From the IMG/VR virus record IMGVR_UViG_3300037067_022543: a stretch of DNA of 39,289 nt; one strand, given 5' to 3'. The notes beneath the pieces were generated by a model. That model searched no databases and was not told where the DNA came from. It saw nothing but the letters and a program-made list of their open reading frames with translations. A program made the translations under genes and the position numbers. Position 1 is the first letter of the stretch, and every line of letters starts with the position of its first letter. This document shows, piece after piece, positions 1 to 39,289 of the stretch. This DNA is from a virus.

Positions 1-15
1 TAGTGTAATTTTCAT
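1..15 (-). CDS. 5' end of a gene running off the window (MKITL...)
   Basis: ATG at 13-15 (minus) preceded by GGAG RBS (ggagaataatATG); only 5 codons visible. Confidence 0.3.
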
Positions 16-97
16 ATTATTCTCCTTGTTTTGTATTTTTCTATAAAACAAAAAGAAATCCTGTTTTTAAATTCATTCAGCATAAACAATAACTAGT

Positions 98-259
98 CTA
101 TTCACTTTTATAATTATTTCTTTGTATGTTTTTAATCCATACTTGTGATAGAACGCAAAGAAGAAAATTTTCTGCTTCCTTTAGAGATTCTTTTTGGGCT
201 ATTTTTAAAAGAATTTTTAACTCTTCTTCCAGATCTCTTACATTTAAATTATTTTCCAT
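98..259 (-). CDS. small hypothetical protein (53 aa, MENNLNVRDLEEELK...)
   Basis: ATG 257-259 to TAG 98-100 on minus strand, GGTGA-like RBS; below ORF-track size cutoff, translated by hand. Confidence 0.35.
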   Translation of the reverse strand: MENNLNVRDLEEELKILLKIAQKESLKEAENFLLCVLSQVWIKNIQRNNYKSE

Positions 260-311
260 ATCACCATTATACAAAAAAGGAACTTTATTTAAAATAAAGA
301 ATTAAATAAAT

Positions 312-539
312 ATGGAACATGATGAAAAAAGATTGGCTTTAAGAAAACTAAACAGGGGAAATCCTCGTGACATAATCAGGCTATATGAAGCTGAAATTAC
401 AATATTAAAACAAGAGTTTTCCAAAGCTTCATGTAAGGGTTGTGCTAAAGGATTTTACGAAAGAAAGATCAAAAAATACGAAGAAGAAATAAAAAAAATA
501 AAATCTGAAAAAAGATTCAGAGGAATGGATATTAACTAA
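312..539 (+). CDS. hypothetical charged protein, only plus-strand candidate gene in window
   Basis: 75-aa ORF with protein-like Lys/Glu-rich composition; no clear SD; convergent with 541..912. Confidence 0.35.
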   Translation: MEHDEKRLALRKLNRGNPRDIIRLYEAEITILKQEFSKASCKGCAKGFYERKIKKYEEEIKKIKSEKRFRGMDIN

Positions 540-540
540 C

Positions 541-912
541 TTATTTTTTAATTTCCTTGCAAGTCTTCTGCTTACAATAACAATTTTTGGGGCAAGAGCA
601 TTTGGATGGAACTTCATTGGCATGGTTACAAGACAAGTCATAATTTTCTTGTTCTATAATATCTCCATTCTCATTTCTGGCTTGGTCTTCTCTTTTATCT
701 AAAAATCTTCTACGGAATTCATCTGCACAATGTTGGGCTGCATATGTGCAATCATGTAGTGTTGAATATCTTTTTTCCTTATCTGACATATATTTAATCA
801 TGCAAGAAAAAATTAGATATTCTAATTCCCCTTTACTTTTTATAGTTGATTTGTTTAAACATTCAGAAAATTCTTTATATTGGTCTCTATCTTCTTGTTT
901 AATATATGGCAT
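541..912 (-). CDS. hypothetical Cys-rich protein
   Basis: ATG start with AGGAAGGA RBS; C-terminal CxC..CxC cluster. Confidence 0.6.
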   Translation of the reverse strand: MPYIKQEDRDQYKEFSECLNKSTIKSKGELEYLIFSCMIKYMSDKEKRYSTLHDCTYAAQHCADEFRRRFLDKREDQARNENGDIIEQENYDLSCNHANEVPSKCSCPKNCYCKQKTCKEIKK

Positions 913-926
913 TTTTTCTTCCTTCC

Positions 927-1286
927 TTATTCATTATTTGCAACAATGTATGTTGATTGTTTCATATTATCTTTAATCATTTTATCTATAGCTTCTTTTG
1001 TATCAAGAAGATCGTATGATTTTTTCGTAGATTTATATATGGGAACAGAACCACTTGTATAAGCACTATCTGTATTTGTTCCACCTTTTTGGTCAAAAAC
1101 AAACTTCTTTGAAATTTGTTTATTGCCTAAAGATTTTCCCCCAGGAGTTCTATGTTTGTTTGAATTAAAAGGGCTTTTATATAATGGAGTACCTAGAAAT
1201 CCGCATTGCAGACATTGAAAATTACCACCAGAATCAAGTTTAAAAGTTATATTATCACCACCATAATGACATTTTTCACACCACAT
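927..1286 (-). CDS. zinc-ribbon protein (CxxC...CxxC)
   Basis: MWCEKCHYGG....CLQCG motif pair. Confidence 0.6.
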   Translation of the reverse strand: MWCEKCHYGGDNITFKLDSGGNFQCLQCGFLGTPLYKSPFNSNKHRTPGGKSLGNKQISKKFVFDQKGGTNTDSAYTSGSVPIYKSTKKSYDLLDTKEAIDKMIKDNMKQSTYIVANNE

Positions 1287-1923
1287 TGTTTTCTCCTTTT
1301 ATTTTTTTAAACTTATCAAACAAACCATCCATAATATTTATTAACTTTTTATCTAAATTATTATTTTTATTCCGATAATCAAAAGCTAAATCTTTAACAA
1401 ACTTAGTAAACTTATTGCATTGTTTACAATCATTTAAACCAGCAATTCTGCCAGGAAATATCTTTTTAAAACATTCTTCACATATATCGTATACCCAACC
1501 GCCTATAATTATTTTTTCATAATAATTTTCTCCGCATTCGGCACAAGTTAAATTTGATTTATATTCTGCTGCAACTACACAATCATCTATTATATCTATA
1601 ATGGTTTTAGCAGTTGCATCATCAATTTTTGGATCTCCTTTTACTTGTTCAAGTTGATTATTTAACGGACTAGTATAAAATCTAAGAGATCCGAATTTTT
1701 CCTTTACTTGATTAGCTTTAATACCAATATGTGTTAGTTTATATAATTTATCTATTTTCTCGCAAAGATTATCGAGTAATTCATACCATCCTTTGCCAAC
1801 ATCAAAACCCCAGCACATACAAGTTTCTGACATAGGTTTCTTTCTGTCTTGAAAAATTATTGGATATTTTTCGCACATAAACTTATCAAATTCTTCTCTT
1901 GACATTTCAATTATTTTTTTCAT
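1276..1923 (-). CDS. hypothetical Cys-rich protein
   Basis: 215-aa ORF, several CxxC pairs, stop/start overlap with neighbours. Confidence 0.6.
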   Translation of the reverse strand: MKKIIEMSREEFDKFMCEKYPIIFQDRKKPMSETCMCWGFDVGKGWYELLDNLCEKIDKLYKLTHIGIKANQVKEKFGSLRFYTSPLNNQLEQVKGDPKIDDATAKTIIDIIDDCVVAAEYKSNLTCAECGENYYEKIIIGGWVYDICEECFKKIFPGRIAGLNDCKQCNKFTKFVKDLAFDYRNKNNNLDKKLINIMDGLFDKFKKIKGENNVV

Positions 1924-2423
1924 TGCTTTCTTCTCCTGTAGTAAGTTAATGTCATATCTTTAGTCCATATACTATTCCCATAATATGCTTCATTATTAAA
2001 ATGTTTTGTCATAGATTTTAAAACGTTATTAACATATGGCAATAGTACTTCGTTGTATTCTTTTTTACAACAACATCTTGGTTCTCTTTCTGGCAAAAAG
2101 AACTTGGCAAATTCAAAAAACAAATTCCATCCTATTGGATCTAGTTCTTCATGGTAGATAATACCTGAACATCTAAATGAATCGCTTAATGATTTTAAGG
2201 TCATTAAGTTATACTCTCTAGACCCAATGTTTGAATGTTGGACTTTAATTGAATAACAATTTGTAGTTACCGACCCGTCATGTACTATCAAGCCCGTTCC
2301 TACGCTTTTAACAGAAATTCCGTTAAGATTAAGTTCAATTTCAAAACCGTTATGACTAAAAATATTATTAGCCATTTTGCCATCTTTATCAAAAGACAAA
2401 TATTTAACATTATCAAATTTCAT
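1920..2423 (-). CDS. hypothetical protein downstream of ThyA-family gene
   Basis: 167-aa ORF, AGGA RBS, ATG start. Confidence 0.55.
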   Translation of the reverse strand: MKFDNVKYLSFDKDGKMANNIFSHNGFEIELNLNGISVKSVGTGLIVHDGSVTTNCYSIKVQHSNIGSREYNLMTLKSLSDSFRCSGIIYHEELDPIGWNLFFEFAKFFLPEREPRCCCKKEYNEVLLPYVNNVLKSMTKHFNNEAYYGNSIWTKDMTLTYYRRRKQ

Positions 2424-2431
2424 AAGTCGTC

Positions 2432-3388
2432 CTAATTTTTGACAGTATTTTTAAAATCATTATCATAATCTCTTATCTTTTTTAGAACAACGCTTTCAGC
2501 TTCGTTATATATTGATTGAATATCTTCATCATAAAAATTAAAAATTCTATCTTCAAAACTTGTTGAATCTATCCTATTATAAAGTCTTCCTTTAAAGTTG
2601 GGAATATCTTTACCATAAATATGCCAAGAATCAGCTTGCCAGTTAATTCTGCCCATTTCTATTTGCCTTCCCATTTTTTCTTTAAGCTTATCAAGAATTA
2701 GAATTTTATTAAATTGAGTAAGACCAAAAATATTCATAAAGAAGGCACCCCAGGAATCATTTGATCTAATTCTTATATTGCAATTAAGCCACAATATTTT
2801 GTCATCATCTTCTAAAAGTCTATACCAAAGTGATTGCAAGCATGGAGGGTCATAAACATTCATGTCAAGCATTGGCATCCAAGTGATCATTTGGGCTTGG
2901 CGAGTAAATGGCTGTTTACAAAGTTTATCTACAACTAATTCTATTTGATTAATGTTGTAGTCTCCGGCTTCAATTGATTCGGGTTTATTTTGTGAATAAG
3001 TTCTCATTTCTTTCCACGAACCCCAATTGGCAAGTCTTTTGTGATAGGTATATTCCCATCTTGTATCTTCTTTAACATTAGCGTCTTTTACCCAGTGATC
3101 TTTATACCCCAAAAGTTCCATAACATATTCCCTCAAGTCTTCTATTCCGCCTGGAAAAGCCTTATGGATCATGGGATCTTTTAGTGGATTAAGCACAGTT
3201 ATATTAGAAGTGCTATCAATACTAGGTTCATCACCTGGTTTATCATATTGGGTTGGCATTCTAATACCTTCTTCATACAATTTAACAAGGGCTGCTTCAT
3301 ATGCTTCTGCTATAGTTTCTTTTTCTGTGTACAATACGGGCATATTCTTCATAATATATTCCTTATTTTTAACCGTTATACCATCCAT
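2432..3388 (-). CDS. thymidylate synthase-family enzyme (ThyA / dUMP or dCMP hydroxymethylase superfamily), divergent and N-terminally extended
   Basis: RQAQMITWMP...DPPCLQSLWY (ThyA R-x-WNP...PPC catalytic Cys) and IRSNDSWGAFFMNIFG (cf. QRSCDxFLGxPFNIASY). ORF track start at 3391 is TTG; ATG at 3386-3388 used. Overlaps upstream gene by 20 nt. Confidence 0.75.
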   Translation of the reverse strand: MDGITVKNKEYIMKNMPVLYTEKETIAEAYEAALVKLYEEGIRMPTQYDKPGDEPSIDSTSNITVLNPLKDPMIHKAFPGGIEDLREYVMELLGYKDHWVKDANVKEDTRWEYTYHKRLANWGSWKEMRTYSQNKPESIEAGDYNINQIELVVDKLCKQPFTRQAQMITWMPMLDMNVYDPPCLQSLWYRLLEDDDKILWLNCNIRIRSNDSWGAFFMNIFGLTQFNKILILDKLKEKMGRQIEMGRINWQADSWHIYGKDIPNFKGRLYNRIDSTSFEDRIFNFYDEDIQSIYNEAESVVLKKIRDYDNDFKNTVKN

Positions 3389-3701
3389 CAATCATTATAT
3401 CAACTTCAATATCTTTTCCTAATTCTGGAATAGCATTTATCAATTCTTTTTTTACGCTTTCTTTGAATTGCCCCAAAGTTTCATTTTCATTCATTTCTGA
3501 AATTGATTTGCCAAGGTATTCCATACCATAATCTGAATTTGAATAGAAACTAAAACCATTTTCTTCTAAATCTGTTTTGCAATTAAATTCTTTATTTAAA
3601 CTAATCGTTTTATTTTTAACATCTTTATTATATGAATTAATACCAACAATGCAAAAACTTGTGGAGCTTGAATTACTTATAAAACCTTCTCTAATTTTCA
3701 T
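3369..3701 (-). CDS. member 1 of MKIREGFVSNSSSSSF-family (110 aa)
   Basis: N-term MKIREGFISNSSSTSFCIVGI; AAAGGA RBS; C-terminal part homologous to member 3 (YLGxS, ExLGxEFKExVKK, W..G end). Confidence 0.8.
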   Translation of the reverse strand: MKIREGFISNSSSTSFCIVGINSYNKDVKNKTISLNKEFNCKTDLEENGFSFYSNSDYGMEYLGKSISEMNENETLGQFKESVKKELINAIPELGKDIEVDIMIDGWYNG

Positions 3702-3738
3702 GTTTTATTATCCTTTATTTATATAATCATTACAAATG

Positions 3739-4113
3739 CTATTCTGACAACAGTTCTTTGAATTCTTTTAAGCTAATATCAGTTCCATCGTAATCATATC
3801 CATCATCTCTATTAAAACAAAAAGCTGTGGAATTTTGTGGTATTGTAAAATTTGATTTAAATTCTAAACCATCATAAATTTCCATAAAGGACTCATAAAT
3901 AGAAAAAATATTCCCTTTATTATTTTTATTGATAAAATCAGCAATTTTTTGATTTATTTGAACAACGGTTTCTCCTTCACCACAGTTAAAATATCCAGAA
4001 GTTAAATATATCTTTTTATCACCAATCTTTTCAGGAATCTCTGACAACTTTTTGCCTATAATTACGAAACTTGATGAACTTGAGTTTGAAACGAAACCTT
4101 CTCTAATTTTCAT
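3739..4113 (-). CDS. member 2 of MKIREGFVSNSSSSSF-family (124 aa)
   Basis: N-term MKIREGFVSNSSSSSFVIIGK; AAAGGAG RBS. Confidence 0.8.
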   Translation of the reverse strand: MKIREGFVSNSSSSSFVIIGKKLSEIPEKIGDKKIYLTSGYFNCGEGETVVQINQKIADFINKNNKGNIFSIYESFMEIYDGLEFKSNFTIPQNSTAFCFNRDDGYDYDGTDISLKEFKELLSE

Positions 4114-4130
4114 GTTTTTTCTCCTTTATA

Positions 4131-4475
4131 TTAACCATCACGCCATGCTTCTTCATAAGTACCTAGTTCGACACTCTCCCCTAAAATTTGTTCTATTTGT
4201 TTTTTTACATCCTCTTTAAATTCTTTACCTGTTTGATTATCCTTAACATCGCTCCATGAACGTCCCAAATAATATGTGTCTCCATATGGAACATGAAATG
4301 AAAGATTGAGTTTTTGCTTTGAAATTAATTCTTCGACTAGTTCATAAATACCACAATCTTCATCATAGTAGTTATTTTTTTTTAACTTTTCTATAATGTC
4401 ATCATCCAATATTGCCCCAAAAATCAAAAATGACGACGAACTCGAATTGGAAACGAAACCTTCTCTAATTTTCAT
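4131..4475 (-). CDS. member 3 of MKIREGFVSNSSSSSF-family (114 aa)
   Basis: N-term MKIREGFVSNSSSSSFLIFGA; AGGAG RBS. Confidence 0.8.
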   Translation of the reverse strand: MKIREGFVSNSSSSSFLIFGAILDDDIIEKLKKNNYYDEDCGIYELVEELISKQKLNLSFHVPYGDTYYLGRSWSDVKDNQTGKEFKEDVKKQIEQILGESVELGTYEEAWRDG

Positions 4476-4504
4476 ATGTTTTCTCCTATTTTGTTAGAAT
4501 CTAT

Positions 4505-4525
4505 AACATATTGCTCACATATGTT
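4505..4525. promoter_or_regulatory. perfect 7-bp inverted repeat AACATAT-N7-ATATGTT upstream of family member 3
   Basis: aacatat tgctcac atatgtt in the 144-nt intergenic gap ahead of the three tandem paralogs; possible operator. Confidence 0.25.
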
Positions 4526-4619
4526 TAATTTTTAATAACACTTATTACATAACTTTGAGCAAGACTCCAGCAACTACCAACTTATTATTAACAACCTTTG
4601 AACTCTTTAATTATTTCCT

Positions 4620-5798
4620 TTACATTAATATCGGATTAGAAGAAGAGAAAGCTTTTGCCATTGATTTATCATCAAGATTGCATGAAAATCTATTTACTTC
4701 TTCTTTAAAAGACTTTTCATCTGTAATTCTATTCATAACAGACCATCCAATGTTGGGTTTAACAGAATCATTGGTAGTTTCCATACCAATAAACCCAGAA
4801 ATAAAACTCATAGGATAAATTTCTTCATAATATTTCCAAATAAAAGGAACAGATGACAAACCATTAGGAAACTTATCAGTTGTTAGAAGACTTTTACTAT
4901 TTGCACCAACTTTTTCTGACCTAATAAATCCACTTGAACTACCTAAATAACTTTCTCCAACTCTATTGAAATTACCGTTAATATAAGGGAAAAAACTGCA
5001 AATATGACCGCTAATATATGGTCCGCCACTCATGCCACGAAATTTGAAAAACGACTTCCAAAATTCAAGATCAACCTGGCCTTGTGAAGCTTTAATAAAT
5101 TGGTATAATACTGGAGCAAGATCGGTAATCCACCAATCAATATTATAGTCTTCAAATTTGTTAAATTTTACTAAAATATCTGCCCAATCTTCAGAAGATC
5201 CTTCAAGAGTTATTTCTGGAATTCCGCACATAGTACAGACTCCAAAATCAAAATAGCTTTTTACAACATCCATCATAGCAATTTCAAAAGCAACCTTTGA
5301 AGTAGCATCTGTAGTTGAAAAATTACCAATTATATTATTGTAATTTGTCTCTCCAATAAAGTTTTTAATTTGAGATGTAAAATCAGGAAAAACATTAGCC
5401 CAATCGTTGTCTTCTCCTTTTATGAAATTGTCCCTTATAACAAGTAATGATTTCTTTTCATCAAAGTTTACAAATTTTTTACGAAGACTTTCTGAATTTT
5501 CACTAACATGAATAGCAAGTTGCTGAATTATTGCCAACCAAATAATGTCTGGAGACAAAACTAAACGTTTATGCTCCTCAAATGCTTTCATGGCAGAAAA
5601 AACAAAGGGATTATATGGGGATGGAACAATATTTTTTTGGGGATCGCAAACAGCTTCAATTAGTTTTCTAACTTCAATTCTACCATTATTATAATCTTTA
5701 TTATTGTTAATAACTAAAGCAACAGCTTCCTGCATTTTTACTCTGTCTTTACAAGGAGATGAAACTATTTCACAATCATCGACTTTAAATGTATTCAT
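4620..5798 (-). CDS. hypothetical protein (392 aa)
   Basis: long ORF, ATG start; no motif I can name with confidence. Confidence 0.65.
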   Translation of the reverse strand: MNTFKVDDCEIVSSPCKDRVKMQEAVALVINNNKDYNNGRIEVRKLIEAVCDPQKNIVPSPYNPFVFSAMKAFEEHKRLVLSPDIIWLAIIQQLAIHVSENSESLRKKFVNFDEKKSLLVIRDNFIKGEDNDWANVFPDFTSQIKNFIGETNYNNIIGNFSTTDATSKVAFEIAMMDVVKSYFDFGVCTMCGIPEITLEGSSEDWADILVKFNKFEDYNIDWWITDLAPVLYQFIKASQGQVDLEFWKSFFKFRGMSGGPYISGHICSFFPYINGNFNRVGESYLGSSSGFIRSEKVGANSKSLLTTDKFPNGLSSVPFIWKYYEEIYPMSFISGFIGMETTNDSVKPNIGWSVMNRITDEKSFKEEVNRFSCNLDDKSMAKAFSSSNPILM

Positions 5799-5801
5799 AT
5801 A

Positions 5802-6314
5802 TCATCCTTTTTGCAATATAAACTTTTGCTTGCTATATCGAATTTTAGACCAACCAGTTTCTTTCAATTTATTATACAACAATTTCTGTAACTTTAAAAT
5901 ATCTTCTTCGTTTTTAAAATAACTATCTTTAGCAGGATATAATTCAACCATCAAATAACATCCATTTTCTGCCACTCTATTTATTTCTCTACCCAAAAAA
6001 TTTCTTTCATATTTATCAAGAAACATAAATATATAATTGCACAAAATAAGACTGACAGACTTACTTTCTAAAGGAATAATATCTCTGCCTAAAACTGTTT
6101 TTAACCCAAAATCTCCTGCCATATCTAACGGGAAAATTTTACTAAAACCAATGGAATTTAGATAAATAGTATTTCTACCATTTCCGCATCCACAATCAAC
6201 TACAGGCTTTGATTTTATGGCATTAAAAAGACCTATGTTTTTTGCAAGATAAGGGCATGGGCTTTTTCTTCCACATCGAATGCACCATCTATTATTTAAA
6301 TATTTTCTGCTCAT
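5802..6314 (-). CDS. small class-I SAM-dependent methyltransferase with N-terminal Zn-ribbon
   Basis: motif I VVDCGCGNGRNTIYL; CIRCG...CPY at N-term. Confidence 0.7.
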   Translation of the reverse strand: MSRKYLNNRWCIRCGRKSPCPYLAKNIGLFNAIKSKPVVDCGCGNGRNTIYLNSIGFSKIFPLDMAGDFGLKTVLGRDIIPLESKSVSLILCNYIFMFLDKYERNFLGREINRVAENGCYLMVELYPAKDSYFKNEEDILKLQKLLYNKLKETGWSKIRYSKQKFILQKG

Positions 6315-6315
6315 T

Positions 6316-6702
6316 TCAACTATTTTCTTCTATAGCTATACCAATAAAACCGTTTCCACTTTGCAAATGAATATTATTAATTTTATCTGCCAACTCTATG
6401 CCAGGTTTATCTTTTATATTACCTTTATTTTCAAATTCGTTAGCATAATGTAATGCCCACTTATAAGTATCTCCGAATAAGCTTCTTTGTCCATGAGCAA
6501 AACCTATATTAAAAATTTCATCCTTTGTTGCACCATGTTTTTCAAGGACTTCATGCAACCAGAATCCAACGCACCAAACTTCTTCAAAACGGTTTCCTGG
6601 TTCTTTCATAAATTCAGGAACTTCTTTATTTGATATTAAAGAACTTATTAATTCTTTTCTATGTTCTGAAACCCAAGATTTCGCTTCATCAATTGTATGC
6701 AT
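6316..6702 (-). CDS. hypothetical protein
   Basis: 128-aa ORF, ATG start. Confidence 0.55.
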   Translation of the reverse strand: MHTIDEAKSWVSEHRKELISSLISNKEVPEFMKEPGNRFEEVWCVGFWLHEVLEKHGATKDEIFNIGFAHGQRSLFGDTYKWALHYANEFENKGNIKDKPGIELADKINNIHLQSGNGFIGIAIEENS

Positions 6703-6741
6703 TTTTATCCTTATTATTTAGACTTACGCCCTTTTTTCGTA

Positions 6742-7014
6742 TTATTTCTTTCTCCTCATGCAAACTCTAAAATCATCAGGTTTATTGCGTATCCATCTAA
6801 TCCACTTATTTATGTTTTCGTTACTTAAAATTTTTTCAATTGTATTATATTCTTTTGCTAGTTGTTTATTGGAAAATAAATTATGGATCTGGTCTCCACA
6901 ACTGCAACAAACAAATATTGTTCCCATACCTGCACCATGTTTTTCTTTAGGGATAAGATGGTGCTTTTCCAAATAATCTTGCGGAGTTTTCCTTTGACAA
7001 ATTTGACAGTTCAT
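6742..7014 (-). CDS. HNH endonuclease (small)
   Basis: CQICQ...EKHHLIPKEKHG...CCSCGDQIHN. Confidence 0.7.
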   Translation of the reverse strand: MNCQICQRKTPQDYLEKHHLIPKEKHGAGMGTIFVCCSCGDQIHNLFSNKQLAKEYNTIEKILSNENINKWIRWIRNKPDDFRVCMRRKK

Positions 7015-7254
7015 TTTTTTTTATTTTTATTGATTTTGACAAACATAGTTTCCTAAATCAATTTCTGTAAATTCTCTCTCTGTATTTATATCATCAGTAT
7101 AAATTGCAGGAACAGTAACTATCATGCGAATATCCTGACCAGACTCTGGATACCCCAGAAAACATCAATTGCTTCTAATGTTGCGTTATACTTCTTTAAA
7201 AGCGAACACAGTTCTGCACGAAATTCTGTCTCAACCTGAAATTTTGTTTGCATA

Positions 7255-7560
7255 TTAATCTAATTCTTTTTTGAATTTATTGAAAGATTTAGTAAATTTA
7301 TTATAAAAAGAATGCATATCTGGGGCAGTCCAAATAATAGATTTAATTAATTCCAATCTTTGTTCATCAGTTAACTCTGTGAATAAAGATCTAATATCAT
7401 CAATTGTCATAGGGACTTCTTCATCATTATCAATAGCATCATTAATAATTGTGGAAATAACATTTAGTTTCTTTTCATTATTGCAACTATCAAATAATTC
7501 TCCTATTTGATACATTTTAATATCCAATTTTGTTTGACAATGTTTTTCTACATCATTCAT
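7255..7560 (-). CDS. hypothetical acidic protein
   Basis: 101-aa ORF, GAAGGAG RBS; preceded by a long GC-rich leader. Confidence 0.6.
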   Translation of the reverse strand: MNDVEKHCQTKLDIKMYQIGELFDSCNNEKKLNVISTIINDAIDNDEEVPMTIDDIRSLFTELTDEQRLELIKSIIWTAPDMHSFYNKFTKSFNKFKKELD

Positions 7561-7594
7561 AACTCATCACTCCTTCAAAATAATATGGCCAACA

Positions 7595-7800
7595 GCGTTG
7601 ATTCTCTAGTAGCCAGGATTTTGTTTTTCAATCAACATTTGTCTCTTGTCTTTAACAAGGCGATTCGTCATCGCTGCACCAACCCGACCATCTTGACCTG
7701 CTCACCGTCCATGGTCTGTTTGGCTTGCTGGTTCAGTAGTACAAATGAGCGTTAGCTCTCCTACCTTAAGCAGTTCCAGTCCTGAGCTTCCTCTATTGAC
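7595..7800 (-). other. GC-rich non-coding island (candidate structured RNA / leader)
   Basis: about 200 nt markedly GC-richer than surroundings, like the tRNAs and tmRNA here; no coherent ORF in any frame; contains local hairpins (GCGAT gacga ATCGC). Confidence 0.3.
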
Positions 7801-7822
7801 CATTATGAAATTTGGAAATAAT

Positions 7823-8257
7823 TTATTTTTGTATTATTGGAGATCTTTGGGCATCAAATTTTGGCTGTATTCCTGCTTTCAAAATTTCAATTATCTTTTC
7901 TTCAGTAAGATTGGTGACACCTGATATAAAGATATCTGTTCTCCATCTATAGTTGTTTTTAAGAGTATCATAATATTTTAATGTGGTTTTATCTGTAATG
8001 TCAGAAATAGCAGTTAATCCACCAGCAACCATTTGAGCAACAATTTCCGGAGTAAAAAAAGCCCTAGCATTATTATTTGAATCAACTATAATGAAATTTT
8101 CCCTATAAATATTAGAAGCAGGGATAGACCCCTGTTGAACTATTATAATGGTTGGTTCTTTAGTGTGAGAAACCCTAATGGGATTGGGAAAGTTAGTTGC
8201 ACATCCAGCCAAAAAAACAATTATAAAAGAAATTAATAAAACCATCATTTTTTTCAT
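7823..8257 (-). CDS. predicted lipoprotein
   Basis: MKKMMVLLISFIIVFLAGC: signal peptide + lipobox LAGC; AAGGA RBS. Confidence 0.7.
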   Translation of the reverse strand: MKKMMVLLISFIIVFLAGCATNFPNPIRVSHTKEPTIIIVQQGSIPASNIYRENFIIVDSNNNARAFFTPEIVAQMVAGGLTAISDITDKTTLKYYDTLKNNYRWRTDIFISGVTNLTEEKIIEILKAGIQPKFDAQRSPIIQK

Positions 8258-8287
8258 TTTTTTTATCCTTTTTTATTGCATTATAAA

Positions 8288-8776
8288 TTATTTCTGGCAT
8301 TCTACAATAAATAACTTATCCTTAAAAAGTTTTGGAAGTCTGTTGATTATAGGATAATTTTTATTATATTTTTCTGTAATTGTTTTAGAATCTGTAGAAA
8401 TAATTTTAAAACCATTCTTCTCTAAAATTGGTACGATTTCTTCTAAATTAGTACTACCGATTATATTTCCTGTCTTGTGTTTAGTGCCAATTTTTCTCCA
8501 TTGATATTTTTTATCATTTTCTTCTTTTAGCAAAAAAATACCCCCGGGGCATAAAATCCTATATATTTCTTGTAAATTTCTATCGTAATCTTCTTTTTTG
8601 CAATACATTAAAACATGTTGAACAAGAACTAATTCTGCAGAACCATCTCCATAAGGAATTTTTGAATTCCATCCGTCCCAAGGCTTTACTCCAGAAAAAA
8701 GTTTCCATCTAGGATCTAGATTTTCAAATTCGTTCAATATATTATTCTCGCTACCAAGATTTATTTTTAAAAGCAT
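8288..8776 (-). CDS. methyltransferase-fold protein (degenerate motif I)
   Basis: ELVLVQHVLMY...RILCPGGIFLL resembles post-I/II region of class-I MTases. Confidence 0.45.
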   Translation of the reverse strand: MLLKINLGSENNILNEFENLDPRWKLFSGVKPWDGWNSKIPYGDGSAELVLVQHVLMYCKKEDYDRNLQEIYRILCPGGIFLLKEENDKKYQWRKIGTKHKTGNIIGSTNLEEIVPILEKNGFKIISTDSKTITEKYNKNYPIINRLPKLFKDKLFIVECQK

Positions 8777-8786
8777 AATCTATTCC

Positions 8787-9161
8787 TCATTCAAATATTT
8801 CTATGCCCTTAATCTCGCTAATTTTACCATTATACAAAAGCTGTTCTTGCACTTCTCCTTCTGAAGAAATATTTCCGACTAGAATAATCTTGCCTTGATT
8901 AATTGCTTTTTTCATCCTGCTATAATTTTTTTTCAAATATTCATCTTCTTTTAAGATTTTATCTATTTCTTCATTTTGTTTTAAACCATAATTACACTTA
9001 AAATAAAAATTTAGTTCATCTATTGTTTTTATATATTCTCTGGCATAACTGTCTAAATCTATTTCTAAAGAAAGTGTTACTTTTGTTTCTTTCTTGTTAT
9101 TAATTATTGCAAAAAAACTAGAACTGCTAGAGTTACTCACAAATCCGTTTCTAATTTTCAT
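8787..9161 (-). CDS. member 4 of MKIREGFVSNSSSSSF-family (124 aa)
   Basis: N-term MKIRNGFVSNSSSSSFFAIIN; AAAGGAA RBS. Confidence 0.8.
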   Translation of the reverse strand: MKIRNGFVSNSSSSSFFAIINNKKETKVTLSLEIDLDSYAREYIKTIDELNFYFKCNYGLKQNEEIDKILKEDEYLKKNYSRMKKAINQGKIILVGNISSEGEVQEQLLYNGKISEIKGIEIFE

Positions 9162-9513
9162 TTTTTAACTTTCCTTTTTTGTCATTGTATTTTAATTTTT
9201 TTACGGTTTCATTAGTTTCCAATCTAATGTCATACTTTTTCTTAAAATTATTAACTCTTTTTTCATCTAAACAGCAACACTTTTTGAACTTCTTATTGCT
9301 TCCACAAGGGCAATAGTCGTTACCCCTAATTCTTGGTTTAAAGTTGGCAGATGTATCTTCTTTAAATCCATTTTCATTCATGTTTTCTGTTGCCTTCTGC
9401 TCAATTTCATCCCCTGTTCCTTGCGATTGTTCGCTGACATTTTGGAGATTAAGTTCTTTTTCAGACTTTGAATCTTCTTTATTGCTACTGAATAATGTTT
9501 TCCATGTTTTCAT
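9151..9513 (-). CDS. SEC-C motif-containing protein
   Basis: CPCGSNKKFKKCC near C-terminus (SecA-C-like metal-binding motif). Confidence 0.55.
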   Translation of the reverse strand: MKTWKTLFSSNKEDSKSEKELNLQNVSEQSQGTGDEIEQKATENMNENGFKEDTSANFKPRIRGNDYCPCGSNKKFKKCCCLDEKRVNNFKKKYDIRLETNETVKKLKYNDKKGKLKNEN

Positions 9514-9884
9514 TTTTTTACCTCTTTTTTATAATCACTTTCCCATTTTTTACTGAATATTTCTTCCTGAATATCTGATATTTTTATGCCCCAAAACTTT
9601 TCCATATAATCTCCTATTTTTTCTGCCAAAATTCTTGCTGTTAAATGTTCGCCTAAAAAATGAGGTTTGCCTTCTTTATAATAAAAAATTGTTATTGTAA
9701 TAGTTCTTCCATAAGATTCACTTTGAAGTATTCTTTGTATATATACTGGTTCAACATGCAAAAAATCATTAAATTGCTTTTCAACTTGGCTTGCAGTACC
9801 AGTAAAACATTTACATGTTAATTGGCAAGCACTATTTTCTTCACAACTTGCGTAATTTGTTAAATTTAGATTAGATTCTTCCAT
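9510..9884 (-). CDS. hypothetical protein
   Basis: 124-aa ORF, ATG, stop/start overlap. Confidence 0.55.
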   Translation of the reverse strand: MEESNLNLTNYASCEENSACQLTCKCFTGTASQVEKQFNDFLHVEPVYIQRILQSESYGRTITITIFYYKEGKPHFLGEHLTARILAEKIGDYMEKFWGIKISDIQEEIFSKKWESDYKKEVKK

Positions 9885-9896
9885 AATTTTACTTTC

Positions 9897-10265
9897 TTAC
9901 AATTTCTGTCCTCTACACTCTATTGCTTCCCATTTAAAACTTTTTGATTCTCCGCCATCTCTCAAAATGTAATCGTAAACATTACCTATTAAAGTGCCGT
10001 CTTCATCACCGAAAGACATATAATTATCACCAACCGATATGTTATACTTATTATATGTATTTTTTAAATTTTTAGCAGACTTTATTAAATTAGCATGTGT
10101 ATAACTAGCATCTTGTTTATACCAGTCATATCTATCTAAAAACTTTTCTATCAAATCCTTGTTTTCCTTAACAAAATCAACAATTGTCAATTTTTTATTG
10201 GTTTTGTTTGTAATAATAAAACTAGTTGAGCTAGAATTAGAAACAAAGTTTTCTCTAATTTTCAT
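9897..10265 (-). CDS. member 5 of MKIREGFVSNSSSSSF-family (122 aa)
   Basis: N-term MKIRENFVSNSSSTSFIITNK. Confidence 0.75.
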   Translation of the reverse strand: MKIRENFVSNSSSTSFIITNKTNKKLTIVDFVKENKDLIEKFLDRYDWYKQDASYTHANLIKSAKNLKNTYNKYNISVGDNYMSFGDEDGTLIGNVYDYILRDGGESKSFKWEAIECRGQKL

Positions 10266-10286
10266 ATTAATTGCTTTCTACTTTAT

Positions 10287-10499
10287 TTAATCTAAACCCC
10301 AATCAGGATGCAAATCTTTTAATGCTTTGTCATAAGCATCGTCAGAACCTATGAACTCATCTTGTGTATCCCAATCATTACCTTCCAATGCATTTATCAC
10401 TCCTTTGTAAAGACGATATCTGACTTGATCATCTTTAATCTCATCTTGAAACAAATCAATAATTTCTTGCATTACTTGACCACCAGATGCCCATCCCAT
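10287..10499 (-). CDS. small acidic protein immediately downstream of radical-SAM gene
   Basis: 70 aa, Asp/Glu-rich; position analogous to a partner of the rSAM enzyme. Confidence 0.5.
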   Translation of the reverse strand: MGWASGGQVMQEIIDLFQDEIKDDQVRYRLYKGVINALEGNDWDTQDEFIGSDDAYDKALKDLHPDWGLD

Positions 10500-10519
10500 A
10501 TGTTTTCTCCTTATAATTT

Positions 10520-11629
10520 TTATACATCAAACGCAGGACATTTTCTACATCCAGAACATTTGTCTTTACTATTCAAGAGATTATTTCTCCATTGAACAAC
10601 TTTATCAGAAAACCACAAGTCTTTGAAAAAATCAAAACCATCTTTGGTCAAATCAATCCCATCTTGCCAATCTCCATAAAGACCGCAACTTCCTTCTGTA
10701 AAAGAGCATGGGTAGAATTTTCCTTCAACATTAATATATGAACTAAACAATCCACTTTCACAAGGCTCACTTCTAGTTAAAAATTCATTATAATATTTAT
10801 GCCCTTTAACAGAATTCAAAAACTTTGGAGCAGAACAGCTATCCATACCAAAACTAATATTATGTTCCAAGCAAAAATTAACTAAATATTTAAATTTATA
10901 TTCACTTAATGGAGTATATTTTTCTCCACGACCTTTTTTCTTTAAAGACAAAAGCACTATAGCATTCAACCCTTTTAAACGACTATCTGTAAGAATATCA
11001 TTAAGCGTTTCCTTACAGTCTTCAAAAGTTTGTTCTGATATCATGAAATGCATGTTTATTTGCTTCATGCCTAGATCGGTTAATCTTTTGATAGAATCAT
11101 AACAAACATTCTTATCTGCGTAACGAGACACTGCAACAGCACCAGCTATTTCTGAAAGCTTTTTAGCAGTATCATCAGAAATATTAGCAACAGTAATATT
11201 TGGAACAATTCCCTTACTTCTTGCATATTTCATCATATCAAATATTTCTGGATTAGATTGGCATTCGCTATCAGCCCCCAAAGCTATTTGTGTCAAAAAC
11301 AAAGGATATCTGTCTATAACTTTCTTAAACGTTTCCAAGCTCATATTTTTACCATTAGGAGTATTTGATTTGTAACAAAAAGAGCACGGTCTTTTAACTC
11401 CATTTTTATCAGGAATGCCATTACAAATAGTAGTAACTTCAATATCAAGTATTTCTGGAGCTGGGGCAAAATCAGGATCATCTTTTTCTGTTTTTCCACA
11501 TCTCTCAAAACGGCCACTTATCTTATTGAAGTTATAATTATAGTTTTCTGATCTAACCTTTTTCATAAAAGGATAATCATAAACAGTAAATTTAGATCCA
11601 TCAATAAAATTATATGTCTGTGTTTTCAT
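10520..11629 (-). CDS. radical SAM enzyme with C-terminal SPASM/twitch-like Cys cluster
   Basis: TTICNG-x9-RPCSFCY (Cx12Cx2C variant of CxxxCxxC), LGADSE (GGE-like), C-terminal C..C..CSGCRKCP. ORF-track start 11650 is TTG; first ATG at 11629. Confidence 0.6.
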   Translation of the reverse strand: MKTQTYNFIDGSKFTVYDYPFMKKVRSENYNYNFNKISGRFERCGKTEKDDPDFAPAPEILDIEVTTICNGIPDKNGVKRPCSFCYKSNTPNGKNMSLETFKKVIDRYPLFLTQIALGADSECQSNPEIFDMMKYARSKGIVPNITVANISDDTAKKLSEIAGAVAVSRYADKNVCYDSIKRLTDLGMKQINMHFMISEQTFEDCKETLNDILTDSRLKGLNAIVLLSLKKKGRGEKYTPLSEYKFKYLVNFCLEHNISFGMDSCSAPKFLNSVKGHKYYNEFLTRSEPCESGLFSSYINVEGKFYPCSFTEGSCGLYGDWQDGIDLTKDGFDFFKDLWFSDKVVQWRNNLLNSKDKCSGCRKCPAFDV

Positions 11630-11653
11630 AATTGTATATAAAATAATCAATAC

Positions 11654-12412
11654 TTAGTGATGACTAACGGTTATATGCGGTAGACTTTTAAATATGTCTC
11701 CATGTTCCATTGTACAGTAAAATTCTCCGTCATTATCGCTATACTCAAAAATACATATATGCCTACCTTTATTATCATCCATAAACTTTTTAGCGTCAAT
11801 ATTTGAAAGTTTCTTTCTTAAAGAATATTGTTTTTTCCAAATTTTGTTTTGTTCGTTAAAATATTTTGTTTTGAAATCTTTATATTCTTTATTTGTGTTA
11901 CGCCATTTGTTATACTTTTCATACCATTCATCTTGTTCTTTTTTAGAAAGTTCAGAATGGTTTTTGGGGCGTCCCATTCCATATTTATTAATAATTTCTT
12001 CTTCTTTTTTCCAATGACTTTCTGATAATTCATCATATTTAACAAAAAGTTTTGCTAATTCTTCAAGAATTTCCTCATCATTACCATAATATTTATCTTT
12101 ACCAACCCATCCATATTCCAAACATCTACTAAACATATTGTTGCTATGCCTTGTGTAATAATACCTATTTGAAAGTAATTCTGCTATTTTTTCAAGAGTT
12201 GCTTCTTTGTTTTTAATATTTCTACTAATATCATCAAAAACATTTTTAACAACATCTGATGTGGCAGCTCTATTGTCATAATAATTAATATTTTTATCAA
12301 GTTCCATGTGCATCATTTTACTTAAATCTTCTATTGATTCTGGATTTTTAGGGAAGGCAACAATAAAAGAAGAACTACTAGAATTACTTACAAATCCATT
12401 TCTAATTTTCAT
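11654..12412 (-). CDS. member 6 of MKIREGFVSNSSSSSF-family (252 aa, extra C-terminal domain)
   Basis: N-term MKIRNGFVSNSSSSSFIVAFP; AAAGGAG RBS. Confidence 0.8.
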   Translation of the reverse strand: MKIRNGFVSNSSSSSFIVAFPKNPESIEDLSKMMHMELDKNINYYDNRAATSDVVKNVFDDISRNIKNKEATLEKIAELLSNRYYYTRHSNNMFSRCLEYGWVGKDKYYGNDEEILEELAKLFVKYDELSESHWKKEEEIINKYGMGRPKNHSELSKKEQDEWYEKYNKWRNTNKEYKDFKTKYFNEQNKIWKKQYSLRKKLSNIDAKKFMDDNKGRHICIFEYSDNDGEFYCTMEHGDIFKSLPHITVSHH

Positions 12413-13260
12413 TTTTTCAACTCCTTTAAAAACTTGCGAAAACTACTTTTTGTTGGTTTATTTGTTTTTCCTTCTCCGGTAGGCATATGAGTTGGAAGAT
12501 CAGGAATACCTATTATCGCATCTGGATATAACTTTTTCATTTGTTCACGAAACGACTTTCTATCTAAAGATTCATTGGATTCTGGAGTTGAATCTGCATC
12601 TATTTTATTAATTTCTTCTTCCAAAACATGACATTTATAGGACTTATTAAAAAAAACTCCATTGGCATGAACAAACTTAATTCTTTGTTTTAATTCCTTT
12701 AATTTATCTTCTCCTTTTGCTTCTGATAACCTTACGATTCTAGCTATTTTATAATCATTATCTTTTCTTTCAAATTGGACAATGTAATTAGTATCAAATG
12801 AAAAAAACATAATAATTTCTTTCAATAAATCTCCCATACCTTCATTGAAATCATTGTGCATACTAGTGAAATAAGAAAACTCAATTCCATCTTTAGAAAA
12901 CTTTGTTTTGATTCCACTGTGCTTTAAAACAAACTTAACTAATTTCCCATTTGTTGAACATTTATCAAGATCATCAAGTTCTTTTTTACAACGTAAAACA
13001 TAATCATTATTAATCTTTTGCATAAACTTAAAAGTGCTATTTTTACATTCTTTAAAATAAGTCTTACTATATTTTTTATTATCTTCTATAGCTTTTTTAA
13101 TTCTATCTTTTATTTTACGATTAATAATTCTCTTGTTAAAATAATCGAACCAATAATTAGAAACCATTAGGTTCACAAAATCATTGAACTTTAAATCATT
13201 AACTCTAAAAAAATAACTACTGGAACTAGAATTGCTTACGAAACCTTCTCTAATTTTCAT
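12409..13260 (-). CDS. member 7 of MKIREGFVSNSSSSSF-family (about 283 aa)
   Basis: ORF track starts 12 codons upstream (13296); family consensus places start at internal ATG 13258-13260 (MKIREGFVSNSSSSSYFFRVN). Confidence 0.75.
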   Translation of the reverse strand: MKIREGFVSNSSSSSYFFRVNDLKFNDFVNLMVSNYWFDYFNKRIINRKIKDRIKKAIEDNKKYSKTYFKECKNSTFKFMQKINNDYVLRCKKELDDLDKCSTNGKLVKFVLKHSGIKTKFSKDGIEFSYFTSMHNDFNEGMGDLLKEIIMFFSFDTNYIVQFERKDNDYKIARIVRLSEAKGEDKLKELKQRIKFVHANGVFFNKSYKCHVLEEEINKIDADSTPESNESLDRKSFREQMKKLYPDAIIGIPDLPTHMPTGEGKTNKPTKSSFRKFLKELKK

Positions 13261-13270
13261 ATATTCGCTT

Positions 13271-13525
13271 TCAATTAAAAATGTATTTAATAACATCTGA
13301 TTTAGACAAATGAGATCTTAAACGACCTTCTCTGTTCTTGATAAGTTTATAACGGCCATTTCTTTTTTTAAAAACAAGATCTGCTCTAGCAAAGTGATTT
13401 TCACTTGAATCAGCTTTATACCAACGGCTGGCGCCATCTTTTCCAAAATTAAGAGAATATTCGTTAACATTATTAAGATCATCACAAATTATAACAACAG
13501 TTTTAGTTTTCATTTTATTTTTCAT
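13271..13525 (-). CDS. hypothetical protein
   Basis: 84-aa ORF. Confidence 0.5.
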   Translation of the reverse strand: MKNKMKTKTVVIICDDLNNVNEYSLNFGKDGASRWYKADSSENHFARADLVFKKRNGRYKLIKNREGRLRSHLSKSDVIKYIFN

Positions 13526-13569
13526 TTTTCTTCCCTTTTAAATGCAAAATATCATAAATAAAAGTATTG

Positions 13570-14154
13570 TCAACATTTATTTTTTTTATTTTTTATGCAA
13601 TCTAATCTTCTTTTTAATTCCTTTAATCTTGCATCTCTATTTTTTATTGAACCATTCCATGAAATTTCTTCAATAATGACATACAGAAATTCAACAAACA
13701 TTATCAATGGGTTAATCTTTGTCTTAATAACCTTTTTATTATCTAAATCATAATTAATCATTATATCTGAAATTTTTATTTTAAAATTTGCTATTTTATA
13801 TAATGGTGTAAAATCCATGGCATATTTTTCTACACCAGTTCCATTTTCTTTTCCTATCCCACAGAAACTCCATGTAATTTCTCTTTTATCATCCAAAGAA
13901 CCAATTTCGCTACACAACTCTAAGTGATCAAACTCAACATTATTTTTTATATCTTCATTTTCTTTATTAACTTCTTCTATATATTCTTCTAAATATTTGC
14001 ATTTAAAAATTTTCTTTAGGGTTTCAATTGATATTTTAGATCTTTTTATACAATTTAAAACATCTTTTAAAGTAAAAGATTGATGTATATCAACATACTG
14101 CATTAAATCGTCAAAATTAAACTTGAGATTTTTATTTATTATTATATTTTTCAT
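13570..14154 (-). CDS. hypothetical protein
   Basis: 194-aa ORF, ATG. Confidence 0.55.
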   Translation of the reverse strand: MKNIIINKNLKFNFDDLMQYVDIHQSFTLKDVLNCIKRSKISIETLKKIFKCKYLEEYIEEVNKENEDIKNNVEFDHLELCSEIGSLDDKREITWSFCGIGKENGTGVEKYAMDFTPLYKIANFKIKISDIMINYDLDNKKVIKTKINPLIMFVEFLYVIIEEISWNGSIKNRDARLKELKRRLDCIKNKKNKC

Positions 14155-14191
14155 AATTTTATTTTTCTAATAATTGGACTAATATACTATT

Positions 14192-14695
14192 TTATTTTTT
14201 CTCCCAGGGAAAATCAATCCATTTCTTGTGGACTATTTCTTCGCCATAAAAATCTGGAACAAAAATAGAACCTTTTCTTAAATATAAAGATGCTGTTTTT
14301 ACATTATTAAAATCATTAAAAACAGGATATTCATCATATATGCGTTCAACAACAGCACTAAATGTATTTCCACTATCTGAAATGTCATCTATTATTAATA
14401 TTTTTTCTTTTCCATAATAAACAGGTATATCTATCTTGCCAACTTTAACTGCTCCTATAGCCCCTAAATAACCTGCTTCTGTTTGCCAATCGTCAACCTT
14501 ATCATACAATTTGGCATTTACAGAAAATAAAACAGATTTTTCAAAATAATTACAAAGAAGTCTTGCTGGCACAATACCACCCCTTAAAATAGCCAAAACA
14601 ATATCAGGAGTAAAATCACAACCAATCATCTTTTGGGCAATATTGCCAACAAGATTTTCAGTATAGTCCCAAGAAATCTTAATATTATCGCTCAT
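14192..14695 (-). CDS. phosphoribosyltransferase (HGPRT-like)
   Basis: PRPP-binding motif KILIIDDISDSGNTF. Confidence 0.7.
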   Translation of the reverse strand: MSDNIKISWDYTENLVGNIAQKMIGCDFTPDIVLAILRGGIVPARLLCNYFEKSVLFSVNAKLYDKVDDWQTEAGYLGAIGAVKVGKIDIPVYYGKEKILIIDDISDSGNTFSAVVERIYDEYPVFNDFNNVKTASLYLRKGSIFVPDFYGEEIVHKKWIDFPWEKK

Positions 14696-14700
14696 TAGAT

Positions 14701-15249
14701 TTATTTGTTTCCTATACTAAAAGTTTTTTTACATTTTGGGCACTTCATTTTTTTCAGGGCAACATCACAATATGGGCAATAACTATAAAGACACGTACTT
14801 TGTGTATCAGGAGTAATCTTACATTTTTCACAATATCCGTTAACTAATCTTTCATAACAAGGCGGGTCATCATGATGCAGTACTAATTTTGGTTTTTGAA
14901 TATTTTTAATATTTTTTGATACAATTGCATCCATAATATCTCCAAAATCTCCACATTTATCTTCTTCTAAAACAGTCCATTCGCACATACAAGCAGGATT
15001 AGAAGAGCCAACATTCTTTTGGTGCCAATCAACTTCTTCTTCTAATGATTTAAAGAAAGATTTTGGAGGATACTTTTTTCCAGAATGTTCCCACTTCTTA
15101 TTTGTTTCTATTTCTTTCTTGCAACTTCTACAAATATGCTTCTTTGCTATCCAATCCCAAGCTTCATTTTCAGTTAAAAATCCCCCCTTAGACGGGTCTT
15201 TGTCATTACGAGCAGGCATATAATAAGCAGTAAAAGTTTTATCTTTCAT
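14701..15249 (-). CDS. multi-CxxC zinc-finger protein
   Basis: CRSCKK, CEKCK, CPYCD, CPKCKK pairs. Confidence 0.6.
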   Translation of the reverse strand: MKDKTFTAYYMPARNDKDPSKGGFLTENEAWDWIAKKHICRSCKKEIETNKKWEHSGKKYPPKSFFKSLEEEVDWHQKNVGSSNPACMCEWTVLEEDKCGDFGDIMDAIVSKNIKNIQKPKLVLHHDDPPCYERLVNGYCEKCKITPDTQSTCLYSYCPYCDVALKKMKCPKCKKTFSIGNK

Positions 15250-15535
15250 TATATGATTTCTTCAATACAGCATTATATATAGACAAAGTATCACCATCAA
15301 ATCCATCAGAAAAGCATTTTTCATTATCATCATCTACATTATCCCAACAGGTGTCTCCAAGATAAAAACCATCATTGTTTGTAGTTGGTTCTGGAATAAC
15401 AGCTTCATTCATTTCCTTAAACTTATCATATGGATTAGCCAATCTATACTCAACCCAAACATGTTTTTTATTTTTAGCTGCTTCTTTTAAATCTTTTTGG
15501 GTTAATATTTTATTTCCCTTTTTATATTTATTCAT
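15239..15535 (-). CDS. hypothetical protein
   Basis: 98-aa ORF. Confidence 0.5.
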   Translation of the reverse strand: MNKYKKGNKILTQKDLKEAAKNKKHVWVEYRLANPYDKFKEMNEAVIPEPTTNNDGFYLGDTCWDNVDDDNEKCFSDGFDGDTLSIYNAVLKKSYNER

Positions 15536-15600
15536 ATTAATATCTCCTACAATTAGAATATATTAACTTTATCAAAACAAGATAGATTGTAATTATTATT

Positions 15601-16440
15601 TTAATCTTCTCGCAACAATGTTTCTCTCAATTTATCCAATTTATCTCTATCTATAGGACTATTAGATATTTGTTCAACTGTTTTTAATCTCTGTTCTTCT
15701 TTCTTTATGTTTTCTTTATTTTCTTTTGAAACGCAACCATATTTTTCAGAACCAACAAGTGGAGCTAATGCACCATATTGTCTAACAACATTTTCGGGGT
15801 TCTGAGATAGATAAAGAAAAGCTAAATTAACAGAACATCCAAAGGTGTTTCCTGAATGGCCATCATTAATATCAACCAACTTTTTTTGTTCTTCCCAATT
15901 GAGATCTTTCCAATTTTTAACTGCATCAACAGTTTTTAGTGCATTGGCAATTTTAATAGCTTCCTTACAACAAAACATTTCATAAGACTCATATTCCCAC
16001 CTAAAATTTTGATTATTTTTTCTGAACTTATCTATCCTTTGCTTAAATAAATCTGGAAGGCTATTATAATCTTCATCTAGTTTCTTTTTATTCTTTTTAA
16101 ATTCTAATTTGCGTTCTTTATCTTGATCTTTGCACCATTTTTCATGGTCTTCTTCTGCCTGTTGAGGAGTTCTGTAATACATAGTATGTCCATCAATATC
16201 TATTCCCCTAACAGGATATCCAAATCCCTTGCCATAAAATCTAGCAGTCATTCCTGCTTTGGGAATAAAATTATTGTTTTTAATACAACATATATGTCCA
16301 CCGTCATTGGAAATTAATTCCCATGAATCTTTATCACATTCGCGGACTTCTTTTAACATATACTCATAGAAATTACTATCTGTTTTTTTTATTTCTAAAG
16401 ATTTTTTGGTTATTTTATGAATCTTTTTATCTCTTTTCAT
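15601..16440 (-). CDS. hypothetical protein
   Basis: 279-aa ORF. Confidence 0.6.
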   Translation of the reverse strand: MKRDKKIHKITKKSLEIKKTDSNFYEYMLKEVRECDKDSWELISNDGGHICCIKNNNFIPKAGMTARFYGKGFGYPVRGIDIDGHTMYYRTPQQAEEDHEKWCKDQDKERKLEFKKNKKKLDEDYNSLPDLFKQRIDKFRKNNQNFRWEYESYEMFCCKEAIKIANALKTVDAVKNWKDLNWEEQKKLVDINDGHSGNTFGCSVNLAFLYLSQNPENVVRQYGALAPLVGSEKYGCVSKENKENIKKEEQRLKTVEQISNSPIDRDKLDKLRETLLRED

Positions 16441-16476
16441 TTTTGCCTCTTTGTTATTTTTTTTTAATTTCTTTGT

Positions 16477-16698
16477 TCACTTACTAATATAAAAACAAGG
16501 CATATAACCATCTTTTATCGCTTTTGTCAACTCTTTTTTATTTTCTTTGTCTAATTTTATTTCACATTTAAAGGTTGTTCCAGAGTGAAAATCATTAGTA
16601 CTTAATTCAATTCCCTCTTGCGTATCATAAATAGATTCTACCCTATTGTTTAATGAATTACGTTTTTTCCAATCAAGAAAAACTAATTTTGCCTTCAT
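16477..16698 (-). CDS. hypothetical protein
   Basis: 73-aa ORF. Confidence 0.45.
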   Translation of the reverse strand: MKAKLVFLDWKKRNSLNNRVESIYDTQEGIELSTNDFHSGTTFKCEIKLDKENKKELTKAIKDGYMPCFYISK

Positions 16699-16940
16699 AG
16701 TTTACCATTAATATATTCTTCGCTTCTTACATCAATTTTGGTTATTTTATTGGCATTTTCAATCACTTCTTTAATACATTTTCCTATAATAGTCTTATGA
16801 TTATAAACATTTCCTGGATCTTTAAAGTCTGCTGGTTCAGGAAAGAATTTGATAGCAAAACTGCCGCCGCAAGACCCAATAACAATATGGGCAGCTCCAT
16901 TCATTGATAGTCTTTGAAGCTTTTTACAAATATTGCACAT
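16695..16940 (-). CDS. hypothetical protein (GSCGGS loop)
   Basis: 81-aa ORF. Confidence 0.5.
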   Translation of the reverse strand: MCNICKKLQRLSMNGAAHIVIGSCGGSFAIKFFPEPADFKDPGNVYNHKTIIGKCIKEVIENANKITKIDVRSEEYINGKL

Positions 16941-16969
16941 TGTTCATCTGCATCATAGTTTTTATGTCG

Positions 16970-17524
16970 TTAAAACATATTATTAATATTACCAGATTCA
17001 TAACCATTAAATATCTGAAATAGAATACTGGGAATATGTTGAGACATTTGAAAAATAGAATCTCCATCTTGCACTGTCTTGCAATTCGTAATAAGAATTC
17101 TATTGCCTTTTAAATCATAACCAAAGATCGCAAATGATTTGAGATATTCAGAAACCCTGCATTTTAACAAGTCTATTTCTTGTTCATTTAAGGGTTTTTG
17201 TTTAATTAAATCATTAATATAACTTTCTTGATCAGAAGTATTACTTTGATTGTTTATCGGATATTTATTTGTCAAATCAAACTTTTCAATAGGAGACTTT
17301 TTAGAATCACTTTCAACCATATCTTTAATTGATTTTCTTAAGTTTTCTAAAGTTTGTTGTTTAAACTTTCTTTTTGCTTCTGGACTCATTTTGTCAAATT
17401 CTTTGCAAACATCACTAATTATATCTTCTGCCATATTATTAACCGTGGAATTAGATGTTTTTATGGAGTCTGTTTTTGATTTGTTCTTTTTCATGCGTTT
17501 TTTATTTTTTAGTTCTTTATTCAT
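16970..17524 (-). CDS. hypothetical protein
   Basis: 184-aa ORF. Confidence 0.55.
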   Translation of the reverse strand: MNKELKNKKRMKKNKSKTDSIKTSNSTVNNMAEDIISDVCKEFDKMSPEAKRKFKQQTLENLRKSIKDMVESDSKKSPIEKFDLTNKYPINNQSNTSDQESYINDLIKQKPLNEQEIDLLKCRVSEYLKSFAIFGYDLKGNRILITNCKTVQDGDSIFQMSQHIPSILFQIFNGYESGNINNMF

Positions 17525-17602
17525 ATTTATTTATACAACAAAAAGATAATAAATCCATTTGTTTTTTATAAAAACTATTATTTAATAGTGTATTAAAAAA
17601 AA

Positions 17603-17695
17603 TGGAAGAGAGGAAGGGATTCGAACCCTTGGGGCCCCATTACGAGGCCCAATTGTTTAGCAAACAATCCCCATAAACCGCTCGGGCACCTCTCC
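17603..17695 (-). tRNA. tRNA-Ser(GCU), class II
   Basis: acceptor GGAGAGG/CCTCTCT, anticodon stem ATTGT/ACAAT loop TTGCTAA, long variable arm, T-loop TTCGAAT, encoded CCA. Confidence 0.85.
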
Positions 17696-17743
17696 ATTAT
17701 TATGCTTTGTCAAAATCGTACTAACTTTTTTATTTTATTAAAC

Positions 17744-17837
17744 TGGCAGAAGGATAGAGATTTGAACTCTAGTGACTCGTTGAAAAGTCCTCGTGATTTC
17801 CGATCACGTGCCATAAACCAGACTCGGCCATCCTTCT
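17744..17837 (-). tRNA. tRNA-Ser(GGA), class II
   Basis: acceptor AGAAGGA/TCCTTCT, D-stem GCC/GGC, anticodon stem CGTGA/TCACG loop TCGGAAA (unusual C33), long variable arm, CCA. Confidence 0.75.
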
Positions 17838-17844
17838 ATAAACC

Positions 17845-17936
17845 TGGCAGGAAGAGAGAGATTTGAACTCCCGGGACCCCTTTCGGAGTCCTATGCTTTT
17901 CAAGAGCATCGCCATAAGCCACTCGGCCATCTTCCC
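17845..17936 (-). tRNA. tRNA-Ser(UGA), class II
   Basis: acceptor GGGAAGA/TCTTCCT, anticodon stem ATGCT/AGCAT loop CTTGAAA, long variable arm, CCA. Confidence 0.8.
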
Positions 17937-17946
17937 TCAAAATTAC

Positions 17947-18035
17947 TGGAGGAAACGAAGGGACTTGAACCCCCAACTCCGTTTATAGGAGCACTAGTTT
18001 TCGAGACTAGCAGGCTACCATTACCTCACGCTTCC
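17947..18035 (-). tRNA. tRNA-Ser(CGA), class II
   Basis: acceptor GGAAGCG/CGTTTCC, D-stem AGG/CCT, anticodon stem CTAGT/ACTAG loop CTCGAAA, 19-nt variable arm, CCA. Confidence 0.8.
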
Positions 18036-18044
18036 ACTTAAAAT

Positions 18045-18130
18045 TGGTGTCGGTGATAGGAGTTGAACCTACACGAGATTTCCTCTGCGGATTTTGAATC
18101 CGCCGCGGCTTCCAATTACGCCACACCGAC
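18045..18130 (-). tRNA. tRNA-Leu(CAA), class II
   Basis: acceptor GTCGGTG/CACCGAC, anticodon stem GCGGA/TCCGC loop TTCAAAA, long variable arm, discriminator A, CCA. Confidence 0.8.
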
Positions 18131-18133
18131 ATT

Positions 18134-18361
18134 CTAATCTTTTCCTAAAATTTTTCTTTGAACCACATCTCCATAATCTTGATAATTTGTTTTTGGAGGA
18201 TCTTTTTGTTGAGAAGAAAAATTTAATAACGGAGCATCTTCGTCCTTATCTTGTTCTTCTTCCGCTTCTTGAGATATTTCCAAATTAGTTTTACTATTAT
18301 CTACTGTCACTGGTTTCCCAACTACTCCTTTACTTCTGTCTAATCTTTTTATCGGCTTCAT
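18134..18361 (-). CDS. small hypothetical protein embedded in tRNA island
   Basis: 75 aa; TTG start with AAGGA RBS 6 nt upstream. Confidence 0.5.
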   Translation of the reverse strand: MKPIKRLDRSKGVVGKPVTVDNSKTNLEISQEAEEEQDKDEDAPLLNFSSQQKDPPKTNYQDYGDVVQRKILGKD

Positions 18362-18374
18362 ATTTTATCCTTAA

Positions 18375-18464
18375 ATGGTGCTGATGGTGGGATTTGAACC
18401 CACACGGGACATTAAGCCAGTAGTACCTCAAACTACTCCCTGCTGCCAATTCGGGTACATCAGC
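18375..18464 (-). tRNA. tRNA-Leu(GAG), class II
   Basis: acceptor GCTGATG/CATCAGC, anticodon stem GTAGT/ACTAC loop TTGAGGT, 16-nt variable arm, discriminator A, CCA. Confidence 0.8.
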
Positions 18465-18475
18465 ATTTTATTAAA

Positions 18476-19384
18476 TCATACAATGTTTTCTTTTTTCCAT
18501 TGTATTCCCATTAATCTACACCTTTTTCTAACAGCATTATCACTTATATTAAACATTTTTCCTATTGAAGTCATGGGTTTAGATTCAACTAACTTTACCA
18601 ATTCTTCTTTTGAGATATGAAATTTTCTAGACCTCTCTATAGCCATTTGTTTAGATTCGTTTATTTTACTTCTCAAATTAGGTATTAATATGTGTTCTTC
18701 TCTGCATATTCTTTTTAATATTTTATAATTTACACCAATTTCAGAACATATTCTTTTAAACGAAACATTTTTTAATCTTTCTATTAAAATCTCCCTGTTC
18801 ATCCCAAAATCAATAAGATTTACTTTTTTAGTTTCCCAACAAGCCCTGCACCTTCCAATTTTGTTATTGTTAATCTTTTTTCCACAATTAATACAAATTG
18901 ATTTATTAATACTGTTTTTACCTATTAAATTTTTTCTACCGCAATAATTTTTTGTTTGGCTATGGCAGTTAGGACATAAAAATCTTAAATTTTCTATTCT
19001 ACTGTCTCTTTTATCTCCATTAATATGATCTAATTGCAAAACAAGTTTGTCACTATTCCATATATTTATTAGTCCACATTTTTGGCATTTGTATTCTATT
19101 AATTTGTTTTTTATAACTTTTTCTCTTAAATTAGATAACGATCTATCTACGCCCTTAATAAAATACTCATTTGTTGGAATTGCATTAACAGCTATGCTAC
19201 CACGATTCCACCCTTGACCTAGAAAATGGGATGTGTCAAAACCATTTTTAATAGCAATTCTTTTTATAGTATTCATGTTGCCACCAGCTGGTCTTAAACC
19301 TATAGTTTCACAAACTTTCCTCCACGATTTGTTATTTAGTATTGCATTTTTAACATCTTCTACCGTGTAATTTTTACTTGCCAT
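18476..19384 (-). CDS. HNH homing endonuclease inserted between tRNA genes
   Basis: LQLDHINGDKRDSRIENLRFLCPNCHS HNH core plus C-terminal DNA-binding region; flanked by tRNAs on both sides. Confidence 0.75.
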   Translation of the reverse strand: MASKNYTVEDVKNAILNNKSWRKVCETIGLRPAGGNMNTIKRIAIKNGFDTSHFLGQGWNRGSIAVNAIPTNEYFIKGVDRSLSNLREKVIKNKLIEYKCQKCGLINIWNSDKLVLQLDHINGDKRDSRIENLRFLCPNCHSQTKNYCGRKNLIGKNSINKSICINCGKKINNNKIGRCRACWETKKVNLIDFGMNREILIERLKNVSFKRICSEIGVNYKILKRICREEHILIPNLRSKINESKQMAIERSRKFHISKEELVKLVESKPMTSIGKMFNISDNAVRKRCRLMGIQWKKENIV

Positions 19385-19469
19385 ATTTCATACTCCTTTA
19401 TACTTTTAATATATCATTCGTATAAATATGGCACACTTCCTTTATTTTAATTATTCTCGTATGCCAAAA

Positions 19470-19554
19470 TGGTGGGACTGATAGGATTTGAACCTACACA
19501 GATTTACATCTATTACGGTCTAAACGCAAGAGTCTGCCGTTCCGCCACAAACCC
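19470..19554 (-). tRNA. tRNA-Leu(UAG)-like, irregular (possible diverged duplicate/pseudo-tRNA)
   Basis: anticodon stem TTGCG/CGTAA loop TTTAGAC, long variable arm, T-arm GTAGG TTCAAAT CCTAT, disc A, CCA; but acceptor GGGTTTG/CAGTCCC has a T:T mismatch and the D-stem pairs poorly. Confidence 0.5.
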
Positions 19555-19587
19555 GTTATATAAACTATTTTATACTATCTAAAAAAT

Positions 19588-19671
19588 TGGTGCGGGTAGA
19601 GGGATTTGAACCCCCACTCCTTACGGAATCAGATCCTAAGTCTGACGCGGCTTCCATTACGCCATACCCGC
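19588..19671 (-). tRNA. tRNA-Leu(UAG), class II
   Basis: acceptor GCGGGTA/TACCCGC, anticodon stem TCAGA/TCTGA loop CTTAGGA, 13-nt variable arm, disc A, CCA. Confidence 0.8.
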
Positions 19672-19682
19672 ATTACTAAAAT

Positions 19683-19767
19683 TGGTGGGCAAGACGGGAC
19701 TTGAACCCGTACGGTTTTACCCTGCAGATTTTAAGTCTGCCGCGGCTTCCAATTACGCCACTCGCCC
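19683..19767 (-). tRNA. tRNA-Leu(UAA), class II
   Basis: acceptor GGGCGAG/CTTGCCC, anticodon stem GCAGA/TCTGC loop CTTAAAA, long variable arm, disc A, CCA. Confidence 0.8.
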
Positions 19768-19782
19768 ATTTTTTATCATTAT

Positions 19783-19811
19783 TTTATACTACCTAAATAT
19801 TTATATATCAA
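19783..19811 (-). promoter_or_regulatory. sigma70-like promoter for the Leu-tRNA sub-cluster
   Basis: minus strand TTGATA-N17-TATAAA ending about 15 nt before the 5' end of tRNA-Leu(UAA). Confidence 0.4.
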
Positions 19812-19818
19812 AGAACAC

Positions 19819-19856
19819 AAAAAAAGCCCCAGAAACAACTCTTGGTTGCCTGGGGC
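19819..19856 (-). terminator. Rho-independent terminator
   Basis: minus strand GCCCCAG-N17-CTGGGGC (7-bp perfect GC stem) followed by TTTTTTT. Confidence 0.55.
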
Positions 19857-19910
19857 GAAAGAATCAGCTATTTCTAGCAAGACTCGTCTTCGCCCTCAAG
19901 CAAACTTGAG
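19853..19910 (-). promoter_or_regulatory. upstream hairpins mutually exclusive with the terminator (antiterminator-like)
   Basis: GGGCGAAGA-loop-TCTT(T)CGCCC shares its GCCCC 3' arm with the terminator 5' arm; additional CTCAAG-tttg-CTTGAG hairpin. Confidence 0.3.
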
Positions 19911-20016
19911 AGTGATAACGAACTCAGACTAGATAATAGAACTTTATTCATGTTATTATTATACTCCAATTTATTTTAAAATCCTTTTTTATTTTTAATT
20001 ATATAAAAAACAATGA

Positions 20017-20084
20017 TATAAGAATTGGGATTTGAACCCAAAGCTCCCATTTTAGGAGTGACCGTAATTGAAACGTTCTCTTAT
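20017..20084 (-). ncRNA. degenerate tRNA-like element
   Basis: acceptor ATAAGAG/TTCTTAT, canonical T-arm TTGGG TTCAAAT CCCAA, but D-loop lacks GG, anticodon stem only 4 bp with loop TAAAATG (no U33), no CCA. Confidence 0.35.
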
Positions 20085-20098
20085 ACCATCTAAATATT

Positions 20099-20359
20099 TT
20101 ACCAAATATTACATCTATCTTTATTAACTTTCTTACCAATTTCACCAACATTTCTCAATGCTACCTTAATGGAATTAATCTGTCTCCCGTTGAGATGAAT
20201 TTTAAAACCGTTAGATTCAATTACCAAAGACTTACCGTAACGCTTTAAATCGTTTTTATTAACTGGTCTAGAATAGGACAAATAAGTGTTACTGCCCTTA
20301 TTCCTAAACCTGATTTTCTTACAATTTGATCTTAATTTTTGATTGTTTTTTACTTTCAT
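20099..20359 (-). CDS. small basic hypothetical protein
   Basis: 86 aa, Lys/Arg-rich. Confidence 0.55.
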   Translation of the reverse strand: MKVKNNQKLRSNCKKIRFRNKGSNTYLSYSRPVNKNDLKRYGKSLVIESNGFKIHLNGRQINSIKVALRNVGEIGKKVNKDRCNIW

Positions 20360-20466
20360 AGTATTTGTCCTTTTGATTTACATTTATAACAGCTTTTTAA
20401 CGAATGTCAAGAACTTTATTTAAAAATTTTATATTATTTTGGAACAGCAAACAACTAATTAACACT

Positions 20467-20859
20467 TCAATTTAAAGTTATATACTTTCTTTCTTTAAAA
20501 GACTTAATTGTTTTTTGAAAATCATTTAACGAATTTTTCACTAAACTTCTAACAGCTTCTCTTGTAGACTTTACTGTATTTGATATTGCATAAACACCAG
20601 ATATAGCTACAAGACAAGAAATATTATTACACACAAGTCCAATTCCACTAATTACTCCTGCAAAATTACTAATATGTATACTCTTTTTACATATTCCACA
20701 TTCTGCAGGATATATCTTGCAATAACATTTATCATCACAAAATGATCTAATATTTCTAATATATCCTTTTTTATTAATAGTTTTCCCAAACGCCTTAAGA
20801 ACAAACTCTACTGCTGAATTGTCAAAAGTTATTTGGGATTTCATAGTAGTGCTTATCAT
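20467..20859 (-). CDS. Cys-rich protein with C-terminal hydrophobic segment
   Basis: 130 aa; CDDKCYCK..CGICKK then NFAGVISGIGLVCNNISCLVAISGVYAI. Confidence 0.55.
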   Translation of the reverse strand: MISTTMKSQITFDNSAVEFVLKAFGKTINKKGYIRNIRSFCDDKCYCKIYPAECGICKKSIHISNFAGVISGIGLVCNNISCLVAISGVYAISNTVKSTREAVRSLVKNSLNDFQKTIKSFKERKYITLN

Positions 20860-20860
20860 T

Positions 20861-21766
20861 TCAAGAATTTTTAGCAGCCAGATTTGCCTTAATCATATCT
20901 TCAAAAACATTCATCATTCCTTCAGGAGAATGTGGCATCATTATAACTGTATTCTTTGAATCTGCTCCTATCTTATTAAGAGTATCGAAATATTGAGTTA
21001 CTAAAACAAGATTCATAACTTCTGAAGTATCTGCTTTAGTTGCAGATTTAAAAGCTTCAACAGAGTCTTTCAAACCATTAATTATAGCTGTTCTTTGTTT
21101 GGCTATGCCTTCTCCCTGCAATCTTTTACTTTCAGATTCTGCTTCAGCTTTTTTAACAATTAAAATCTTTTCTGCTTCTCCGTTTGCTTTAGCAGCTTCT
21201 TGCAATCTTTGAGCTTCATTAATTTTATTCATTGCATCTTTAACCCTAGAATCTGGATCAACATCAGTAATAAGAGCTTTAATAATTTCAGTTCCATATT
21301 GAGCCATATTCTCGCTTAATTCTTTAGCTATAGCATTAGCAATATCATCTTTCTTTGCAAATACATCATCAAGTTTAAGTTTGGGAACTTCTGCTCTAAC
21401 AACGTCAAAAATATATGACGATACTTGTTTACTAAAATTAGTTAATTTGTAATAAATATCATATACCTTGCTTGGAATTGCTCTAAATTGTACTGATACT
21501 ATAATTTTAATAAAAACATCATCTTCTGTTTTCGTCTCAATTGGTACATCTAATTGTTGATCTTTTAGACTAGAATAACTAACAATTTTTTCAACAAAAG
21601 GTATTTTTAAATTTAATCCTGGATTTGCCATCCTATTAAATTTACCAAATCTTTCTATAATAGCTATAGTTTGTTGTCTTACAGTAAAAAGAGACATAAT
21701 AGCTAAAATTATACAAAACACAGCAAATATAGATAAAACAACAATCATAGCAATTCCTTCAATCAT
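20861..21766 (-). CDS. SPFH/band-7 (stomatin/prohibitin/flotillin-like) membrane protein
   Basis: N-terminal TM helix then IIERFGKFNRMANPGLNLKIPFVEKI and long coiled-coil C-terminus typical of SPFH. Confidence 0.85.
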   Translation of the reverse strand: MIEGIAMIVVLSIFAVFCIILAIMSLFTVRQQTIAIIERFGKFNRMANPGLNLKIPFVEKIVSYSSLKDQQLDVPIETKTEDDVFIKIIVSVQFRAIPSKVYDIYYKLTNFSKQVSSYIFDVVRAEVPKLKLDDVFAKKDDIANAIAKELSENMAQYGTEIIKALITDVDPDSRVKDAMNKINEAQRLQEAAKANGEAEKILIVKKAEAESESKRLQGEGIAKQRTAIINGLKDSVEAFKSATKADTSEVMNLVLVTQYFDTLNKIGADSKNTVIMMPHSPEGMMNVFEDMIKANLAAKNS

Positions 21767-21781
21767 TTTTTTTCTCCTTAA

Positions 21782-22066
21782 TTATTTATTTTTTTCTTTT
21801 CTAATTTCTTGTGCTTTTTTATAAACATCTTTAATCTCTATCTCTCTTTTGCCTTGTTTAACAAAAAACATTAGGGCATTAATCCCACAATTAACTCCAT
21901 CATCAAAAACTTTATCATAAACATTAGTTTTTAATAATAATTGCTGTTCAGGAGAACTAACTTTTTTGTTAAAGTTAATAGCAAAAATAATTCCTGCAAT
22001 ACCAAATGCCATCAAAATTAAAAAAACAAACAAAAGCAATTTACCACCTTGTGAATGATTAACCAT
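21782..22066 (-). CDS. NfeD-like short membrane protein (SPFH partner)
   Basis: TM segment LLLFVFLILMAFGIAGIIFAI plus C-terminal small beta-domain; ORF-track start 22132 is TTG; ATG at 22064-22066 carries strong AAAGGAG RBS. Confidence 0.55.
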   Translation of the reverse strand: MVNHSQGGKLLLFVFLILMAFGIAGIIFAINFNKKVSSPEQQLLLKTNVYDKVFDDGVNCGINALMFFVKQGKREIEIKDVYKKAQEIRKEKNK

Positions 22067-22115
22067 CGCGTCTCCTTTGATTAACATTATACAAAAAAAT
22101 AATATAAATAAAAAA

Positions 22116-22616
22116 TTATTTATAAGCGTCAATCATTAGCTTTTTAACTTCATCCATAACTTCTTTCATCCTTTTGGTCATAGACGGCTTAAAAGGCTTT
22201 CTCAAAGGAAACATATTAGCTTCTGCTGGAGTTCTGTTGTTTTTCTTTTTGTTACAATAAGAACAAGCGGTAGTCATATTTTCATACGTAGTTTTACCAC
22301 CTCGTGATTTTGGAAGAACATGATCTGTGGTCAAATCATTTTTATCAGTGATATGCTTTCCACAATATTGACAAATATAATCATCTCTTTCCCAGGTCAA
22401 TTTATTAGAATATTTCATTTTTCTATTATATGCTCTAACAAATCTAAATATTTTAATAATTAATGGGACTTGAATGATTTCAGAAACCGTATGAATAACA
22501 TCCTCTGCATATTTTACAACTTCTGCTTTTTTTTGTTCTATTAATGATAATGCTCTATTAAGAGAGCAAGAACTAATACATTCATAACCGCTATTTAAAA
22601 CATATACTCTATGCAT
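22116..22616 (-). CDS. HNH endonuclease (McrA-like)
   Basis: CQYCGKH...TTDHVLPKSRGG...NMTTACSYCNKKK; AAAGGT RBS. Confidence 0.75.
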   Translation of the reverse strand: MHRVYVLNSGYECISSCSLNRALSLIEQKKAEVVKYAEDVIHTVSEIIQVPLIIKIFRFVRAYNRKMKYSNKLTWERDDYICQYCGKHITDKNDLTTDHVLPKSRGGKTTYENMTTACSYCNKKKNNRTPAEANMFPLRKPFKPSMTKRMKEVMDEVKKLMIDAYK

Positions 22617-22820
22617 AACCTGTTTTACCTTTATATAAAAAAAATACCATTAGTCAAACCACCAAAAATGGCAAATAAGATCCTGTTGGAAATTATATGC
22701 CTGCAATGCAAGACCCGGATGTATACTGGTCATGCAGCAAACCATCTTTTTGTGTTTTAACTAACGGCAATATCGCATTCATCTTATTATACCTAATTTT
22801 TACATTTTTCCCTTTTAAAT

Positions 22821-23188
22821 TGGTGGACCCGGAGGGATTTGAACCCTCGTCTTGATAAATTTCAAAAATGGCATCTACATGTTTATATGATTTTACTATT
22901 TTAGGCAAACCATCAAGCCCACCAGAATCCTTTCTTCTGGTTAGTCAGCAAACGTCTTTCCGTTTCGCATTTGTCAGGGGTCTTATCTTCACCCATTGAA
23001 CTCTAGTGATCGTCACTACTCTAGGCTACCAGAGATATCTTGCCTATTTCGCGGACAGCTGGTTAAGCAGCCATCAAATAAGAAGCTTTGTCAGCTCTTA
23101 ATGTTTTTAGTGGATTCTTTACGGTGCCAACCACTATCACCTACATGCATCCATAATCTCTTCTTATCAATCGAAACCGGTCGGGCCC
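22821..23188 (-). ncRNA. ssrA: tmRNA (transfer-messenger RNA), tag reading frame ADKASYLMAA-stop
   Basis: 5' GGGCCCGACCGGTTTCGA...; 3' GGGTTCAAATCCCTCCGGGTCCACCA; acceptor GGGCCCG/CGGGTCC with G3:U70; PK1-like GGTTGGC..CGTAAA; frame GCT GAC AAA GCT TCT TAT TTG ATG GCT GCT TAA (cf. E. coli ANDENYALAA). Confidence 0.85.
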
Positions 23189-23211
23189 TTTCTATATTTA
23201 TAATACTTCAT

Positions 23212-23412
23212 TTACATATCAGAAACCAGTACCAACTCCAAAGCTTTCAAATGTCCTTCTGGAGTAGGATTGCCAGAAATATGAGTATGTCCAGTATACT
23301 TTTTTAAAAATTCAATTTTTGACAGCGTATCATTTTTAATCTTCTTTAAAGCATATAAAGAATTAATATATTTTCTTTCAATAGAACCAATTTTGACAAC
23401 GTTTTCTTTCAT
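23212..23412 (-). CDS. small hypothetical protein
   Basis: 66 aa; AGAGGAG RBS; ends 24 nt before tmRNA 5' end. Confidence 0.5.
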   Translation of the reverse strand: MKENVVKIGSIERKYINSLYALKKIKNDTLSKIEFLKKYTGHTHISGNPTPEGHLKALELVLVSDM

Positions 23413-23429
23413 TTTTAACTCCTCTATAA

Positions 23430-23717
23430 TTATTCTTTAATAAAAGTTTCCAATCCTTTTTCAAAAATCTTTTTAAAAACATAAACTCCCATTTGTTTAT
23501 TATCAAAACCTTCTGTTTCTAGAGAATCTATTATTTCACTAAAAGCTATTTTTATTGCTTTAATATGCTTTTCATCTGACAACTCTACTCTTTGTGCTAA
23601 AATTGTCAAGCTTTTAAATTCTAATTGTTGATCATATCTAACAGCGTCTATAATAGCATCCATTTTTTCTACATTTAATTCTAAATATGCACCATCTTTT
23701 CCAATTTCTATGCTCAT
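23430..23717 (-). CDS. hypothetical protein
   Basis: 95-aa ORF. Confidence 0.55.
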   Translation of the reverse strand: MSIEIGKDGAYLELNVEKMDAIIDAVRYDQQLEFKSLTILAQRVELSDEKHIKAIKIAFSEIIDSLETEGFDNKQMGVYVFKKIFEKGLETFIKE

Positions 23718-23718
23718 A

Positions 23719-23946
23719 TTAATTTATCTCCACATTTTTAGTATCAACAACAATGCTAACCCATTCTTCGTTAATAAAACCATCAAATCCATCGTCAAAA
23801 CCATCTTTATGACTTCCTAATTTTTTCGTTACCTTACCAAACCCAATATCCCTAAAAGCCTTGACCATAAGATTAGCGATTTTATTTGGTGAAATTGATG
23901 AGCAACCACTGATTGTGATTTTCATGACAGGTTTCTTGCAAATCAT
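23719..23946 (-). CDS. hypothetical protein
   Basis: ORF-track start 23967 is TTG; ATG at 23944-23946 has strong AAGGAG RBS. Confidence 0.5.
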   Translation of the reverse strand: MICKKPVMKITISGCSSISPNKIANLMVKAFRDIGFGKVTKKLGSHKDGFDDGFDGFINEEWVSIVVDTKNVEIN

Positions 23947-23947
23947 A

Positions 23948-24718
23948 TTATTTCTCCTTGTTTCCAAATAGATTAGGGGGCATATTGTTAGCTATTCTAT
24001 TTTCTGATATTTTATGATATTCTTTTGATATTTCAGAACCAACATAATTTCTATTATTATTTAAGCAAGAAATTGCAGTAGTTCCTCCACCCATAAAAGG
24101 ATCGTAAACTAAGTCTCCTTCATATGAAAGTAATTTAATACACATATCTGGCAAATCTGTATGAAAATTTGCTTTTGTAATTTCTTGACTTTGAGTTCTT
24201 AATTTCCATATTCCGCTACATCCCATCATAAATTCGTCTTTAGAAATCTTGCTATTGCCTTCTTTAATCTTTTTCCATACATCTTTATATCCTACCATAA
24301 CAATCTCATAAGGATTATAAATATATGGAGATGATGGCTTCAACCAAGAACCCCATGCAGTATACTTAACTCTATGAGAATCAACCCAAACTGGAGAACC
24401 AAATATATTTATTCCAACTTTATTAAACAAATTATAAAACTCAGCATAAGGAGAAATTCTTTTTTTATTATATTCTATGCCCATTTCCAATAATATATTA
24501 AGGCATATTCTACCATCAGATTTTAGAACTCTTTTTATTTCTTTCAACCATTTTTCACACCAAGACAAATAATCTGACCAATCTTTATTATCATTATAAA
24601 TATCATATTTAATGCCACAATTATATGGAGGGCTTGTTACTACTAAATCTACAAAGTCATCAGGCATCTTTGACAAAGTAAGTAAACAGTCTTCGTTATA
24701 AATTTTATTAATTTCCAT
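23948..24718 (-). CDS. DNA methyltransferase (amino-MTase, beta-class: N4-C or N6-A)
   Basis: motif IV SPPY near N-term, motif I DPFMGGGTT near C-term. Confidence 0.8.
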   Translation of the reverse strand: MEINKIYNEDCLLTLSKMPDDFVDLVVTSPPYNCGIKYDIYNDNKDWSDYLSWCEKWLKEIKRVLKSDGRICLNILLEMGIEYNKKRISPYAEFYNLFNKVGINIFGSPVWVDSHRVKYTAWGSWLKPSSPYIYNPYEIVMVGYKDVWKKIKEGNSKISKDEFMMGCSGIWKLRTQSQEITKANFHTDLPDMCIKLLSYEGDLVYDPFMGGGTTAISCLNNNRNYVGSEISKEYHKISENRIANNMPPNLFGNKEK

Positions 24719-24723
24719 AACTT

Positions 24724-24951
24724 TTACATTAACCCACCAATTTTGAACTCTTCTTTACACAAATTACAAACCCGAAACCATCCCGACTTTTCTGGATGTT
24801 TGCGATCGTTTCTCATCAAACAAGCAAAGGTCGTTTTCTTATGACAAGCTGGGCAAAATTTGTTTCTTATATTTTTTTGAATAAAGCGGATCTCCTTTAA
24901 TTCTTCCTTTGTTCTTAAATGGACATCTACTCCGCAAGGTGCTACTTTCAT
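24724..24951 (-). CDS. zinc-ribbon protein
   Basis: CPACHKK...CNLCKEE; AAGGAG RBS. Confidence 0.55.
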   Translation of the reverse strand: MKVAPCGVDVHLRTKEELKEIRFIQKNIRNKFCPACHKKTTFACLMRNDRKHPEKSGWFRVCNLCKEEFKIGGLM

Positions 24952-25039
24952 TTTGTCTCCTTATTTTTTCTATATGCAATGGAGTTTCATACTTACCAAC
25001 ATCCAATACAATGCAGGAGTATGAACTTCTCACAAAAAG

Positions 25040-25216
25040 CTATTTAACAAGCCTTTTAGCAAGTTTAATAGAATCATCAATGCTTTTTACTTTCTCAGCT
25101 GACATAATTCCACCAATTTCAATTTCCATTCCGTTTTCCAGAGTTGCCACAATATAATCATGACAACCATAAACCTTAATAATTTTCTGTCCTATAATTT
25201 TCTTTTCGCCCTTCAT
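25040..25216 (-). CDS. small hypothetical protein (58 aa, MKGEKKIIGQKIIKVYGCHDY...)
   Basis: hand-translated; ATG 25214-25216 with AGGAG RBS, TAG stop 25040-25042. Confidence 0.45.
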   Translation of the reverse strand: MKGEKKIIGQKIIKVYGCHDYIVATLENGMEIEIGGIMSAEKVKSIDDSIKLAKRLVK

Positions 25217-25226
25217 GATAATTCTC

Positions 25227-26927
25227 CTATTTTTCTATAACTTCAACACCAACAACATCTAATTGCATCCCCCATTTTTCATCATAACTTTGTGGGAATT
25301 TAAAGTAAACATTTGCTCTTTTGCCAAATTCTTTAAGGGAGCCAATCTCATCATTAAATGTTTTAAACTTAAAATTAATCCCATCAACCTTCAATATAGA
25401 TAATATCCAGTTCGGGTTTTCTTTTCTATCAACTAAAGAAACCGCTACTTCTGAAAGCTTAAAAATTGGCTCTGGATTGTTAATATCACAATATGGATAT
25501 AATAAGTTAACAATTTTATAAGTATCTTCACTAATTGATGATGGCTTCAAAACAGCGTCATAAAAAACTTCTTTGTTACAATTTTTATTTTCTTCTACAA
25601 GCACTTTTTGACAAGCATCATTAAATATTTTTCTTGATTTGTCAAGATATTTTTTCTTTAACGTAACACCTGCTGCATAATCATGCCCGCCATATTTATC
25701 AAACATCTCTGAACATAAATCCAATATTTTAATTAAGCTAATGCCTTTTATAGATCTTCCACTTCCTTTTAAAATTCCTTTTTCTCTACCTATTACCACT
25801 GTTGGTTTATGAAACTTTTCGGCTATTTCAGAAGCAACAACTCCTACAACTCCTATGTTCCATTTAGGATTAACCAGTAAAATACCATATTCCATTTCTT
25901 TTTCATTAAACATACCTATTGCTTCTTCTAATATATTTCCTTGTATTTCTTGTCTATTTTTATTTGTAATCTCAAGAACTTGTATAATATCATCAATCTC
26001 ATCTTTATTTTTAGACACAAGTAAATCAAAAGCTTCTTGAGGAGATCCTAATCTGCCGACAGCATTTAATCTTGGAGCTAATCTAAAACCAACCTGTTCT
26101 TGAGTAATTGTTTTATTATTTAATTTACATAACTCTATTAAAGTTGACAATCCTTTAGAAGACAATTTATTAAAAAATTTCAGCCCTTGTTTAACAATAA
26201 TTCTGTTATCTTTAATAATAGGAGAAACATCTGCAATTGTTCCTATTGCAGCCAAAGATAATAATTCCTGAAGATTATCCTGTGTTATATTGCCATAAGT
26301 CGAGAACATCTCTAATGCTATTAAATAAACTAATCCACAAGTACACATTTCTTGAGAATCATACATTCTCCAATTAACTACTGAATTGGCTGATCTAGAA
26401 AAGTTTTCATCATTAAAAATATGATGATCGATCACGGCTATTTTTTCTATTCCAAAAGATTTCAATTTCTTTATTTCTTTTTCAGATGAAGATCCGCAAT
26501 CAAGTATTAATAATAGATCCGGAGTTTTGTTTTCAAGAGTAAATGCTATAAAAGATGCTAATGTTTGGGCATTTAATCCGTATCCATGCTCAAATCTAGA
26601 TGGAAGAAAAACATTACATTCTATGTTTAATATGTCACAAATCCTTCTTATCATATAAGAAGAAATTATACCATCAGTGTCATAATCACCTATGCAAGCA
26701 ACACTCTTTTTATCCGTACATATACCCATTAGTAGGTTAGAAATGTCTTTTATATTTTTAATTAATGATAGGTTTTTAAGATGCAAATAAGTGTCTTGGT
26801 GCGGATTTAGAAAGCCATCAACATCATCTATTTGCCTTTGAGACAATAACCTAGATAATAGTGGATTCATGCCGCCAATTTTCATTGATTTTTCTAATTC
26901 ATAATTATGCTGTCTTACGCAATACAT
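25227..26927 (-). CDS. recJ: RecJ-like DHH-family single-strand DNA exonuclease
   Basis: VACIGDYDTDGIISS (DxDGxxS), AVIDHHIF (DHH), GGHDYAAG (DHHA1 GGH); GGAGGAG RBS. Confidence 0.85.
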   Translation of the reverse strand: MYCVRQHNYELEKSMKIGGMNPLLSRLLSQRQIDDVDGFLNPHQDTYLHLKNLSLIKNIKDISNLLMGICTDKKSVACIGDYDTDGIISSYMIRRICDILNIECNVFLPSRFEHGYGLNAQTLASFIAFTLENKTPDLLLILDCGSSSEKEIKKLKSFGIEKIAVIDHHIFNDENFSRSANSVVNWRMYDSQEMCTCGLVYLIALEMFSTYGNITQDNLQELLSLAAIGTIADVSPIIKDNRIIVKQGLKFFNKLSSKGLSTLIELCKLNNKTITQEQVGFRLAPRLNAVGRLGSPQEAFDLLVSKNKDEIDDIIQVLEITNKNRQEIQGNILEEAIGMFNEKEMEYGILLVNPKWNIGVVGVVASEIAEKFHKPTVVIGREKGILKGSGRSIKGISLIKILDLCSEMFDKYGGHDYAAGVTLKKKYLDKSRKIFNDACQKVLVEENKNCNKEVFYDAVLKPSSISEDTYKIVNLLYPYCDINNPEPIFKLSEVAVSLVDRKENPNWILSILKVDGINFKFKTFNDEIGSLKEFGKRANVYFKFPQSYDEKWGMQLDVVGVEVIEK

Positions 26928-26975
26928 AATTTACTCCTCCATCTGCCATTTATAAACTGGGCAAATTTTTTATAA

Positions 26976-27500
26976 TTATTTTTTGTTTTCTTTTTCTTCC
27001 ACCAGCATTATACTACGTTTAACAAGATCAACTAATAAAGGTAGTTCTATATTTGGGACAACTGGAAGAGTTAAATACTTTAAAGAATTATCATCTATAG
27101 AAATAGGAACTTTCAATAGAACTGATATAAGAGAACCATCTGCAGGAAAAATAAATATTTTAGATACATCATCAATCTTTTGATCTTTTTTATTTCTGAT
27201 AACCAAATTAGTTAACGGAGCTTGAACTTTTTCTGAAAACATCAAGTTTACACAATCTATTGACAAGTTTCCTCTATTGACTAAATCAATAACATAAGAA
27301 TAAATGCCACAGCTTTCTATCCCTAACCCATTTTGAGAAAAGTTAATTATTGTTGTAAACCTTAAGCCGTCTAACAGCGATGTGAAAAATCTAGTTTTAT
27401 TATCATTTACAAATATAGCAAAAAATGAATAATGTGTATAAAAAGCATCAAAAAAATAAAAACTGTTTTCTGATTTGTCTACAAAATTATTTTTCTTCAT
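26976..27500 (-). CDS. hypothetical protein
   Basis: 174-aa ORF. Confidence 0.55.
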   Translation of the reverse strand: MKKNNFVDKSENSFYFFDAFYTHYSFFAIFVNDNKTRFFTSLLDGLRFTTIINFSQNGLGIESCGIYSYVIDLVNRGNLSIDCVNLMFSEKVQAPLTNLVIRNKKDQKIDDVSKIFIFPADGSLISVLLKVPISIDDNSLKYLTLPVVPNIELPLLVDLVKRSIMLVEEKENKK

Positions 27501-27568
27501 CGAAATATTATACAGCTTTTTTAAATTTAATAATATTTTAATATGGGGATAATACTAGTGAACTACAA

Positions 27569-27763
27569 TTATAGGGGCTGTTCGGATGTTGCTTTTTTGC
27601 CCCACCATATTGGCTCTGGCTTCTCATAATCTGGATTAACAGGTACAGTATAATAATCGTCAGTTGGGTTATTAGATTCAGATTTTCCCTTATCTTCCCA
27701 ATGATATGCCCCGAATCTATAACGATCTTTTTCTTCTTGATTCTTTCTTTCTTGTTCTGTCAT
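27569..27763 (-). CDS. hypothetical protein
   Basis: 64-aa ORF. Confidence 0.4.
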   Translation of the reverse strand: MTEQERKNQEEKDRYRFGAYHWEDKGKSESNNPTDDYYTVPVNPDYEKPEPIWWGKKATSEQPL

Positions 27764-27996
27764 ATAATATCCAATGTATCAGTGGTTCTGTTAGCAACAA
27801 AACCAATTTTAGAATTATACTTCACGGCTGAAAACCTATAAGCGTTTTTTATAATTTCCTGATATTCTGGAGAAAAGTCTGTTATTTTTTTAGTTCTATC
27901 TAAAAAAACTGCATTAACATCATCCCAAAGCTCAATTTTGCCAGGATCATTATTACTAGGATCAGCAGGATCATCAGGAGAAATTGGATTTGCCAT
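27760..27996 (-). CDS. hypothetical protein
   Basis: 78-aa ORF. Confidence 0.45.
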
Positions 27997-28906
27997 ATTT
28001 TTTTAGTACTCCTATAATTACTTCCCTATCTTCTTTATCTATAATTACAGGAACATCATAAAATACCCTTGCTATAAAATCAGAATTATTAAAACCCTTG
28101 TTGCTTATATGATAAAATGCCCCATTCCCCTTACGTGAATCTAATTTAATTTCAACGCTTTCTTTATCTCCAAGTATGTGATGGGTAACGACATCTTCTC
28201 TTAAAATATTAATCATTGGAATATTTAAAAGACATATTATAGAACCATCATTTTGAACTAAATGATTATCCTCTTCTACTGGATAATCTATTTGAATATA
28301 TAAATCTCCTTCAGTATTATCAAAAGACAATATGTTGCCTTTTTTTTCTATTTTTATAAAAGATCTTTTTTTAATTCTTGGTGGTATATCAACAGATAAA
28401 GACTCTTTACTGAAAATAGTTTTAATTCCATATTTTAAATTATTGTCTTTTTTATAAATTTCTCTTTTATAAGAAATAGTCTTCTTGCATCCACAATATG
28501 CATCTTTTAAAGATATATTTAATCCTATTTTTATATCTTTTTGGATAGGATCTCTTGTCCCAAAACCCCCTCTACCAAAGTTAATAGTAAAACCACCAAA
28601 GTTTATCCCATTTCCATCAGAAGACGGTTTTCCAAAATCTGCCCAAAAAGATTCCGAAAAAGACTCATTAAAATCCATAAAATTTCTATCAAAAGGAGAT
28701 GGGTTATCATATCTTTTTCTTTTAGATTCATCTGATAAAACTTCGTAAGCTTCATTAATCTCCTTGAATTTATTTTCGTTTTCTTTTGTATTATTAACAT
28801 CAGGATGGTATTTAAAAGCTTTTTTTCTAAAAGCCTTCTTTATTTCTTCTTGAGTTGCTTTTTTATCTACATCAAGAATTTTATAATAATTTTTTGTTGT
28901 TTTCAT
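27974..28906 (-). CDS. J-domain (DnaJ-like) co-chaperone
   Basis: [32 protein letters not shown] (HPD), Gly/Phe-rich region [17 protein letters not shown]; no CxxCxGxG zinc finger. Confidence 0.8.
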
Positions 28907-28944
28907 TTTTTATTTTCTTTTCAGAAATAAAACAATCTTATTCT

Positions 28945-31260
28945 TTAGGTTCTAACAACTATATTACCTTCTTGTAATATTAAGTCAATACTTTTAACAT
29001 TGCCTTTTTGTTTAACAATATAATCTGAAATAATATCAGATATAAAACTTTTTGTAACAACATCTTCTATAGGATTTGCATTAATTCCATGTGATTTTTT
29101 TACTTCTTCTAAAACTCTTGGAATAATGTTTGTATTGTATGACAAATCTATATTTTTTTGTTTCTTTATTTTAGTAATAAGTTTATCAAACATTAACTTA
29201 ATAAGGTCTTCTTTTTCATTATCCGTGAAGTTATTAAAGGTAACTATAGAATTAATCCTATTAACAAACTCTGTTCCAAAAGATTTATTATACATGGAAA
29301 CAATTTTATCTTTTGTTATTCCATTATCTTTATTAATTGATCCAAAACCCAATGAACCTTGCGTGGATATTTCGCTACCCATATTAGTAGTCATTATTAT
29401 TATGGATTGGTGAAAGCTAACAGATCTTCCTTTAGAATCTGTTAATGTACCCCTAGATAAAACTTGCATAAATAATTTAATAACATCTGGATGGGCCTTG
29501 TCTATTTCATCTAGTAAAATTAAACAATATGGTCTTCTTAAAACCCTGTCAGTAAGTTGATTTTTTTCACCAAAACCGACATAACCCGGAGGACTACCTA
29601 TTAGCCTAGAAATTGTATGAGATTCTGCAAATTCAGTCATGTTTATTCTAATAAAGGCATCATTATGTGGAAATATTGATTCTGATATTTTTTCTGCCAA
29701 ATATGTTTTTCCGGTTCCAGATGGGCCTGAAAAAATAAAACTACAAATAGGAGTATCTAAAGAACGAAGTCCTATATAGGCATTTTTAATTATTTTACAT
29801 ACTGTTTTTAATGGTAATTCTTGACCGACAAAATCCTTTCTTATAATTTCTTCCAAATTTAATATCTTATCAGTATATGAATTTACAATAGCATTATATG
29901 GAATATTTTGTTGTTCAGATATAATTTTAGATATGTGCTCTCTCTCAATTATAATATTGTCTTTGTTGCCTTTTTTAATATTAGCAAATCTAGCGCAGGC
30001 ATCGTCTATTAAATCTATTGACTTGTCTGGAAAATATTTGTCTTTAATATAATGATCTGCTAAATCTGCTGAAGCATCAATAGCATCATTGCTAATAATA
30101 CACTTATGATGCTTTTCCATTGAATCTTTAATTCCATATAATATTTTTTTAGTATCTTCTATTGATGGCTCATTAATAACCACCTTTTGAAATCTTCTTT
30201 CTAATGCACTATCCCTAGAAATAAATTTATAATATTCATCTTCTGTTGTTGCTCCTATACATTTGAAATCTCCTCTTGCTAAGGCTGGCTTTAATATATT
30301 ACCTGCGTCCAATGTTCCAATAGCTCCACCTGCACCTAAAACAGTATGCATCTCGTCAATAAAACACACATATTCTTTTGATTCTTTAAATATTTGGAGA
30401 ATATTATTCATTTTTTCTTCAAATTGTCCGCGATATTGAGTATCTGCAACAACTGAAGAAAGATTCAGCATTAATATCTTTTTGTCTTTTATGGATTCTG
30501 GGACAACACCAGCAGCTATTCTCTGTGCAAGACCTTCTATTATACATGTTTTTCCAACACCTGCATTTCCCACTAATACTGGATTATTTTTTCTTTTTCT
30601 ACACAAAATAGAAACTATTTGTTCTATCTCATTTTCCCTACCGATAACAGGATCTAATTTTCCTTCAGCAGCACTTTTAGTTAAATCAACAAAGAATAAA
30701 TCTAAAATTTGTTTTTTTGTTTTTTTGTTTGCTTGTTTTTTGTTATTTCCGCTATTAGCAGAAACATCACATAGATCATCAATATCTTCTTCGTCTTCAA
30801 ATTGATCGCTAATCACAGCAACTTGGGAAAATGCTTTTTTAAAATCTTTTTTATTAATTTTAACTAAATCATCAAAATATGCAGAAGAACACAATGCAAG
30901 CAAAACATGTTGAACTCCTAAAACCTTGTCTTCAATTTCATTTTTGAATTTTATGGCACTTTTAATCAGGGTTTTGCCTTCTGGTGATATTTGAATATCT
31001 CCATAGACAAAACTATTATTAAAAGACATAGCCACTTTATTTTTTTCTATCTTTTCTTTAATTTTACATAATAACAAATCTAATTTAACTTTTAATATTT
31101 TTAAAATTTCAGTAGCCACATTTGGCCCAGATAAAATAATACCAATCATTAAAATATCTGGTGAGATTTCTTTGCATTCTAAATCAACTGCCACTGATTT
31201 AGAAAAAATAAAACTACGCAAAAGATCCGTATCAAACTTTTCATAAATTTCATTACTCAT
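28945..31260 (-). CDS. Clp/Hsp100-family double AAA+ ATPase (ClpA/ClpB-like)
   Basis: N-domain repeats, NBD1 Walker A GNAGVGKT and IDEMHTV, NBD2 FSGPSGTGKT, GSPPGYVGF signature, ILLDEIDKAHPDV; ORF-track start 31278 is TTG; first ATG at 31260. Confidence 0.85.
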   Translation of the reverse strand: MSNEIYEKFDTDLLRSFIFSKSVAVDLECKEISPDILMIGIILSGPNVATEILKILKVKLDLLLCKIKEKIEKNKVAMSFNNSFVYGDIQISPEGKTLIKSAIKFKNEIEDKVLGVQHVLLALCSSAYFDDLVKINKKDFKKAFSQVAVISDQFEDEEDIDDLCDVSANSGNNKKQANKKTKKQILDLFFVDLTKSAAEGKLDPVIGRENEIEQIVSILCRKRKNNPVLVGNAGVGKTCIIEGLAQRIAAGVVPESIKDKKILMLNLSSVVADTQYRGQFEEKMNNILQIFKESKEYVCFIDEMHTVLGAGGAIGTLDAGNILKPALARGDFKCIGATTEDEYYKFISRDSALERRFQKVVINEPSIEDTKKILYGIKDSMEKHHKCIISNDAIDASADLADHYIKDKYFPDKSIDLIDDACARFANIKKGNKDNIIIEREHISKIISEQQNIPYNAIVNSYTDKILNLEEIIRKDFVGQELPLKTVCKIIKNAYIGLRSLDTPICSFIFSGPSGTGKTYLAEKISESIFPHNDAFIRINMTEFAESHTISRLIGSPPGYVGFGEKNQLTDRVLRRPYCLILLDEIDKAHPDVIKLFMQVLSRGTLTDSKGRSVSFHQSIIIMTTNMGSEISTQGSLGFGSINKDNGITKDKIVSMYNKSFGTEFVNRINSIVTFNNFTDNEKEDLIKLMFDKLITKIKKQKNIDLSYNTNIIPRVLEEVKKSHGINANPIEDVVTKSFISDIISDYIVKQKGNVKSIDLILQEGNIVVRT

Positions 31261-31268
31261 GATTATTT

Positions 31269-31526
31269 TTATCCACAAAAATCATCTTTATCATCTTGTT
31301 CTTCTTTAAAATTAAGATAATTGACCATCTCTTTTATCTCTTTGTTCTCCATCATCTTTTCATCTTCTGGTATTTCTTGAGAAAAAGCAAATACAGAAAT
31401 AACAAGATTTTTTTCTTCATCTGTCATGTCTGGATATCTGGCAAAAATCATCTGATCATTATGTCTTCTGCCAAACAGCACTCTTCCTCTTTCGTCACAA
31501 ATATGCCACCTAAAACCTTCTTGCAT
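31269..31526 (-). CDS. hypothetical protein
   Basis: 85 aa, AAAGGA RBS. Confidence 0.5.
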   Translation of the reverse strand: MQEGFRWHICDERGRVLFGRRHNDQMIFARYPDMTDEEKNLVISVFAFSQEIPEDEKMMENKEIKEMVNYLNFKEEQDDKDDFCG

Positions 31527-31545
31527 TTGTAATGTCCTTTCTAAT

Positions 31546-32403
31546 TTATAATATTATACAGTTTTCTATTTCTTTAACCAAATCATTTTTAATCTTGCTT
31601 AAATTGTCAATAAAGACAGCAGGTTCTTTCTTATATTCGCCACTATCTATTGTATTTAATATCTGCTTTACTAAATCATTAATATCTCTATAAAAACACA
31701 GTAAATATATCCTATTAATTTCTTTTTTAAAAGACTCTATCATGTTGTTCCTTATTTCCTTTTCTTTTTGATAAAAACAAATAATCTTATCAAAAGCATT
31801 AGAAACAATATTTATTAAATCAGATCTTATTTGTTGGGATAAGAGATTATCACTTAAAACTATTTTTGGGGAACCATTTAAAAGAACAAATGAAGAAAAA
31901 TCAGCAACCTTAAAAAGTAATATCCTAAAATTAATAGAGTTATATAAATCCTCCTTATTTGGCAATAGATTAATTATTTTTTTATTTGTTTCAATAATAA
32001 AGTTTTCATGTGGATTTCCGCCATCTTTATGAATACTTTTCCAAACATTATTAATTAAATCTTTATTAGATTCTTTTATAAATGGTTCAAATGTACCATA
32101 AGATAATATTAAATCATTTTTATAATTATTAAAATCTTGAGCTAATTTATTATTATCTATTATCCATTGAGCATATGATTTTTCCGGTAAAAATCTTCCA
32201 ATAGATGTTAATAAACTATAATATGACAATTGTATATTTAGTTTTGATTCTAAAGATCTTATATTTTTAAAATATTTGTCTGGCATTATTTGTGGAAAAA
32301 AACCGTTTTCTACTGCAATTAGAAGAGTGGGATCCTTTATAGCAATTTTATAGGGATTAAAAATATTAAAAACAATTTTAACAAAGTAACCACTAATATT
32401 CAT
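31546..32403 (-). CDS. hypothetical protein
   Basis: ORF-track start 32442 is GTG; first ATG at 32403. Confidence 0.5.
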   Translation of the reverse strand: MNISGYFVKIVFNIFNPYKIAIKDPTLLIAVENGFFPQIMPDKYFKNIRSLESKLNIQLSYYSLLTSIGRFLPEKSYAQWIIDNNKLAQDFNNYKNDLILSYGTFEPFIKESNKDLINNVWKSIHKDGGNPHENFIIETNKKIINLLPNKEDLYNSINFRILLFKVADFSSFVLLNGSPKIVLSDNLLSQQIRSDLINIVSNAFDKIICFYQKEKEIRNNMIESFKKEINRIYLLCFYRDINDLVKQILNTIDSGEYKKEPAVFIDNLSKIKNDLVKEIENCIIL

Positions 32404-32456
32404 TTTTTGTACTCTTTTATTATCTATTGCAATTAAACTCACATATGCTTAATAAA

Positions 32457-33239
32457 TTATGGCTTTTTAAAAAACAAGATTGATGTATGTGTTCTACTAG
32501 TTATCATCTTAACTGGATAGCCAAAAAAAGATGCCCTTCTAGCTTCATTATACCATATATATTCTCCTTGTGGCTTCCATCCAGCATTTTTAGCTTCTTG
32601 GCATAAAAGATCTGTTAAAAAGATATATTCTCCATTTATATACATATCCTCCATAAAAGAAATCATGTATTTTCCATTTTTAATCATATTAAAAGATTTT
32701 TTACAAAAATCAAAAATAAACTTCTTCCAATCATTTATATCTTTAAAATAAATACCGAATTTATCCATTGGTCTTTCTAAACTGCCAATTCCTTTATAAA
32801 TCCTTGTTGATTTTTTCCTAGAATCCATATCAAAATAAGGAGGATCTGCAAAAACCAAATCTACATATTGGTCATCCATATTAAAAAAGCTTTTGTGTAA
32901 AATGGCATTTTTATCATAAGTATTAAATAGGCCGTTTAATTCGTCACAAGATGATTGGTAGGCATCTATATATGATTTATTAATTTCGCAGCCTACAGCC
33001 CTTCTTCCTGCCATCTGTGCTCCCAATATAATCCCTCCAGTTCCTGCAAATGGATCTAAAATCAAATCGCCCTTATGAGAAAATATTTCTATAATGTCTT
33101 TACAAAGAAGTGGGGGTTTACAAGCTTTATTTAAACGCCTAATTTTATGAGCAAAAGAACCCTGCCCATAATTTTTTTTAATAACAGATTTAGACCTAAA
33201 TAACCATTCTGAACCAGTTAAATCATTTAATTTATTCAT
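32457..33239 (-). CDS. N6-adenine DNA methyltransferase
   Basis: motif I LILDPFAGTGGIILGA followed by motif IV LVFADPPY. Confidence 0.8.
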   Translation of the reverse strand: MNKLNDLTGSEWLFRSKSVIKKNYGQGSFAHKIRRLNKACKPPLLCKDIIEIFSHKGDLILDPFAGTGGIILGAQMAGRRAVGCEINKSYIDAYQSSCDELNGLFNTYDKNAILHKSFFNMDDQYVDLVFADPPYFDMDSRKKSTRIYKGIGSLERPMDKFGIYFKDINDWKKFIFDFCKKSFNMIKNGKYMISFMEDMYINGEYIFLTDLLCQEAKNAGWKPQGEYIWYNEARRASFFGYPVKMITSRTHTSILFFKKP

Positions 33240-33340
33240 TTAATTTATTTACGGGAGTGTAAAACACCCACATCTTTAGTGGTTGGGTAGTTTATTTTGT
33301 GACATAATTTACCATATAACATATTTAATTTACTTCCCCT

Positions 33341-33511
33341 TCAGTTAAAAACAGCCAAATCAGAACCAAATTCATTTTTATCATTTTCTTTTTTTTGTTT
33401 GTTTTCTATTTTATCTCTATTGTTTTTTCTTACCTTTGCTCGCACTCTAATATGACTTTTTTGATCCGGGTTTGTTACCCCTCTGCATGGCTCTATATCA
33501 AATTTTCCCAT
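33341..33511 (-). CDS. small basic hypothetical protein (56 aa, MGKFDIEPCRGVTNPDQKSH...)
   Basis: hand-translated; GGAGAAACT-ATG RBS. Confidence 0.35.
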   Translation of the reverse strand: MGKFDIEPCRGVTNPDQKSHIRVRAKVRKNNRDKIENKQKKENDKNEFGSDLAVFN

Positions 33512-33521
33512 AGTTTCTCCA

Positions 33522-34109
33522 CTAGTTAATAATAAAACTATTATACAGCTTTATTGCTTGTTCAGATACTTTTTCAATTCCGTGTATATCCTCTTTAAGT
33601 AACATTTCATTTATTTTTTTATATGTGCTAAATACCCACTCTTTTACTTTATCATTATTATATTTTTTTAATAATTGAAAACATCTTTTAGATGCTAAAA
33701 AATGTTCTGAATCTATCATCTTCTTATAATTAATATCAATTTTTGCATTTTTTATAGCTTGAACTATAATATCATATGTATCCTTTATTTCTAGCTTTTC
33801 AGCAAGATAATCAATAACTTCTATTTGATTATCTATGCTTTTATAATCTATGCAAAAGTCTATGATAGTGCCGCTACTATTACATCCAAAACAATTGTAA
33901 AACCAGCAATCTGATTTCTCGTCTTTAAAAACATGAAAGGAAGGTTTAGAATCTTTATGAAACGGCATTGGACATAAACAAGAATATCTATCTTTATTTT
34001 TCTTTAAAGTTTTACCCGTCTCTTTTTCTATAAACTTGGCTAAATCAACTTTTTTAAATTCACTATATAAAACATTGATTTCTTGTCTACTAAAAACAGG
34101 CTTATCCAT
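33522..34109 (-). CDS. DnaG-type primase zinc-binding domain protein (no TOPRIM domain in this ORF)
   Basis: CLCPMPFHKDSKPSFHV....CFGC (zf-CHC2, cf. CPFHxExTPSF). Confidence 0.7.
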   Translation of the reverse strand: MDKPVFSRQEINVLYSEFKKVDLAKFIEKETGKTLKKNKDRYSCLCPMPFHKDSKPSFHVFKDEKSDCWFYNCFGCNSSGTIIDFCIDYKSIDNQIEVIDYLAEKLEIKDTYDIIVQAIKNAKIDINYKKMIDSEHFLASKRCFQLLKKYNNDKVKEWVFSTYKKINEMLLKEDIHGIEKVSEQAIKLYNSFIIN

Positions 34110-34911
34110 TTAAAAGATTCCCCCTATTTAAAAATTTGTCTTTCATATATTCACAAAAGTTAGTGTCTATATCTACCATTATTGATTTTCTTTTAATTGC
34201 AGAAGCAGCTATTCCAACTGTTCCTGATCCTGCAAATGGATCTAAAACAACTTCATTTTTATATGTATAAAGTCTTATAAATTTAGAAACAATACTACCT
34301 GGAAATGGAGCAACGTGATGAACTTTTGCTGCTGATTCTGTTTCAAATTCCCAAATATCATTACGGCAACTATCTTTAATTGATGCCAAATCTATTAGAT
34401 TGTCTTGAGTTTGTTTGCTAATATCATGTTCTGGTTGCCCTTTAATATAAACCAACCAAACTTCATATACATTGTTGGGATAATAAAATCTTGGAAATCT
34501 TTTGTTTACGAAAGTCCCAAATCTTGGACTGCATACTTTTGTTTTTTTCCAAATAATATTATCTGCAAAAGTAAATCCAGCTTTTTCTAGACCTATAGCC
34601 GTATATGCTGGATTATTATAGCCAACTTTTAAACCATCTTTTTCTTCATTAATGTGGCTAGTATTTACTATGACATATCTACTTTTTTTCAAAATCCTAT
34701 ACCATTCATTATAAAATAATTGCATCCATTCATTATAATCATTTAAATTTTCAATTCCTAGTTTTTTCCATAGGTTTCCCCATAAATGATCACAGCAATA
34801 ATATGGAGGAGAAGTAATAATTAGATCTATGCTTTCATCCTTACGAAAATCTGTTTTTCTTCCATCACAATTATAAATTGCTATTTCGTTGTCATGCCAA
34901 AATGGTTCCAT
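34102..34911 (-). CDS. DNA methyltransferase (amino-MTase, beta-class)
   Basis: motif IV IITSPPYYC then motif I LDPFAGSGTVGIAA; ORF-track start is GTG; ATG at 34909-34911 with AAAGGGTG RBS. Confidence 0.8.
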   Translation of the reverse strand: MEPFWHDNEIAIYNCDGRKTDFRKDESIDLIITSPPYYCCDHLWGNLWKKLGIENLNDYNEWMQLFYNEWYRILKKSRYVIVNTSHINEEKDGLKVGYNNPAYTAIGLEKAGFTFADNIIWKKTKVCSPRFGTFVNKRFPRFYYPNNVYEVWLVYIKGQPEHDISKQTQDNLIDLASIKDSCRNDIWEFETESAAKVHHVAPFPGSIVSKFIRLYTYKNEVVLDPFAGSGTVGIAASAIKRKSIMVDIDTNFCEYMKDKFLNRGNLLNG

Positions 34912-34922
34912 ATTCACCCTTT

Positions 34923-36581
34923 CTAATTATTTTCTCCAAATGAAAAATCATCACCATTGTATTCATTATTTACATCATTATTATCATTGTCTTCATGTAA
35001 TAAATTGTTTTCTGTTTCTGGAATTATAACATCAGATTCTTTTACATCAAGCAAGTTTTTTTCTTCTTCAGCTTTTTTAATCTCAATCTTTTTGGCGTCT
35101 TCATTTTCTATTTTTCCTACTATGCTTTCATATCCTTCTAATCCAGGCATGTCAGACAGCCTACCAGAGTTTGCATCAAAAGAAAGAGTATAACTATCCA
35201 AAGATCTATTAAATCTTGCCTTGGTTGATCTGAGGTATATCCTGTCTTTTGATTTTTGATCTATGGCAACTCCAAAAACATAATCTGCTGCTGCTACTAT
35301 TTTTTGAGAACCACTAACATCCCCAACACCAACATCTCCAACTGCACTAAAAGTATCTTTAGCTTTTTGCAGTTTTTTTACGCTTTCAGCCTTAAGTTGT
35401 TGAGCAGTTATAACAAGAATATCTGTTTTTTTGCCATAGGATTGAAAAACAGCAGAAACATCAGCTAATTCAAGATCTGGTCTATTGGGATAACTTTTAT
35501 CTCTGCCAACAACATCTAAATAATCTATAACTAAAACGTCAACAGTTCCAAAAGATCTTTTTCTTTCTACCATTTCTATTATTTTAGTTGCAGGAGTTCC
35601 TTGTACAACCTGTATCCATGAAAAGTTTTCTACCATATTTGTAGATAATTCTTCTTTGCCTTGCCTTAAAACTTTCATTATATCTTCATTGAGTCCATCA
35701 CTGCCGCTTCCGCCCCTTAATATTTTGTTTTCATCAATTCCGGCATATATACACAATACTCTTTGAGTTGCTCGCATATGTTCTGATTCTATTGTAACAT
35801 AAACAACATTGTTTTTGTTCATCGCCATATTCATTGCAACATTAAACATTACTGTTGTTTTTCCACCGTTAGGCATACCTGTAAAAACAAGGTACTTCCC
35901 ACGCAAAAAGCCCATAAATCTTTTATCAAGACATTTAAAGCCACTCATTAATCCATAATAGTTTTCTGGATGTTTTTGCCTATCTTCTATTTGTTCCCAA
36001 ACTTCTTTTAGGGAGTCTGTTAAAGAAACTGTTTGAGCATATTCATCATTTCCTGTCCCCTTAATAGATAAAATATCTTGAATAAAAGTTTCTACATCCT
36101 TATTACTACTAGATCTGGCTTCCAAAATAGTCTGATGATGTTTGTTTATTATATCTATAGCTTGCCTAGATAAGTTTCTGTTTTTTATTCCATTTTTTAA
36201 AGCAGAAAAATCTTCTATAGATATATCTAAATTAGCTATCTCATCATATAAACTTCTATAATAGGTTTGTTCTTCTTCTTTATAAAGTTTTGCAACTTCA
36301 TTTCTAAACTGTTCTCTGGTCAAAATAGATCTGTATTGATCGAAGTATTTAGCTATTATTTTGTATAATTCTGAAGTATCATTCCACCAAAAAAAAGAAT
36401 ACTTTATTCCAGAACTTATAGACTCTGATACAGCTTCTTTAGAATGCATTAAAATACTTATAAATGATTTTTCTTCTCTTAAGGCTATTTCTTTTGCCTT
36501 TGCATTATTTGCCATGCACCAAGGAGATTCTGCGCCATTTATTCTTTTAATATTATTTTCTTTTTTAGAATTTTGAAACAT
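34923..36581 (-). CDS. DnaB-family replicative helicase with acidic C-terminal tail
   Basis: Walker A FTGMPNGGKTT, Walker B VLVIDYLDVV, RecA-like C-domain; tail EDNDNNDVNNEYNGDDFSFGENN. Confidence 0.8.
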   Translation of the reverse strand: MFQNSKKENNIKRINGAESPWCMANNAKAKEIALREEKSFISILMHSKEAVSESISSGIKYSFFWWNDTSELYKIIAKYFDQYRSILTREQFRNEVAKLYKEEEQTYYRSLYDEIANLDISIEDFSALKNGIKNRNLSRQAIDIINKHHQTILEARSSSNKDVETFIQDILSIKGTGNDEYAQTVSLTDSLKEVWEQIEDRQKHPENYYGLMSGFKCLDKRFMGFLRGKYLVFTGMPNGGKTTVMFNVAMNMAMNKNNVVYVTIESEHMRATQRVLCIYAGIDENKILRGGSGSDGLNEDIMKVLRQGKEELSTNMVENFSWIQVVQGTPATKIIEMVERKRSFGTVDVLVIDYLDVVGRDKSYPNRPDLELADVSAVFQSYGKKTDILVITAQQLKAESVKKLQKAKDTFSAVGDVGVGDVSGSQKIVAAADYVFGVAIDQKSKDRIYLRSTKARFNRSLDSYTLSFDANSGRLSDMPGLEGYESIVGKIENEDAKKIEIKKAEEEKNLLDVKESDVIIPETENNLLHEDNDNNDVNNEYNGDDFSFGENN

Positions 36582-36582
36582 T

Positions 36583-37272
36583 TTATTTTAACCTAATTTT
36601 AAATACTTTATTTCTATCCACAGTTTGAATGATATTAGAAAAAGCTTTCCCAAATTCTTCTGGTGCTGAAAATTTCTCTGCTAATACAGTTAATGAAATA
36701 ATAGTTGGCTTGTTATACCTAATCCTATTAAATAATATAGAATCTAATATAGAAATACAATCATTAGTATCTCTTGGATGTTCTTTTAAATCAACTTCTC
36801 TTATAAATAAGCATGGAACTCTGGATAATTCATTGGCTAAATTAAATCTACTCTGATCAAACGTAGATAATCTTGTTATTATTTCAGACATTCTATAACT
36901 ACTTATAATTTCATCCATTAACAAAGCATTATAAACTAAAAATCTAAATAAACAAATTTCTCCAAAATATTCTCTTAAATCAGTAGCTTTTAAAGATGAA
37001 TAAGTTTTGTTTTCTTCTGGCTCTGCAGTTTCTATTAACAAAACCATTCCTTTATTAGACCAATTTGGTTTCACTTTATATATAAAAGCTCCAATATCAG
37101 AAGGAGAGATTACATTGTCTTCATAATATTTCTGGTGCAATAGTTCTACCATTTTGCCAACAGGAACAGCTATAGCTTCTTCTCTGATACCATATTCTTT
37201 AGCCATTAAAAGTAACCTATGCAGTTCTTTTTGCTCAACTAGAGAACTGTTATTTTGTTTCCACAATGTCAT
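36583..37272 (-). CDS. hypothetical protein
   Basis: 229-aa ORF. Confidence 0.55.
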   Translation of the reverse strand: MTLWKQNNSSLVEQKELHRLLLMAKEYGIREEAIAVPVGKMVELLHQKYYEDNVISPSDIGAFIYKVKPNWSNKGMVLLIETAEPEENKTYSSLKATDLREYFGEICLFRFLVYNALLMDEIISSYRMSEIITRLSTFDQSRFNLANELSRVPCLFIREVDLKEHPRDTNDCISILDSILFNRIRYNKPTIISLTVLAEKFSAPEEFGKAFSNIIQTVDRNKVFKIRLK

Positions 37273-39275
37273 ATTTCCCTCTTAAAAAAATCTTCTGCTA
37301 AATCTTTTTCTGATTCTATTAAAATGTTATTCTTTTTATAATAATCAAAAGAGCAACCACTATCCAACCAAAAGGTTTCATATCTCTTTACCCAGTCTTT
37401 AAGCAATACTTCTGGATGATTATTTATAAAGTCTTCACATAAAAATTTGCAAGTTGAATTAAATATACTTACACATATTGCTTTGTTGTCAGGATATTGG
37501 CAATTAACTTTTGCAAATATAGAATCTATCTTATTTTCAACATTATAGCCACAACCAAATTTTTTTCTTAAATAATTAGATACAACAATTACTCCAAAAA
37601 ACTTTAAAACTTTTAGAATATTATTATCACAATAATCATTATTAAACATTTTTTCAATTCTAAATATTATTGAATTTTCATTTATTATACTATTTTTAGG
37701 GCGATTAATAATCAAAATATCCTTTCTTCTAACTTCATCGAATGCTGCCCATGTTTTTCTTAAATATTCTATTGACATATATTTTGGATCATTCATTTTT
37801 TTATTTTTAAGAAATACCTGTGCATACCATTCCATCCATTCAATAGCAATAGACTCATTATTACAATTTCTTTTCATTAAATCGTCCATAACATAACCTG
37901 CACAGCACATTTCTCTTGGATAGTACCCTTCATAATTTGAAAAAACAACTTCCTTATGATGTTTCTTAATAATCCTTTTGAAGGTTTTAATAAAATCTTT
38001 TCTACTCCCCAATGTTTTTCCGGTTAATCCATTACAAATCCAACCATCTTTGTGATTCTTATATTTTCTTTCCCCATTGAATAATTTTATTTTACGAATT
38101 TTCTTTTGTTTTTTTACAAGAGAATCATTTTGAGGAACAATATCTTTTATGCACATATTATTTTCCATTTTTATATTCCCTCTTTTTTTAGCAGAATTAT
38201 TTACTTCATCATTTATATCTTTTTTGAAATTATTCTTCATGTCTATATTATACTTATTATTTATATTATTATATAAAGAATCTATAGAAGAATTATTCTT
38301 TTTATCTGTAGTCAACATATGGTCTTTGCATAAATCATTACTAATAAATGTTTTAACTTCGTTTCTGTACTCTGAGCTAAAAGCGTTTTTACGCTTGTAG
38401 CTAATGGTATTTTCTGTAAAAGAAACATCAGATTTATCATTAGCTAAAAGCGTTTTCTCTACATTATAGTCTTTGATTTTTATGAATTTTGATGATAAAT
38501 TTAGATTAAGAATTTTGTCAATTAGTTCTGGATTTTTCTCCCTTATTTTTATTTGTATATCCTTATTGAGACCATAAAATTCGTCAAATTTTGAAAGTTC
38601 TTTAATTAGATATGAATTTAAATATTCATACGAACTAATATCTTTTTTCATCTCACTAAATTGTTTTATATTTTTAGAAACATCTATAGACATATGTGAT
38701 ATAATTCTTTTATAAACATAATTAGCAAAATGGAGCATGGACTTTTCAATTGTAAATTTTTTATTTATTTGCCTAACTATATCACAAACTTTTTTACAAA
38801 CTTCTTGATTACTACTAATTATTCTAATGGCTGTTGATGGCAAAATAGGAGTAGATCCTTCCCAATACTTCCATTGATAAATCTCTGGTTCTATAGAAAA
38901 TAATCTAATAATTACATTATATTTTTTGGAATAACAATATCTATATTCATGTATAATATTTAAATCAATTAGTTCTTTAATACGTTTGTTATAGTAGTAA
39001 ACTGTTGTTTCAGAAGAAAACTTTCCACTACAGAATGACATTATATCATATGGATTGATAGAGTTTTTGGACCATATATCAGGAGAAGAATCCTTATGAT
39101 AAAAAATGTCTTTTTCAACAGATGCTGAAATATAAATGGCTGGATATTGAAGTCTTTTAGGTAAAGATAAAAAACAAAGACTTACATTTGGATTTATTTT
39201 TTTAAACCATTTTTTAATTGAAGTACTGTTTTTAATTTCATTAATATCTTCTTTAAACTTGATGTTTTCTTGCAT
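37269..39275 (-). CDS. large hypothetical protein with Asn/Lys-rich low-complexity centre
   Basis: 668-aa ORF, ATG start; no recognisable catalytic motif. Confidence 0.6.
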   Translation of the reverse strand: MQENIKFKEDINEIKNSTSIKKWFKKINPNVSLCFLSLPKRLQYPAIYISASVEKDIFYHKDSSPDIWSKNSINPYDIMSFCSGKFSSETTVYYYNKRIKELIDLNIIHEYRYCYSKKYNVIIRLFSIEPEIYQWKYWEGSTPILPSTAIRIISSNQEVCKKVCDIVRQINKKFTIEKSMLHFANYVYKRIISHMSIDVSKNIKQFSEMKKDISSYEYLNSYLIKELSKFDEFYGLNKDIQIKIREKNPELIDKILNLNLSSKFIKIKDYNVEKTLLANDKSDVSFTENTISYKRKNAFSSEYRNEVKTFISNDLCKDHMLTTDKKNNSSIDSLYNNINNKYNIDMKNNFKKDINDEVNNSAKKRGNIKMENNMCIKDIVPQNDSLVKKQKKIRKIKLFNGERKYKNHKDGWICNGLTGKTLGSRKDFIKTFKRIIKKHHKEVVFSNYEGYYPREMCCAGYVMDDLMKRNCNNESIAIEWMEWYAQVFLKNKKMNDPKYMSIEYLRKTWAAFDEVRRKDILIINRPKNSIINENSIIFRIEKMFNNDYCDNNILKVLKFFGVIVVSNYLRKKFGCGYNVENKIDSIFAKVNCQYPDNKAICVSIFNSTCKFLCEDFINNHPEVLLKDWVKRYETFWLDSGCSFDYYKKNNILIESEKDLAEDFFKREI

Positions 39276-39289
39276 TTTATTGTGCCAAT

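Follow-up and report, generated by a model that had tools for sequence, protein, structure and literature searches.

In bacteriophage T4, the capsid-targeting sequence, an N-terminal peptide of ~10 residues, is common to diverse internal proteins; these proteins (IPI–III, Alt) are small and fast-evolving, carry the short peptide at their N-terminus, and their genes lie in plastic parts of large myovirus genomes. Short conserved motifs are also the sites at which radical SAM (rSAM)-SPASM enzymes such as AtsB/anSME, FxsB and WgkB act, in peptides or in whole proteins (PMC10114670). AtsB/anSME can take serine, abstracting the C-beta hydrogen to give formylglycine, and FxsB forms cyclophanes (PMC10114670). 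FXSXX-COOH precursors and their rSAM/SPASM maturase FxsB have been described as peptide-processing modules of conflict systems, in which conserved terminal peptides on highly variable precursors adjoin rSAM-SPASM genes (PMC7159879).

Here, we describe a viral locus in which seven genes sharing one conserved N-terminal peptide, hereafter the tag, are accompanied by an rSAM gene, a combination for which we found no published description in the literature. The tag is probably where the co-encoded rSAM recognises and modifies its substrates, with one enzyme serving many of them; we infer from genomic association both that the enzyme may act on the tag and what its chemistry would be.

Tagged genes and the radical SAM gene of the window

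The window (the whole 39,289-nucleotide stretch of viral DNA analysed, IMG/VR record IMGVR_UViG_3300037067_022543) contains seven minus-strand ORFs exactly where an initial annotation had placed them, each opening with the peptide described there, and a six-frame scan of the window returned no eighth copy. Between members 6 and 5, inside 3369–13260, lies an rSAM gene that was absent from that annotation. The features are listed below, with body clusters numbered as in the BLAST clustering of tag proteins.

Member 1, 3369..3701, minus strand: 110 aa; tag MKIREGFISNSSSTSF; body cluster 0, with member 3
Member 2, 3739..4113, minus strand: 124 aa; tag MKIREGFVSNSSSSSF; body a singleton among the 242 sampled bodies
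Member 3, 4131..4475, minus strand: 114 aa; tag MKIREGFVSNSSSSSF; body cluster 0
Member 4, 8787..9161, minus strand: 124 aa; tag MKIRNGFVSNSSSSSF; body cluster 4
Member 5, 9897..10265, minus strand: 122 aa; tag MKIRENFVSNSSSTSF; body cluster 12
rSAM, 10520..11629, minus strand: 369-aa radical SAM enzyme (counted from the ATG at 11629) whose SPASM/twitch-like C-terminal domain is reduced; phrog_7293, E = 8.9e-118
Member 6, 11654..12412, minus strand: 252 aa; tag MKIRNGFVSNSSSSSF; directly upstream of the rSAM gene; body cluster 2
Member 7, 12409..13260, minus strand: 283 aa from the motif start; tag MKIREGFVSNSSSSSY

The consensus of the seven copies is MKIR(E/N)(G/N)F(V/I)SNSSS(S/T)S(F/Y), in which M1, K2, I3, R4, F7, S9, N10, S11, S12, S13 and S15 are invariant and Asn replaces Gly at position 6 in member 5. 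Because a string of 15–16 residues recurs seven times, each time exactly at the start codon, chance is excluded. The SD sequence attributed to each copy is clear for five of the seven genes and weak for members 5 and 7. Member 7 had been assigned 295 aa, a length that is obtained from an ATG at 13296, 12 codons upstream; we prefer 283 aa from 13260, since the upstream start overlaps the preceding gene and the tag stands at residue 1 across the family. The stop of member 7 overlaps the start of member 6, and this gene pair recurs on an independent Logan contig.

Members 1 and 3 are homologous to their ends (38% identity, one BLAST cluster), as had been proposed, and share the cluster 0 signature YxGxS..ETxxxFKE..W[YR][DN]G, which in member 3 takes the conserved form YLGRSWS..DNQTG..FKE..EEAWRDG. 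Member 6, a relative of RB16p111, was thought to carry an extra C-terminal domain; its AF2 model (pLDDT 92.4) shows instead a long internal helical hairpin (~residues 113–213) inserted in a small alpha/beta core, besides which the protein has a conserved C-terminal block, YSDNDG..MEHG..SHH, extending in its own sequence to YSDNDG..MEHGDIF..ISHH. Confidence falls to a mean pLDDT of 48 over residues 1–10 of this model and below 50 for residues 1–14 of the member 3 model (pLDDT 76.7 overall), such that the invariant residues 1–10 or 1–14 lie below 50 in both and the fold starts at about S13–F17. In member 6, a beta-strand predicted with confidence (pLDDT 92 for residues 11–20) opens with S11–S15.

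The rSAM gene has an alternative TTG start at 11650. Through an insertion, its cysteine motif reads CX12CX2C, the last two cysteines being invariant among homologs, several of which have the canonical CX3CX2C followed by YK (e.g. CDHGCAFCYK, CPNNCRFCYK). The phage enzymes have four further invariant cysteines in the C-terminal half (DSC, EPCE, FPCSF, RxCP), sufficient for one cluster, and match the BtrN twitch domain weakly, whereas cellular homologs carry the full CX2CX5CX3C and exceed the curated SPASM cut-off (38.2 vs 27 bits). Likewise, Pfam Radical_SAM (E = 0.005) and SPASM match the window enzyme weakly, below their gathering scores, whereas a cellular homolog matches Radical_SAM clearly (E = 1e-12). 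The nearest curated relatives of the cellular enzyme are the peptide maturases MftC, WgkB and PqqE, and, among solved structures, SuiB (5V1Q, E = 3e-13) and PqqE come closest. The phage-type enzyme reached none of the curated NCBIfam equivalog families; in PADLOC-DB v2, the window enzyme had no match and the cellular enzyme only a generic pVip radical-SAM-core hit.

Conservation and distribution of the tag

The codons beneath the tag diverge synonymously between all pairs of copies, bearing out the earlier view of conservation at the peptide level rather than a DNA repeat. Within the 16 motif codons, each pair differs at 4–10 codons synonymously, with 30–42 of 48 bases identical, and selection therefore acts on the peptide.

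The motif had initially been matched to no known family, yet all seven members match phrog_7397, a PHROGs family without an assigned function. Every match starts at residue 1, with E-values from 1.8e-19 (member 6, in two stretches) to 0.013 (member 5), including 3.5e-7 for member 2 and 0.0085 for member 1 (residues 1–30); in members 1, 4, 5 and 7, the match is limited to residues 1–20 or 1–30. The tag proteins matched no family entry in Pfam or NCBIfam, and in PADLOC-DB v2 members 1–5 had no match and members 6 and 7 only marginal, chance-level hits.

With a profile of the first 30 residues, 21,938 representative sequences (50% identity clustering) were retrieved at E ≤ 0.001 from 1.84 billion proteins. 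Hits to this 30-position profile nearly always begin at residue 1, in the same register in 141 of the 148 top exhaustive hits, and a start-codon-independent pattern placed 293 of 304 occurrences exactly eight residues after a Met. The invariance of N10 and S11 in the census arises partly from collection, as the pattern fixes both residues; it is also seen in an independent homology-based alignment. The single variable position across the family is 5 (N 91, T 40, S 32, K 27 and Q 22 of 276), G6 is replaced by Cys, Ser, Asn or Arg in 9 of the 276 tag proteins, and F7 by Leu in six close relatives of member 6. Cultured phages also encode tag proteins, among them RB16, RB43 and many T4-like phages of Klebsiella, Enterobacter and Cronobacter.

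Bodies behind the tag

Once the first 20 residues are removed, no homology is detectable between body subfamilies. Profile–profile comparison (hhalign) of the member 6 and member 3 subfamilies matches residues 1–18 alone (E = 9e-16), and the same pair without the first 20 residues drops to a probability of 0.1–0.2%, in agreement with the initial description of a conserved N-terminal tag on otherwise unrelated proteins. The 242 distinct tag proteins of viral loci fall into 86 BLAST body clusters, and among the 18 larger ones a single profile–profile pair of 153 reaches 90% probability. The tag is thus real, strictly N-terminal, under peptide-level selection and common to bodies without detectable homology.

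These comparisons bear directly on an alternative in which all tag proteins belong to one domain superfamily that evolves extremely fast and the tag is simply its conserved first element, for instance a Ser-rich loop that binds a ligand or metal ahead of strand 1. The proteins would share the rSAM pathway, perhaps by binding or processing the small molecule that the enzyme makes, but would not be modified by it. Consistent with it, the Ser run leads straight into beta-strand 1 in both models, three body-cluster pairs are weakly linked (hhalign probability 30–39%), members 2 and 5 align over ~80 residues to the member 6 profile, and an enrichment of [DNH][GH] tails at the extreme C-terminus (19% vs 3% in background ORFs) hints that the termini might meet. 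We nevertheless consider this explanation unlikely: most bodies lack detectable homology even when profile is compared with profile, their architectures clearly differ (Zn-ribbon-like CxxC pairs, an IDHQS family, 80-aa minimal forms), the tail pattern holds in only 7 of the 86 clusters, and neither model packs residues 1–10, the most conserved, against the fold. The first strand of an ordinary domain would also not be expected to stay almost absolutely conserved while the remainder drifts freely.

Co-localisation of the enzyme and the tag

An rSAM homolog occurs in 41 of about 120 short motif-anchored viral loci, where it is the sole recurrent non-motif family (the runner-up appears in 10 loci), shares its strand with the motif genes and often abuts them directly. 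With the rSAM as anchor, 60 of 80 viral loci contain at least one motif ORF and 20 have no tag gene within 10 kb; around these enzymes, 200 motif ORFs lie on the same strand and none on the opposite one, the nearest is <1 kb away in 49 of the 60 loci, and motif-gene density declines from 8.5 per 10 kb in the first kb downstream of the rSAM to 0 beyond 7 kb, although the loci are phylogenetically non-independent and the counts overstate independent events. Cultured phages show near-identical genus breakdowns for the rSAM (173 records) and the RB16p106-type tag protein (174 records), although 20–25 kb separate the two genes; this co-occurrence represents essentially one clade. In RB16/RB43-type phages, the distance between the rSAM and the tag genes is ~20 kb. 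The phage loci yielded no PqqD-like recognition element, no protease and no exporter.

The association was replicated in an independent collection, in 36 of 69 cellular-genome loci. There, the stop and start codons of the motif protein and the rSAM overlap, and a 137-aa motif protein and its rSAM are encoded in operons with Avs-like or SIR2-HerA defence genes; no virion genes lie near these bacterial chromosomal operons. The body of member 4 is homologous throughout to this single-copy 137-aa protein (tagless hhalign probability 98.1%, E = 1e-13, 109 columns). Enzyme and tag types also correspond, with rSAMs carrying the full CX2CX5CX3C SPASM motif pairing with a T9/T14 tag variant (19 of 25 ORFs) and reduced-SPASM rSAMs with the S9 tag (341 of 342). 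The rSAM is, in sum, tightly and specifically co-localised with the tag, and enzyme clade and tag variant co-vary.

A putative modification system

In the explanation that we favour, the 16–18-residue N-terminal module M-K-I-R-x-G-F-V-S-N-S-S-S-S-S-F-h-h would constitute a portable site for a dedicated SPASM/twitch-type peptide maturase, the single rSAM at 10520–11629 serving many tagged substrates. The flexible basic/aromatic tail (residues 1–10) and the Ser run, which continues into the first beta-strand, may dock in the enzyme, whereupon the 5'-deoxyadenosyl radical would take a hydrogen from a residue within F7–S15 and an auxiliary Fe-S cluster would finish an oxidation or crosslink. As to the chemistry, an intramolecular C–C or C–O crosslink at F7/S9 or in the Ser run would be our first preference, followed by a Ser-to-formylglycine-type oxidation and then by epimerisation. 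The candidate crosslink residues are not fully invariant, as the Leu at position 7 of the six member 6 relatives and the Asn at position 6 of member 5 illustrate, and a modification at S11–S15 would have to precede folding, since these residues belong to a predicted beta-strand in member 6. The bodies would be small, fast-diversifying phage accessory proteins unrelated in sequence, with member 4 the probable phage counterpart of the single cognate substrate in bacterial cassettes. Given the defence-island context of the cellular version, a role of the tag proteins as anti-defence or host-takeover effectors is plausible.

Genomic association between enzyme and tag is also compatible with a partnership in which the tag proteins are not substrates. 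The tag could be a docking peptide through which variable bodies, as adaptors or regulators, bind the rSAM by an invariant N-terminus, recruiting it to nucleic acids, host proteins or small molecules, or switching it on or off. Co-localisation, strand and co-variation data speak for such docking as much as for modification, the exposed low-confidence tail suggests a partner-binding segment, and the hyperdiverse bodies resemble target-recognition modules. The SPASM/twitch relatives SuiB, PqqE, MftC, WgkB and anSME, however, act on the peptide they bind, and strict invariance of a polar Ser run suits a reaction site better; moreover, no rSAM is known to us that works with peptide-tagged adaptors. 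Docking without modification is, on balance, rather improbable.

A targeting signal independent of the rSAM (T4-like capsid targeting, a secretion or membrane signal, a degradation or stability tag) deserves little credence despite its formal analogy to the T4 capsid-targeting sequence and an I-R-E at residues 3–5 of five of the seven window copies that resembles the T4 prohead-protease site (L/I)-x-E, as I-R-E is not conserved where position 5 varies family-wide, sequence inspection reveals no hydrophobic h-region for Sec or Tat export, tag and rSAM also stand beside Avs-like and SIR2-HerA genes in bacterial operons with no virion genes nearby, and the rSAM linkage and co-variation would be left unexplained. 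Of the shared functions suggested initially, packaging or targeting is not supported, given the chromosomal defence operons and their lack of virion context, whereas modification or recognition, with the Ser run as candidate target, gains strong indirect support from rSAM co-localisation.

Returning to modification by the rSAM, a broader proposal, which we advance tentatively although it may well hold, is that large phages encode an apparently undescribed protein-maturation system in which a single rSAM places a radical-derived modification (a crosslink, aldehyde or D-residue) on a universal 16-residue N-terminal handle; each genome would have dozens of accessory proteins that bear this handle and diversify rapidly, the sequence clusters numbering >20,000 overall, and the same pair would operate in bacterial Avs-like and SIR2-HerA defence operons. 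If true, the enzyme–handle pair would be a shared currency of phage–host conflict and the modification, placed on folded proteins and not on RiPP peptides, would belong to a new post-translational class. Should the rSAM modify the tag, the reach of radical SAM maturation, so far peptides and sulfatases, would widen to an entire arsenal of phage proteins, hypervariable arrays of small phage genes would be tied to a biochemical step that bacteria use in defence islands, and the 16-residue tag, being compact and portable, might find biotechnological use as an enzyme-recognition sequence. Even if the substrate hypothesis fails, strict coupling of enzyme and tag marks out a functional module under which thousands of 'hypothetical proteins' can be grouped. 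With ~22,000 clusters at 50% identity, the family is one of the larger protein families that lack functional annotation. Since well-studied phages in culture carry it (RB16, RB43 and others), experiments are immediately feasible.

Comparison with known systems

Several known families were considered and set aside. R4-x-G6-F7 is one residue short of the glycyl-radical motif R-V-x-G-[FWY], and G6 is replaced in member 5 and in 9 of 276 tag proteins; the enzyme, being of SPASM/twitch type, is not a PflA/NrdG-type activase. Tag proteins and the phage rSAM had no convincing PADLOC-DB v2 match to known anti-phage defence families. Like the T4 internal proteins, the tag proteins are diverse small phage proteins with a common short N-terminal peptide, but their tag lacks a conserved protease site, is linked to an rSAM and occurs in non-viral defence operons; variation at position 5 (Glu in five window copies) and the cellular defence operons argue against T4-type capsid targeting.

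FXSXX-COOH/FxsB modules resemble the present system in having a short conserved terminal peptide on highly variable precursors, a dedicated rSAM-SPASM gene alongside and biological-conflict neighbourhoods, and F7-V8-S9 of the tag has the F-x-S form. Unlike FXSXX, which is C-terminal, the tag stands at the extreme N-terminus and is much longer (16–18 residues with a Ser5 run). Phages encode the overwhelming majority of these systems, and a single locus can hold as many as 13 candidate substrates. Membership was rejected on the N-terminal position of the peptide, the variation at F7 and the lack of an FxsB model among the listed NCBIfam matches.

With anSME, the system shares an rSAM with SPASM-type auxiliary clusters whose target would be a short motif within a full-length protein, not a small peptide, reached without the help of a separate recognition domain. 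In contrast to anSME, the candidate substrates are non-sulfatases without a common fold and the C-terminal domain of the phage enzyme is reduced (four invariant cysteines). The listed NCBIfam matches of the rSAMs include no anSME model, and sulfatase maturation was discarded because the tag SNSSSSSF lacks (C/S)-x-(P/A)-x-R, with no Pro or Arg in register, and the bodies lack a Pfam sulfatase domain.

The SPASM RiPP pairs (SuiB/StrB, PqqE, MftC, WgkB) are the closest by enzyme sequence. As in rSAM-SPASM/twitch systems generally, CX3CX2C (in homologs), C-terminal auxiliary-cluster cysteines and adjacent conserved-motif candidate substrate genes are all found, and, as in the RiPP pairs, a conserved putative recognition sequence lies beside variable sequence and the candidate substrate genes adjoin the putative maturase. 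In contrast to those pairs, the putative substrates are folded proteins of 70–300 aa rather than peptides that are cleaved and exported, and the conserved part appears to serve as both recognition and reaction site.

Seven tag genes in the window

Seven minus-strand ORFs (members 1–7) share an N-terminal peptide, here called the tag, with the consensus MKIR(E/N)(G/N)F(V/I)SNSSS(S/T)S(F/Y); a 20-mer that spans it is MKIRNGFVSNSSSSSFIVAF. This invariant peptide defines a phage protein family, very large and uncurated, of which the window holds an expansion to seven genes. All seven ORFs were recovered at the coordinates of the initial annotation, on the minus strand, and a six-frame scan found no eighth copy in the window. 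Across the 16 motif codons, any two genes match at 30–42 of the 48 bases and carry 4–10 synonymous codon differences; serine is encoded interchangeably by TCN and AGY codons. Conservation therefore acts on the peptide, as initially proposed, and a recent DNA repeat is ruled out as the origin of the copies.

Further details of the initial annotation were borne out to differing degrees. Members 1 and 3 are indeed homologous along their whole length, whereas the Shine-Dalgarno sequence ascribed to every copy is clear in five of the seven and weak in members 5 and 7. Member 6, to which an extra C-terminal domain had been assigned, is instead a small alpha/beta core with a long helical hairpin inserted into it and a conserved block (YSDNDG..MEHGDIF..ISHH) at the C-terminal end.

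Features of the window
3369–3701, 3739–4113, 4131–4475, 8787–9161, 9897–10265, 11654–12412 and 12409–13260, minus strand: members 1 to 7
2432–3391: divergent thymidylate-synthase-like gene (Pfam Thymidylat_synt, E=6e-8)
4620–5798: DUF4419 protein (E=3e-76)
5802–6314 and 8288–8776: two SAM-dependent methyltransferase-like genes
6742–7014: small HNH endonuclease
7823–8257: putative lipoprotein (lipobox MKKMMVLLISFIIVFLAGC)
9151–9513: gene located between members 5 and 4; its 120-aa product carries the zinc-binding motif CPCGSNKKFKKCC of SEC-C type (Pfam SEC-C, E=3.5e-5)
10520–11629, minus strand: radical SAM/SPASM-type protein (rSAM), 369 aa (weak Pfam Radical_SAM and SPASM matches; phrog_7293, E=9e-118)
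20861–21766, minus strand: SPFH/Band 7 protein
23948–24718, minus strand: N6/N4 DNA methylase
25227–26927, minus strand: RecJ-like DHH/DHHA1 protein
28945–31278, minus strand: ClpB-like double-AAA+ ATPase
34923–36581, minus strand: DnaB-like helicase

Downstream of the rSAM gene, the array of tag genes is broken by unrelated accessory genes (4620–8776), and the HNH gene within it suggests that the array was split by a mobile-element insertion. The thymidylate-synthase-like gene, from its called TTG start, shares 23 nt with the end of member 1, and its product may modify bases as an enzyme of the dCMP or dUMP hydroxymethylase type. The region 20861–39275 carries typical large-phage functions, every gene lying on the minus strand; GC skew is uniformly negative and GC content is 26–33%. 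Megablast against cultured phages returned no match for the window, and a scan of this AT-rich DNA gave 72 promoter-like sites (63 expected) and two terminator-like sites (three expected).

Association of the tag with a radical SAM gene

The rSAM gene, missed in the initial annotation, lies between members 6 and 5. This phage enzyme is divergent, its Pfam matches falling below gathering thresholds, and the phrog_7293 family that it matches is of unknown function. Its homologs, among them CPT_Margaery166 of Margaery, carry the canonical CX3CX2C motif, which a 9-residue insertion in the cluster-binding motif turns into CX12CX2C in the window copy. Translation could start at a TTG (11650) or an ATG (11629), the latter fitting the homolog alignment. 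Four further invariant cysteines in the C-terminal half would be enough for one auxiliary cluster of the twitch or reduced-SPASM type. Ophion, a defence system composed of rSAM+PHP+PRTase, is unrelated.

IMG/VR was scanned with a degenerate DNA version of the tag, which returned at least 120 stretches, mostly on contigs of 30–550 kb; a single stretch held as many as six exact matches among those listed. When all window proteins were compared, rSAM occurred in 41 of the ~120 motif-anchored loci among these listed stretches, more than any single family of bodies (the proteins minus their tags). It was the sole recurrent tag-less family in the listed loci, the next best occurring in 10. It always lay on the strand of the tag genes, one of which often begins directly after the rSAM stop codon.

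The reciprocal search started from the enzyme. A single rSAM sequence as query found no loci; an rSAM alignment retrieved 143 viral relatives, from which 80 loci were kept. At least one tag ORF lay within 10 kb in 60 of these 80, which, like all loci counted for this link, are phylogenetically non-independent. All 200 tag ORFs around rSAM in the kept loci were on its strand, and the nearest was less than 1 kb away in 49 of the 60. Within the first kilobase downstream of rSAM, tag genes had a density of 8.5 per 10 kb, which fell with distance to 5.8, 2.8, 2.2 and 0.9, reaching zero beyond 7 kb; this decay, together with the excess of downstream (162) over upstream (37) tag genes, shows that rSAM typically heads an array of tag genes. 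Several of the 20 rSAM loci lacking a tag gene belong to RB16/RB43-type phages, in which two tag genes, RB16p111 and RB16p106, lie ~20 kb from rSAM. Among 50,697 cultured-phage records, rSAM was found in 173 and an RB16p106-type tag protein in 174, with almost identical genus counts, though essentially within one clade.

The initial finding is thus real, and by genomic association the tag family is coupled to a dedicated radical SAM enzyme. Searches of the literature for the motif string, phage rSAM/SPASM and RB43 radical SAM found no earlier description of the pairing within the library covered, which is not proof of absence. The simplest account, which this evidence, all of it genomic, renders probable, is that the tag is the substrate site of rSAM: it would serve as both the recognition and the reaction site of the co-encoded enzyme, one maturase acting on many protein substrates. 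That the tag instead docks adaptor proteins on rSAM and is itself left unmodified is a less probable reading that would fit the same genomic data.

Extent and diversity of the tag family

The motif had initially been matched to no known family; all seven proteins do match one, phrog_7397, which is itself a PHROG of unknown function, and in four of the seven the match is confined to the first 20–30 residues. None of the seven had a significant match in Pfam, NCBIfam or PADLOC, and a PDB sequence search with member 6 gave nothing significant. Database searches retrieved 315 relatives of member 6 and 31 of member 3, two subfamilies with a common N-terminus and wholly different conserved motifs downstream. 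In profile–profile comparison, residues 1–18 alone align (E=9e-16); minus the first 20 residues, the homology probability is 0.1–0.2%. These alignments, with the lack of Pfam matches, speak against the tag being the first strand of a common annotated domain, a possibility raised in the initial annotation. The HMM search of the N-terminus proposed there retrieved a huge family: searched at E<=0.001 against 1.84 billion proteins, a profile of the first 30 residues of the seven window proteins matched 21,938 cluster representatives (50% identity), almost all of them starting at residue 1.

A census with a relaxed protein pattern, in which N10 and S11 were fixed and a start codon was not required, found at least 304 tag occurrences in the listed IMG/VR loci, 293 of 304 exactly eight residues after the start methionine. 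The 242 distinct tag proteins among these loci, minus their tags, formed 86 BLAST clusters, including Zn-ribbon-like proteins, an IDHQS family and 80-residue minimal forms. Two abundant clusters (1 and 8) with paired CxxC / CPxC resemble Zn-ribbon or treble-clef folds, and another (cluster 5), with a conserved YGYIDHQS, looks enzymatic; these types are absent from the window. Some database proteins (P0152–P0158, P0173, P0177, P0227) carry two tags, the second always with its own Met-Lys, and are therefore adjacent tag genes merged in one ORF call, a merger that sequencing errors, or reassigned stop codons in some of these phages, could explain.

The tag might alternatively belong to a single fast-evolving domain, as its conserved initial element, with the domain acting in the same pathway as rSAM. 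Weak links between a few body clusters and an enrichment of certain C-terminal tails fit this reading, yet homology between bodies is undetectable for most pairs: of 153 profile–profile comparisons among the 18 larger clusters, one reached 90% probability. The extreme C-terminal tail [DNH][GH], enriched at 19% versus 3%, occurs in only 7 of the 86 clusters and is not family-wide. By eye, we had the impression that all bodies have in common a beta-strand leading into an acidic or Gly-rich loop, but neither hmmsearch nor profile–profile comparison supported it.

Predicted structures also disfavour a single domain, the N-terminal tail being unpacked in the models. AlphaFold2 models of members 6 and 3 (whole-model pLDDT 92.4 and 76.7) are of good confidence in the bodies and leave the most conserved residues unstructured, with a mean pLDDT of 48 for residues 1–10 of member 6 and values below 50 for residues 1–14 of member 3; the first beta-strand starts at S13–F17 in both. 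Such a conserved, unpacked tail is, as modelled, what would be expected of a partner-binding segment. Fold searches returned no informative neighbour. Body comparisons and census together uphold the initial view of an invariant tag on otherwise unrelated, variable proteins.

A cellular version in defence operons

The same DNA pattern, applied to one genome per species across 185,579 species, yielded only 69 cellular stretches, mostly MAG contigs; rSAM lay within the 8-kb locus in 36 of the 69, which replicates the link independently of the viral set. Large contigs place chromosomal cassettes in Veillonella parvula, Acetatifactor muris, Lachnobacterium bovis, Sulfuricurvum and an Acidobacteriota MAG. 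Here the tag protein is single-copy, operonic and of fixed length (137–138 aa), with overlapping stops and starts, in the order ~136-aa protein, tag protein, rSAM, followed by a ~302–319-aa protein or SIR2-HerA.

Cellular trio loci (locus: coordinates)
L215: 2423–7189
L222: 5009–7757
L202: 1061–7997
L242: 166–5206
L236: 2451–7877

In the Firmicutes cassettes, genes for an MBL protein of Avs type and for a trypsin-STAND protein lie upstream. In Veillonella, Acetatifactor and Lachnobacterium, these Avs1a/LmuA-like MBL and Avs-like trypsin-STAND proteins share an operon with the trio, followed by the ~302–319-aa protein; in Sulfuricurvum the operonic defence module is SIR2-HerA. Relatives of the ~136-aa and ~302-aa partners are absent from the phage loci. 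The trio may constitute an undescribed defence-associated module.

The cellular rSAM has a complete CX2CX5CX3C SPASM motif and scores above the threshold of the curated SPASM domain. Among curated families it comes nearest to the peptide maturases MftC, WgkB and PqqE, scoring far short of every family cut-off; the closest solved structures are SuiB and PqqE. The 137-aa cellular body is homologous throughout to phage body cluster 4, which includes member 4 (98.1% probability minus the tag). Enzyme type and tag variant co-vary: tags paired with full-SPASM rSAMs read V-T-N-S-S-S-T-S (T9 and T14 in 19 of 25 ORFs), and those paired with reduced-SPASM phage rSAMs have S9 (341 of 342 ORFs).

The idea that the tag, independently of rSAM, is a signal for packaging, secretion or stability is disfavoured by its occurrence in cellular operons, its variable position 5 and its want of a hydrophobic core, the last of which excludes a Sec or Tat signal.

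Candidate reacting residues and comparison with known systems

If the tag is the substrate site of rSAM, several of its residues may be the one attacked. N10, S11, S12, S14 and S15 do not vary across a homology-based alignment. The segment F7-V8-S9 matches the aromatic-x-x pattern of three-residue cyclophane motifs, and its position 9 changes together with the enzyme clade; F7, however, is replaced by Leu in six relatives of member 6. We infer that a crosslink would be the likeliest modification, followed by Ser oxidation and then epimerisation. A glycyl-radical site at G6 is unlikely because G6 is not invariant, and an anSME-type substrate is excluded, the tag having no SxPxR sulfatase motif. 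Small size, hypervariability, multiple copies and a location in the accessory regions of large phages, together with a cellular counterpart within defence operons, suggest that the tag proteins are conflict-related effectors or anti-defence proteins.

Among known enzymes of the same enzyme neighbourhood as rSAM, AtsB/anSME, StrB/SuiB, PqqE, MftC, FxsB and WgkB abstract hydrogen from a short peptide or protein motif, after which auxiliary clusters help to finish the oxidation or crosslink; AtsB/anSME convert Ser to formylglycine, and FxsB and WgkB form cyclophanes (PMC10114670). In conflict systems, variable precursors with a conserved C-terminal peptide are encoded beside an rSAM-SPASM gene (PMC7159879). 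The tag proteins resemble these in being variable proteins beside such a gene and differ in that the conserved peptide is N-terminal. The pair would be a variant of an rSAM maturase with motif-bearing substrates.

Follow-up and report, generated by a model that had tools for sequence, protein, structure and literature searches.

A phage radical SAM enzyme linked to a conserved N-terminal tag on many unrelated proteins

What does a radical SAM enzyme do in a phage, among genes whose products share a common N-terminus? The question arises from 39,289 nucleotides of viral DNA (IMG/VR record IMGVR_UViG_3300037067_022543), hereafter called the window. It is a low-G+C (~29%) phage segment with essentially every gene on the minus strand. 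An initial annotation described one ORF as a SPASM-type radical SAM enzyme with an atypical cluster motif. It placed this ORF within a family of proteins with a conserved N-terminus, and added a small acidic partner and two methyltransferases. We examined these proposals computationally.

The enzyme and its auxiliary-cluster region

Read from TTG 11650, ORF 10520..11650 (minus strand) encodes a radical SAM enzyme of 376 residues, whose C-terminal domain is SPASM-like. The coding sequence probably begins at ATG 11629, on the same strand, because the database gene call (P0001) is for 369 residues. Briefly, the enzyme has four parts: an N-terminal all-β domain, a cluster motif, a partial (β/α)6 TIM-barrel core and a C-terminal domain. 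The all-β domain covers approximately residues 1–65 and includes the conserved sequence YNYxFxKxxGxFxRWG...DDP. The cluster motif, TTIC76-NGIPDKNGVKRP-C89-SF-C92-Y, has the spacing CX12CX2C, nine residues above CX3CX2C. In its C-terminal third, the enzyme has seven cysteines (272, 297, 315, 322, 365, 368 and 371), all in the last 105 residues. The cluster motif and the cysteine-rich C-terminal region are thus as first annotated. C76, C89, C92, C272, C297, C315 and C371 were invariant in alignments of 22 and of 73 homologs.

A search of a metagenome protein collection gave 2637 homologs (E ≤ 1e-3), of which the top 120 listed all reached E ≤ 1.8e-114. Cultured phages, including RB16 (p156), RB43, Miller, KP15 and Vibrio phage D479, encode homologs with ~48% identity. 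The enzyme also matched phrog_7293 (E 7e-118), which is annotated as function unknown. Among the homologs, the loop between the first and second cysteines of the cluster motif has 3 (canonical), 6, 7, 8, 11, 12, 13, 15 or 17 residues. The canonical CX3CX2C is found in P0002, P0104 and ~10 other loci. Hence, the extra residues of the window enzyme form a loop. The description of the motif as atypical applies to the window enzyme but not to the family, where the canonical form is included. Judged from these alignments, CX12CX2C is a lineage variant of the canonical motif, and neither a new cluster type nor a family trait.

With the whole enzyme as query, the Pfam Radical_SAM profile (PF04055) gave a match that began past the loop and scored 17.5 bits (E 0.005), against a gathering cut-off of 29.5. 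Since this score is under the threshold, radical SAM membership rests on the motif and the fold. The SPASM profile (PF13186 / TIGR04085) scored 17.2 bits against 21.5 (E 0.006) for the whole enzyme. The isolated C-terminal 113 residues passed marginally, at 22.1 bits against 21.5, and covered the full profile (positions 1–67). A SPASM domain, as initially proposed, is therefore marginally detected, while PF04055 stays below its cut-off. Many homologs carry a precomputed PF13186 match, and NCBIfam gave eight weak matches to SPASM-type families (best E 4.9e-5). PDB sequence and profile searches returned nothing significant. Their sole sequence-level match, a weak one (E 0.3), was to a BtrN-type twitch domain in the C-terminal ...W...FR..L...C..C segment.

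The structure of the enzyme was predicted with a pLDDT of 94.8. In the fold comparison, the nearest relatives were SuiB (23.3), SkfB (21.0), anSME (18.6) and CteB (18.2), followed by BlsE (18.2), ChlB (18.1) and PqqE (18.1). Lower figures were obtained for viperin (17.4), MoaA (16.3), BtrN (13.8), PFL-AE (13.1) and QueE (11.1); NrdG was also further off. The initial annotation had named QueE, NrdG and viperin, with no SPASM domain, as the classification that would speak against a maturase; the fold is nearer to SuiB, SkfB, anSME and CteB. By its predicted fold, the protein resembles radical SAM maturases of peptides. The modelled N-terminal domain has five β-strands and no helices. A Pfam search with the N-terminal 64 residues, even at E ≤ 10, gave no match, and none to PqqD.

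The signature of the SPASM/twitch hairpin, C297-X12-G-X4-C315, is present and invariant. The second cysteine block is more variable: C365-X2-C368-X2-C371 in the window protein, CX2CX5C in many homologs and a single cysteine in some, with C371 as the sole invariant position. Four C-terminal cysteines (272, 297, 315 and 371) are therefore invariant in the family, a twitch-like set. Because the second block is incomplete across the family, just one fully cysteine-ligated auxiliary cluster appears to be assured. The window enzyme itself has, by cysteine count, enough for two.

The shared N-terminal tag and its cargos

Seven ORFs in the window start MKIR(N/E)(G/N)F(V/I)SNSSS(S/T)S(F/Y), all on the minus strand. 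Two flank the enzyme gene, and five more lie elsewhere in the window; the enzyme does sit amid a family with a conserved N-terminus. The stop codon of the upstream ORF, 11654..12412 (252 aa), is 3–24 nt ahead of the enzyme start. This ORF is orthologous in type to RB16 p111 and belongs to the cargo subfamily with the widest conservation, which has 1783 cluster representatives at E ≤ 1e-3. In this subfamily the tag is combined with FPKxPES...YSDNDG..MEHGxIF...H-COOH, of which YSDNDG..MEHGxIF...H-COOH is a conserved C-terminal motif of its own. The other flanking ORF, 9897..10265 (122 aa; MKIRENFVSNSSSTSF), has full-length homologs in seven other enzyme loci. ORF 12409..13260 encodes 283 residues and most likely starts at ATG 13260 (MKIREGFVSNSSSSSY), not upstream at 13296. 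The remaining four are 8787..9161 (124 aa), 4131..4475 (114 aa, with homologs in eight other enzyme loci), 3739..4113 (124 aa) and 3369..3701 (110 aa; MKIREGFISNSSSTSF). In a large protein search, the cargo part of 3739..4113 matched only itself, with no relatives outside the window phage.

Across 390 non-redundant proteins the tag consensus is M-K-[I/T/V]-R-x-G-F-V-S-N-S-S-S-S-S-F, then two hydrophobic residues. Positions 3 and 5 alone vary freely. The other 14 of the 16 positions are 88–100% conserved; four were fixed by the search pattern, and a looser pattern gave the same picture. A 36-aa consensus tag used as tblastn query gave no match, probably through low-complexity masking. Serine codons of the tag differ across the seven window copies (TCT, AGT, TCC, AGC, TCA and TCG). 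Hence, it is the peptide that is conserved and selected, and not a DNA repeat. Neither the enzyme nor the tag is a chance feature of the sequence.

Rare variants of the tag are uniform among paralogs of one genome (G6T in 9/9, G6D in 3/3, F7L in 5/5 and K2R in 3/3). By sequence, this uniformity fits a single genome-encoded reader; gene conversion or recent duplication could be an alternative source. Two further ideas about the tag were rejected. Loop length between the first two cluster cysteines does not track tag variants: the enzyme found with F7L tags has the CX3CX2C spacing, but standard tags accompany eight other enzymes with a three-residue loop. The glycyl-radical fingerprint is RVxG[FWY]. 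R4-x-G6-F7 of the tag is in a mismatched register, and the cargos are too small for a glycyl-radical protein.

We next consider the AlphaFold2 model of the 252-residue member (pLDDT 93). The block mean for residues 1–10 was 49, and residues 1–4 were below 50. Hence, the most conserved residues are predicted to lack confident contacts inside the protein, which fits a tail acting through another molecule. The first β-strand of the model spans residues 13–20, starting at Ser13. Since tag residues 13–16 open this first cargo strand, part of the conservation could be structural.

What follows the tag is diverse. After removal of the tag, 391 proteins fell into 124 clusters, and hhalign comparison of the 12 largest gave probabilities below 7% in all 66 pairs. 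Pfam searches with 141 cargo representatives found no significant domain and one marginal Zn-ribbon match (E 7e-4). Matches of cargos to PHROGs were mainly via the tag (phrog_7397). Some cargo types are Cys-rich and Zn-ribbon-like, and others are helical. Their length ranges from 85 aa, the lower cut-off of the analysis, to 390 aa (quartiles 119, 135 and 164). Cargos are very acidic, with a median pI of 4.57; 88% have a pI below 5.5, whereas the share is 33% for the remaining ORFs of these loci. The tagged set numbers seven in the window and up to 13 elsewhere. On these comparisons, the tag is a module carried by many unrelated proteins and not a family motif.

Linkage between enzyme and tag

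The initial annotation called for a co-occurrence analysis of the two families. We sampled 80 viral loci encoding enzyme homologs with 43–57% identity; with the window, this made 81 loci, each covering 10 kb around the enzyme. Tagged ORFs (pattern MK[ITV]RxGFVSNSSSSSF) were found in 63 of the 81, to a total of 229. All 229 share the strand of the enzyme; 186 are downstream and 43 upstream. In 34 loci a tagged ORF is less than 400 bp from the enzyme. When same-strand ORFs of the 81 loci were clustered, no other gene family was common to more than nine loci, and no protease or transporter was conserved.

The reverse test was seeded on F[VI]SNSSS[ST]S, in 78 viral loci. The enzyme was within 10 kb in 49 of these. 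A further nine tag loci, on RB16-, RB43- and KP15-type contigs, have an enzyme-seeded locus ~20 kb off on the same contig. Within 10 kb, the partner is missing from 18/81 enzyme loci and 29/78 tag loci; some of these cases are explained by the 20-kb separation or by contig ends. A search for an alternative shared N-terminus in 24 tag-less enzyme loci found none.

Co-occurrence extends to cultured phages. Among 50,697 cultured-phage records, the enzyme is present in 173, the RB16 p111 type in 175 and the RB16 p106 type in 174, with an identical genus breakdown for all three. One clade supplies much of this co-occurrence, so its records cannot be counted as independent events. From a different lineage, the 258-kb Vibrio phage D479 has the enzyme with five tagged ORFs within 20 kb. 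Overall, the pairing spans phages of 25–51% G+C and contigs from a few kb to 548 kb. A search of 185,579 prokaryotic species genomes turned up only 20 enzyme loci, and MAG contigs account for almost all of them. Hence, the system is essentially viral. Of these 20 more distant homologs (40–44% identity; MAG or genome contigs), only seven have tags nearby. The gene-neighbourhood comparisons show a tight linkage of enzyme and tag that holds in both directions and among distant phages, with nothing else conserved alongside.

The 70-residue ORF 10287..10499 (minus strand) had been put forward as a PqqD-like recognition partner. It is indeed acidic (pI 4.06; 17 D+E against 6 K+R) and directly follows the enzyme in the window, but the recognition role did not hold up. 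Pfam gave no match, PqqD included, and no homolog was found in the 80 other enzyme loci. A search of 5.8 billion proteins gave just two relatives. In the phage closest to that of the window, where the enzyme is 81% identical, the relative lies 1.1 kb away from the enzyme, at a distance of five ORFs. No enzyme-sized gene is present in the 3 kb upstream on another contig. The methyltransferase folds of ORFs 5802..6314 and 8288..8776 are real, since their matches to Methyltransf_11 of Pfam score 26.1 and 34.1 bits, above its cut-off of 21.2. Neither these two nor a DUF4419 protein has a homolog in the 80 other enzyme loci, contrary to their suggested place in the system. This pattern of conservation places the acidic ORF and the two methyltransferases outside the enzyme–tag system.

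A putative maturation system for tagged phage proteins

We consider it rather probable that the shared N-terminal tag is what the radical SAM enzyme recognises and modifies, an enzyme–substrate relation that we infer. The fold is maturase-like, the tag is a module, and the two are linked in both directions with nothing else conserved. Hence, tag modification is the most economical reading. The locus is best read as a phage-specific two-part system, comprising the enzyme and a variable set of acidic, mutually unrelated tagged proteins.

Other explanations have to be weighed. The tag could be an address label for a different reader, such as a signal for capsid packaging and injection, for host-directed localisation or for stability. 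The enzyme would then have another substrate and merely occupy the same hypervariable early-gene region. T4 internal proteins (IPI, IPII, IPIII and Alt) have a short conserved N-terminal capsid-targeting sequence, and are diverse, fast-evolving small proteins from hypervariable regions of T4-like phages. The tagged proteins of large T4-like phages, diverse and small with one N-terminus, resemble them. In addition, the RB16 p106 cargo type matches phrog_132, 'head-tail adaptor', over its full length (E 1e-9), and RB16 and KP15 types have tagged genes 20 kb from the enzyme. However, the T4 targeting sequence is a different one with an (L/I)xE protease site, and the tag has no conserved site of this kind, lacking the conserved Glu at a fixed position that such a site requires. 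Coupling of the tag to a radical SAM gene is also strict, and T4 has no such gene. Across the 81 loci only enzyme and tags persist as neighbours, always sharing a strand and frequently directly adjacent, and the nearest structural relatives of the modelled enzyme are peptide modifiers. We therefore regard the address label as unlikely. Alternatively, tagged proteins might be exchangeable adaptor or specificity subunits, which the tag docks on the enzyme to aim its chemistry at host or phage targets. This would account equally for the co-occurrence, the extreme conservation of the tag, the diversity of cargos and the flexible tail. Conservation at 14/16 positions, including a run of six serines, exceeds the usual needs of a docking strand, however, and no target can be proposed. 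No radical SAM enzyme that we know of works in this way, and we judge the adaptor arrangement improbable.

It is also conceivable, if very improbable, that all tagged proteins form one divergent family. The motif would then be intrinsic to the fold or active site of these proteins, such as a phosphate-binding Ser-rich loop that follows strand 1, and the link with the enzyme would be metabolic. Residues 13–20 do form the first β-strand of the modelled member, and many members have, by eye, a similar C-terminal strand and G-rich tail. Single-linkage clustering at 60% coverage joined 167 ORFs. The profile–profile probabilities for the 12 largest tag-stripped subfamilies speak against common descent, as do sizes of 85–390 aa and the occurrence of both Zn-ribbon-like Cys-rich and helical cargos. 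Residues 1–10, moreover, make no confident intramolecular contacts in the model. The arrangement first suggested, a maturase with the acidic ORF as PqqD-like partner and the methyltransferases as tailoring enzymes, draws on adjacency in the window and on genuine methyltransferase folds. We think it can almost be dismissed: the acidic ORF has no family match, is found in 0/80 loci and loses its adjacency in the nearest relative phage, and the methyltransferases are missing from other loci.

If the tag is modified by the enzyme, the following steps can be envisaged. The exposed first 10–12 residues of the tag would be bound by the enzyme, perhaps through the all-β N-terminal domain, which would occupy the place of the leader-binding domain in other maturases. 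SAM would be cleaved reductively at the cluster of C76, C89 and C92, with a 5'-deoxyadenosyl radical as the product. This radical would take a hydrogen from a tag residue, and the auxiliary cluster or clusters would handle the electron. The outcome would be a covalent modification within the tag, on every tagged protein made by the phage. Candidates within known SPASM chemistry, which we do not rank, are conversion of Ser to formylglycine as in anSME, a carbon–carbon crosslink (e.g. Lys2 to Phe7, compare the Lys–Trp link of SuiB), a three-residue F7-V8-S9 cyclophane and epimerisation.

How would such a system relate to known ones? The SPASM/twitch maturases (SuiB for streptide, SkfB, CteB and PqqE) are structurally nearest to the enzyme, at just 13–17% identity. 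A PqqD-like leader-binding domain was not detected in the enzyme or its neighbours, and the all-β domain is found instead. These maturases act on one short precursor peptide, whereas the presumed substrates here are folded proteins of 85–390 aa from more than 100 unrelated families. The conserved element is the extreme N-terminus, residues 1–16, without a variable core, and no leader protease or exporter was seen. Hence, the marks of a classical RiPP cluster (short precursor, leader with variable core, leader removal and export) are absent, as initially annotated. Unlike SPASM/twitch peptide maturases, the enzyme–tag system is almost confined to phages.

Other comparisons are more distant. The target motif of anSME/AtsB, (C/S)xPxR, is missing from the tag, and there is no sulfatase here. 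No anSME model is among the eight NCBIfam matches of the enzyme. anSME has the full SPASM cysteine set, whereas the enzyme family keeps four invariant C-terminal cysteines; these would fit the single auxiliary cluster of a BtrN-type twitch domain. In the maturation of quinohemoprotein amine dehydrogenase, the radical SAM/SPASM enzyme QhpD introduces crosslinks into a protein subunit, QhpC, and not into a peptide natural product. Compared by description only, QhpD differs in having one dedicated substrate and in forming Cys-to-Asp/Glu thioethers; a conserved Cys is missing from the tag. To our knowledge, radical SAM maturases come almost only from bacterial peptide natural-product pathways, plus a few dedicated protein substrates. 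A one-tag, many-proteins, phage-specific form of radical SAM maturase with clustered substrates would be unprecedented. We found no description of the enzyme–tag system in the full-text literature searched, tag string included, or in four family libraries.

PADLOC defence models found nothing meaningful. A broader and more tentative proposal is that this maturase-like system acts on whole proteins of large lytic phages. It might leave the tag modified, crosslinked or reactive, for instance with formylglycine aldehydes or as a strained macrocycle. This change may be needed for the stability, delivery or activity of a fast-evolving set of dozens of unrelated acidic early proteins, plausibly effectors of host takeover or anti-defence. 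If so, whole-protein maturation would add a new class to the post-translational modifications made by viruses, with a natural and portable enzyme–tag pair.

An abundant enzyme family, with 2637 homologs, is thus tied to an invariant tag on more than 100 protein families that have no known function. The system is testable in cultured phages of E. coli, Klebsiella and Vibrio. If the tag is modified, new radical chemistry on a Ser-rich motif may emerge, and the compact enzyme–tag pair would be usable in protein engineering. Modification of the tag would also give a common biochemical handle on the 'hypothetical' genes of RB16, RB43, KP15/KP27, Miller and Vibrio D479.

Surroundings of the tagged genes

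Several window ORFs lie among the tagged genes, whose products share the N-terminus MKIRxGFVSNSSSSSF (the tag). One such ORF, flanked by tagged genes, encodes 120 amino acids (9151-9513). Within it, the stretch YCPCGSNKKFKKCC resembles, by eye, a metal-binding motif of the SEC-C kind. The ORF beside it is also Cys-rich (9510-9884). Also located here is a 392-aa protein (4620-5798) that strongly matches DUF4419 (E 2.7e-76). Homologs of these three ORFs were absent from the other 80 enzyme loci, fetched around viral homologs of the radical SAM gene. Several cultured phages have the radical SAM gene in two pieces or next to a homing endonuclease gene (PMC9960720). These are Cronobacter phage leB (KX431559 92106-93373), Citrobacter phage IME-CF2, Klebsiella phage Kpn35c1 and Vibrio phage D479 (fetched locus L182, 21076-21804).

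Further ORFs of the window were assigned by eye from translations. Three resemble DNA methyltransferases, with SPPY/DPPY motifs (23948-24718, 32457-33239 and 34102-34917), and one is a RecJ-like DHH protein (25227-26927). A DnaJ-like ORF adjoins a 777-aa Clp/Hsp100-like ATPase (27974-31278). On these assignments, the chaperone and methylase content is unusually high for a single 39-kb phage segment.

The window also carries a tRNA cluster and a tmRNA gene (17603-19767 and 22821-23188). The nine clustered tRNA genes comprise five for tRNA-Leu and four for tRNA-Ser, the latter with anticodons GCT, GGA, TGA and CGA. The peptide encoded by the phage tmRNA is ADKASYLMAA. A phage with a full tRNA-Ser set makes tagged proteins that each begin with a six-serine run. 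This co-presence may be a coincidence.

Properties of the cargo

The cargo, the part of each protein beyond the tag, is strikingly acidic. Among tagged ORFs of the fetched loci L004-L188, the median cargo pI is 4.57 and 88% of values are below 5.5. At least four cysteines occur in one quarter of these cargos. A Cys-rich subfamily, F(I/T)C-x-(V/I)(C/S)G...SG-x-D...M-x-(E/S)C, recurs in 29 loci. A tagged protein of the KP15/RB16 p106 type (L098:13901-14368) matches phrog_132, 'head-tail adaptor', over its full length (E 1e-9). Some GenBank records give p106-type cargo the same description. This may be an automatic label, or a hint of kinship between some cargos and virion proteins.

Position and uniformity of the tag

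ORF prediction places the start of window ORF 12409-13296 at position 13296, so that the product reads MLLNTFLIESEY-MKIREGF... Because the tag is the extreme N-terminus in all other tagged ORFs, translation almost certainly begins at the ATG at 13260 instead.

When a rare substitution occurs in the tag, every paralog in the genome carries it. This was true of G6T (9/9), G6D (3/3), F7L (5/5) and K2R (3/3), scored in the tagged ORFs of L024, L123, L186/L188 and L013. Uniformity within genomes extends to positions 3 and 5, which are otherwise free to vary. Such uniformity is concerted evolution of the tag, with either a shared reader or gene conversion as its cause.

What the first reader, a model, noticed from the sequence alone, without database searches (positions are those of the whole stretch)
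17603..19767. tRNA island consisting exclusively of class-II (long variable arm) tRNAs: full serine and leucine isoacceptor sets
Nine tRNAs are encoded, all with CCA. They are Ser GCU, GGA, UGA, CGA and Leu CAA, GAG, UAG (x2), UAA. Together they decode all six Ser and all six Leu codons, and no class-I tRNA is present. All Leu copies carry the A73 discriminator. Carrying only the two type-II amino-acid families is a striking selection. It may compensate for AT-biased Leu/Ser codon use. It may also replace host tRNAs that are depleted or cleaved during infection; anticodon-nuclease defences are known to target specific tRNAs. Finally, it may service the Ser-rich motif family found in this window.
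Basis: seen in the sequence. Interest (0 to 1): 0.7.

Follow-up and report, generated by a model that had tools for sequence, protein, structure and literature searches.

The report
Self-sensing Leu/Ser tRNA operon in phage
A large uncultured phage carries nine tRNA genes that read only leucine and serine codons, and just upstream sits a tiny Leu/Ser-rich reading frame with a terminator switch that looks like a sensor turning these tRNA genes on when charged Leu or Ser tRNA runs short.

Summary
ARAGORN finds exactly nine tRNA genes at 17603-19767 (minus strand): Ser GCU/GGA/UGA/CGA and Leu CAA/GAG/UAG(x2)/UAA. All have encoded CCA, all Leu have A73, and the 39 kb window holds no other tRNA. 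Eight score 47-57 bits in Rfam. The second Leu-UAG scores 28 bits and may be impaired.

Caveats: bacterial tRNA-Tyr is also class II and is absent. The genome is at least 103 kb, so other tRNAs may lie outside the window.

Codon compensation fits poorly. Leu and Ser are not the most used amino acids, and codons used at 2-3% are covered too.

New: 105 nt upstream lies a 25-codon mini-ORF (19951-19874) with 14 consecutive Leu/Ser codons. These include a cognate codon for each of the eight anticodons. A strong intrinsic terminator follows, with a competing antiterminator. A 74%-related phage keeps the same architecture with different helix sequences. This matches a classical leader-peptide attenuator, here in front of tRNA genes.

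Best reading (about 0.55): a self-regulating Leu/Ser decoding module that responds to shortage of charged Leu/Ser tRNA. All of this is in silico, the host is unknown, and only two leader sequences are available.

The parts
17603..17695 (-). tRNA-Ser(GCU), 93 nt, long variable arm, G1.U72, U73, CCA encoded; last gene of the island
   Evidence: ARAGORN; Rfam 51.1 bits. Orthologs sit at the same position in two relatives (L046, L048). In those, 16 of 29 pairs keep pairing through compensatory changes.
17744..17837 (-). tRNA-Ser(GGA), 94 nt, A1-U72, G73, unusual C33, CCA
   Evidence: ARAGORN; Rfam 47.6 bits with the alignment showing anticodon loop UCGGAAA.
17845..17936 (-). tRNA-Ser(UGA), 92 nt, G73, CCA
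   Evidence: ARAGORN; Rfam 52.5 bits.
17947..18035 (-). tRNA-Ser(CGA), 89 nt, U73, 4-bp D stem, CCA; reads TCG, which is only 2% of the phage's Ser codons
   Evidence: ARAGORN; Rfam 51.8 bits; codon table.
18045..18130 (-). tRNA-Leu(CAA), 86 nt, A73, CCA; shares an identical 23-nt stretch (positions 7-29, spanning the D arm) with Leu-UAA
   Evidence: ARAGORN; Rfam 52.8 bits; sequences.
18134..18361 (-). 75-aa ORF of unknown function embedded between tRNA genes
   Evidence: the ORF listing; no Pfam or PHROG hit.
18376..18464 (-). tRNA-Leu(GAG), 89 nt, A73, CCA
   Evidence: ARAGORN; Rfam 51.0 bits.
18476..19384 (-). Free-standing HNH homing-endonuclease gene (302 aa) inserted between tRNA genes
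   Evidence: PHROG phrog_10822 'HNH endonuclease', E=2e-46; Pfam HNH.
19470..19554 (-). Second tRNA-Leu(UAG) copy, divergent (U4.U69, weak D stem), A73, CCA; possibly impaired
   Evidence: ARAGORN; Rfam 28.0 bits, below the gathering score of 29; the free fold is not a cloverleaf.
19588..19671 (-). tRNA-Leu(UAG), 84 nt, A73, CCA
   Evidence: ARAGORN; Rfam 57.3 bits.
19683..19767 (-). tRNA-Leu(UAA), 85 nt, A73, CCA; first gene of the island
   Evidence: ARAGORN; Rfam 55.0 bits. The tandem with the next Leu is 74% identical to a Leu-Leu tandem in Aeromonas T4-like phages.
19819..19856 (-). Intrinsic terminator: 12-bp G+C-rich hairpin with a 5-nt loop, followed by U7, about 50 nt before the first tRNA
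   Evidence: MFE folds; the hairpin alone is -18.6 kcal/mol; the L040 counterpart is 16-17 bp plus U6.
19846..19903 (-). Predicted antiterminator. Leader nt 49-66 pair with nt 90-106, which sequesters the 5' arm of the terminator.
   Evidence: Constrained folding with the 5' part masked as if by a stalled ribosome. Energy is -31.6 kcal/mol. It disappears when nt 1-63 or more are masked.
19874..19951 (-). Leader mini-ORF, 25 codons plus stop: MNKVLLSSLSSLSLSSLLEGEDESC. It has 14 consecutive Leu/Ser codons (19939-19898), using all six Leu codons plus TCT, TCA, TCG and AGT.
   Evidence: This is the longest Leu/Ser run in all six frames (200 shuffles: mean 6.8, maximum 10). A homologous 25-codon ORF in L040 also covers all eight anticodon species.
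19952..19995 (-). Conserved region upstream of the leader (AAAAAAGGATTTT..AAATTGGAGTATAAT..): candidate promoter and/or ribosome-binding site
   Evidence: Nearly identical in window and L040 (alignment A5; blastn 76% over 185 nt). The role is inferred only.
20017..20102 (-). Decayed class-II tRNA-Leu(CAA)-like relic, no CCA, weak acceptor stem
   Evidence: ARAGORN only at lowered thresholds; Rfam tRNA 21.6 bits, E=0.66; absent at this position in L040.

Best explanation
The island is a real, functional operon of phage tRNA genes. It gives the phage its own complete decoding capacity for leucine and serine: eight anticodon species reading all twelve codons. It sits in the translation and proteostasis region (tmRNA, ClpB-like, DnaJ, HflK-like) of a large uncultured phage of at least 103 kb.

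It appears to be controlled by a classical ribosome-mediated transcription attenuator. Transcription starts upstream of a 25-codon leader ORF whose codons 5-18 are all Leu or Ser.
- When charged Leu- and Ser-tRNAs are plentiful, the ribosome runs to the stop codon and covers segment 2. The terminator hairpin forms and RNA polymerase stops about 50 nt before the first tRNA.
- When any charged Leu/Ser tRNA is scarce, the ribosome stalls in the Leu/Ser run. Segment 2 is then free to pair with the 5' arm of the terminator, forming the antiterminator. Polymerase reads through into the tRNA genes, and the shortage is relieved.

The module is therefore a homeostatic 'make Leu/Ser tRNA when Leu/Ser decoding falters' device. 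It is most useful when host tRNAs are lost during infection, whether through host shut-off, degradation or a tRNA-targeting defence.

LeuRS and SerRS do not read the anticodon (established knowledge). This makes it easy to build full isoacceptor sets from duplicated genes by anticodon point mutation, and it probably explains why these two families could be completed.

Shown: the tRNA genes, their structural conservation, the mini-ORF, the terminator, the alternative pairings in silico, and conservation in one relative.

Inferred: translation of the leader, read-through control, the physiological trigger, and charging by host synthetases.
For: tRNA genes:
- Nine tRNA genes are confirmed.
- Three Ser-GCU orthologs at the same position in diverged relatives are only 61-69% identical. 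Yet 16 of 29 pairs are kept through compensatory changes. This indicates selection for a working tRNA.
- The anticodon set is complete, although TCG, CTC and CTG are each only 2-3% of their family.

Leader ORF:
- The 14-codon Leu/Ser run is unique in the window (shuffles reach at most 10).
- It contains a cognate codon for all eight anticodons (P about 0.04) and all six Leu codons (P about 0.002). It has three codons from the 2-3% class (P about 0.013).
- L040, a relative with 74% RecJ identity, has a homologous leader that is also 25 codons long and also covers all eight species. Six of its eight changed codons remain Leu/Ser, including Leu<->Ser swaps (P about 0.05). The C-terminal residues are not conserved.

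RNA structure:
- Both leaders fold far better than shuffles (z = -5.2 and -7.9). Each forms a long hairpin plus a terminator with a U-tract.
- With the Leu/Ser run masked, the nascent transcript forms an antiterminator that uses the terminator's 5' arm. This holds in both sequences, through different helix sequences: window GAGGGCGAAGA:UCUUUCGCCCC and L040 GCCUGAGGG:CCCUCAGGC.
- Masking up to the stop codon abolishes the antiterminator.

Genomic position:
- In both genomes the first feature after the terminator is a tRNA or tRNA-like gene, with no ORF between.
- A more distant relative without the island at the syntenic site (L012) also lacks any Leu/Ser-run ORF.
Against: - Everything about the attenuator is computational and rests on two sequences.
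- The GGAG upstream of the leader ATG is 12 nt away, whereas 5-9 nt is usual in this genome. Initiation would therefore have to be weak-SD or leaderless.
- Promoter-like -10 elements lie between the terminator and Leu-UAA, before the second Leu-UAG and before Ser-GCU. Part of the island may therefore be transcribed independently of read-through.
- In L040 the equilibrium fold keeps the terminator under every mask. The antiterminator wins only in the co-transcriptional (truncated) model.
- The last Leu/Ser codons, including the only TTG in the window leader, lie so close to segment 2 that a ribosome stalled there would mask the antiterminator.
- I found no precedent for a leader-peptide attenuator in front of tRNA genes.
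- Only about 43 kb of a genome of at least 103 kb was visible, so other tRNA clusters may exist.
- In L040 the island seems to begin with a different, interrupted tRNA-like gene.
Confidence: 0.55

Rival explanations
1. Window artefact or ordinary large-phage tRNA complement. The phage encodes tRNAs for many amino acids in several clusters. The window happens to contain the cluster where Leu and Ser genes accumulated by local duplication and anticodon mutation. The function is general support of translation, with nothing special about class II.
For: - Proteins identical to window proteins are recorded on a 103,289-bp contig, so more than half of the genome is unseen.
- Huge phages carry up to 67 tRNAs plus tmRNA (PMC7162821).
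- Leu-UAA and Leu-CAA share an identical 23-nt stretch spanning the D arm, and Ser-UGA and Ser-GGA are 71% identical. This is consistent with in-situ duplication.
- In L040 the island starts with a tRNA-like 5' half whose loop reads CUCAU, which may not be Leu or Ser.
Against: - Nine consecutive genes restricted to two amino acids, with full isoacceptor coverage, are very unlikely under random arrangement. They are unlike the control array L005.
- No other tRNA occurs in the 39.3 kb window or in the 3.4 kb extension (L002).
- The Leu/Ser-specific leader ORF marks this cluster as a discrete Leu/Ser unit whatever else the genome holds.
Confidence: 0.25
2. Counter-defence against a tRNase that targets class-II Leu/Ser tRNAs. 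The host, or a competing element, cleaves or inactivates Leu and Ser tRNAs on infection. The phage supplies resistant replacements, as T5 tRNA-Tyr does against retron-Eco7 PtuAB. This is a candidate trigger for the main explanation rather than a strict alternative.
For: - The isoacceptor set is complete and independent of codon usage.
- The tRNAs have unusual features: C33 in Ser-GGA, and U73 in two Ser tRNAs.
- An 18-nt stretch of the Leu D arm occurs in no tRNA gene of 185,579 species genomes.
- There are precedents: phage tRNAs rescue infection from PtuAB and PrrC (PMC11555353). M. tuberculosis VapCs cut Ser(GGA/UGA/CGA) anticodons (PMC10264068). Mammalian SLFN11 and SLFN14 selectively cleave type II (Leu/Ser) tRNAs, and Schlafen nucleases are now known antiphage effectors in bacteria (PMC13056530, PMC13462974). 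Low host tRNA-Leu(UAA) alone can confer phage resistance (PMC11726456).
Against: - No bacterial nuclease specific for class-II tRNAs is known. The two characterised bacterial Schlafens cut Lys, Met, Ala and other tRNAs, or the T loop of all tRNAs.
- Bacterial tRNA-Tyr is also class II and is not supplied.
- The host and its defence repertoire are unknown.
- Anticodon-loop differences cannot be scored without host tRNAs.
Confidence: 0.2
3. The mini-ORF and hairpins are an independent small gene with its own terminator, for example a small Leu/Ser-rich peptide or an sRNA. In this reading they do not regulate the tRNA genes, which have their own promoters.
For: - -10-like TAGTATAAAAT elements precede Leu-UAA and the second Leu-UAG, and each Ser-GCU ortholog has a -10-like box just upstream.
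- The SD spacing for the mini-ORF is poor.
- Very strong structure is also typical of sRNAs and of type I toxin mRNAs.
Against: - The peptide sequence itself is not conserved (Leu<->Ser swaps, a different C-terminus), while the Leu/Ser class and the ORF length are.
- Rare codons are over-represented, so that all eight island anticodons are sampled.
- Mutually exclusive helices overlap the terminator arm in both genomes.
- The TAGTATAAAAT motif is not enriched in the window, and L040 has no comparable promoter between the terminator and the first tRNA-like gene.
- There is no Rfam sRNA or toxin match near threshold.
Confidence: 0.3
4. Codon-usage compensation. An AT-rich phage (29% G+C) supplements a host that is poor in tRNAs for its preferred Leu/Ser codons.
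For: TTA is 48% of Leu codons and TCT, TCA and AGT are 84% of Ser codons in window genes. Leu-UAA is a common phage tRNA.
Against: - tRNAs for TCG (2%), CTC (2%) and CTG (3%) are also carried.
- The more frequent and equally AT-skewed families lack a tRNA here: Lys 11.4%, Ile 9.4%, Asn 7.8%, and AGA at 69% of Arg.
- The host is unknown, so the comparison is one-sided.
Confidence: 0.08
5. Non-translational use: Leu- or Ser-tRNA as aminoacyl donors for DNA, cell-wall or peptide modification, as with Mom and Gly-tRNA.
For: Aminoacyl-tRNA-dependent DNA hypermodification by a phage enzyme exists (PMC13219725). The window encodes three DNA methylase-like proteins, a thymidylate-synthase-like protein and a radical SAM enzyme.
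Against: A donor role does not require eight different anticodons covering every codon. No aminoacyl-transferase (GNAT/Fem-type) was detected in the window.
Confidence: 0.03

Closest known systems
Phage tRNA gene regions with free-standing homing endonucleases (T4 tRNA cluster with SegB; T5 tRNA-rich region with HNH nicking endonucleases)
   Same: Tandem, same-strand tRNA genes in a large lytic-type phage, interspersed with small ORFs and homing endonucleases. The window has an HNH endonuclease. A 79% relative has a PD-(D/E)XK PF11645 endonuclease next to Ser-GCU. In T5, tRNAs of the region counter tRNA-targeting defences (PMC11555353).
   Different: Known arrays mix many amino acids, usually one gene each (control L005). 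This one is restricted to two amino acids with every isoacceptor, and it has a dedicated leader ORF and terminator in front.
Leader-peptide transcription attenuators of enterobacterial operons (leuL, thrL, hisL, trpL, pheL, pheST leader)
   Same: All share a short ORF with a run of regulatory codons, followed by 1:2, 2:3 (antiterminator) and 3:4 (terminator plus U-tract) alternative helices. The regulatory codons match the regulated product. A two-amino-acid mixture occurs in thrL (Thr/Ile), and rare codons are used in leuL. The thrL and leuL points are from established knowledge, not tested here.
   Different: The regulated genes are tRNA genes, not biosynthetic or synthetase genes, and the element sits in a phage. 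There is no sequence or structure match to any Rfam leader family. The run is far longer (14 codons) and samples eight isoacceptors.
T-box riboswitches
   Same: Functional analogy: a cis-acting leader with a terminator/antiterminator switch that reports the charging state of a specific tRNA and controls genes of the same amino-acid pathway.
   Different: T-boxes bind uncharged tRNA directly, need no translation, and have a conserved T-box sequence. None is detected here. Here the ribosome would be the sensor.
Translation-related gene sets of huge phages (Al-Shayeb et al. 2020, PMC7162821)
   Same: tRNAs distinct from host tRNAs, a tmRNA, and chaperone or protease genes on a large metagenomic phage genome. 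The tmRNA is conserved in all relatives found.
   Different: This lineage has no relatives in GenBank phages or IMG/VR. No amino-acid-restricted, leader-controlled tRNA operon is described there.
SLFN11/SLFN14 cleavage of type II (Leu/Ser) tRNAs in mammals, and bacterial Schlafen antiphage tRNases
   Same: The only known immune mechanism that singles out exactly the Leu and Ser tRNA families through their class-II architecture. Schlafen nucleases also defend bacteria against phages (PMC13056530).
   Different: This is an analogy only. The characterised bacterial Schlafens are not type-II selective. In bacteria Tyr is also class II. No nuclease is encoded in or linked to this window.

Membership tests
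Phage-encoded tRNA gene cluster | Several bona fide tRNA genes (cloverleaf, conserved T loop) in tandem on one strand | tested here: met
   Nine ARAGORN calls. Eight are at 47.6-57.3 bits and one at 28.0 bits on Rfam RF00005. Ser-GCU orthologs show compensatory changes.
Phage-encoded tRNA gene cluster | Located on a phage genome | tested here: inconclusive
   - All genes lie on one strand, and there are many small ORFs.
- PHROG hits include HNH phrog_10822 and a radical SAM protein 48% identical to RB16-group T4-like phages.
- Homing endonucleases are present, and the lineage is absent from 185,579 species genomes.
- However, no capsid, portal or terminase gene lies in the window or the fetched relatives.
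Phage-encoded tRNA gene cluster | Mixed amino-acid specificities (typical, not obligatory) | tested here: not met
   Only Leu and Ser are present. Contrast L005, with 13 tRNAs for 12 amino acids.
Leader-peptide (ribosome-mediated) transcription attenuator | Short ORF with a run of codons for the amino acid(s) tied to the regulated genes | tested here: met
   A 25-codon ORF at 19951-19874 has 14 consecutive Leu/Ser codons, unique in the window. It is conserved in L040.
Leader-peptide (ribosome-mediated) transcription attenuator | Intrinsic terminator between the leader ORF and the regulated genes | tested here: met
   Hairpin plus U7 at 19856-19819, about 50 nt before Leu-UAA. L040 has a 16-17 bp hairpin plus U6.
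Leader-peptide (ribosome-mediated) transcription attenuator | Antiterminator helix mutually exclusive with the terminator, available only when the ribosome stalls at the regulatory codons | tested here: met
   This was tested in silico only. Masking nt 1-30..48 gives an antiterminator of -27 to -32 kcal/mol in both sequences on the nascent transcript. Masking nt 1-63 or more removes it. In L040 it is not the equilibrium MFE of the full-length RNA.
Leader-peptide (ribosome-mediated) transcription attenuator | Leader is translated, and read-through responds to charged-tRNA supply | not testable with these tools
   This needs reporter fusions, Term-seq and ribosome profiling. The start context is atypical: GGAG lies 12 nt upstream, or the transcript is leaderless from TATAAT.
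Rfam Leu_leader / Thr_leader / His_leader / Trp_leader / T-box families | Match to the curated covariance model | tested here: not met
   No such family appears at E<=1 on 17000-23500 or at E<=10 on 19800-20000. This is not a homolog of the curated leaders.
tRNA array unit (at least 20 tRNA genes, at least 2 per kb; PMC4758250) | At least 20 tRNA genes at high density | tested here: not met
   Nine genes in 2.2 kb.
Counter-defence phage tRNAs (T5 tRNA-Tyr vs PtuAB; tRNA-Lys vs PrrC/PARIS) | A host tRNase depletes the cognate host tRNA, and the phage copy restores infection or is cleavage-resistant | not testable with these tools
   The host is unknown. There are only indirect hints: C33 in Ser-GGA, U73 in two Ser tRNAs, and a D-arm sequence not found in cellular tRNA genes.

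The most novel reading that the evidence does not exclude
Leu/Ser (class-II) tRNA depletion is a recurrent, specific event in infections by this phage lineage. The cause would be a bacterial counterpart of SLFN11-type class-II tRNA cleavage, or a phage-inflicted shut-off that destroys host Leu/Ser tRNAs. The phage answers with a sensor-actuator operon: a leader peptide that samples all eight Leu/Ser isoacceptors and switches on resistant replacement tRNAs only when one of them fails.
Probability: 0.15. Interest if true: 0.9.

Novelty: new variant of a known kind. Interest (0 to 1): 0.75.

Why it matters
Why phages carry tRNA genes has been debated for over 50 years. The main candidates are codon compensation, survival of host tRNA decay, and evasion of tRNA-targeting immunity.

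A tRNA operon whose transcription is gated by a leader peptide made of the very codons those tRNAs read would be direct genomic evidence for one answer. It would show that the phage monitors decoding capacity and tops it up on demand. It would also be the first leader-peptide attenuator found to control tRNA genes.

The idea is easy to test. The 180-nt leader can be fused to a reporter and challenged with Leu or Ser limitation.

The restriction to the two class-II families also points to a specific vulnerability worth looking for in the unknown host. It parallels type II tRNA cleavage by mammalian Schlafens.

As a practical matter, scanning for amino-acid-run mini-ORFs upstream of phage tRNA clusters could become a new way to read the purpose of such clusters.

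Tried and rejected
- Finding the source genome or close relatives in GenBank phages gave nothing useful. This covered megablast, tblastn with DnaB and blastn of the leader.
- The same search in IMG/VR also failed: exact tRNA pattern, ClpB, radical SAM, RecJ and 184-aa profiles, and the leader pattern. The only hit was an unrelated 40% RecJ.
- The 103,289-bp contig reported for identical proteins could not be retrieved. The exact-protein look-ups returned only a 46-kb ENA contig and short Logan or JGI contigs. Contigs of relatives break inside the island.
- The GTDB genome scan with the 184-aa family found nothing. An 18-nt stretch of the Leu D arm gave six chance hits, none in a tRNA. No host or donor could therefore be inferred.
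- The consensus promoter/terminator scan of the island was uninformative: fewer promoter-like sites than in shuffles, and it missed the leader terminator. The TAGTATAAAAT motif is not enriched.
- Two ORFs with weak 'tRNA methyltransferase' PHROG hits (8288-8776, 5802-6314) turned out to be generic class-I SAM methyltransferases. I dropped them as a link to tRNA biology.
- The structured RNA after the tRNA-like 5' half in L040 was tested as a group I or other intron. There was no Rfam hit even at E<=10, so it is unresolved.
- Extra ARAGORN calls at lowered threshold lie inside ORFs or antisense to a real tRNA and were rejected as noise. These are 10617-10707, 19666-19751 (+), 24018-24102 and 32687-32781.

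Full report
**Observation**

They are Ser-GCU 17603-17695, Ser-GGA 17744-17837, Ser-UGA 17845-17936 and Ser-CGA 17947-18035. The Leu genes are Leu-CAA 18045-18130, Leu-GAG 18376-18464, Leu-UAG 19470-19554, Leu-UAG 19588-19671 and Leu-UAA 19683-19767.

The same call finds a tmRNA at 22821-23188 and no other tRNA. Rfam's tRNA model scores eight genes at 47.6-57.3 bits against a gathering score of 29. The Leu-UAG copy at 19470-19554 scores only 28.0 bits. That copy has a U4.U69 mismatch and a poor D stem, and it does not fold freely into a cloverleaf.

All nine sequences end in CCA and all five Leu tRNAs have A73. Several refinements apply:
- Ser-CGA and Ser-GCU have U73, and Ser-GGA has C33.
- A decayed class-II Leu(CAA)-like relic appears at 20017-20102, but only at lowered thresholds.
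- Bacterial tRNA-Tyr is also class II. It is 85 nt long in the control array L005 and is missing here. 'Only class II' is true, but 'all class II' is not.

Nine random draws from about 43 anticodon species would all be Leu/Ser with probability about 8e-7.

**What the window is**

The window has 29% G+C and every gene is on the minus strand. The recognisable genes are as follows:
- Replication and DNA metabolism: a DnaB-type helicase, a primase zinc-finger protein, RecJ, three N6/N4 DNA methylase-like proteins and a thymidylate-synthase-like protein.
- Proteostasis: a ClpB/ClpA-like ATPase, DnaJ and an HflK-like SPFH protein.
- Two HNH endonucleases.
- Others: a phosphoribosyltransferase, a DUF4419 protein, and a radical SAM/SPASM protein 48% identical to one of RB16-group T4-like phages.

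There is no structural gene. The lineage is absent from GenBank phages, IMG/VR and GTDB genomes. I read it as the early or auxiliary region of a large uncultured phage. That is an inference from gene content.

Proteins identical to window proteins are recorded on a contig of 103,289 bp, which I could not retrieve. At least 60% of the genome is therefore unseen. The island itself is reproduced base for base in two independent Logan assemblies, and the upstream part of the window matches an ENA contig at 99.9%.

**Relatives**

Using RecJ and the 184-aa gene just downstream of the island as anchors, I obtained fragments of related phages. The order RecJ, 95-aa gene, tmRNA, HNH is conserved in all of them.

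A tRNA-Ser(GCU) lies immediately upstream of the 184-aa homolog in a 79% relative (L046/L047) and in a 54% relative (L048/L049), exactly as in the window. The three orthologs are only 61-69% identical. Even so, 16 of 29 base pairs, including the long variable arm, are kept through changes on both sides. This is strong evidence for a functional tRNA held at this position.

Assemblies of the relatives break inside the island, so its full composition elsewhere is unknown. In the 79% relative a PD-(D/E)XK (PF11645) endonuclease ORF sits next to Ser-GCU. In the window an HNH endonuclease sits between two Leu genes. This is the pattern known from the T4 and T5 tRNA regions.

The most distant relative (L012, RecJ 54%) has tightly packed ORFs and no tRNA in the syntenic interval. 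The island is therefore an accessory module of part of the lineage.

The Leu tRNAs carry a D-arm stretch (GGCGTAATTGGAAGCCGC) that occurs in no tRNA gene of 185,579 species genomes. A Leu-Leu tandem with nearly the same D arm, 74% identical overall, exists in Aeromonas T4-like phages. This suggests a phage-borne tRNA-Leu lineage.

**The leader**

Between the 86-aa ORF (20359-20099) and the first tRNA lies a segment that is 76% identical to the corresponding segment of relative L040. It contains a 25-codon ORF at 19951-19874, encoding MNKVLLSSLSSLSLSSLLEGEDESC.

Codons 5-18 are fourteen consecutive Leu/Ser codons: CTA TTA TCT AGT CTG AGT TCG TTA TCA CTC TCA AGT TTG CTT. This is the longest such run in any of the six frames of the window. 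In 200 shuffles the mean longest run was 6.8 and the maximum was 10.

The run uses all six Leu codons plus TCT, TCA, TCG and AGT. Each of the eight anticodon species of the island therefore has a cognate codon in it. Under the phage's own codon usage, the probabilities are as follows:
- coverage of all eight species: about 0.04;
- all six Leu codons: about 0.002;
- three codons from the 2-3% class: about 0.013.

L040 has a homologous ORF, again 25 codons: MNKLLSSSLSSSLLLGSPEGMNGSI. It again contains a codon for all eight species, including TCG and CTC. Six of the eight codons that differ remain Leu or Ser, several by Leu<->Ser swaps (P about 0.05). The C-terminus is not conserved. What is conserved is the codon class and the ORF length, not a peptide sequence.

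**The switch**

Both RNAs are far more structured than shuffles: -51.1 kcal/mol with z = -5.2, and -55.1 kcal/mol with z = -7.9. Each forms a long hairpin that pairs the Leu/Ser run with the 3' half of the ORF. A G+C-rich hairpin with a U7 or U6 tract follows. In the window this terminator is at 19856-19819, about 50 nt before Leu-UAA.

I mimicked a ribosome stalled in the Leu/Ser run by making the first 30-48 nt unavailable. The nascent transcript, cut before the 3' arm of the terminator, then forms a stable antiterminator of -27 to -32 kcal/mol. This helix uses the terminator's 5' arm. The two genomes achieve it with different sequences: GAGGGCGAAGA with UCUUUCGCCCC in the window, and GCCUGAGGG with CCCUCAGGC in L040.

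If 63 or more nt are masked, mimicking a ribosome at the stop codon, the antiterminator cannot form and the terminator does. For the window the switch is visible even in the full-length equilibrium fold, with masks 1-45 and 1-51. For L040 it appears only in the co-transcriptional model. This is not unusual, because in the trp attenuator the terminator is also the more stable helix (established knowledge, not tested here).

In both genomes the first feature after the terminator is a tRNA or tRNA-like gene. This is the anatomy of a classical leader-peptide attenuator. It has no match to any Rfam leader or T-box family. A full-text search found no report of such a leader in front of tRNA genes. 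That is absence of evidence, not proof.

**Function**

Codon compensation explains the set poorly. Leu (7.3%) and Ser (7.1%) are less used than Lys, Ile and Asn. AGA is 69% of Arg codons. None of these has a tRNA here, while tRNAs for TCG, CTC and CTG (2-3% each) are carried.

The Ser-rich motif family is five paralogs starting MKIR[EN]GFVSNSSSSSF. That is about 30 Ser codons, far too few to matter. A donor role for aminoacyl-tRNA would not need eight anticodons.

The complete isoacceptor set and a sensor built from the same codons point to a module that keeps Leu and Ser decoding autonomous and switches on when that decoding falters. The neighbouring, lineage-conserved tmRNA and the Clp, DnaJ and HflK-like genes fit a theme of coping with stalled translation. 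That link is an inference.

Why Leu and Ser? One part of the answer is probably evolvability. LeuRS and SerRS ignore the anticodon (established knowledge), so duplicated genes can be retargeted by a point mutation. Leu-UAA and Leu-CAA share an identical 23-nt stretch spanning the D arm (positions 7-29), and Ser-UGA and Ser-GGA are 71% identical.

The more exciting possibility is that Leu/Ser tRNAs are specifically depleted during infection. Several precedents exist:
- Phage tRNAs rescue infection from PtuAB and PrrC (PMC11555353).
- VapCs cut Ser anticodons (PMC10264068).
- Low host tRNA-Leu(UAA) alone confers resistance (PMC11726456).
- Mammalian SLFN11 and SLFN14 single out type II tRNAs, and Schlafens are antiphage effectors in bacteria (PMC13056530, PMC13462974).

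However, no bacterial nuclease is yet known to be class-II specific. Tyr is not covered, and the host is unknown.

**Weak points**

- The attenuator rests on two sequences and on folding models.
- The GGAG is 12 nt from the ATG, where 5-9 nt is usual in this genome. On the other hand, 24 of 58 ORFs lack any SD-like motif, and a TATAAT six nt upstream would allow a leaderless start.
- -10-like boxes inside the island may give read-through-independent transcription.
- The last Leu/Ser codons are too close to segment 2 to promote antitermination in the simple model.
- In L040 the island begins with a tRNA-like 5' half followed by more than 400 nt of ORF-free structured RNA of unknown nature.
- Other tRNA clusters may exist in the unseen 60 kb.

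**Verdict**

Phage tRNA clusters and leader-peptide attenuation are each well known. Their combination, and the restriction to complete Leu and Ser sets, is a new variant.

My confidence in the overall explanation is about 0.55. The tRNA genes being real is close to certain, and I put the attenuator being real at about 0.6. Interest is 0.75. If the attenuator holds, it bears directly on the old question of what phage tRNAs are for, and it can be tested with a simple reporter construct.

Noticed in passing
window 22821-23188 (-); also L007, L009, L010, L012, L040, L041: Phage-encoded tmRNA (Rfam 108 bits) with tag ADKASYLMAA. It is conserved downstream of RecJ in every relative found. All tags end in ..LMAA or ..KMAA rather than the usual ..LAA. 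No SmpB gene was seen in the window.
   Followed up: partly
window 11654-12412, 12409-13296, 3739-4113, 8787-9161, 4131-4475 (all -): Five paralogous ORFs begin with the near-identical motif MKIR[EN]GFVSNSSSSSF. Two of them lie directly upstream of a radical SAM/SPASM gene (10520-11650) that is shared with RB16-group T4-like phages. Function is unknown; there is only a hit to phrog_7397.
   Followed up: partly
L040 9826-10263 (relative, Logan SRR30949871): Right after the conserved leader and terminator comes a class-II-like tRNA 5' half: GCCTGGATGATGGAATGGCAGACATAACGGACTCAT. It runs into more than 400 nt of G+C-richer, ORF-free, highly structured RNA up to the contig end. This may be an intron-interrupted tRNA, but there is no Rfam match even at E<=10.
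   Followed up: partly
window 20017-20102 (-): Decayed tRNA-like element overlapping the end of the 86-aa ORF. ARAGORN calls it a class-II Leu(CAA) only at lowered thresholds, and Rfam gives 21.6 bits. It has no CCA and is absent at the same place in L040.
   Followed up: yes
L046 3-284 (79% relative), next to tRNA-Ser(GCU): The C-terminal part of a PD-(D/E)XK endonuclease (Pfam PF11645, E=1e-10) ends inside the start of the tRNA gene. This is a different homing endonuclease from the HNH in the window's island.
   Followed up: partly
window 28945-31278 (-) versus L002 11470-13784: The ClpB/ClpA-like ATPase is one 777-aa ORF in the window. In the 99.9% identical ENA contig it is called as two genes (352 + 412 aa). 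The cause could be a frameshift, a strain difference or an assembly error.
   Followed up: no
window, all minus-strand ORFs: 24 of 58 ATG-initiated ORFs have no SD-like 4-mer within 22 nt upstream. Several starts, including the leader ORF and the 184-aa ORF, are preceded by a TATAA(T/A) box 5-6 nt upstream with the same ATGAATAAAG start. This hints at leaderless or SD-independent initiation.
   Followed up: no
window 20861-21766, 27974-28906, 28945-31278 (-): An HflK-like SPFH protein, DnaJ and a Clp-type ATPase cluster with the tmRNA and the tRNAs, forming a proteostasis and ribosome-rescue neighbourhood. The SPFH gene and the 130-aa gene next to it are missing in relative L040.
   Followed up: no
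L041 42-1513 and 2772-3854 (72% relative): An IS200/IS605-type TnpA plus a TnpB (Cas12f-like) pair and a LAGLIDADG endonuclease lie next to RecJ in a related phage.
   Followed up: no
window 19588-19767 (-) versus Aeromonas phages phiAS5 / phiWae14 (L056 4001-4175): The Leu-UAA plus Leu-UAG tandem is 74% identical, with the same unusual D arm, to a Leu-CAA plus Leu-UAA tandem in T4-like Aeromonas phages. The second members share their acceptor stem but differ in anticodon. This suggests tRNA-Leu genes circulate among phages and change anticodon.
   Followed up: partly

Follow-up and report, generated by a model that had tools for sequence, protein, structure and literature searches.

The locus examined here raises two questions: whether an apparent tmRNA (ssrA) gene in an AT-rich, phage-like stretch of DNA is a genuine and complete gene, and whether it belongs to the element that carries it or is a host gene at a site of prophage integration. 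The window (the whole stretch of DNA analyzed; 39,289 nucleotides, or 39 kb) has all of its called genes on one strand and a GC content of 29% (24-35% throughout). A preliminary description had proposed an element-borne tmRNA gene between an HNH gene and a methyltransferase gene.

The ARAGORN call spans 22821-23188; like all other genes of the window, the tmRNA lies on the minus strand. Its tag peptide is ADKASYLMAA followed by a stop, and the coding part occupies gene positions 94-126. The Rfam covariance model RF00023 (gathering score, 47 bits) was matched to the same interval from end to end (model positions 1-374 of 374), with a score of 108.3 bits and an E-value of 1.4e-41. Thus, the two checks that the preliminary description had suggested agreed on the exact coordinates of a complete gene, which is subdivided as follows.

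22821..23188, minus strand: one-piece tmRNA (ssrA) gene, complete, 368 nt, CCA encoded (ARAGORN; Rfam RF00023; covariation in six lineage sequences).
23182..23188, minus strand: 5' strand of the acceptor stem, GGGCCCG, including G3 of the alanine identity pair G3:U70 (pairs with 22825-22831).
23108..23142, minus strand: pseudoknot PK1, gene positions 47-81, upstream of the resume codon (both stems covary).
23063..23095, minus strand: tag reading frame, consisting of the resume codon GCT, ADKASYLMAA and TAA (ARAGORN; direct reading).
23054..23075, minus strand: helix P5, which holds the end of the tag frame and the stop codon (8 bp, 97.8% paired).
23001..23053, minus strand: pseudoknot PK2, gene positions 136-188 (crossing helices, all 100% paired).
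22941..23000, minus strand: expected PK3 region, two hairpins (per-sequence folds).
22887..22921, minus strand: pseudoknot PK4, gene positions 268-302 (crossing helices with covariation).
22821..22848, minus strand: T arm (GAGGG UUCAAAU CCCUC), 3' strand of the acceptor stem, discriminator A and CCA (T-stem covariation; Rfam posterior probability near 1).

The details given in the preliminary description were verified by reading the sequence directly. The tRNA-like domain comprises a 7-bp acceptor stem (GGGCCCG / CGGGUCC) with G3:U70, a T arm (GAGGGUUCAAAUCCCUC) with a GUUCRANUC loop, a discriminator A and the CCA (3' end, ACCA). The mRNA-like domain has a resume codon without a start codon, a short frame ending in alanine and a stop codon inside P5. 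The reverse complement of 23063-23095 reads GCT GAC AAA GCT TCT TAT TTG ATG GCT GCT TAA, which is the 10-codon frame and GCT resume codon that had been predicted. The PK1 stretch, GGUUGGCACCGUAAA, which had been likened to that of E. coli, could be aligned to the Rfam consensus.

Five further tmRNA sequences on other metagenome contigs (L008/L163, L010, L011, L013 and L042) form, together with that of the window, a lineage set of six distinct sequences; these five scored 84.6-141.2 bits against RF00023, above the Rfam threshold. When a pseudoknotted model was applied to the six sequences, 95.6% of cells were paired, compared to 39-45% with the partners slid; some helices were derived from the alignment used for counting, which inflates the paired percentage, but the slid controls are still far lower. 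Compensatory changes were found at 43 of 76 pairs (5-12 with partners slid), and the observed values of pairing and compensation were reached by none of 500 shuffles. The acceptor stem (7 bp) is 100% paired in all six sequences, with compensatory changes at three positions and the G:U at position 3 retained in every one; the T stem (5 bp) is likewise 100% paired, with three covarying pairs. Both stems of PK1 carry compensatory changes at three pairs each (columns 47-51 with 65-69, 80% paired; columns 55-60 with 78-83, 100% paired), consistent with the PK1 assignment. P5 has 8 bp that are 97.8% paired.

Covariation supports the assignment of PK2 and PK4 as H-type pseudoknots. In PK2, columns 150-152 with 187-189 and 157-161 with 177-181 are crossed by 169-172 with 199-202; all are 100% paired, and the 157-161/177-181 helix covaries at five of five pairs. 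In PK4, columns 290-294 with 305-309 are 96.7% paired (compensatory changes at three pairs), and the crossing helix, 298-304 with 318-324, is 90.5% paired (changes at five pairs). The PK3 region folded in each sequence into two hairpins with no fixed pseudoknot pairing, and it had a low posterior probability in the Rfam alignment. An encoded CCA is shared by the window and four of the remaining five sequences; in L042, a T-run follows the discriminator.

The front of the tag varies across the lineage, but MAA closes each of the six. The last four codons are ATG GCN GCN TAA in each (synonymously GCC GCC in L013), and the residue before MAA is L or K in all six. Judged by these comparisons, selection has preserved the tmRNA architecture and the 3' end of the tag frame throughout this group of related elements. 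Because compensatory base changes are accompanied by a fixed tag end beside a variable front, the RNA is under selection in the phage lineage, as opposed to having been captured recently and now decaying.

The tmRNA gene also lies in a recurring arrangement, for which the following features were defined.

23430..23717, minus strand: gene for a 95-aa helical protein, upstream of the tmRNA (lineage loci reaching that far).
22636..22769, minus strand: long branched hairpin followed by a U-run, in the spacer between the tmRNA and HNH genes (conservation, fold energy, covariation).
22116..22616, minus strand: HNH endonuclease gene, downstream of the tmRNA (Pfam HNH and HNH_5; phrog_16726).
23948-24718, minus strand: N6/N4 DNA methylase gene (Pfam).

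The order of 95-aa gene, tmRNA, hairpin with U-run and HNH gene recurs in lineage contigs, placed downstream of a RecJ gene; RecJ of the window is 54-74% identical to that of the other tmRNA-bearing lineage contigs. The 95-aa gene was found in the window, L010, L013, L042, L163 and L165, and its product had only 10 homologues in a search of 5.8 billion proteins. Copies of the HNH gene in L013 and L010 are 65-77% identical to that of the window; L042 and L163 also have one. A 103-kb JGI contig carries identical helicase, RecJ and 95-aa proteins, and a RecJ 82% identical to that of the window occurs on a 46-kb JGI contig (P0090). No tmRNA was found beside RecJ in remoter RecJ loci (26-41% identity) or in two jumbo-phage helicase loci.

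The hairpin is conserved in alignment A6 and has a minimum free energy of -45.6 kcal/mol (z = -3.6) and compensatory changes at 9 of its 41 pairs. A model of it (R1), built without L013, matched only the tmRNA-HNH spacer in each lineage locus, L013 included (36 bits); the L013 hairpin has a fold z of -5.4 and a U9 tail. A search of the spacer against Rfam at a permissive E-value returned no credible family. The hairpin and U-run are most simply read as a putative terminator of the tmRNA transcription unit. A conserved GGTATAAT box 3' of the tmRNA was considered as a recurring phage promoter and rejected: the combined motif occurs once in the window and is absent in L013. A sigma-70 promoter scan around the tmRNA was uninformative (10 sites vs. 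10.2 expected).

The nature of the element was assessed from its gene content, including two further features.

17603..19767, minus strand: nine tRNA genes (4 Ser, 5 Leu), the array being broken by an HNH-like gene (ARAGORN; Rfam tRNA; Pfam HNH at 18476-19384).
28945..31278, minus strand: gene for a ClpC-type AAA+ unfoldase with an LGF loop (Pfam AAA_2, AAA_lid_9; best solved-structure match, B. subtilis ClpC).

Pfam matches in the window include three DNA methylases, HNH genes, a DnaB-type helicase and a primase zinc ribbon. Among the PHROG matches is phrog_7293 (4e-117), and there are seven paralogues of the phage-only family phrog_7397. A radical-SAM protein is ~48% identical to those of T4-like phages, its only relatives among GenBank phages. 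Five genes (SNF2 helicase, DnaB-like helicase, primase, a 296-aa protein and ClpC) are colinear with a 235,624-bp IMG/VR contig (UViG_3300027844_001828). Genes for a capsid, tail, portal or terminase were found neither in the window nor in a near-identical 46-kb ENA contig nor in the relatives read. Because the 46 kb read hold no capsid, tail or terminase gene, we infer the phage nature of the element from the PHROG matches, the T4-like radical-SAM gene and the five-gene colinearity with the 236-kb contig; on these grounds, it has the look of a very large phage, uncultivated and of landfill-leachate origin. The flanks had been called phage-like in the preliminary description; their AT-richness and their HNH and methylase genes were upheld, and phage status itself stands at the strength just given. 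Independent ENA and Logan assemblies are 99.9-100% identical, and their agreement argues against the flanks being a chimeric assembly. Searches of GenBank phages with the tmRNA (blastn, distant mode) and the helicase (tblastn) gave no match, as did those of IMG/VR with the 31 nt of the tmRNA 3' end (exact match) and with the single RecJ protein.

Could the element instead be a segment of a bacterial chromosome (e.g. from a candidate phylum or a reduced genome) or a megaplasmid, with the tmRNA as its ordinary ssrA? The lack of a virion gene in the data read would fit this, as would genes of cellular type (DnaB, a DnaG zinc ribbon, RecJ, ClpC, DnaJ, a thymidylate-synthase-like protein, the tRNAs and the tmRNA), and some large putative plasmids carry similar translation genes (Al-Shayeb et al., PMC7162821). 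We nevertheless regard it as unlikely, given that the 46 kb contain no ribosomal, cell-envelope or central-metabolism genes, that most proteins have no Pfam match, that methylase and HNH genes are dense, and that relatives of the helicase beyond its own clade do not exceed 28% identity. The radical-SAM gene, the phrog_7397 paralogues and the colinearity with a viral contig point the same way, as does the absence of smpB, a gene present within the 8-kb ssrA loci of several bacterial controls. The 3' end of ssrA is a common integration site of prophages and islands, which would speak for a host ssrA gene, or a 3' fragment of one, left at an integration junction (an attL/attR remnant). Such an origin is exceedingly improbable here: the gene is full length (model 1-374), composition and strand are the same on both flanks over 16-22 kb, and no integrase was found in the window and flanks (Pfam). 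Moreover, in each of the other five lineage sequences the tmRNA is syntenic with its neighbors and has diverged together with them, as a host ssrA at an att site would not. The comparisons therefore support a tmRNA that belongs to the element and is inherited with it, as the preliminary description had held: a complete gene in a uniform, one-strand, AT-rich block without bacterial housekeeping neighbors.

With E. coli-type bacterial tmRNAs (RF00023), the RNA shares the G3:U70 acceptor stem, T arm, CCA, a PK1 that precedes the GCN resume codon, a tag frame of 10 codons ending in two alanines, a stop codon in P5, later pseudoknots and a length of ~365 nt. It differs from them in its location on a phage-like element without an adjacent smpB, in a PK3 region that is not recognizably a pseudoknot, and in a tag ending in LMAA versus ALAA. 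The earlier statement that the tag departs from the canonical YALAA is correct in that respect, but an xMAA ending is not itself exotic in bacteria; AMAA was the commonest ending among the bacterial xMAA tmRNAs listed, many from Bacteroidota and others from Fibrobacterota and elsewhere. The lineage-specific trait is L or K at the fourth-last position. Among 108 bacterial xMAA tmRNAs listed, the one from a Fibrobacterota MAG (L060; tag AEDYSYAMAA) gave the highest-scoring full-length match (67.6 bits) to a profile built from the six phage tmRNAs. Such ...YAMAA tmRNAs of the FCB group and relatives share the 10-residue pattern A-(D/E)-x-x-S-Y-x-MAA; the similarity is distant, and the fourth-last residue is A in the bacteria compared to L or K in the lineage. 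Fibrobacterota/Bacteroidota-type tmRNAs thus offer a weak lead to a donor or host phylum, not an identification.

Mycobacteriophages (the Bxz1 group) and Bacillus phage G encode tmRNAs (Hudson, Lau and Williams 2014, PMC4131195), as do huge phages, some of which also encode SmpB (Al-Shayeb et al. 2020, PMC7162821). As in those phages, a full tmRNA is found here on a large genome with tRNAs and translation-related genes; unlike the huge phages with SmpB, none was found within the 46 kb. The preliminary description was right that phage tmRNAs are known; its "uncommon" was overstated, as IMG/VR holds at least 81 ARAGORN-confirmed tmRNAs with tags ending in MAA. The lineage is separate from the GenBank phages, since the tmRNA has no detectable DNA similarity and the helicase no match there. 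The closest tmRNA outside the lineage among the matches listed (79.7 bits, full length) lies on another large viral contig, the 181-kb IMG/VR UViG_3300037560_000207 (L228; tag GEARLKMAA), and also has K before MAA; its locus has no homologue of the window proteins, and a PHROG scan of it gave no structural-gene match. Two further loci, L257 and L295 (tag DEPLLMAA), have L before MAA and a tmRNA beside tRNA genes (18 in L295); the only homologue there is the HNH protein (34%). Tags of the form (D/A)EPxxLMAA in IMG/VR loci resemble those of L010 and L008. The module of 95-aa gene, tmRNA, hairpin and HNH gene is absent from the L228, L257 and L295 loci.

The search for smpB that had been recommended was carried out over 46 kb. 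Pfam gave no SmpB match among the proteins of the window, its flanks and L013. Six-frame tblastn with two SmpB query sequences gave no hit in the window or in any of 12 other loci, related or included for comparison, and the same queries matched bacterial controls down to 6e-57. The 95-aa protein was considered as an SmpB analogue and rejected, as its low-confidence AlphaFold model (pLDDT 63) is all helices and SmpB is a beta-barrel. Because no smpB was found within 46 kb, the SmpB partner is taken to be that of the host, and ribosome rescue with host SmpB is likely.

We consider it probable (ca. 0.75) that the locus encodes a functional one-piece tmRNA, carried by a large AT-rich phage-like genome and working in trans-translation. 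The steps of processing, charging, delivery and tagging given here are drawn from established knowledge of that process. The RNA would be excised from a longer precursor, terminated ~50 nt downstream at the long hairpin and U-run. Host alanyl-tRNA synthetase would charge it with alanine via G3:U70, host SmpB would bind, and EF-Tu would bring it to ribosomes that, in the infected cell, have stalled on mRNAs that are broken or lack a stop codon. Such a ribosome would then switch to the resume codon GCU, add (A)ADKASYLMAA and stop at UAA, and ribosomes would thereby be freed to make phage proteins. The hydrophobic ...MAA-COOH end, probably a Clp-type degron, would mark the truncated product for a Clp-type protease. 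The gain to the phage would be a steady supply of free ribosomes during destruction of host mRNA and heavy translation of an AT-rich genome with its own tRNAs.

Other roles were weighed against trans-translation. The RNA might be an anti-host decoy that titrates SmpB or competes with host tmRNA, blocking host trans-translation, as has been proposed for a molecule of mycobacteriophage DS6A that consists of the tRNA-like domain (TLD) only. No phage smpB was found nearby, and a molecule resembling the TLD strongly inhibits tmRNA, perhaps by titrating SmpB (PMC4131195). A decoy would need only the tRNA-like domain, however; in this lineage, the tag frame, PK1, P5, PK2 and PK4 are kept by compensatory change, and the stop and MAA codons are invariant, so that a decoy is very improbable. 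A different proposal accepts tagging but holds that the phage has retuned the tag, with L or K at the fourth-last position routing products to a phage ClpC on host ClpP or otherwise altering their fate, in a partly private form of quality control. The constancy of L or K in the six lineage tags, where bacteria have A, would fit this, as would the occurrence of L, K or E before MAA in 0 of 108 bacterial and 10 of 81 IMG/VR xMAA tags among the matches listed, which are not random samples and contain related sequences. The ClpC-type gene lies 5.8 kb upstream of the tmRNA, has a DnaJ gene as its neighbor and is a conserved feature of the lineage; its product scored 524 bits against B. subtilis ClpC, and its LGF loop falls at the position of the ClpC VGF loop (GSLGFGS aligned with KYVGFNV). 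On the other side, the tag and ClpC are linked by their shared genome only, and no ClpP gene was seen in the window. For E. coli ClpX, the determinants are the carboxylate and the final three residues, and recognition need not be affected by a substitution one residue further in. A retuned tag is accordingly doubtful, and its fullest form, a private trans-translation and proteolysis pathway in which the L/K-MAA degron is read preferentially by phage ClpC (on host ClpP) with the 95-aa protein as an accessory factor, is more speculative still; if true, the phage could decide without the host which stalled products are cleared and which are spared.

The tmRNA of the window is genuine but a further example of a type known from huge phages. 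It adds a well-supported, evolutionarily conserved case to the phage-encoded tmRNAs, by comparative evidence, and defines a compact conserved module in which the tmRNA and a long hairpin, its putative terminator, are set between the gene of a small helical protein and an HNH gene. Tags with L or K before MAA were found in viral tmRNAs only, among the matches listed. If this viral bias is real, it would provide a handle on whether large phages top up host ribosome rescue or redirect the tagged proteins.

ARAGORN placed ten RNA genes in the window, among them a tmRNA on the minus strand, and the Rfam tmRNA model RF00023 covered identical coordinates over its entire length (model positions 1-374 of 374; 108.3 bits, E 1.4e-41; gathering score, 47). 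The two agree on 22821-23188, which bears out the complete tmRNA with the tag ADKASYLMAA claimed in the preliminary description, from which the strand had been absent. The structural elements claimed there were all seen in a direct reading: the acceptor stem (GGGCCCG/CGGGUCC) with G3:U70, the T arm (GAGGG-UUCAAAU-CCCUC), a 3' end with encoded ACCA, the PK1 stretch GGUUGGCACCGUAAA, and a GCT resume codon opening a 10-codon frame. The HNH and methyltransferase genes that it had placed at the flanks were recovered by Pfam.

Features of the window (source of the assignment in parentheses)
2432-3391, minus: divergent thymidylate-synthase homologue (Pfam E 2.8e-7 only; phrog_160)
3369-3701, 3739-4113, 4131-4475, 8787-9161, 9897-10265, 11654-12412 and 12409-13296, minus: seven paralogues
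10520-11650, minus: radical-SAM/SPASM-type protein (phrog_7293, E 4e-117)
17603-19767, minus: array of 9 tRNA genes, 4 Ser and 5 Leu (ARAGORN)
18476-19384, minus: HNH-like gene, 302 aa, splitting the tRNA array
22116-22616, minus: HNH gene directly downstream of the tmRNA (Pfam)
22636-22769, minus: long hairpin with a 21-bp closing stem and two inner hairpins, U-run directly after
22821-23188, minus: tmRNA, tag ADKASYLMAA*, coding part at gene positions 94-126 (ARAGORN)
23063-23095, minus: tag frame, GCU GAC AAA GCU UCU UAU UUG AUG GCU GCU UAA
23430-23717, minus: gene for a 95-aa protein, upstream of the tmRNA
23948-24718, minus: N6/N4 DNA methylase (Pfam)
25227-26927, minus: RecJ-like DHH exonuclease (Pfam)
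27974-28906, minus: DnaJ (Pfam)
28945-31278, minus: double-AAA+ Clp protein (Pfam)
34923-36581, minus: DnaB-type helicase (Pfam)

Relatives of the RecJ-like protein at 60-82% identity form a tight clade. Lineage loci were found by a metagenome scan with an alignment of these relatives and by single-protein look-ups, and the tmRNA downstream of RecJ was identified with ARAGORN. The tags were AEPRRLMAA (L008 and L163, identical tmRNAs), DEPRQLMAA (L010), AEKATYKMAA (L011), ANKSAYLMAA (L013) and ADKATYKMAA (L042); all of these tmRNAs scored above the Rfam threshold (84.6-141.2 bits). The order 95-aa gene, tmRNA, spacer, 166-aa HNH gene was constant wherever contigs extend, and L010 shared 14 colinear genes with the window at 53-88% protein identity. 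The alternative of a host ssrA marking an integration junction was rejected, because the tmRNA is full length and co-diverges with its phage neighbors in the lineage loci; on the same grounds and on synteny, the earlier claim that the gene belongs to the element and does not mark a chromosomal att site was upheld.

All lineage loci that extend far enough encode the 95-aa protein (71-100% identity), for which a search of 5.8 billion proteins gave only 10 homologues. In one source it bears the label “predicted component of type VI protein secretion system”; its AlphaFold model is helical and of low confidence (pLDDT 63). IS200/IS605-type elements were observed in two loci: a TnpB gene (OrfB_IS605 and Cas12f1-like TNB; L013 1855-3219, minus) inserted upstream of the tmRNA, after the 95-aa gene, and a Y1 transposase and TnpB pair upstream (L163 42-1513, minus). 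The L042 tmRNA has no encoded CCA (8172-8190; discriminator A, then seven T directly), and CCA would therefore need post-transcriptional addition.

The six distinct lineage sequences were aligned and folded with RNAalifold, which gave 72 nested pairs, 39 with compensatory changes; the crossing stems of PK1, PK2 and PK4 were added before counting. Standard pairs occupied 95.6% of cells as modeled, a percentage biased upward by the helices having been found partly on the same alignment, versus 39-45% when the 3' partners were slid by 1-3 columns; the gap to these controls is too large to come from that bias. With the same controls, pairs changed on both sides fell from 43/76 to 5-12/76 and the covariation score from 0.583 to 0.08-0.13, and in 500 shuffles the observed values were never attained. 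Compensatory changes occurred in the acceptor stem, P2, both stems of PK1, P5, the three of PK2, the two of PK4 and the T stem, and G3:U70 was invariant. Where PK3 is expected (~22941-23000), every sequence had two hairpins and no fixed pseudoknot pairing was found. The tmRNA architecture, PK3 apart, is under purifying selection, and the tag end is conserved.

That end, ATG GCN GCN TAA, was kept in all six sequences, including L013, in which synonymous GCC GCC is accompanied by a compensating change in P5. The tag fronts took two forms, A-[DEN]-K-x-x-Y-[LK]-MAA and [AD]-E-P-R-x-L-MAA; the degron-like C-terminal end is therefore constrained and the front free. One genome per GTDB species was scanned for ATGGCNGCNTAA with a T loop 200-230 nt after it. 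At least 108 tmRNAs were confirmed by ARAGORN, many in Bacteroidota and others in Planctomycetota, Fibrobacterota, Gemmatimonadota and further phyla. Among the matches listed, tags ended in AMAA (75), RMAA (16), QMAA, SMAA or PMAA, with L, K or E before MAA in 0/108; the bacterial tmRNA that best fitted a profile built from the six phage sequences came from a Fibrobacterota MAG (L060, tag AEDYSYAMAA; 67.6 bits, full length). Applied to IMG/VR, this search pattern yielded at least 81 confirmed tmRNAs, many on 100-500 kb contigs, the endings among the matches listed being AMAA (52), RMAA (11), LMAA (5), EMAA (4) and KMAA (1). The closest tmRNA outside the lineage, among the matches listed, was on a 181-kb contig (L228, UViG_3300037560_000207; tag GEARLKMAA; 79.7 bits). 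MAA-tagged phage-borne tmRNAs are thus common in IMG/VR, and “uncommon” in the preliminary description was an overstatement. Among the matches listed, L or K before MAA occurred only in viral sequences; this is only a lead, since the samples are non-random and contain related sequences. In two viral loci (L257 and L295) a tmRNA with the tag DEPLLMAA adjoined tRNA genes. On L295, an unrelated IMG/VR contig, the short 330-nt tmRNA heads an array of 18 tRNA genes (922-7216), which L257 and L300 resemble.

The spacer (22617-22820) that separates tmRNA and HNH gene is also conserved. Its hairpin folds at a minimum free energy of -45.6 kcal/mol (z -3.6), and 9/41 pairs had compensatory changes in five sequences. 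A covariance model of the hairpin matched in every lineage locus and only in this spacer (L010 13380-13506; L042 8249-8376; L008 4044-4168; L163 7085-7209; L011 2570-2693; L013 3763-3862); L013, left out of model building, was still matched (36 bits, E 2.5e-5), and its copy is an unbranched 88-nt hairpin with U9 that starts 9 nt after CCA (z -5.4). The copies span ~90-130 nt, most are branched, and Rfam has no family for them. On the simplest reading, the tmRNA unit probably ends at the hairpin, which would be an intrinsic terminator of unusual length. A GGTATAAT box (22786-22793 in the window) lies between tmRNA and hairpin in 5/6 sequences and is absent in L013.

Every credible ORF in the 39 kb is encoded on the minus strand, and GC ranges from 24 to 35%. 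Further Pfam matches were two more DNA methylases, a DnaG zinc-ribbon protein, an SPFH protein, a phosphoribosyltransferase, the thymidylate-synthase homologue, and DUF4419 and DUF6899 proteins; most remaining proteins had no Pfam match. The tRNA array comprises only Ser (GCU, GGA, UGA, CGA) and Leu (CAA, GAG, UAG twice, UAA) genes; both are type II tRNAs with a long variable arm. The seven paralogues share a near-identical start, MKIR(E/N)GF(V/I)SNSSS(S/T)S(F/Y), beyond which both sequence and length (110-295 aa) differ; none had a Pfam match, and five were scanned against PHROG, giving phrog_7397, a family of unknown function. The thymidylate-synthase homologue could be a deoxynucleotide hydroxymethylase instead; together with three N6/N4 DNA methylases in the window, a D12 methylase past its end and the phosphoribosyltransferase, it hints at modified DNA.

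An ENA contig (ERZ27247363, k141_2785280; 46,098 bp) is 99.9% identical to the window and ~3.4 kb longer at each side, the extensions carrying an SNF2-type helicase, the D12 methylase, HNH-like genes and small ORFs. Short contigs from SRR8542065 and IMG sample 3300029288 were 100% identical over the bases in common; the latter sample was taken at a landfill in Southern Ontario, from leachate well LW4 (10.1101/2024.05.30.596742). According to protein-cluster tables, a 103,289-bp contig encodes identical copies of the helicase, RecJ and 95-aa proteins.

No virion gene was seen in the window, the 46,098-bp contig or the relatives read, and neither integrase nor clpP was found in the window and its flanking extensions; the search for smpB (Pfam and tblastn; window, flanks and related loci) was likewise negative. 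The phage nature of the region, which the preliminary description had taken as given, we infer from PHROG matches, the T4-like radical-SAM protein, the density of methylase and HNH genes, the HNH-split tRNA array, the isolation of the DnaB-type helicase (nothing beyond its own clade exceeds 28% identity) and colinearity with a 235,624-bp IMG/VR contig (L169, UViG_3300027844_001828). Five lineage genes were matched there in the same order: SNF2 helicase (E 2.5e-104), DnaB-like helicase (5e-62), primase zinc ribbon (4e-28), a 296-aa protein (1e-5) and ClpC (1.6e-115); a 255-kb viral contig (L168) has three of the five. By tblastn, the radical-SAM protein matched 173 GenBank phage records at ~48% identity, annotated radical-SAM and essentially all from T4-like phages of enterobacteria. 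Its relatives within GenBank phages include RB16, Cronobacter leB, and Klebsiella and Enterobacter phages, which is striking for a landfill element of 29% GC. From these features, the element appears to be a large phage, with a probability of roughly 0.8-0.9; a megaplasmid or a reduced bacterial genome is improbable.

From knowledge of trans-translation and the close upstream stops, the tmRNA 5' end would probably be freed from a longer transcript: in the window ~23 nt separate the stop of a 66-aa ORF from the mature 5' end, and the corresponding distance from the stop of the 95-aa gene is 12-22 nt in L042 and L163. The RNA would then be alanylated through G3:U70, be bound by host SmpB and enter stalled ribosomes; translation would resume at GCU, (A)ADKASYLMAA would be appended before termination, and the tagged product would be degraded by a Clp-type protease. 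That the tmRNA acts instead as a pure decoy is unlikely, because the message is preserved in full, as are the pseudoknots.

For the Clp protein, the best match among solved structures was B. subtilis ClpC (524 bits). Its GSLGFGS aligned to the ClpC segment KYVGFNV, the ClpP-docking VGF loop; since LGF falls at the VGF position, the protein is assigned as a ClpC-type unfoldase and not ClpB. It may be a reader of the tag; what links the two is that one genome encodes both. The gene adjoins that of the DnaJ homologue, and both are kept in the lineage. In the ENA contig the Clp gene call is split in two (352 and 412 aa); a lone gap in the alignment of the window with this contig (L001) is a candidate explanation.

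The preliminary observation is thus confirmed and its interpretation supported: the tmRNA is carried, with no smpB nearby, on a mobile and probably viral genome. ssrA has been described in eight mycobacteriophages of the Bxz1 group and Wildcat and in Bacillus phage G, with a TLD-only form in DS6A (Hudson, Lau and Williams 2014, PMC4131195), and tmRNAs and SmpB in huge phages and some large plasmids (Al-Shayeb et al. 2020, PMC7162821). Phage-encoded tmRNA is therefore already a known type, to which the window adds another example.
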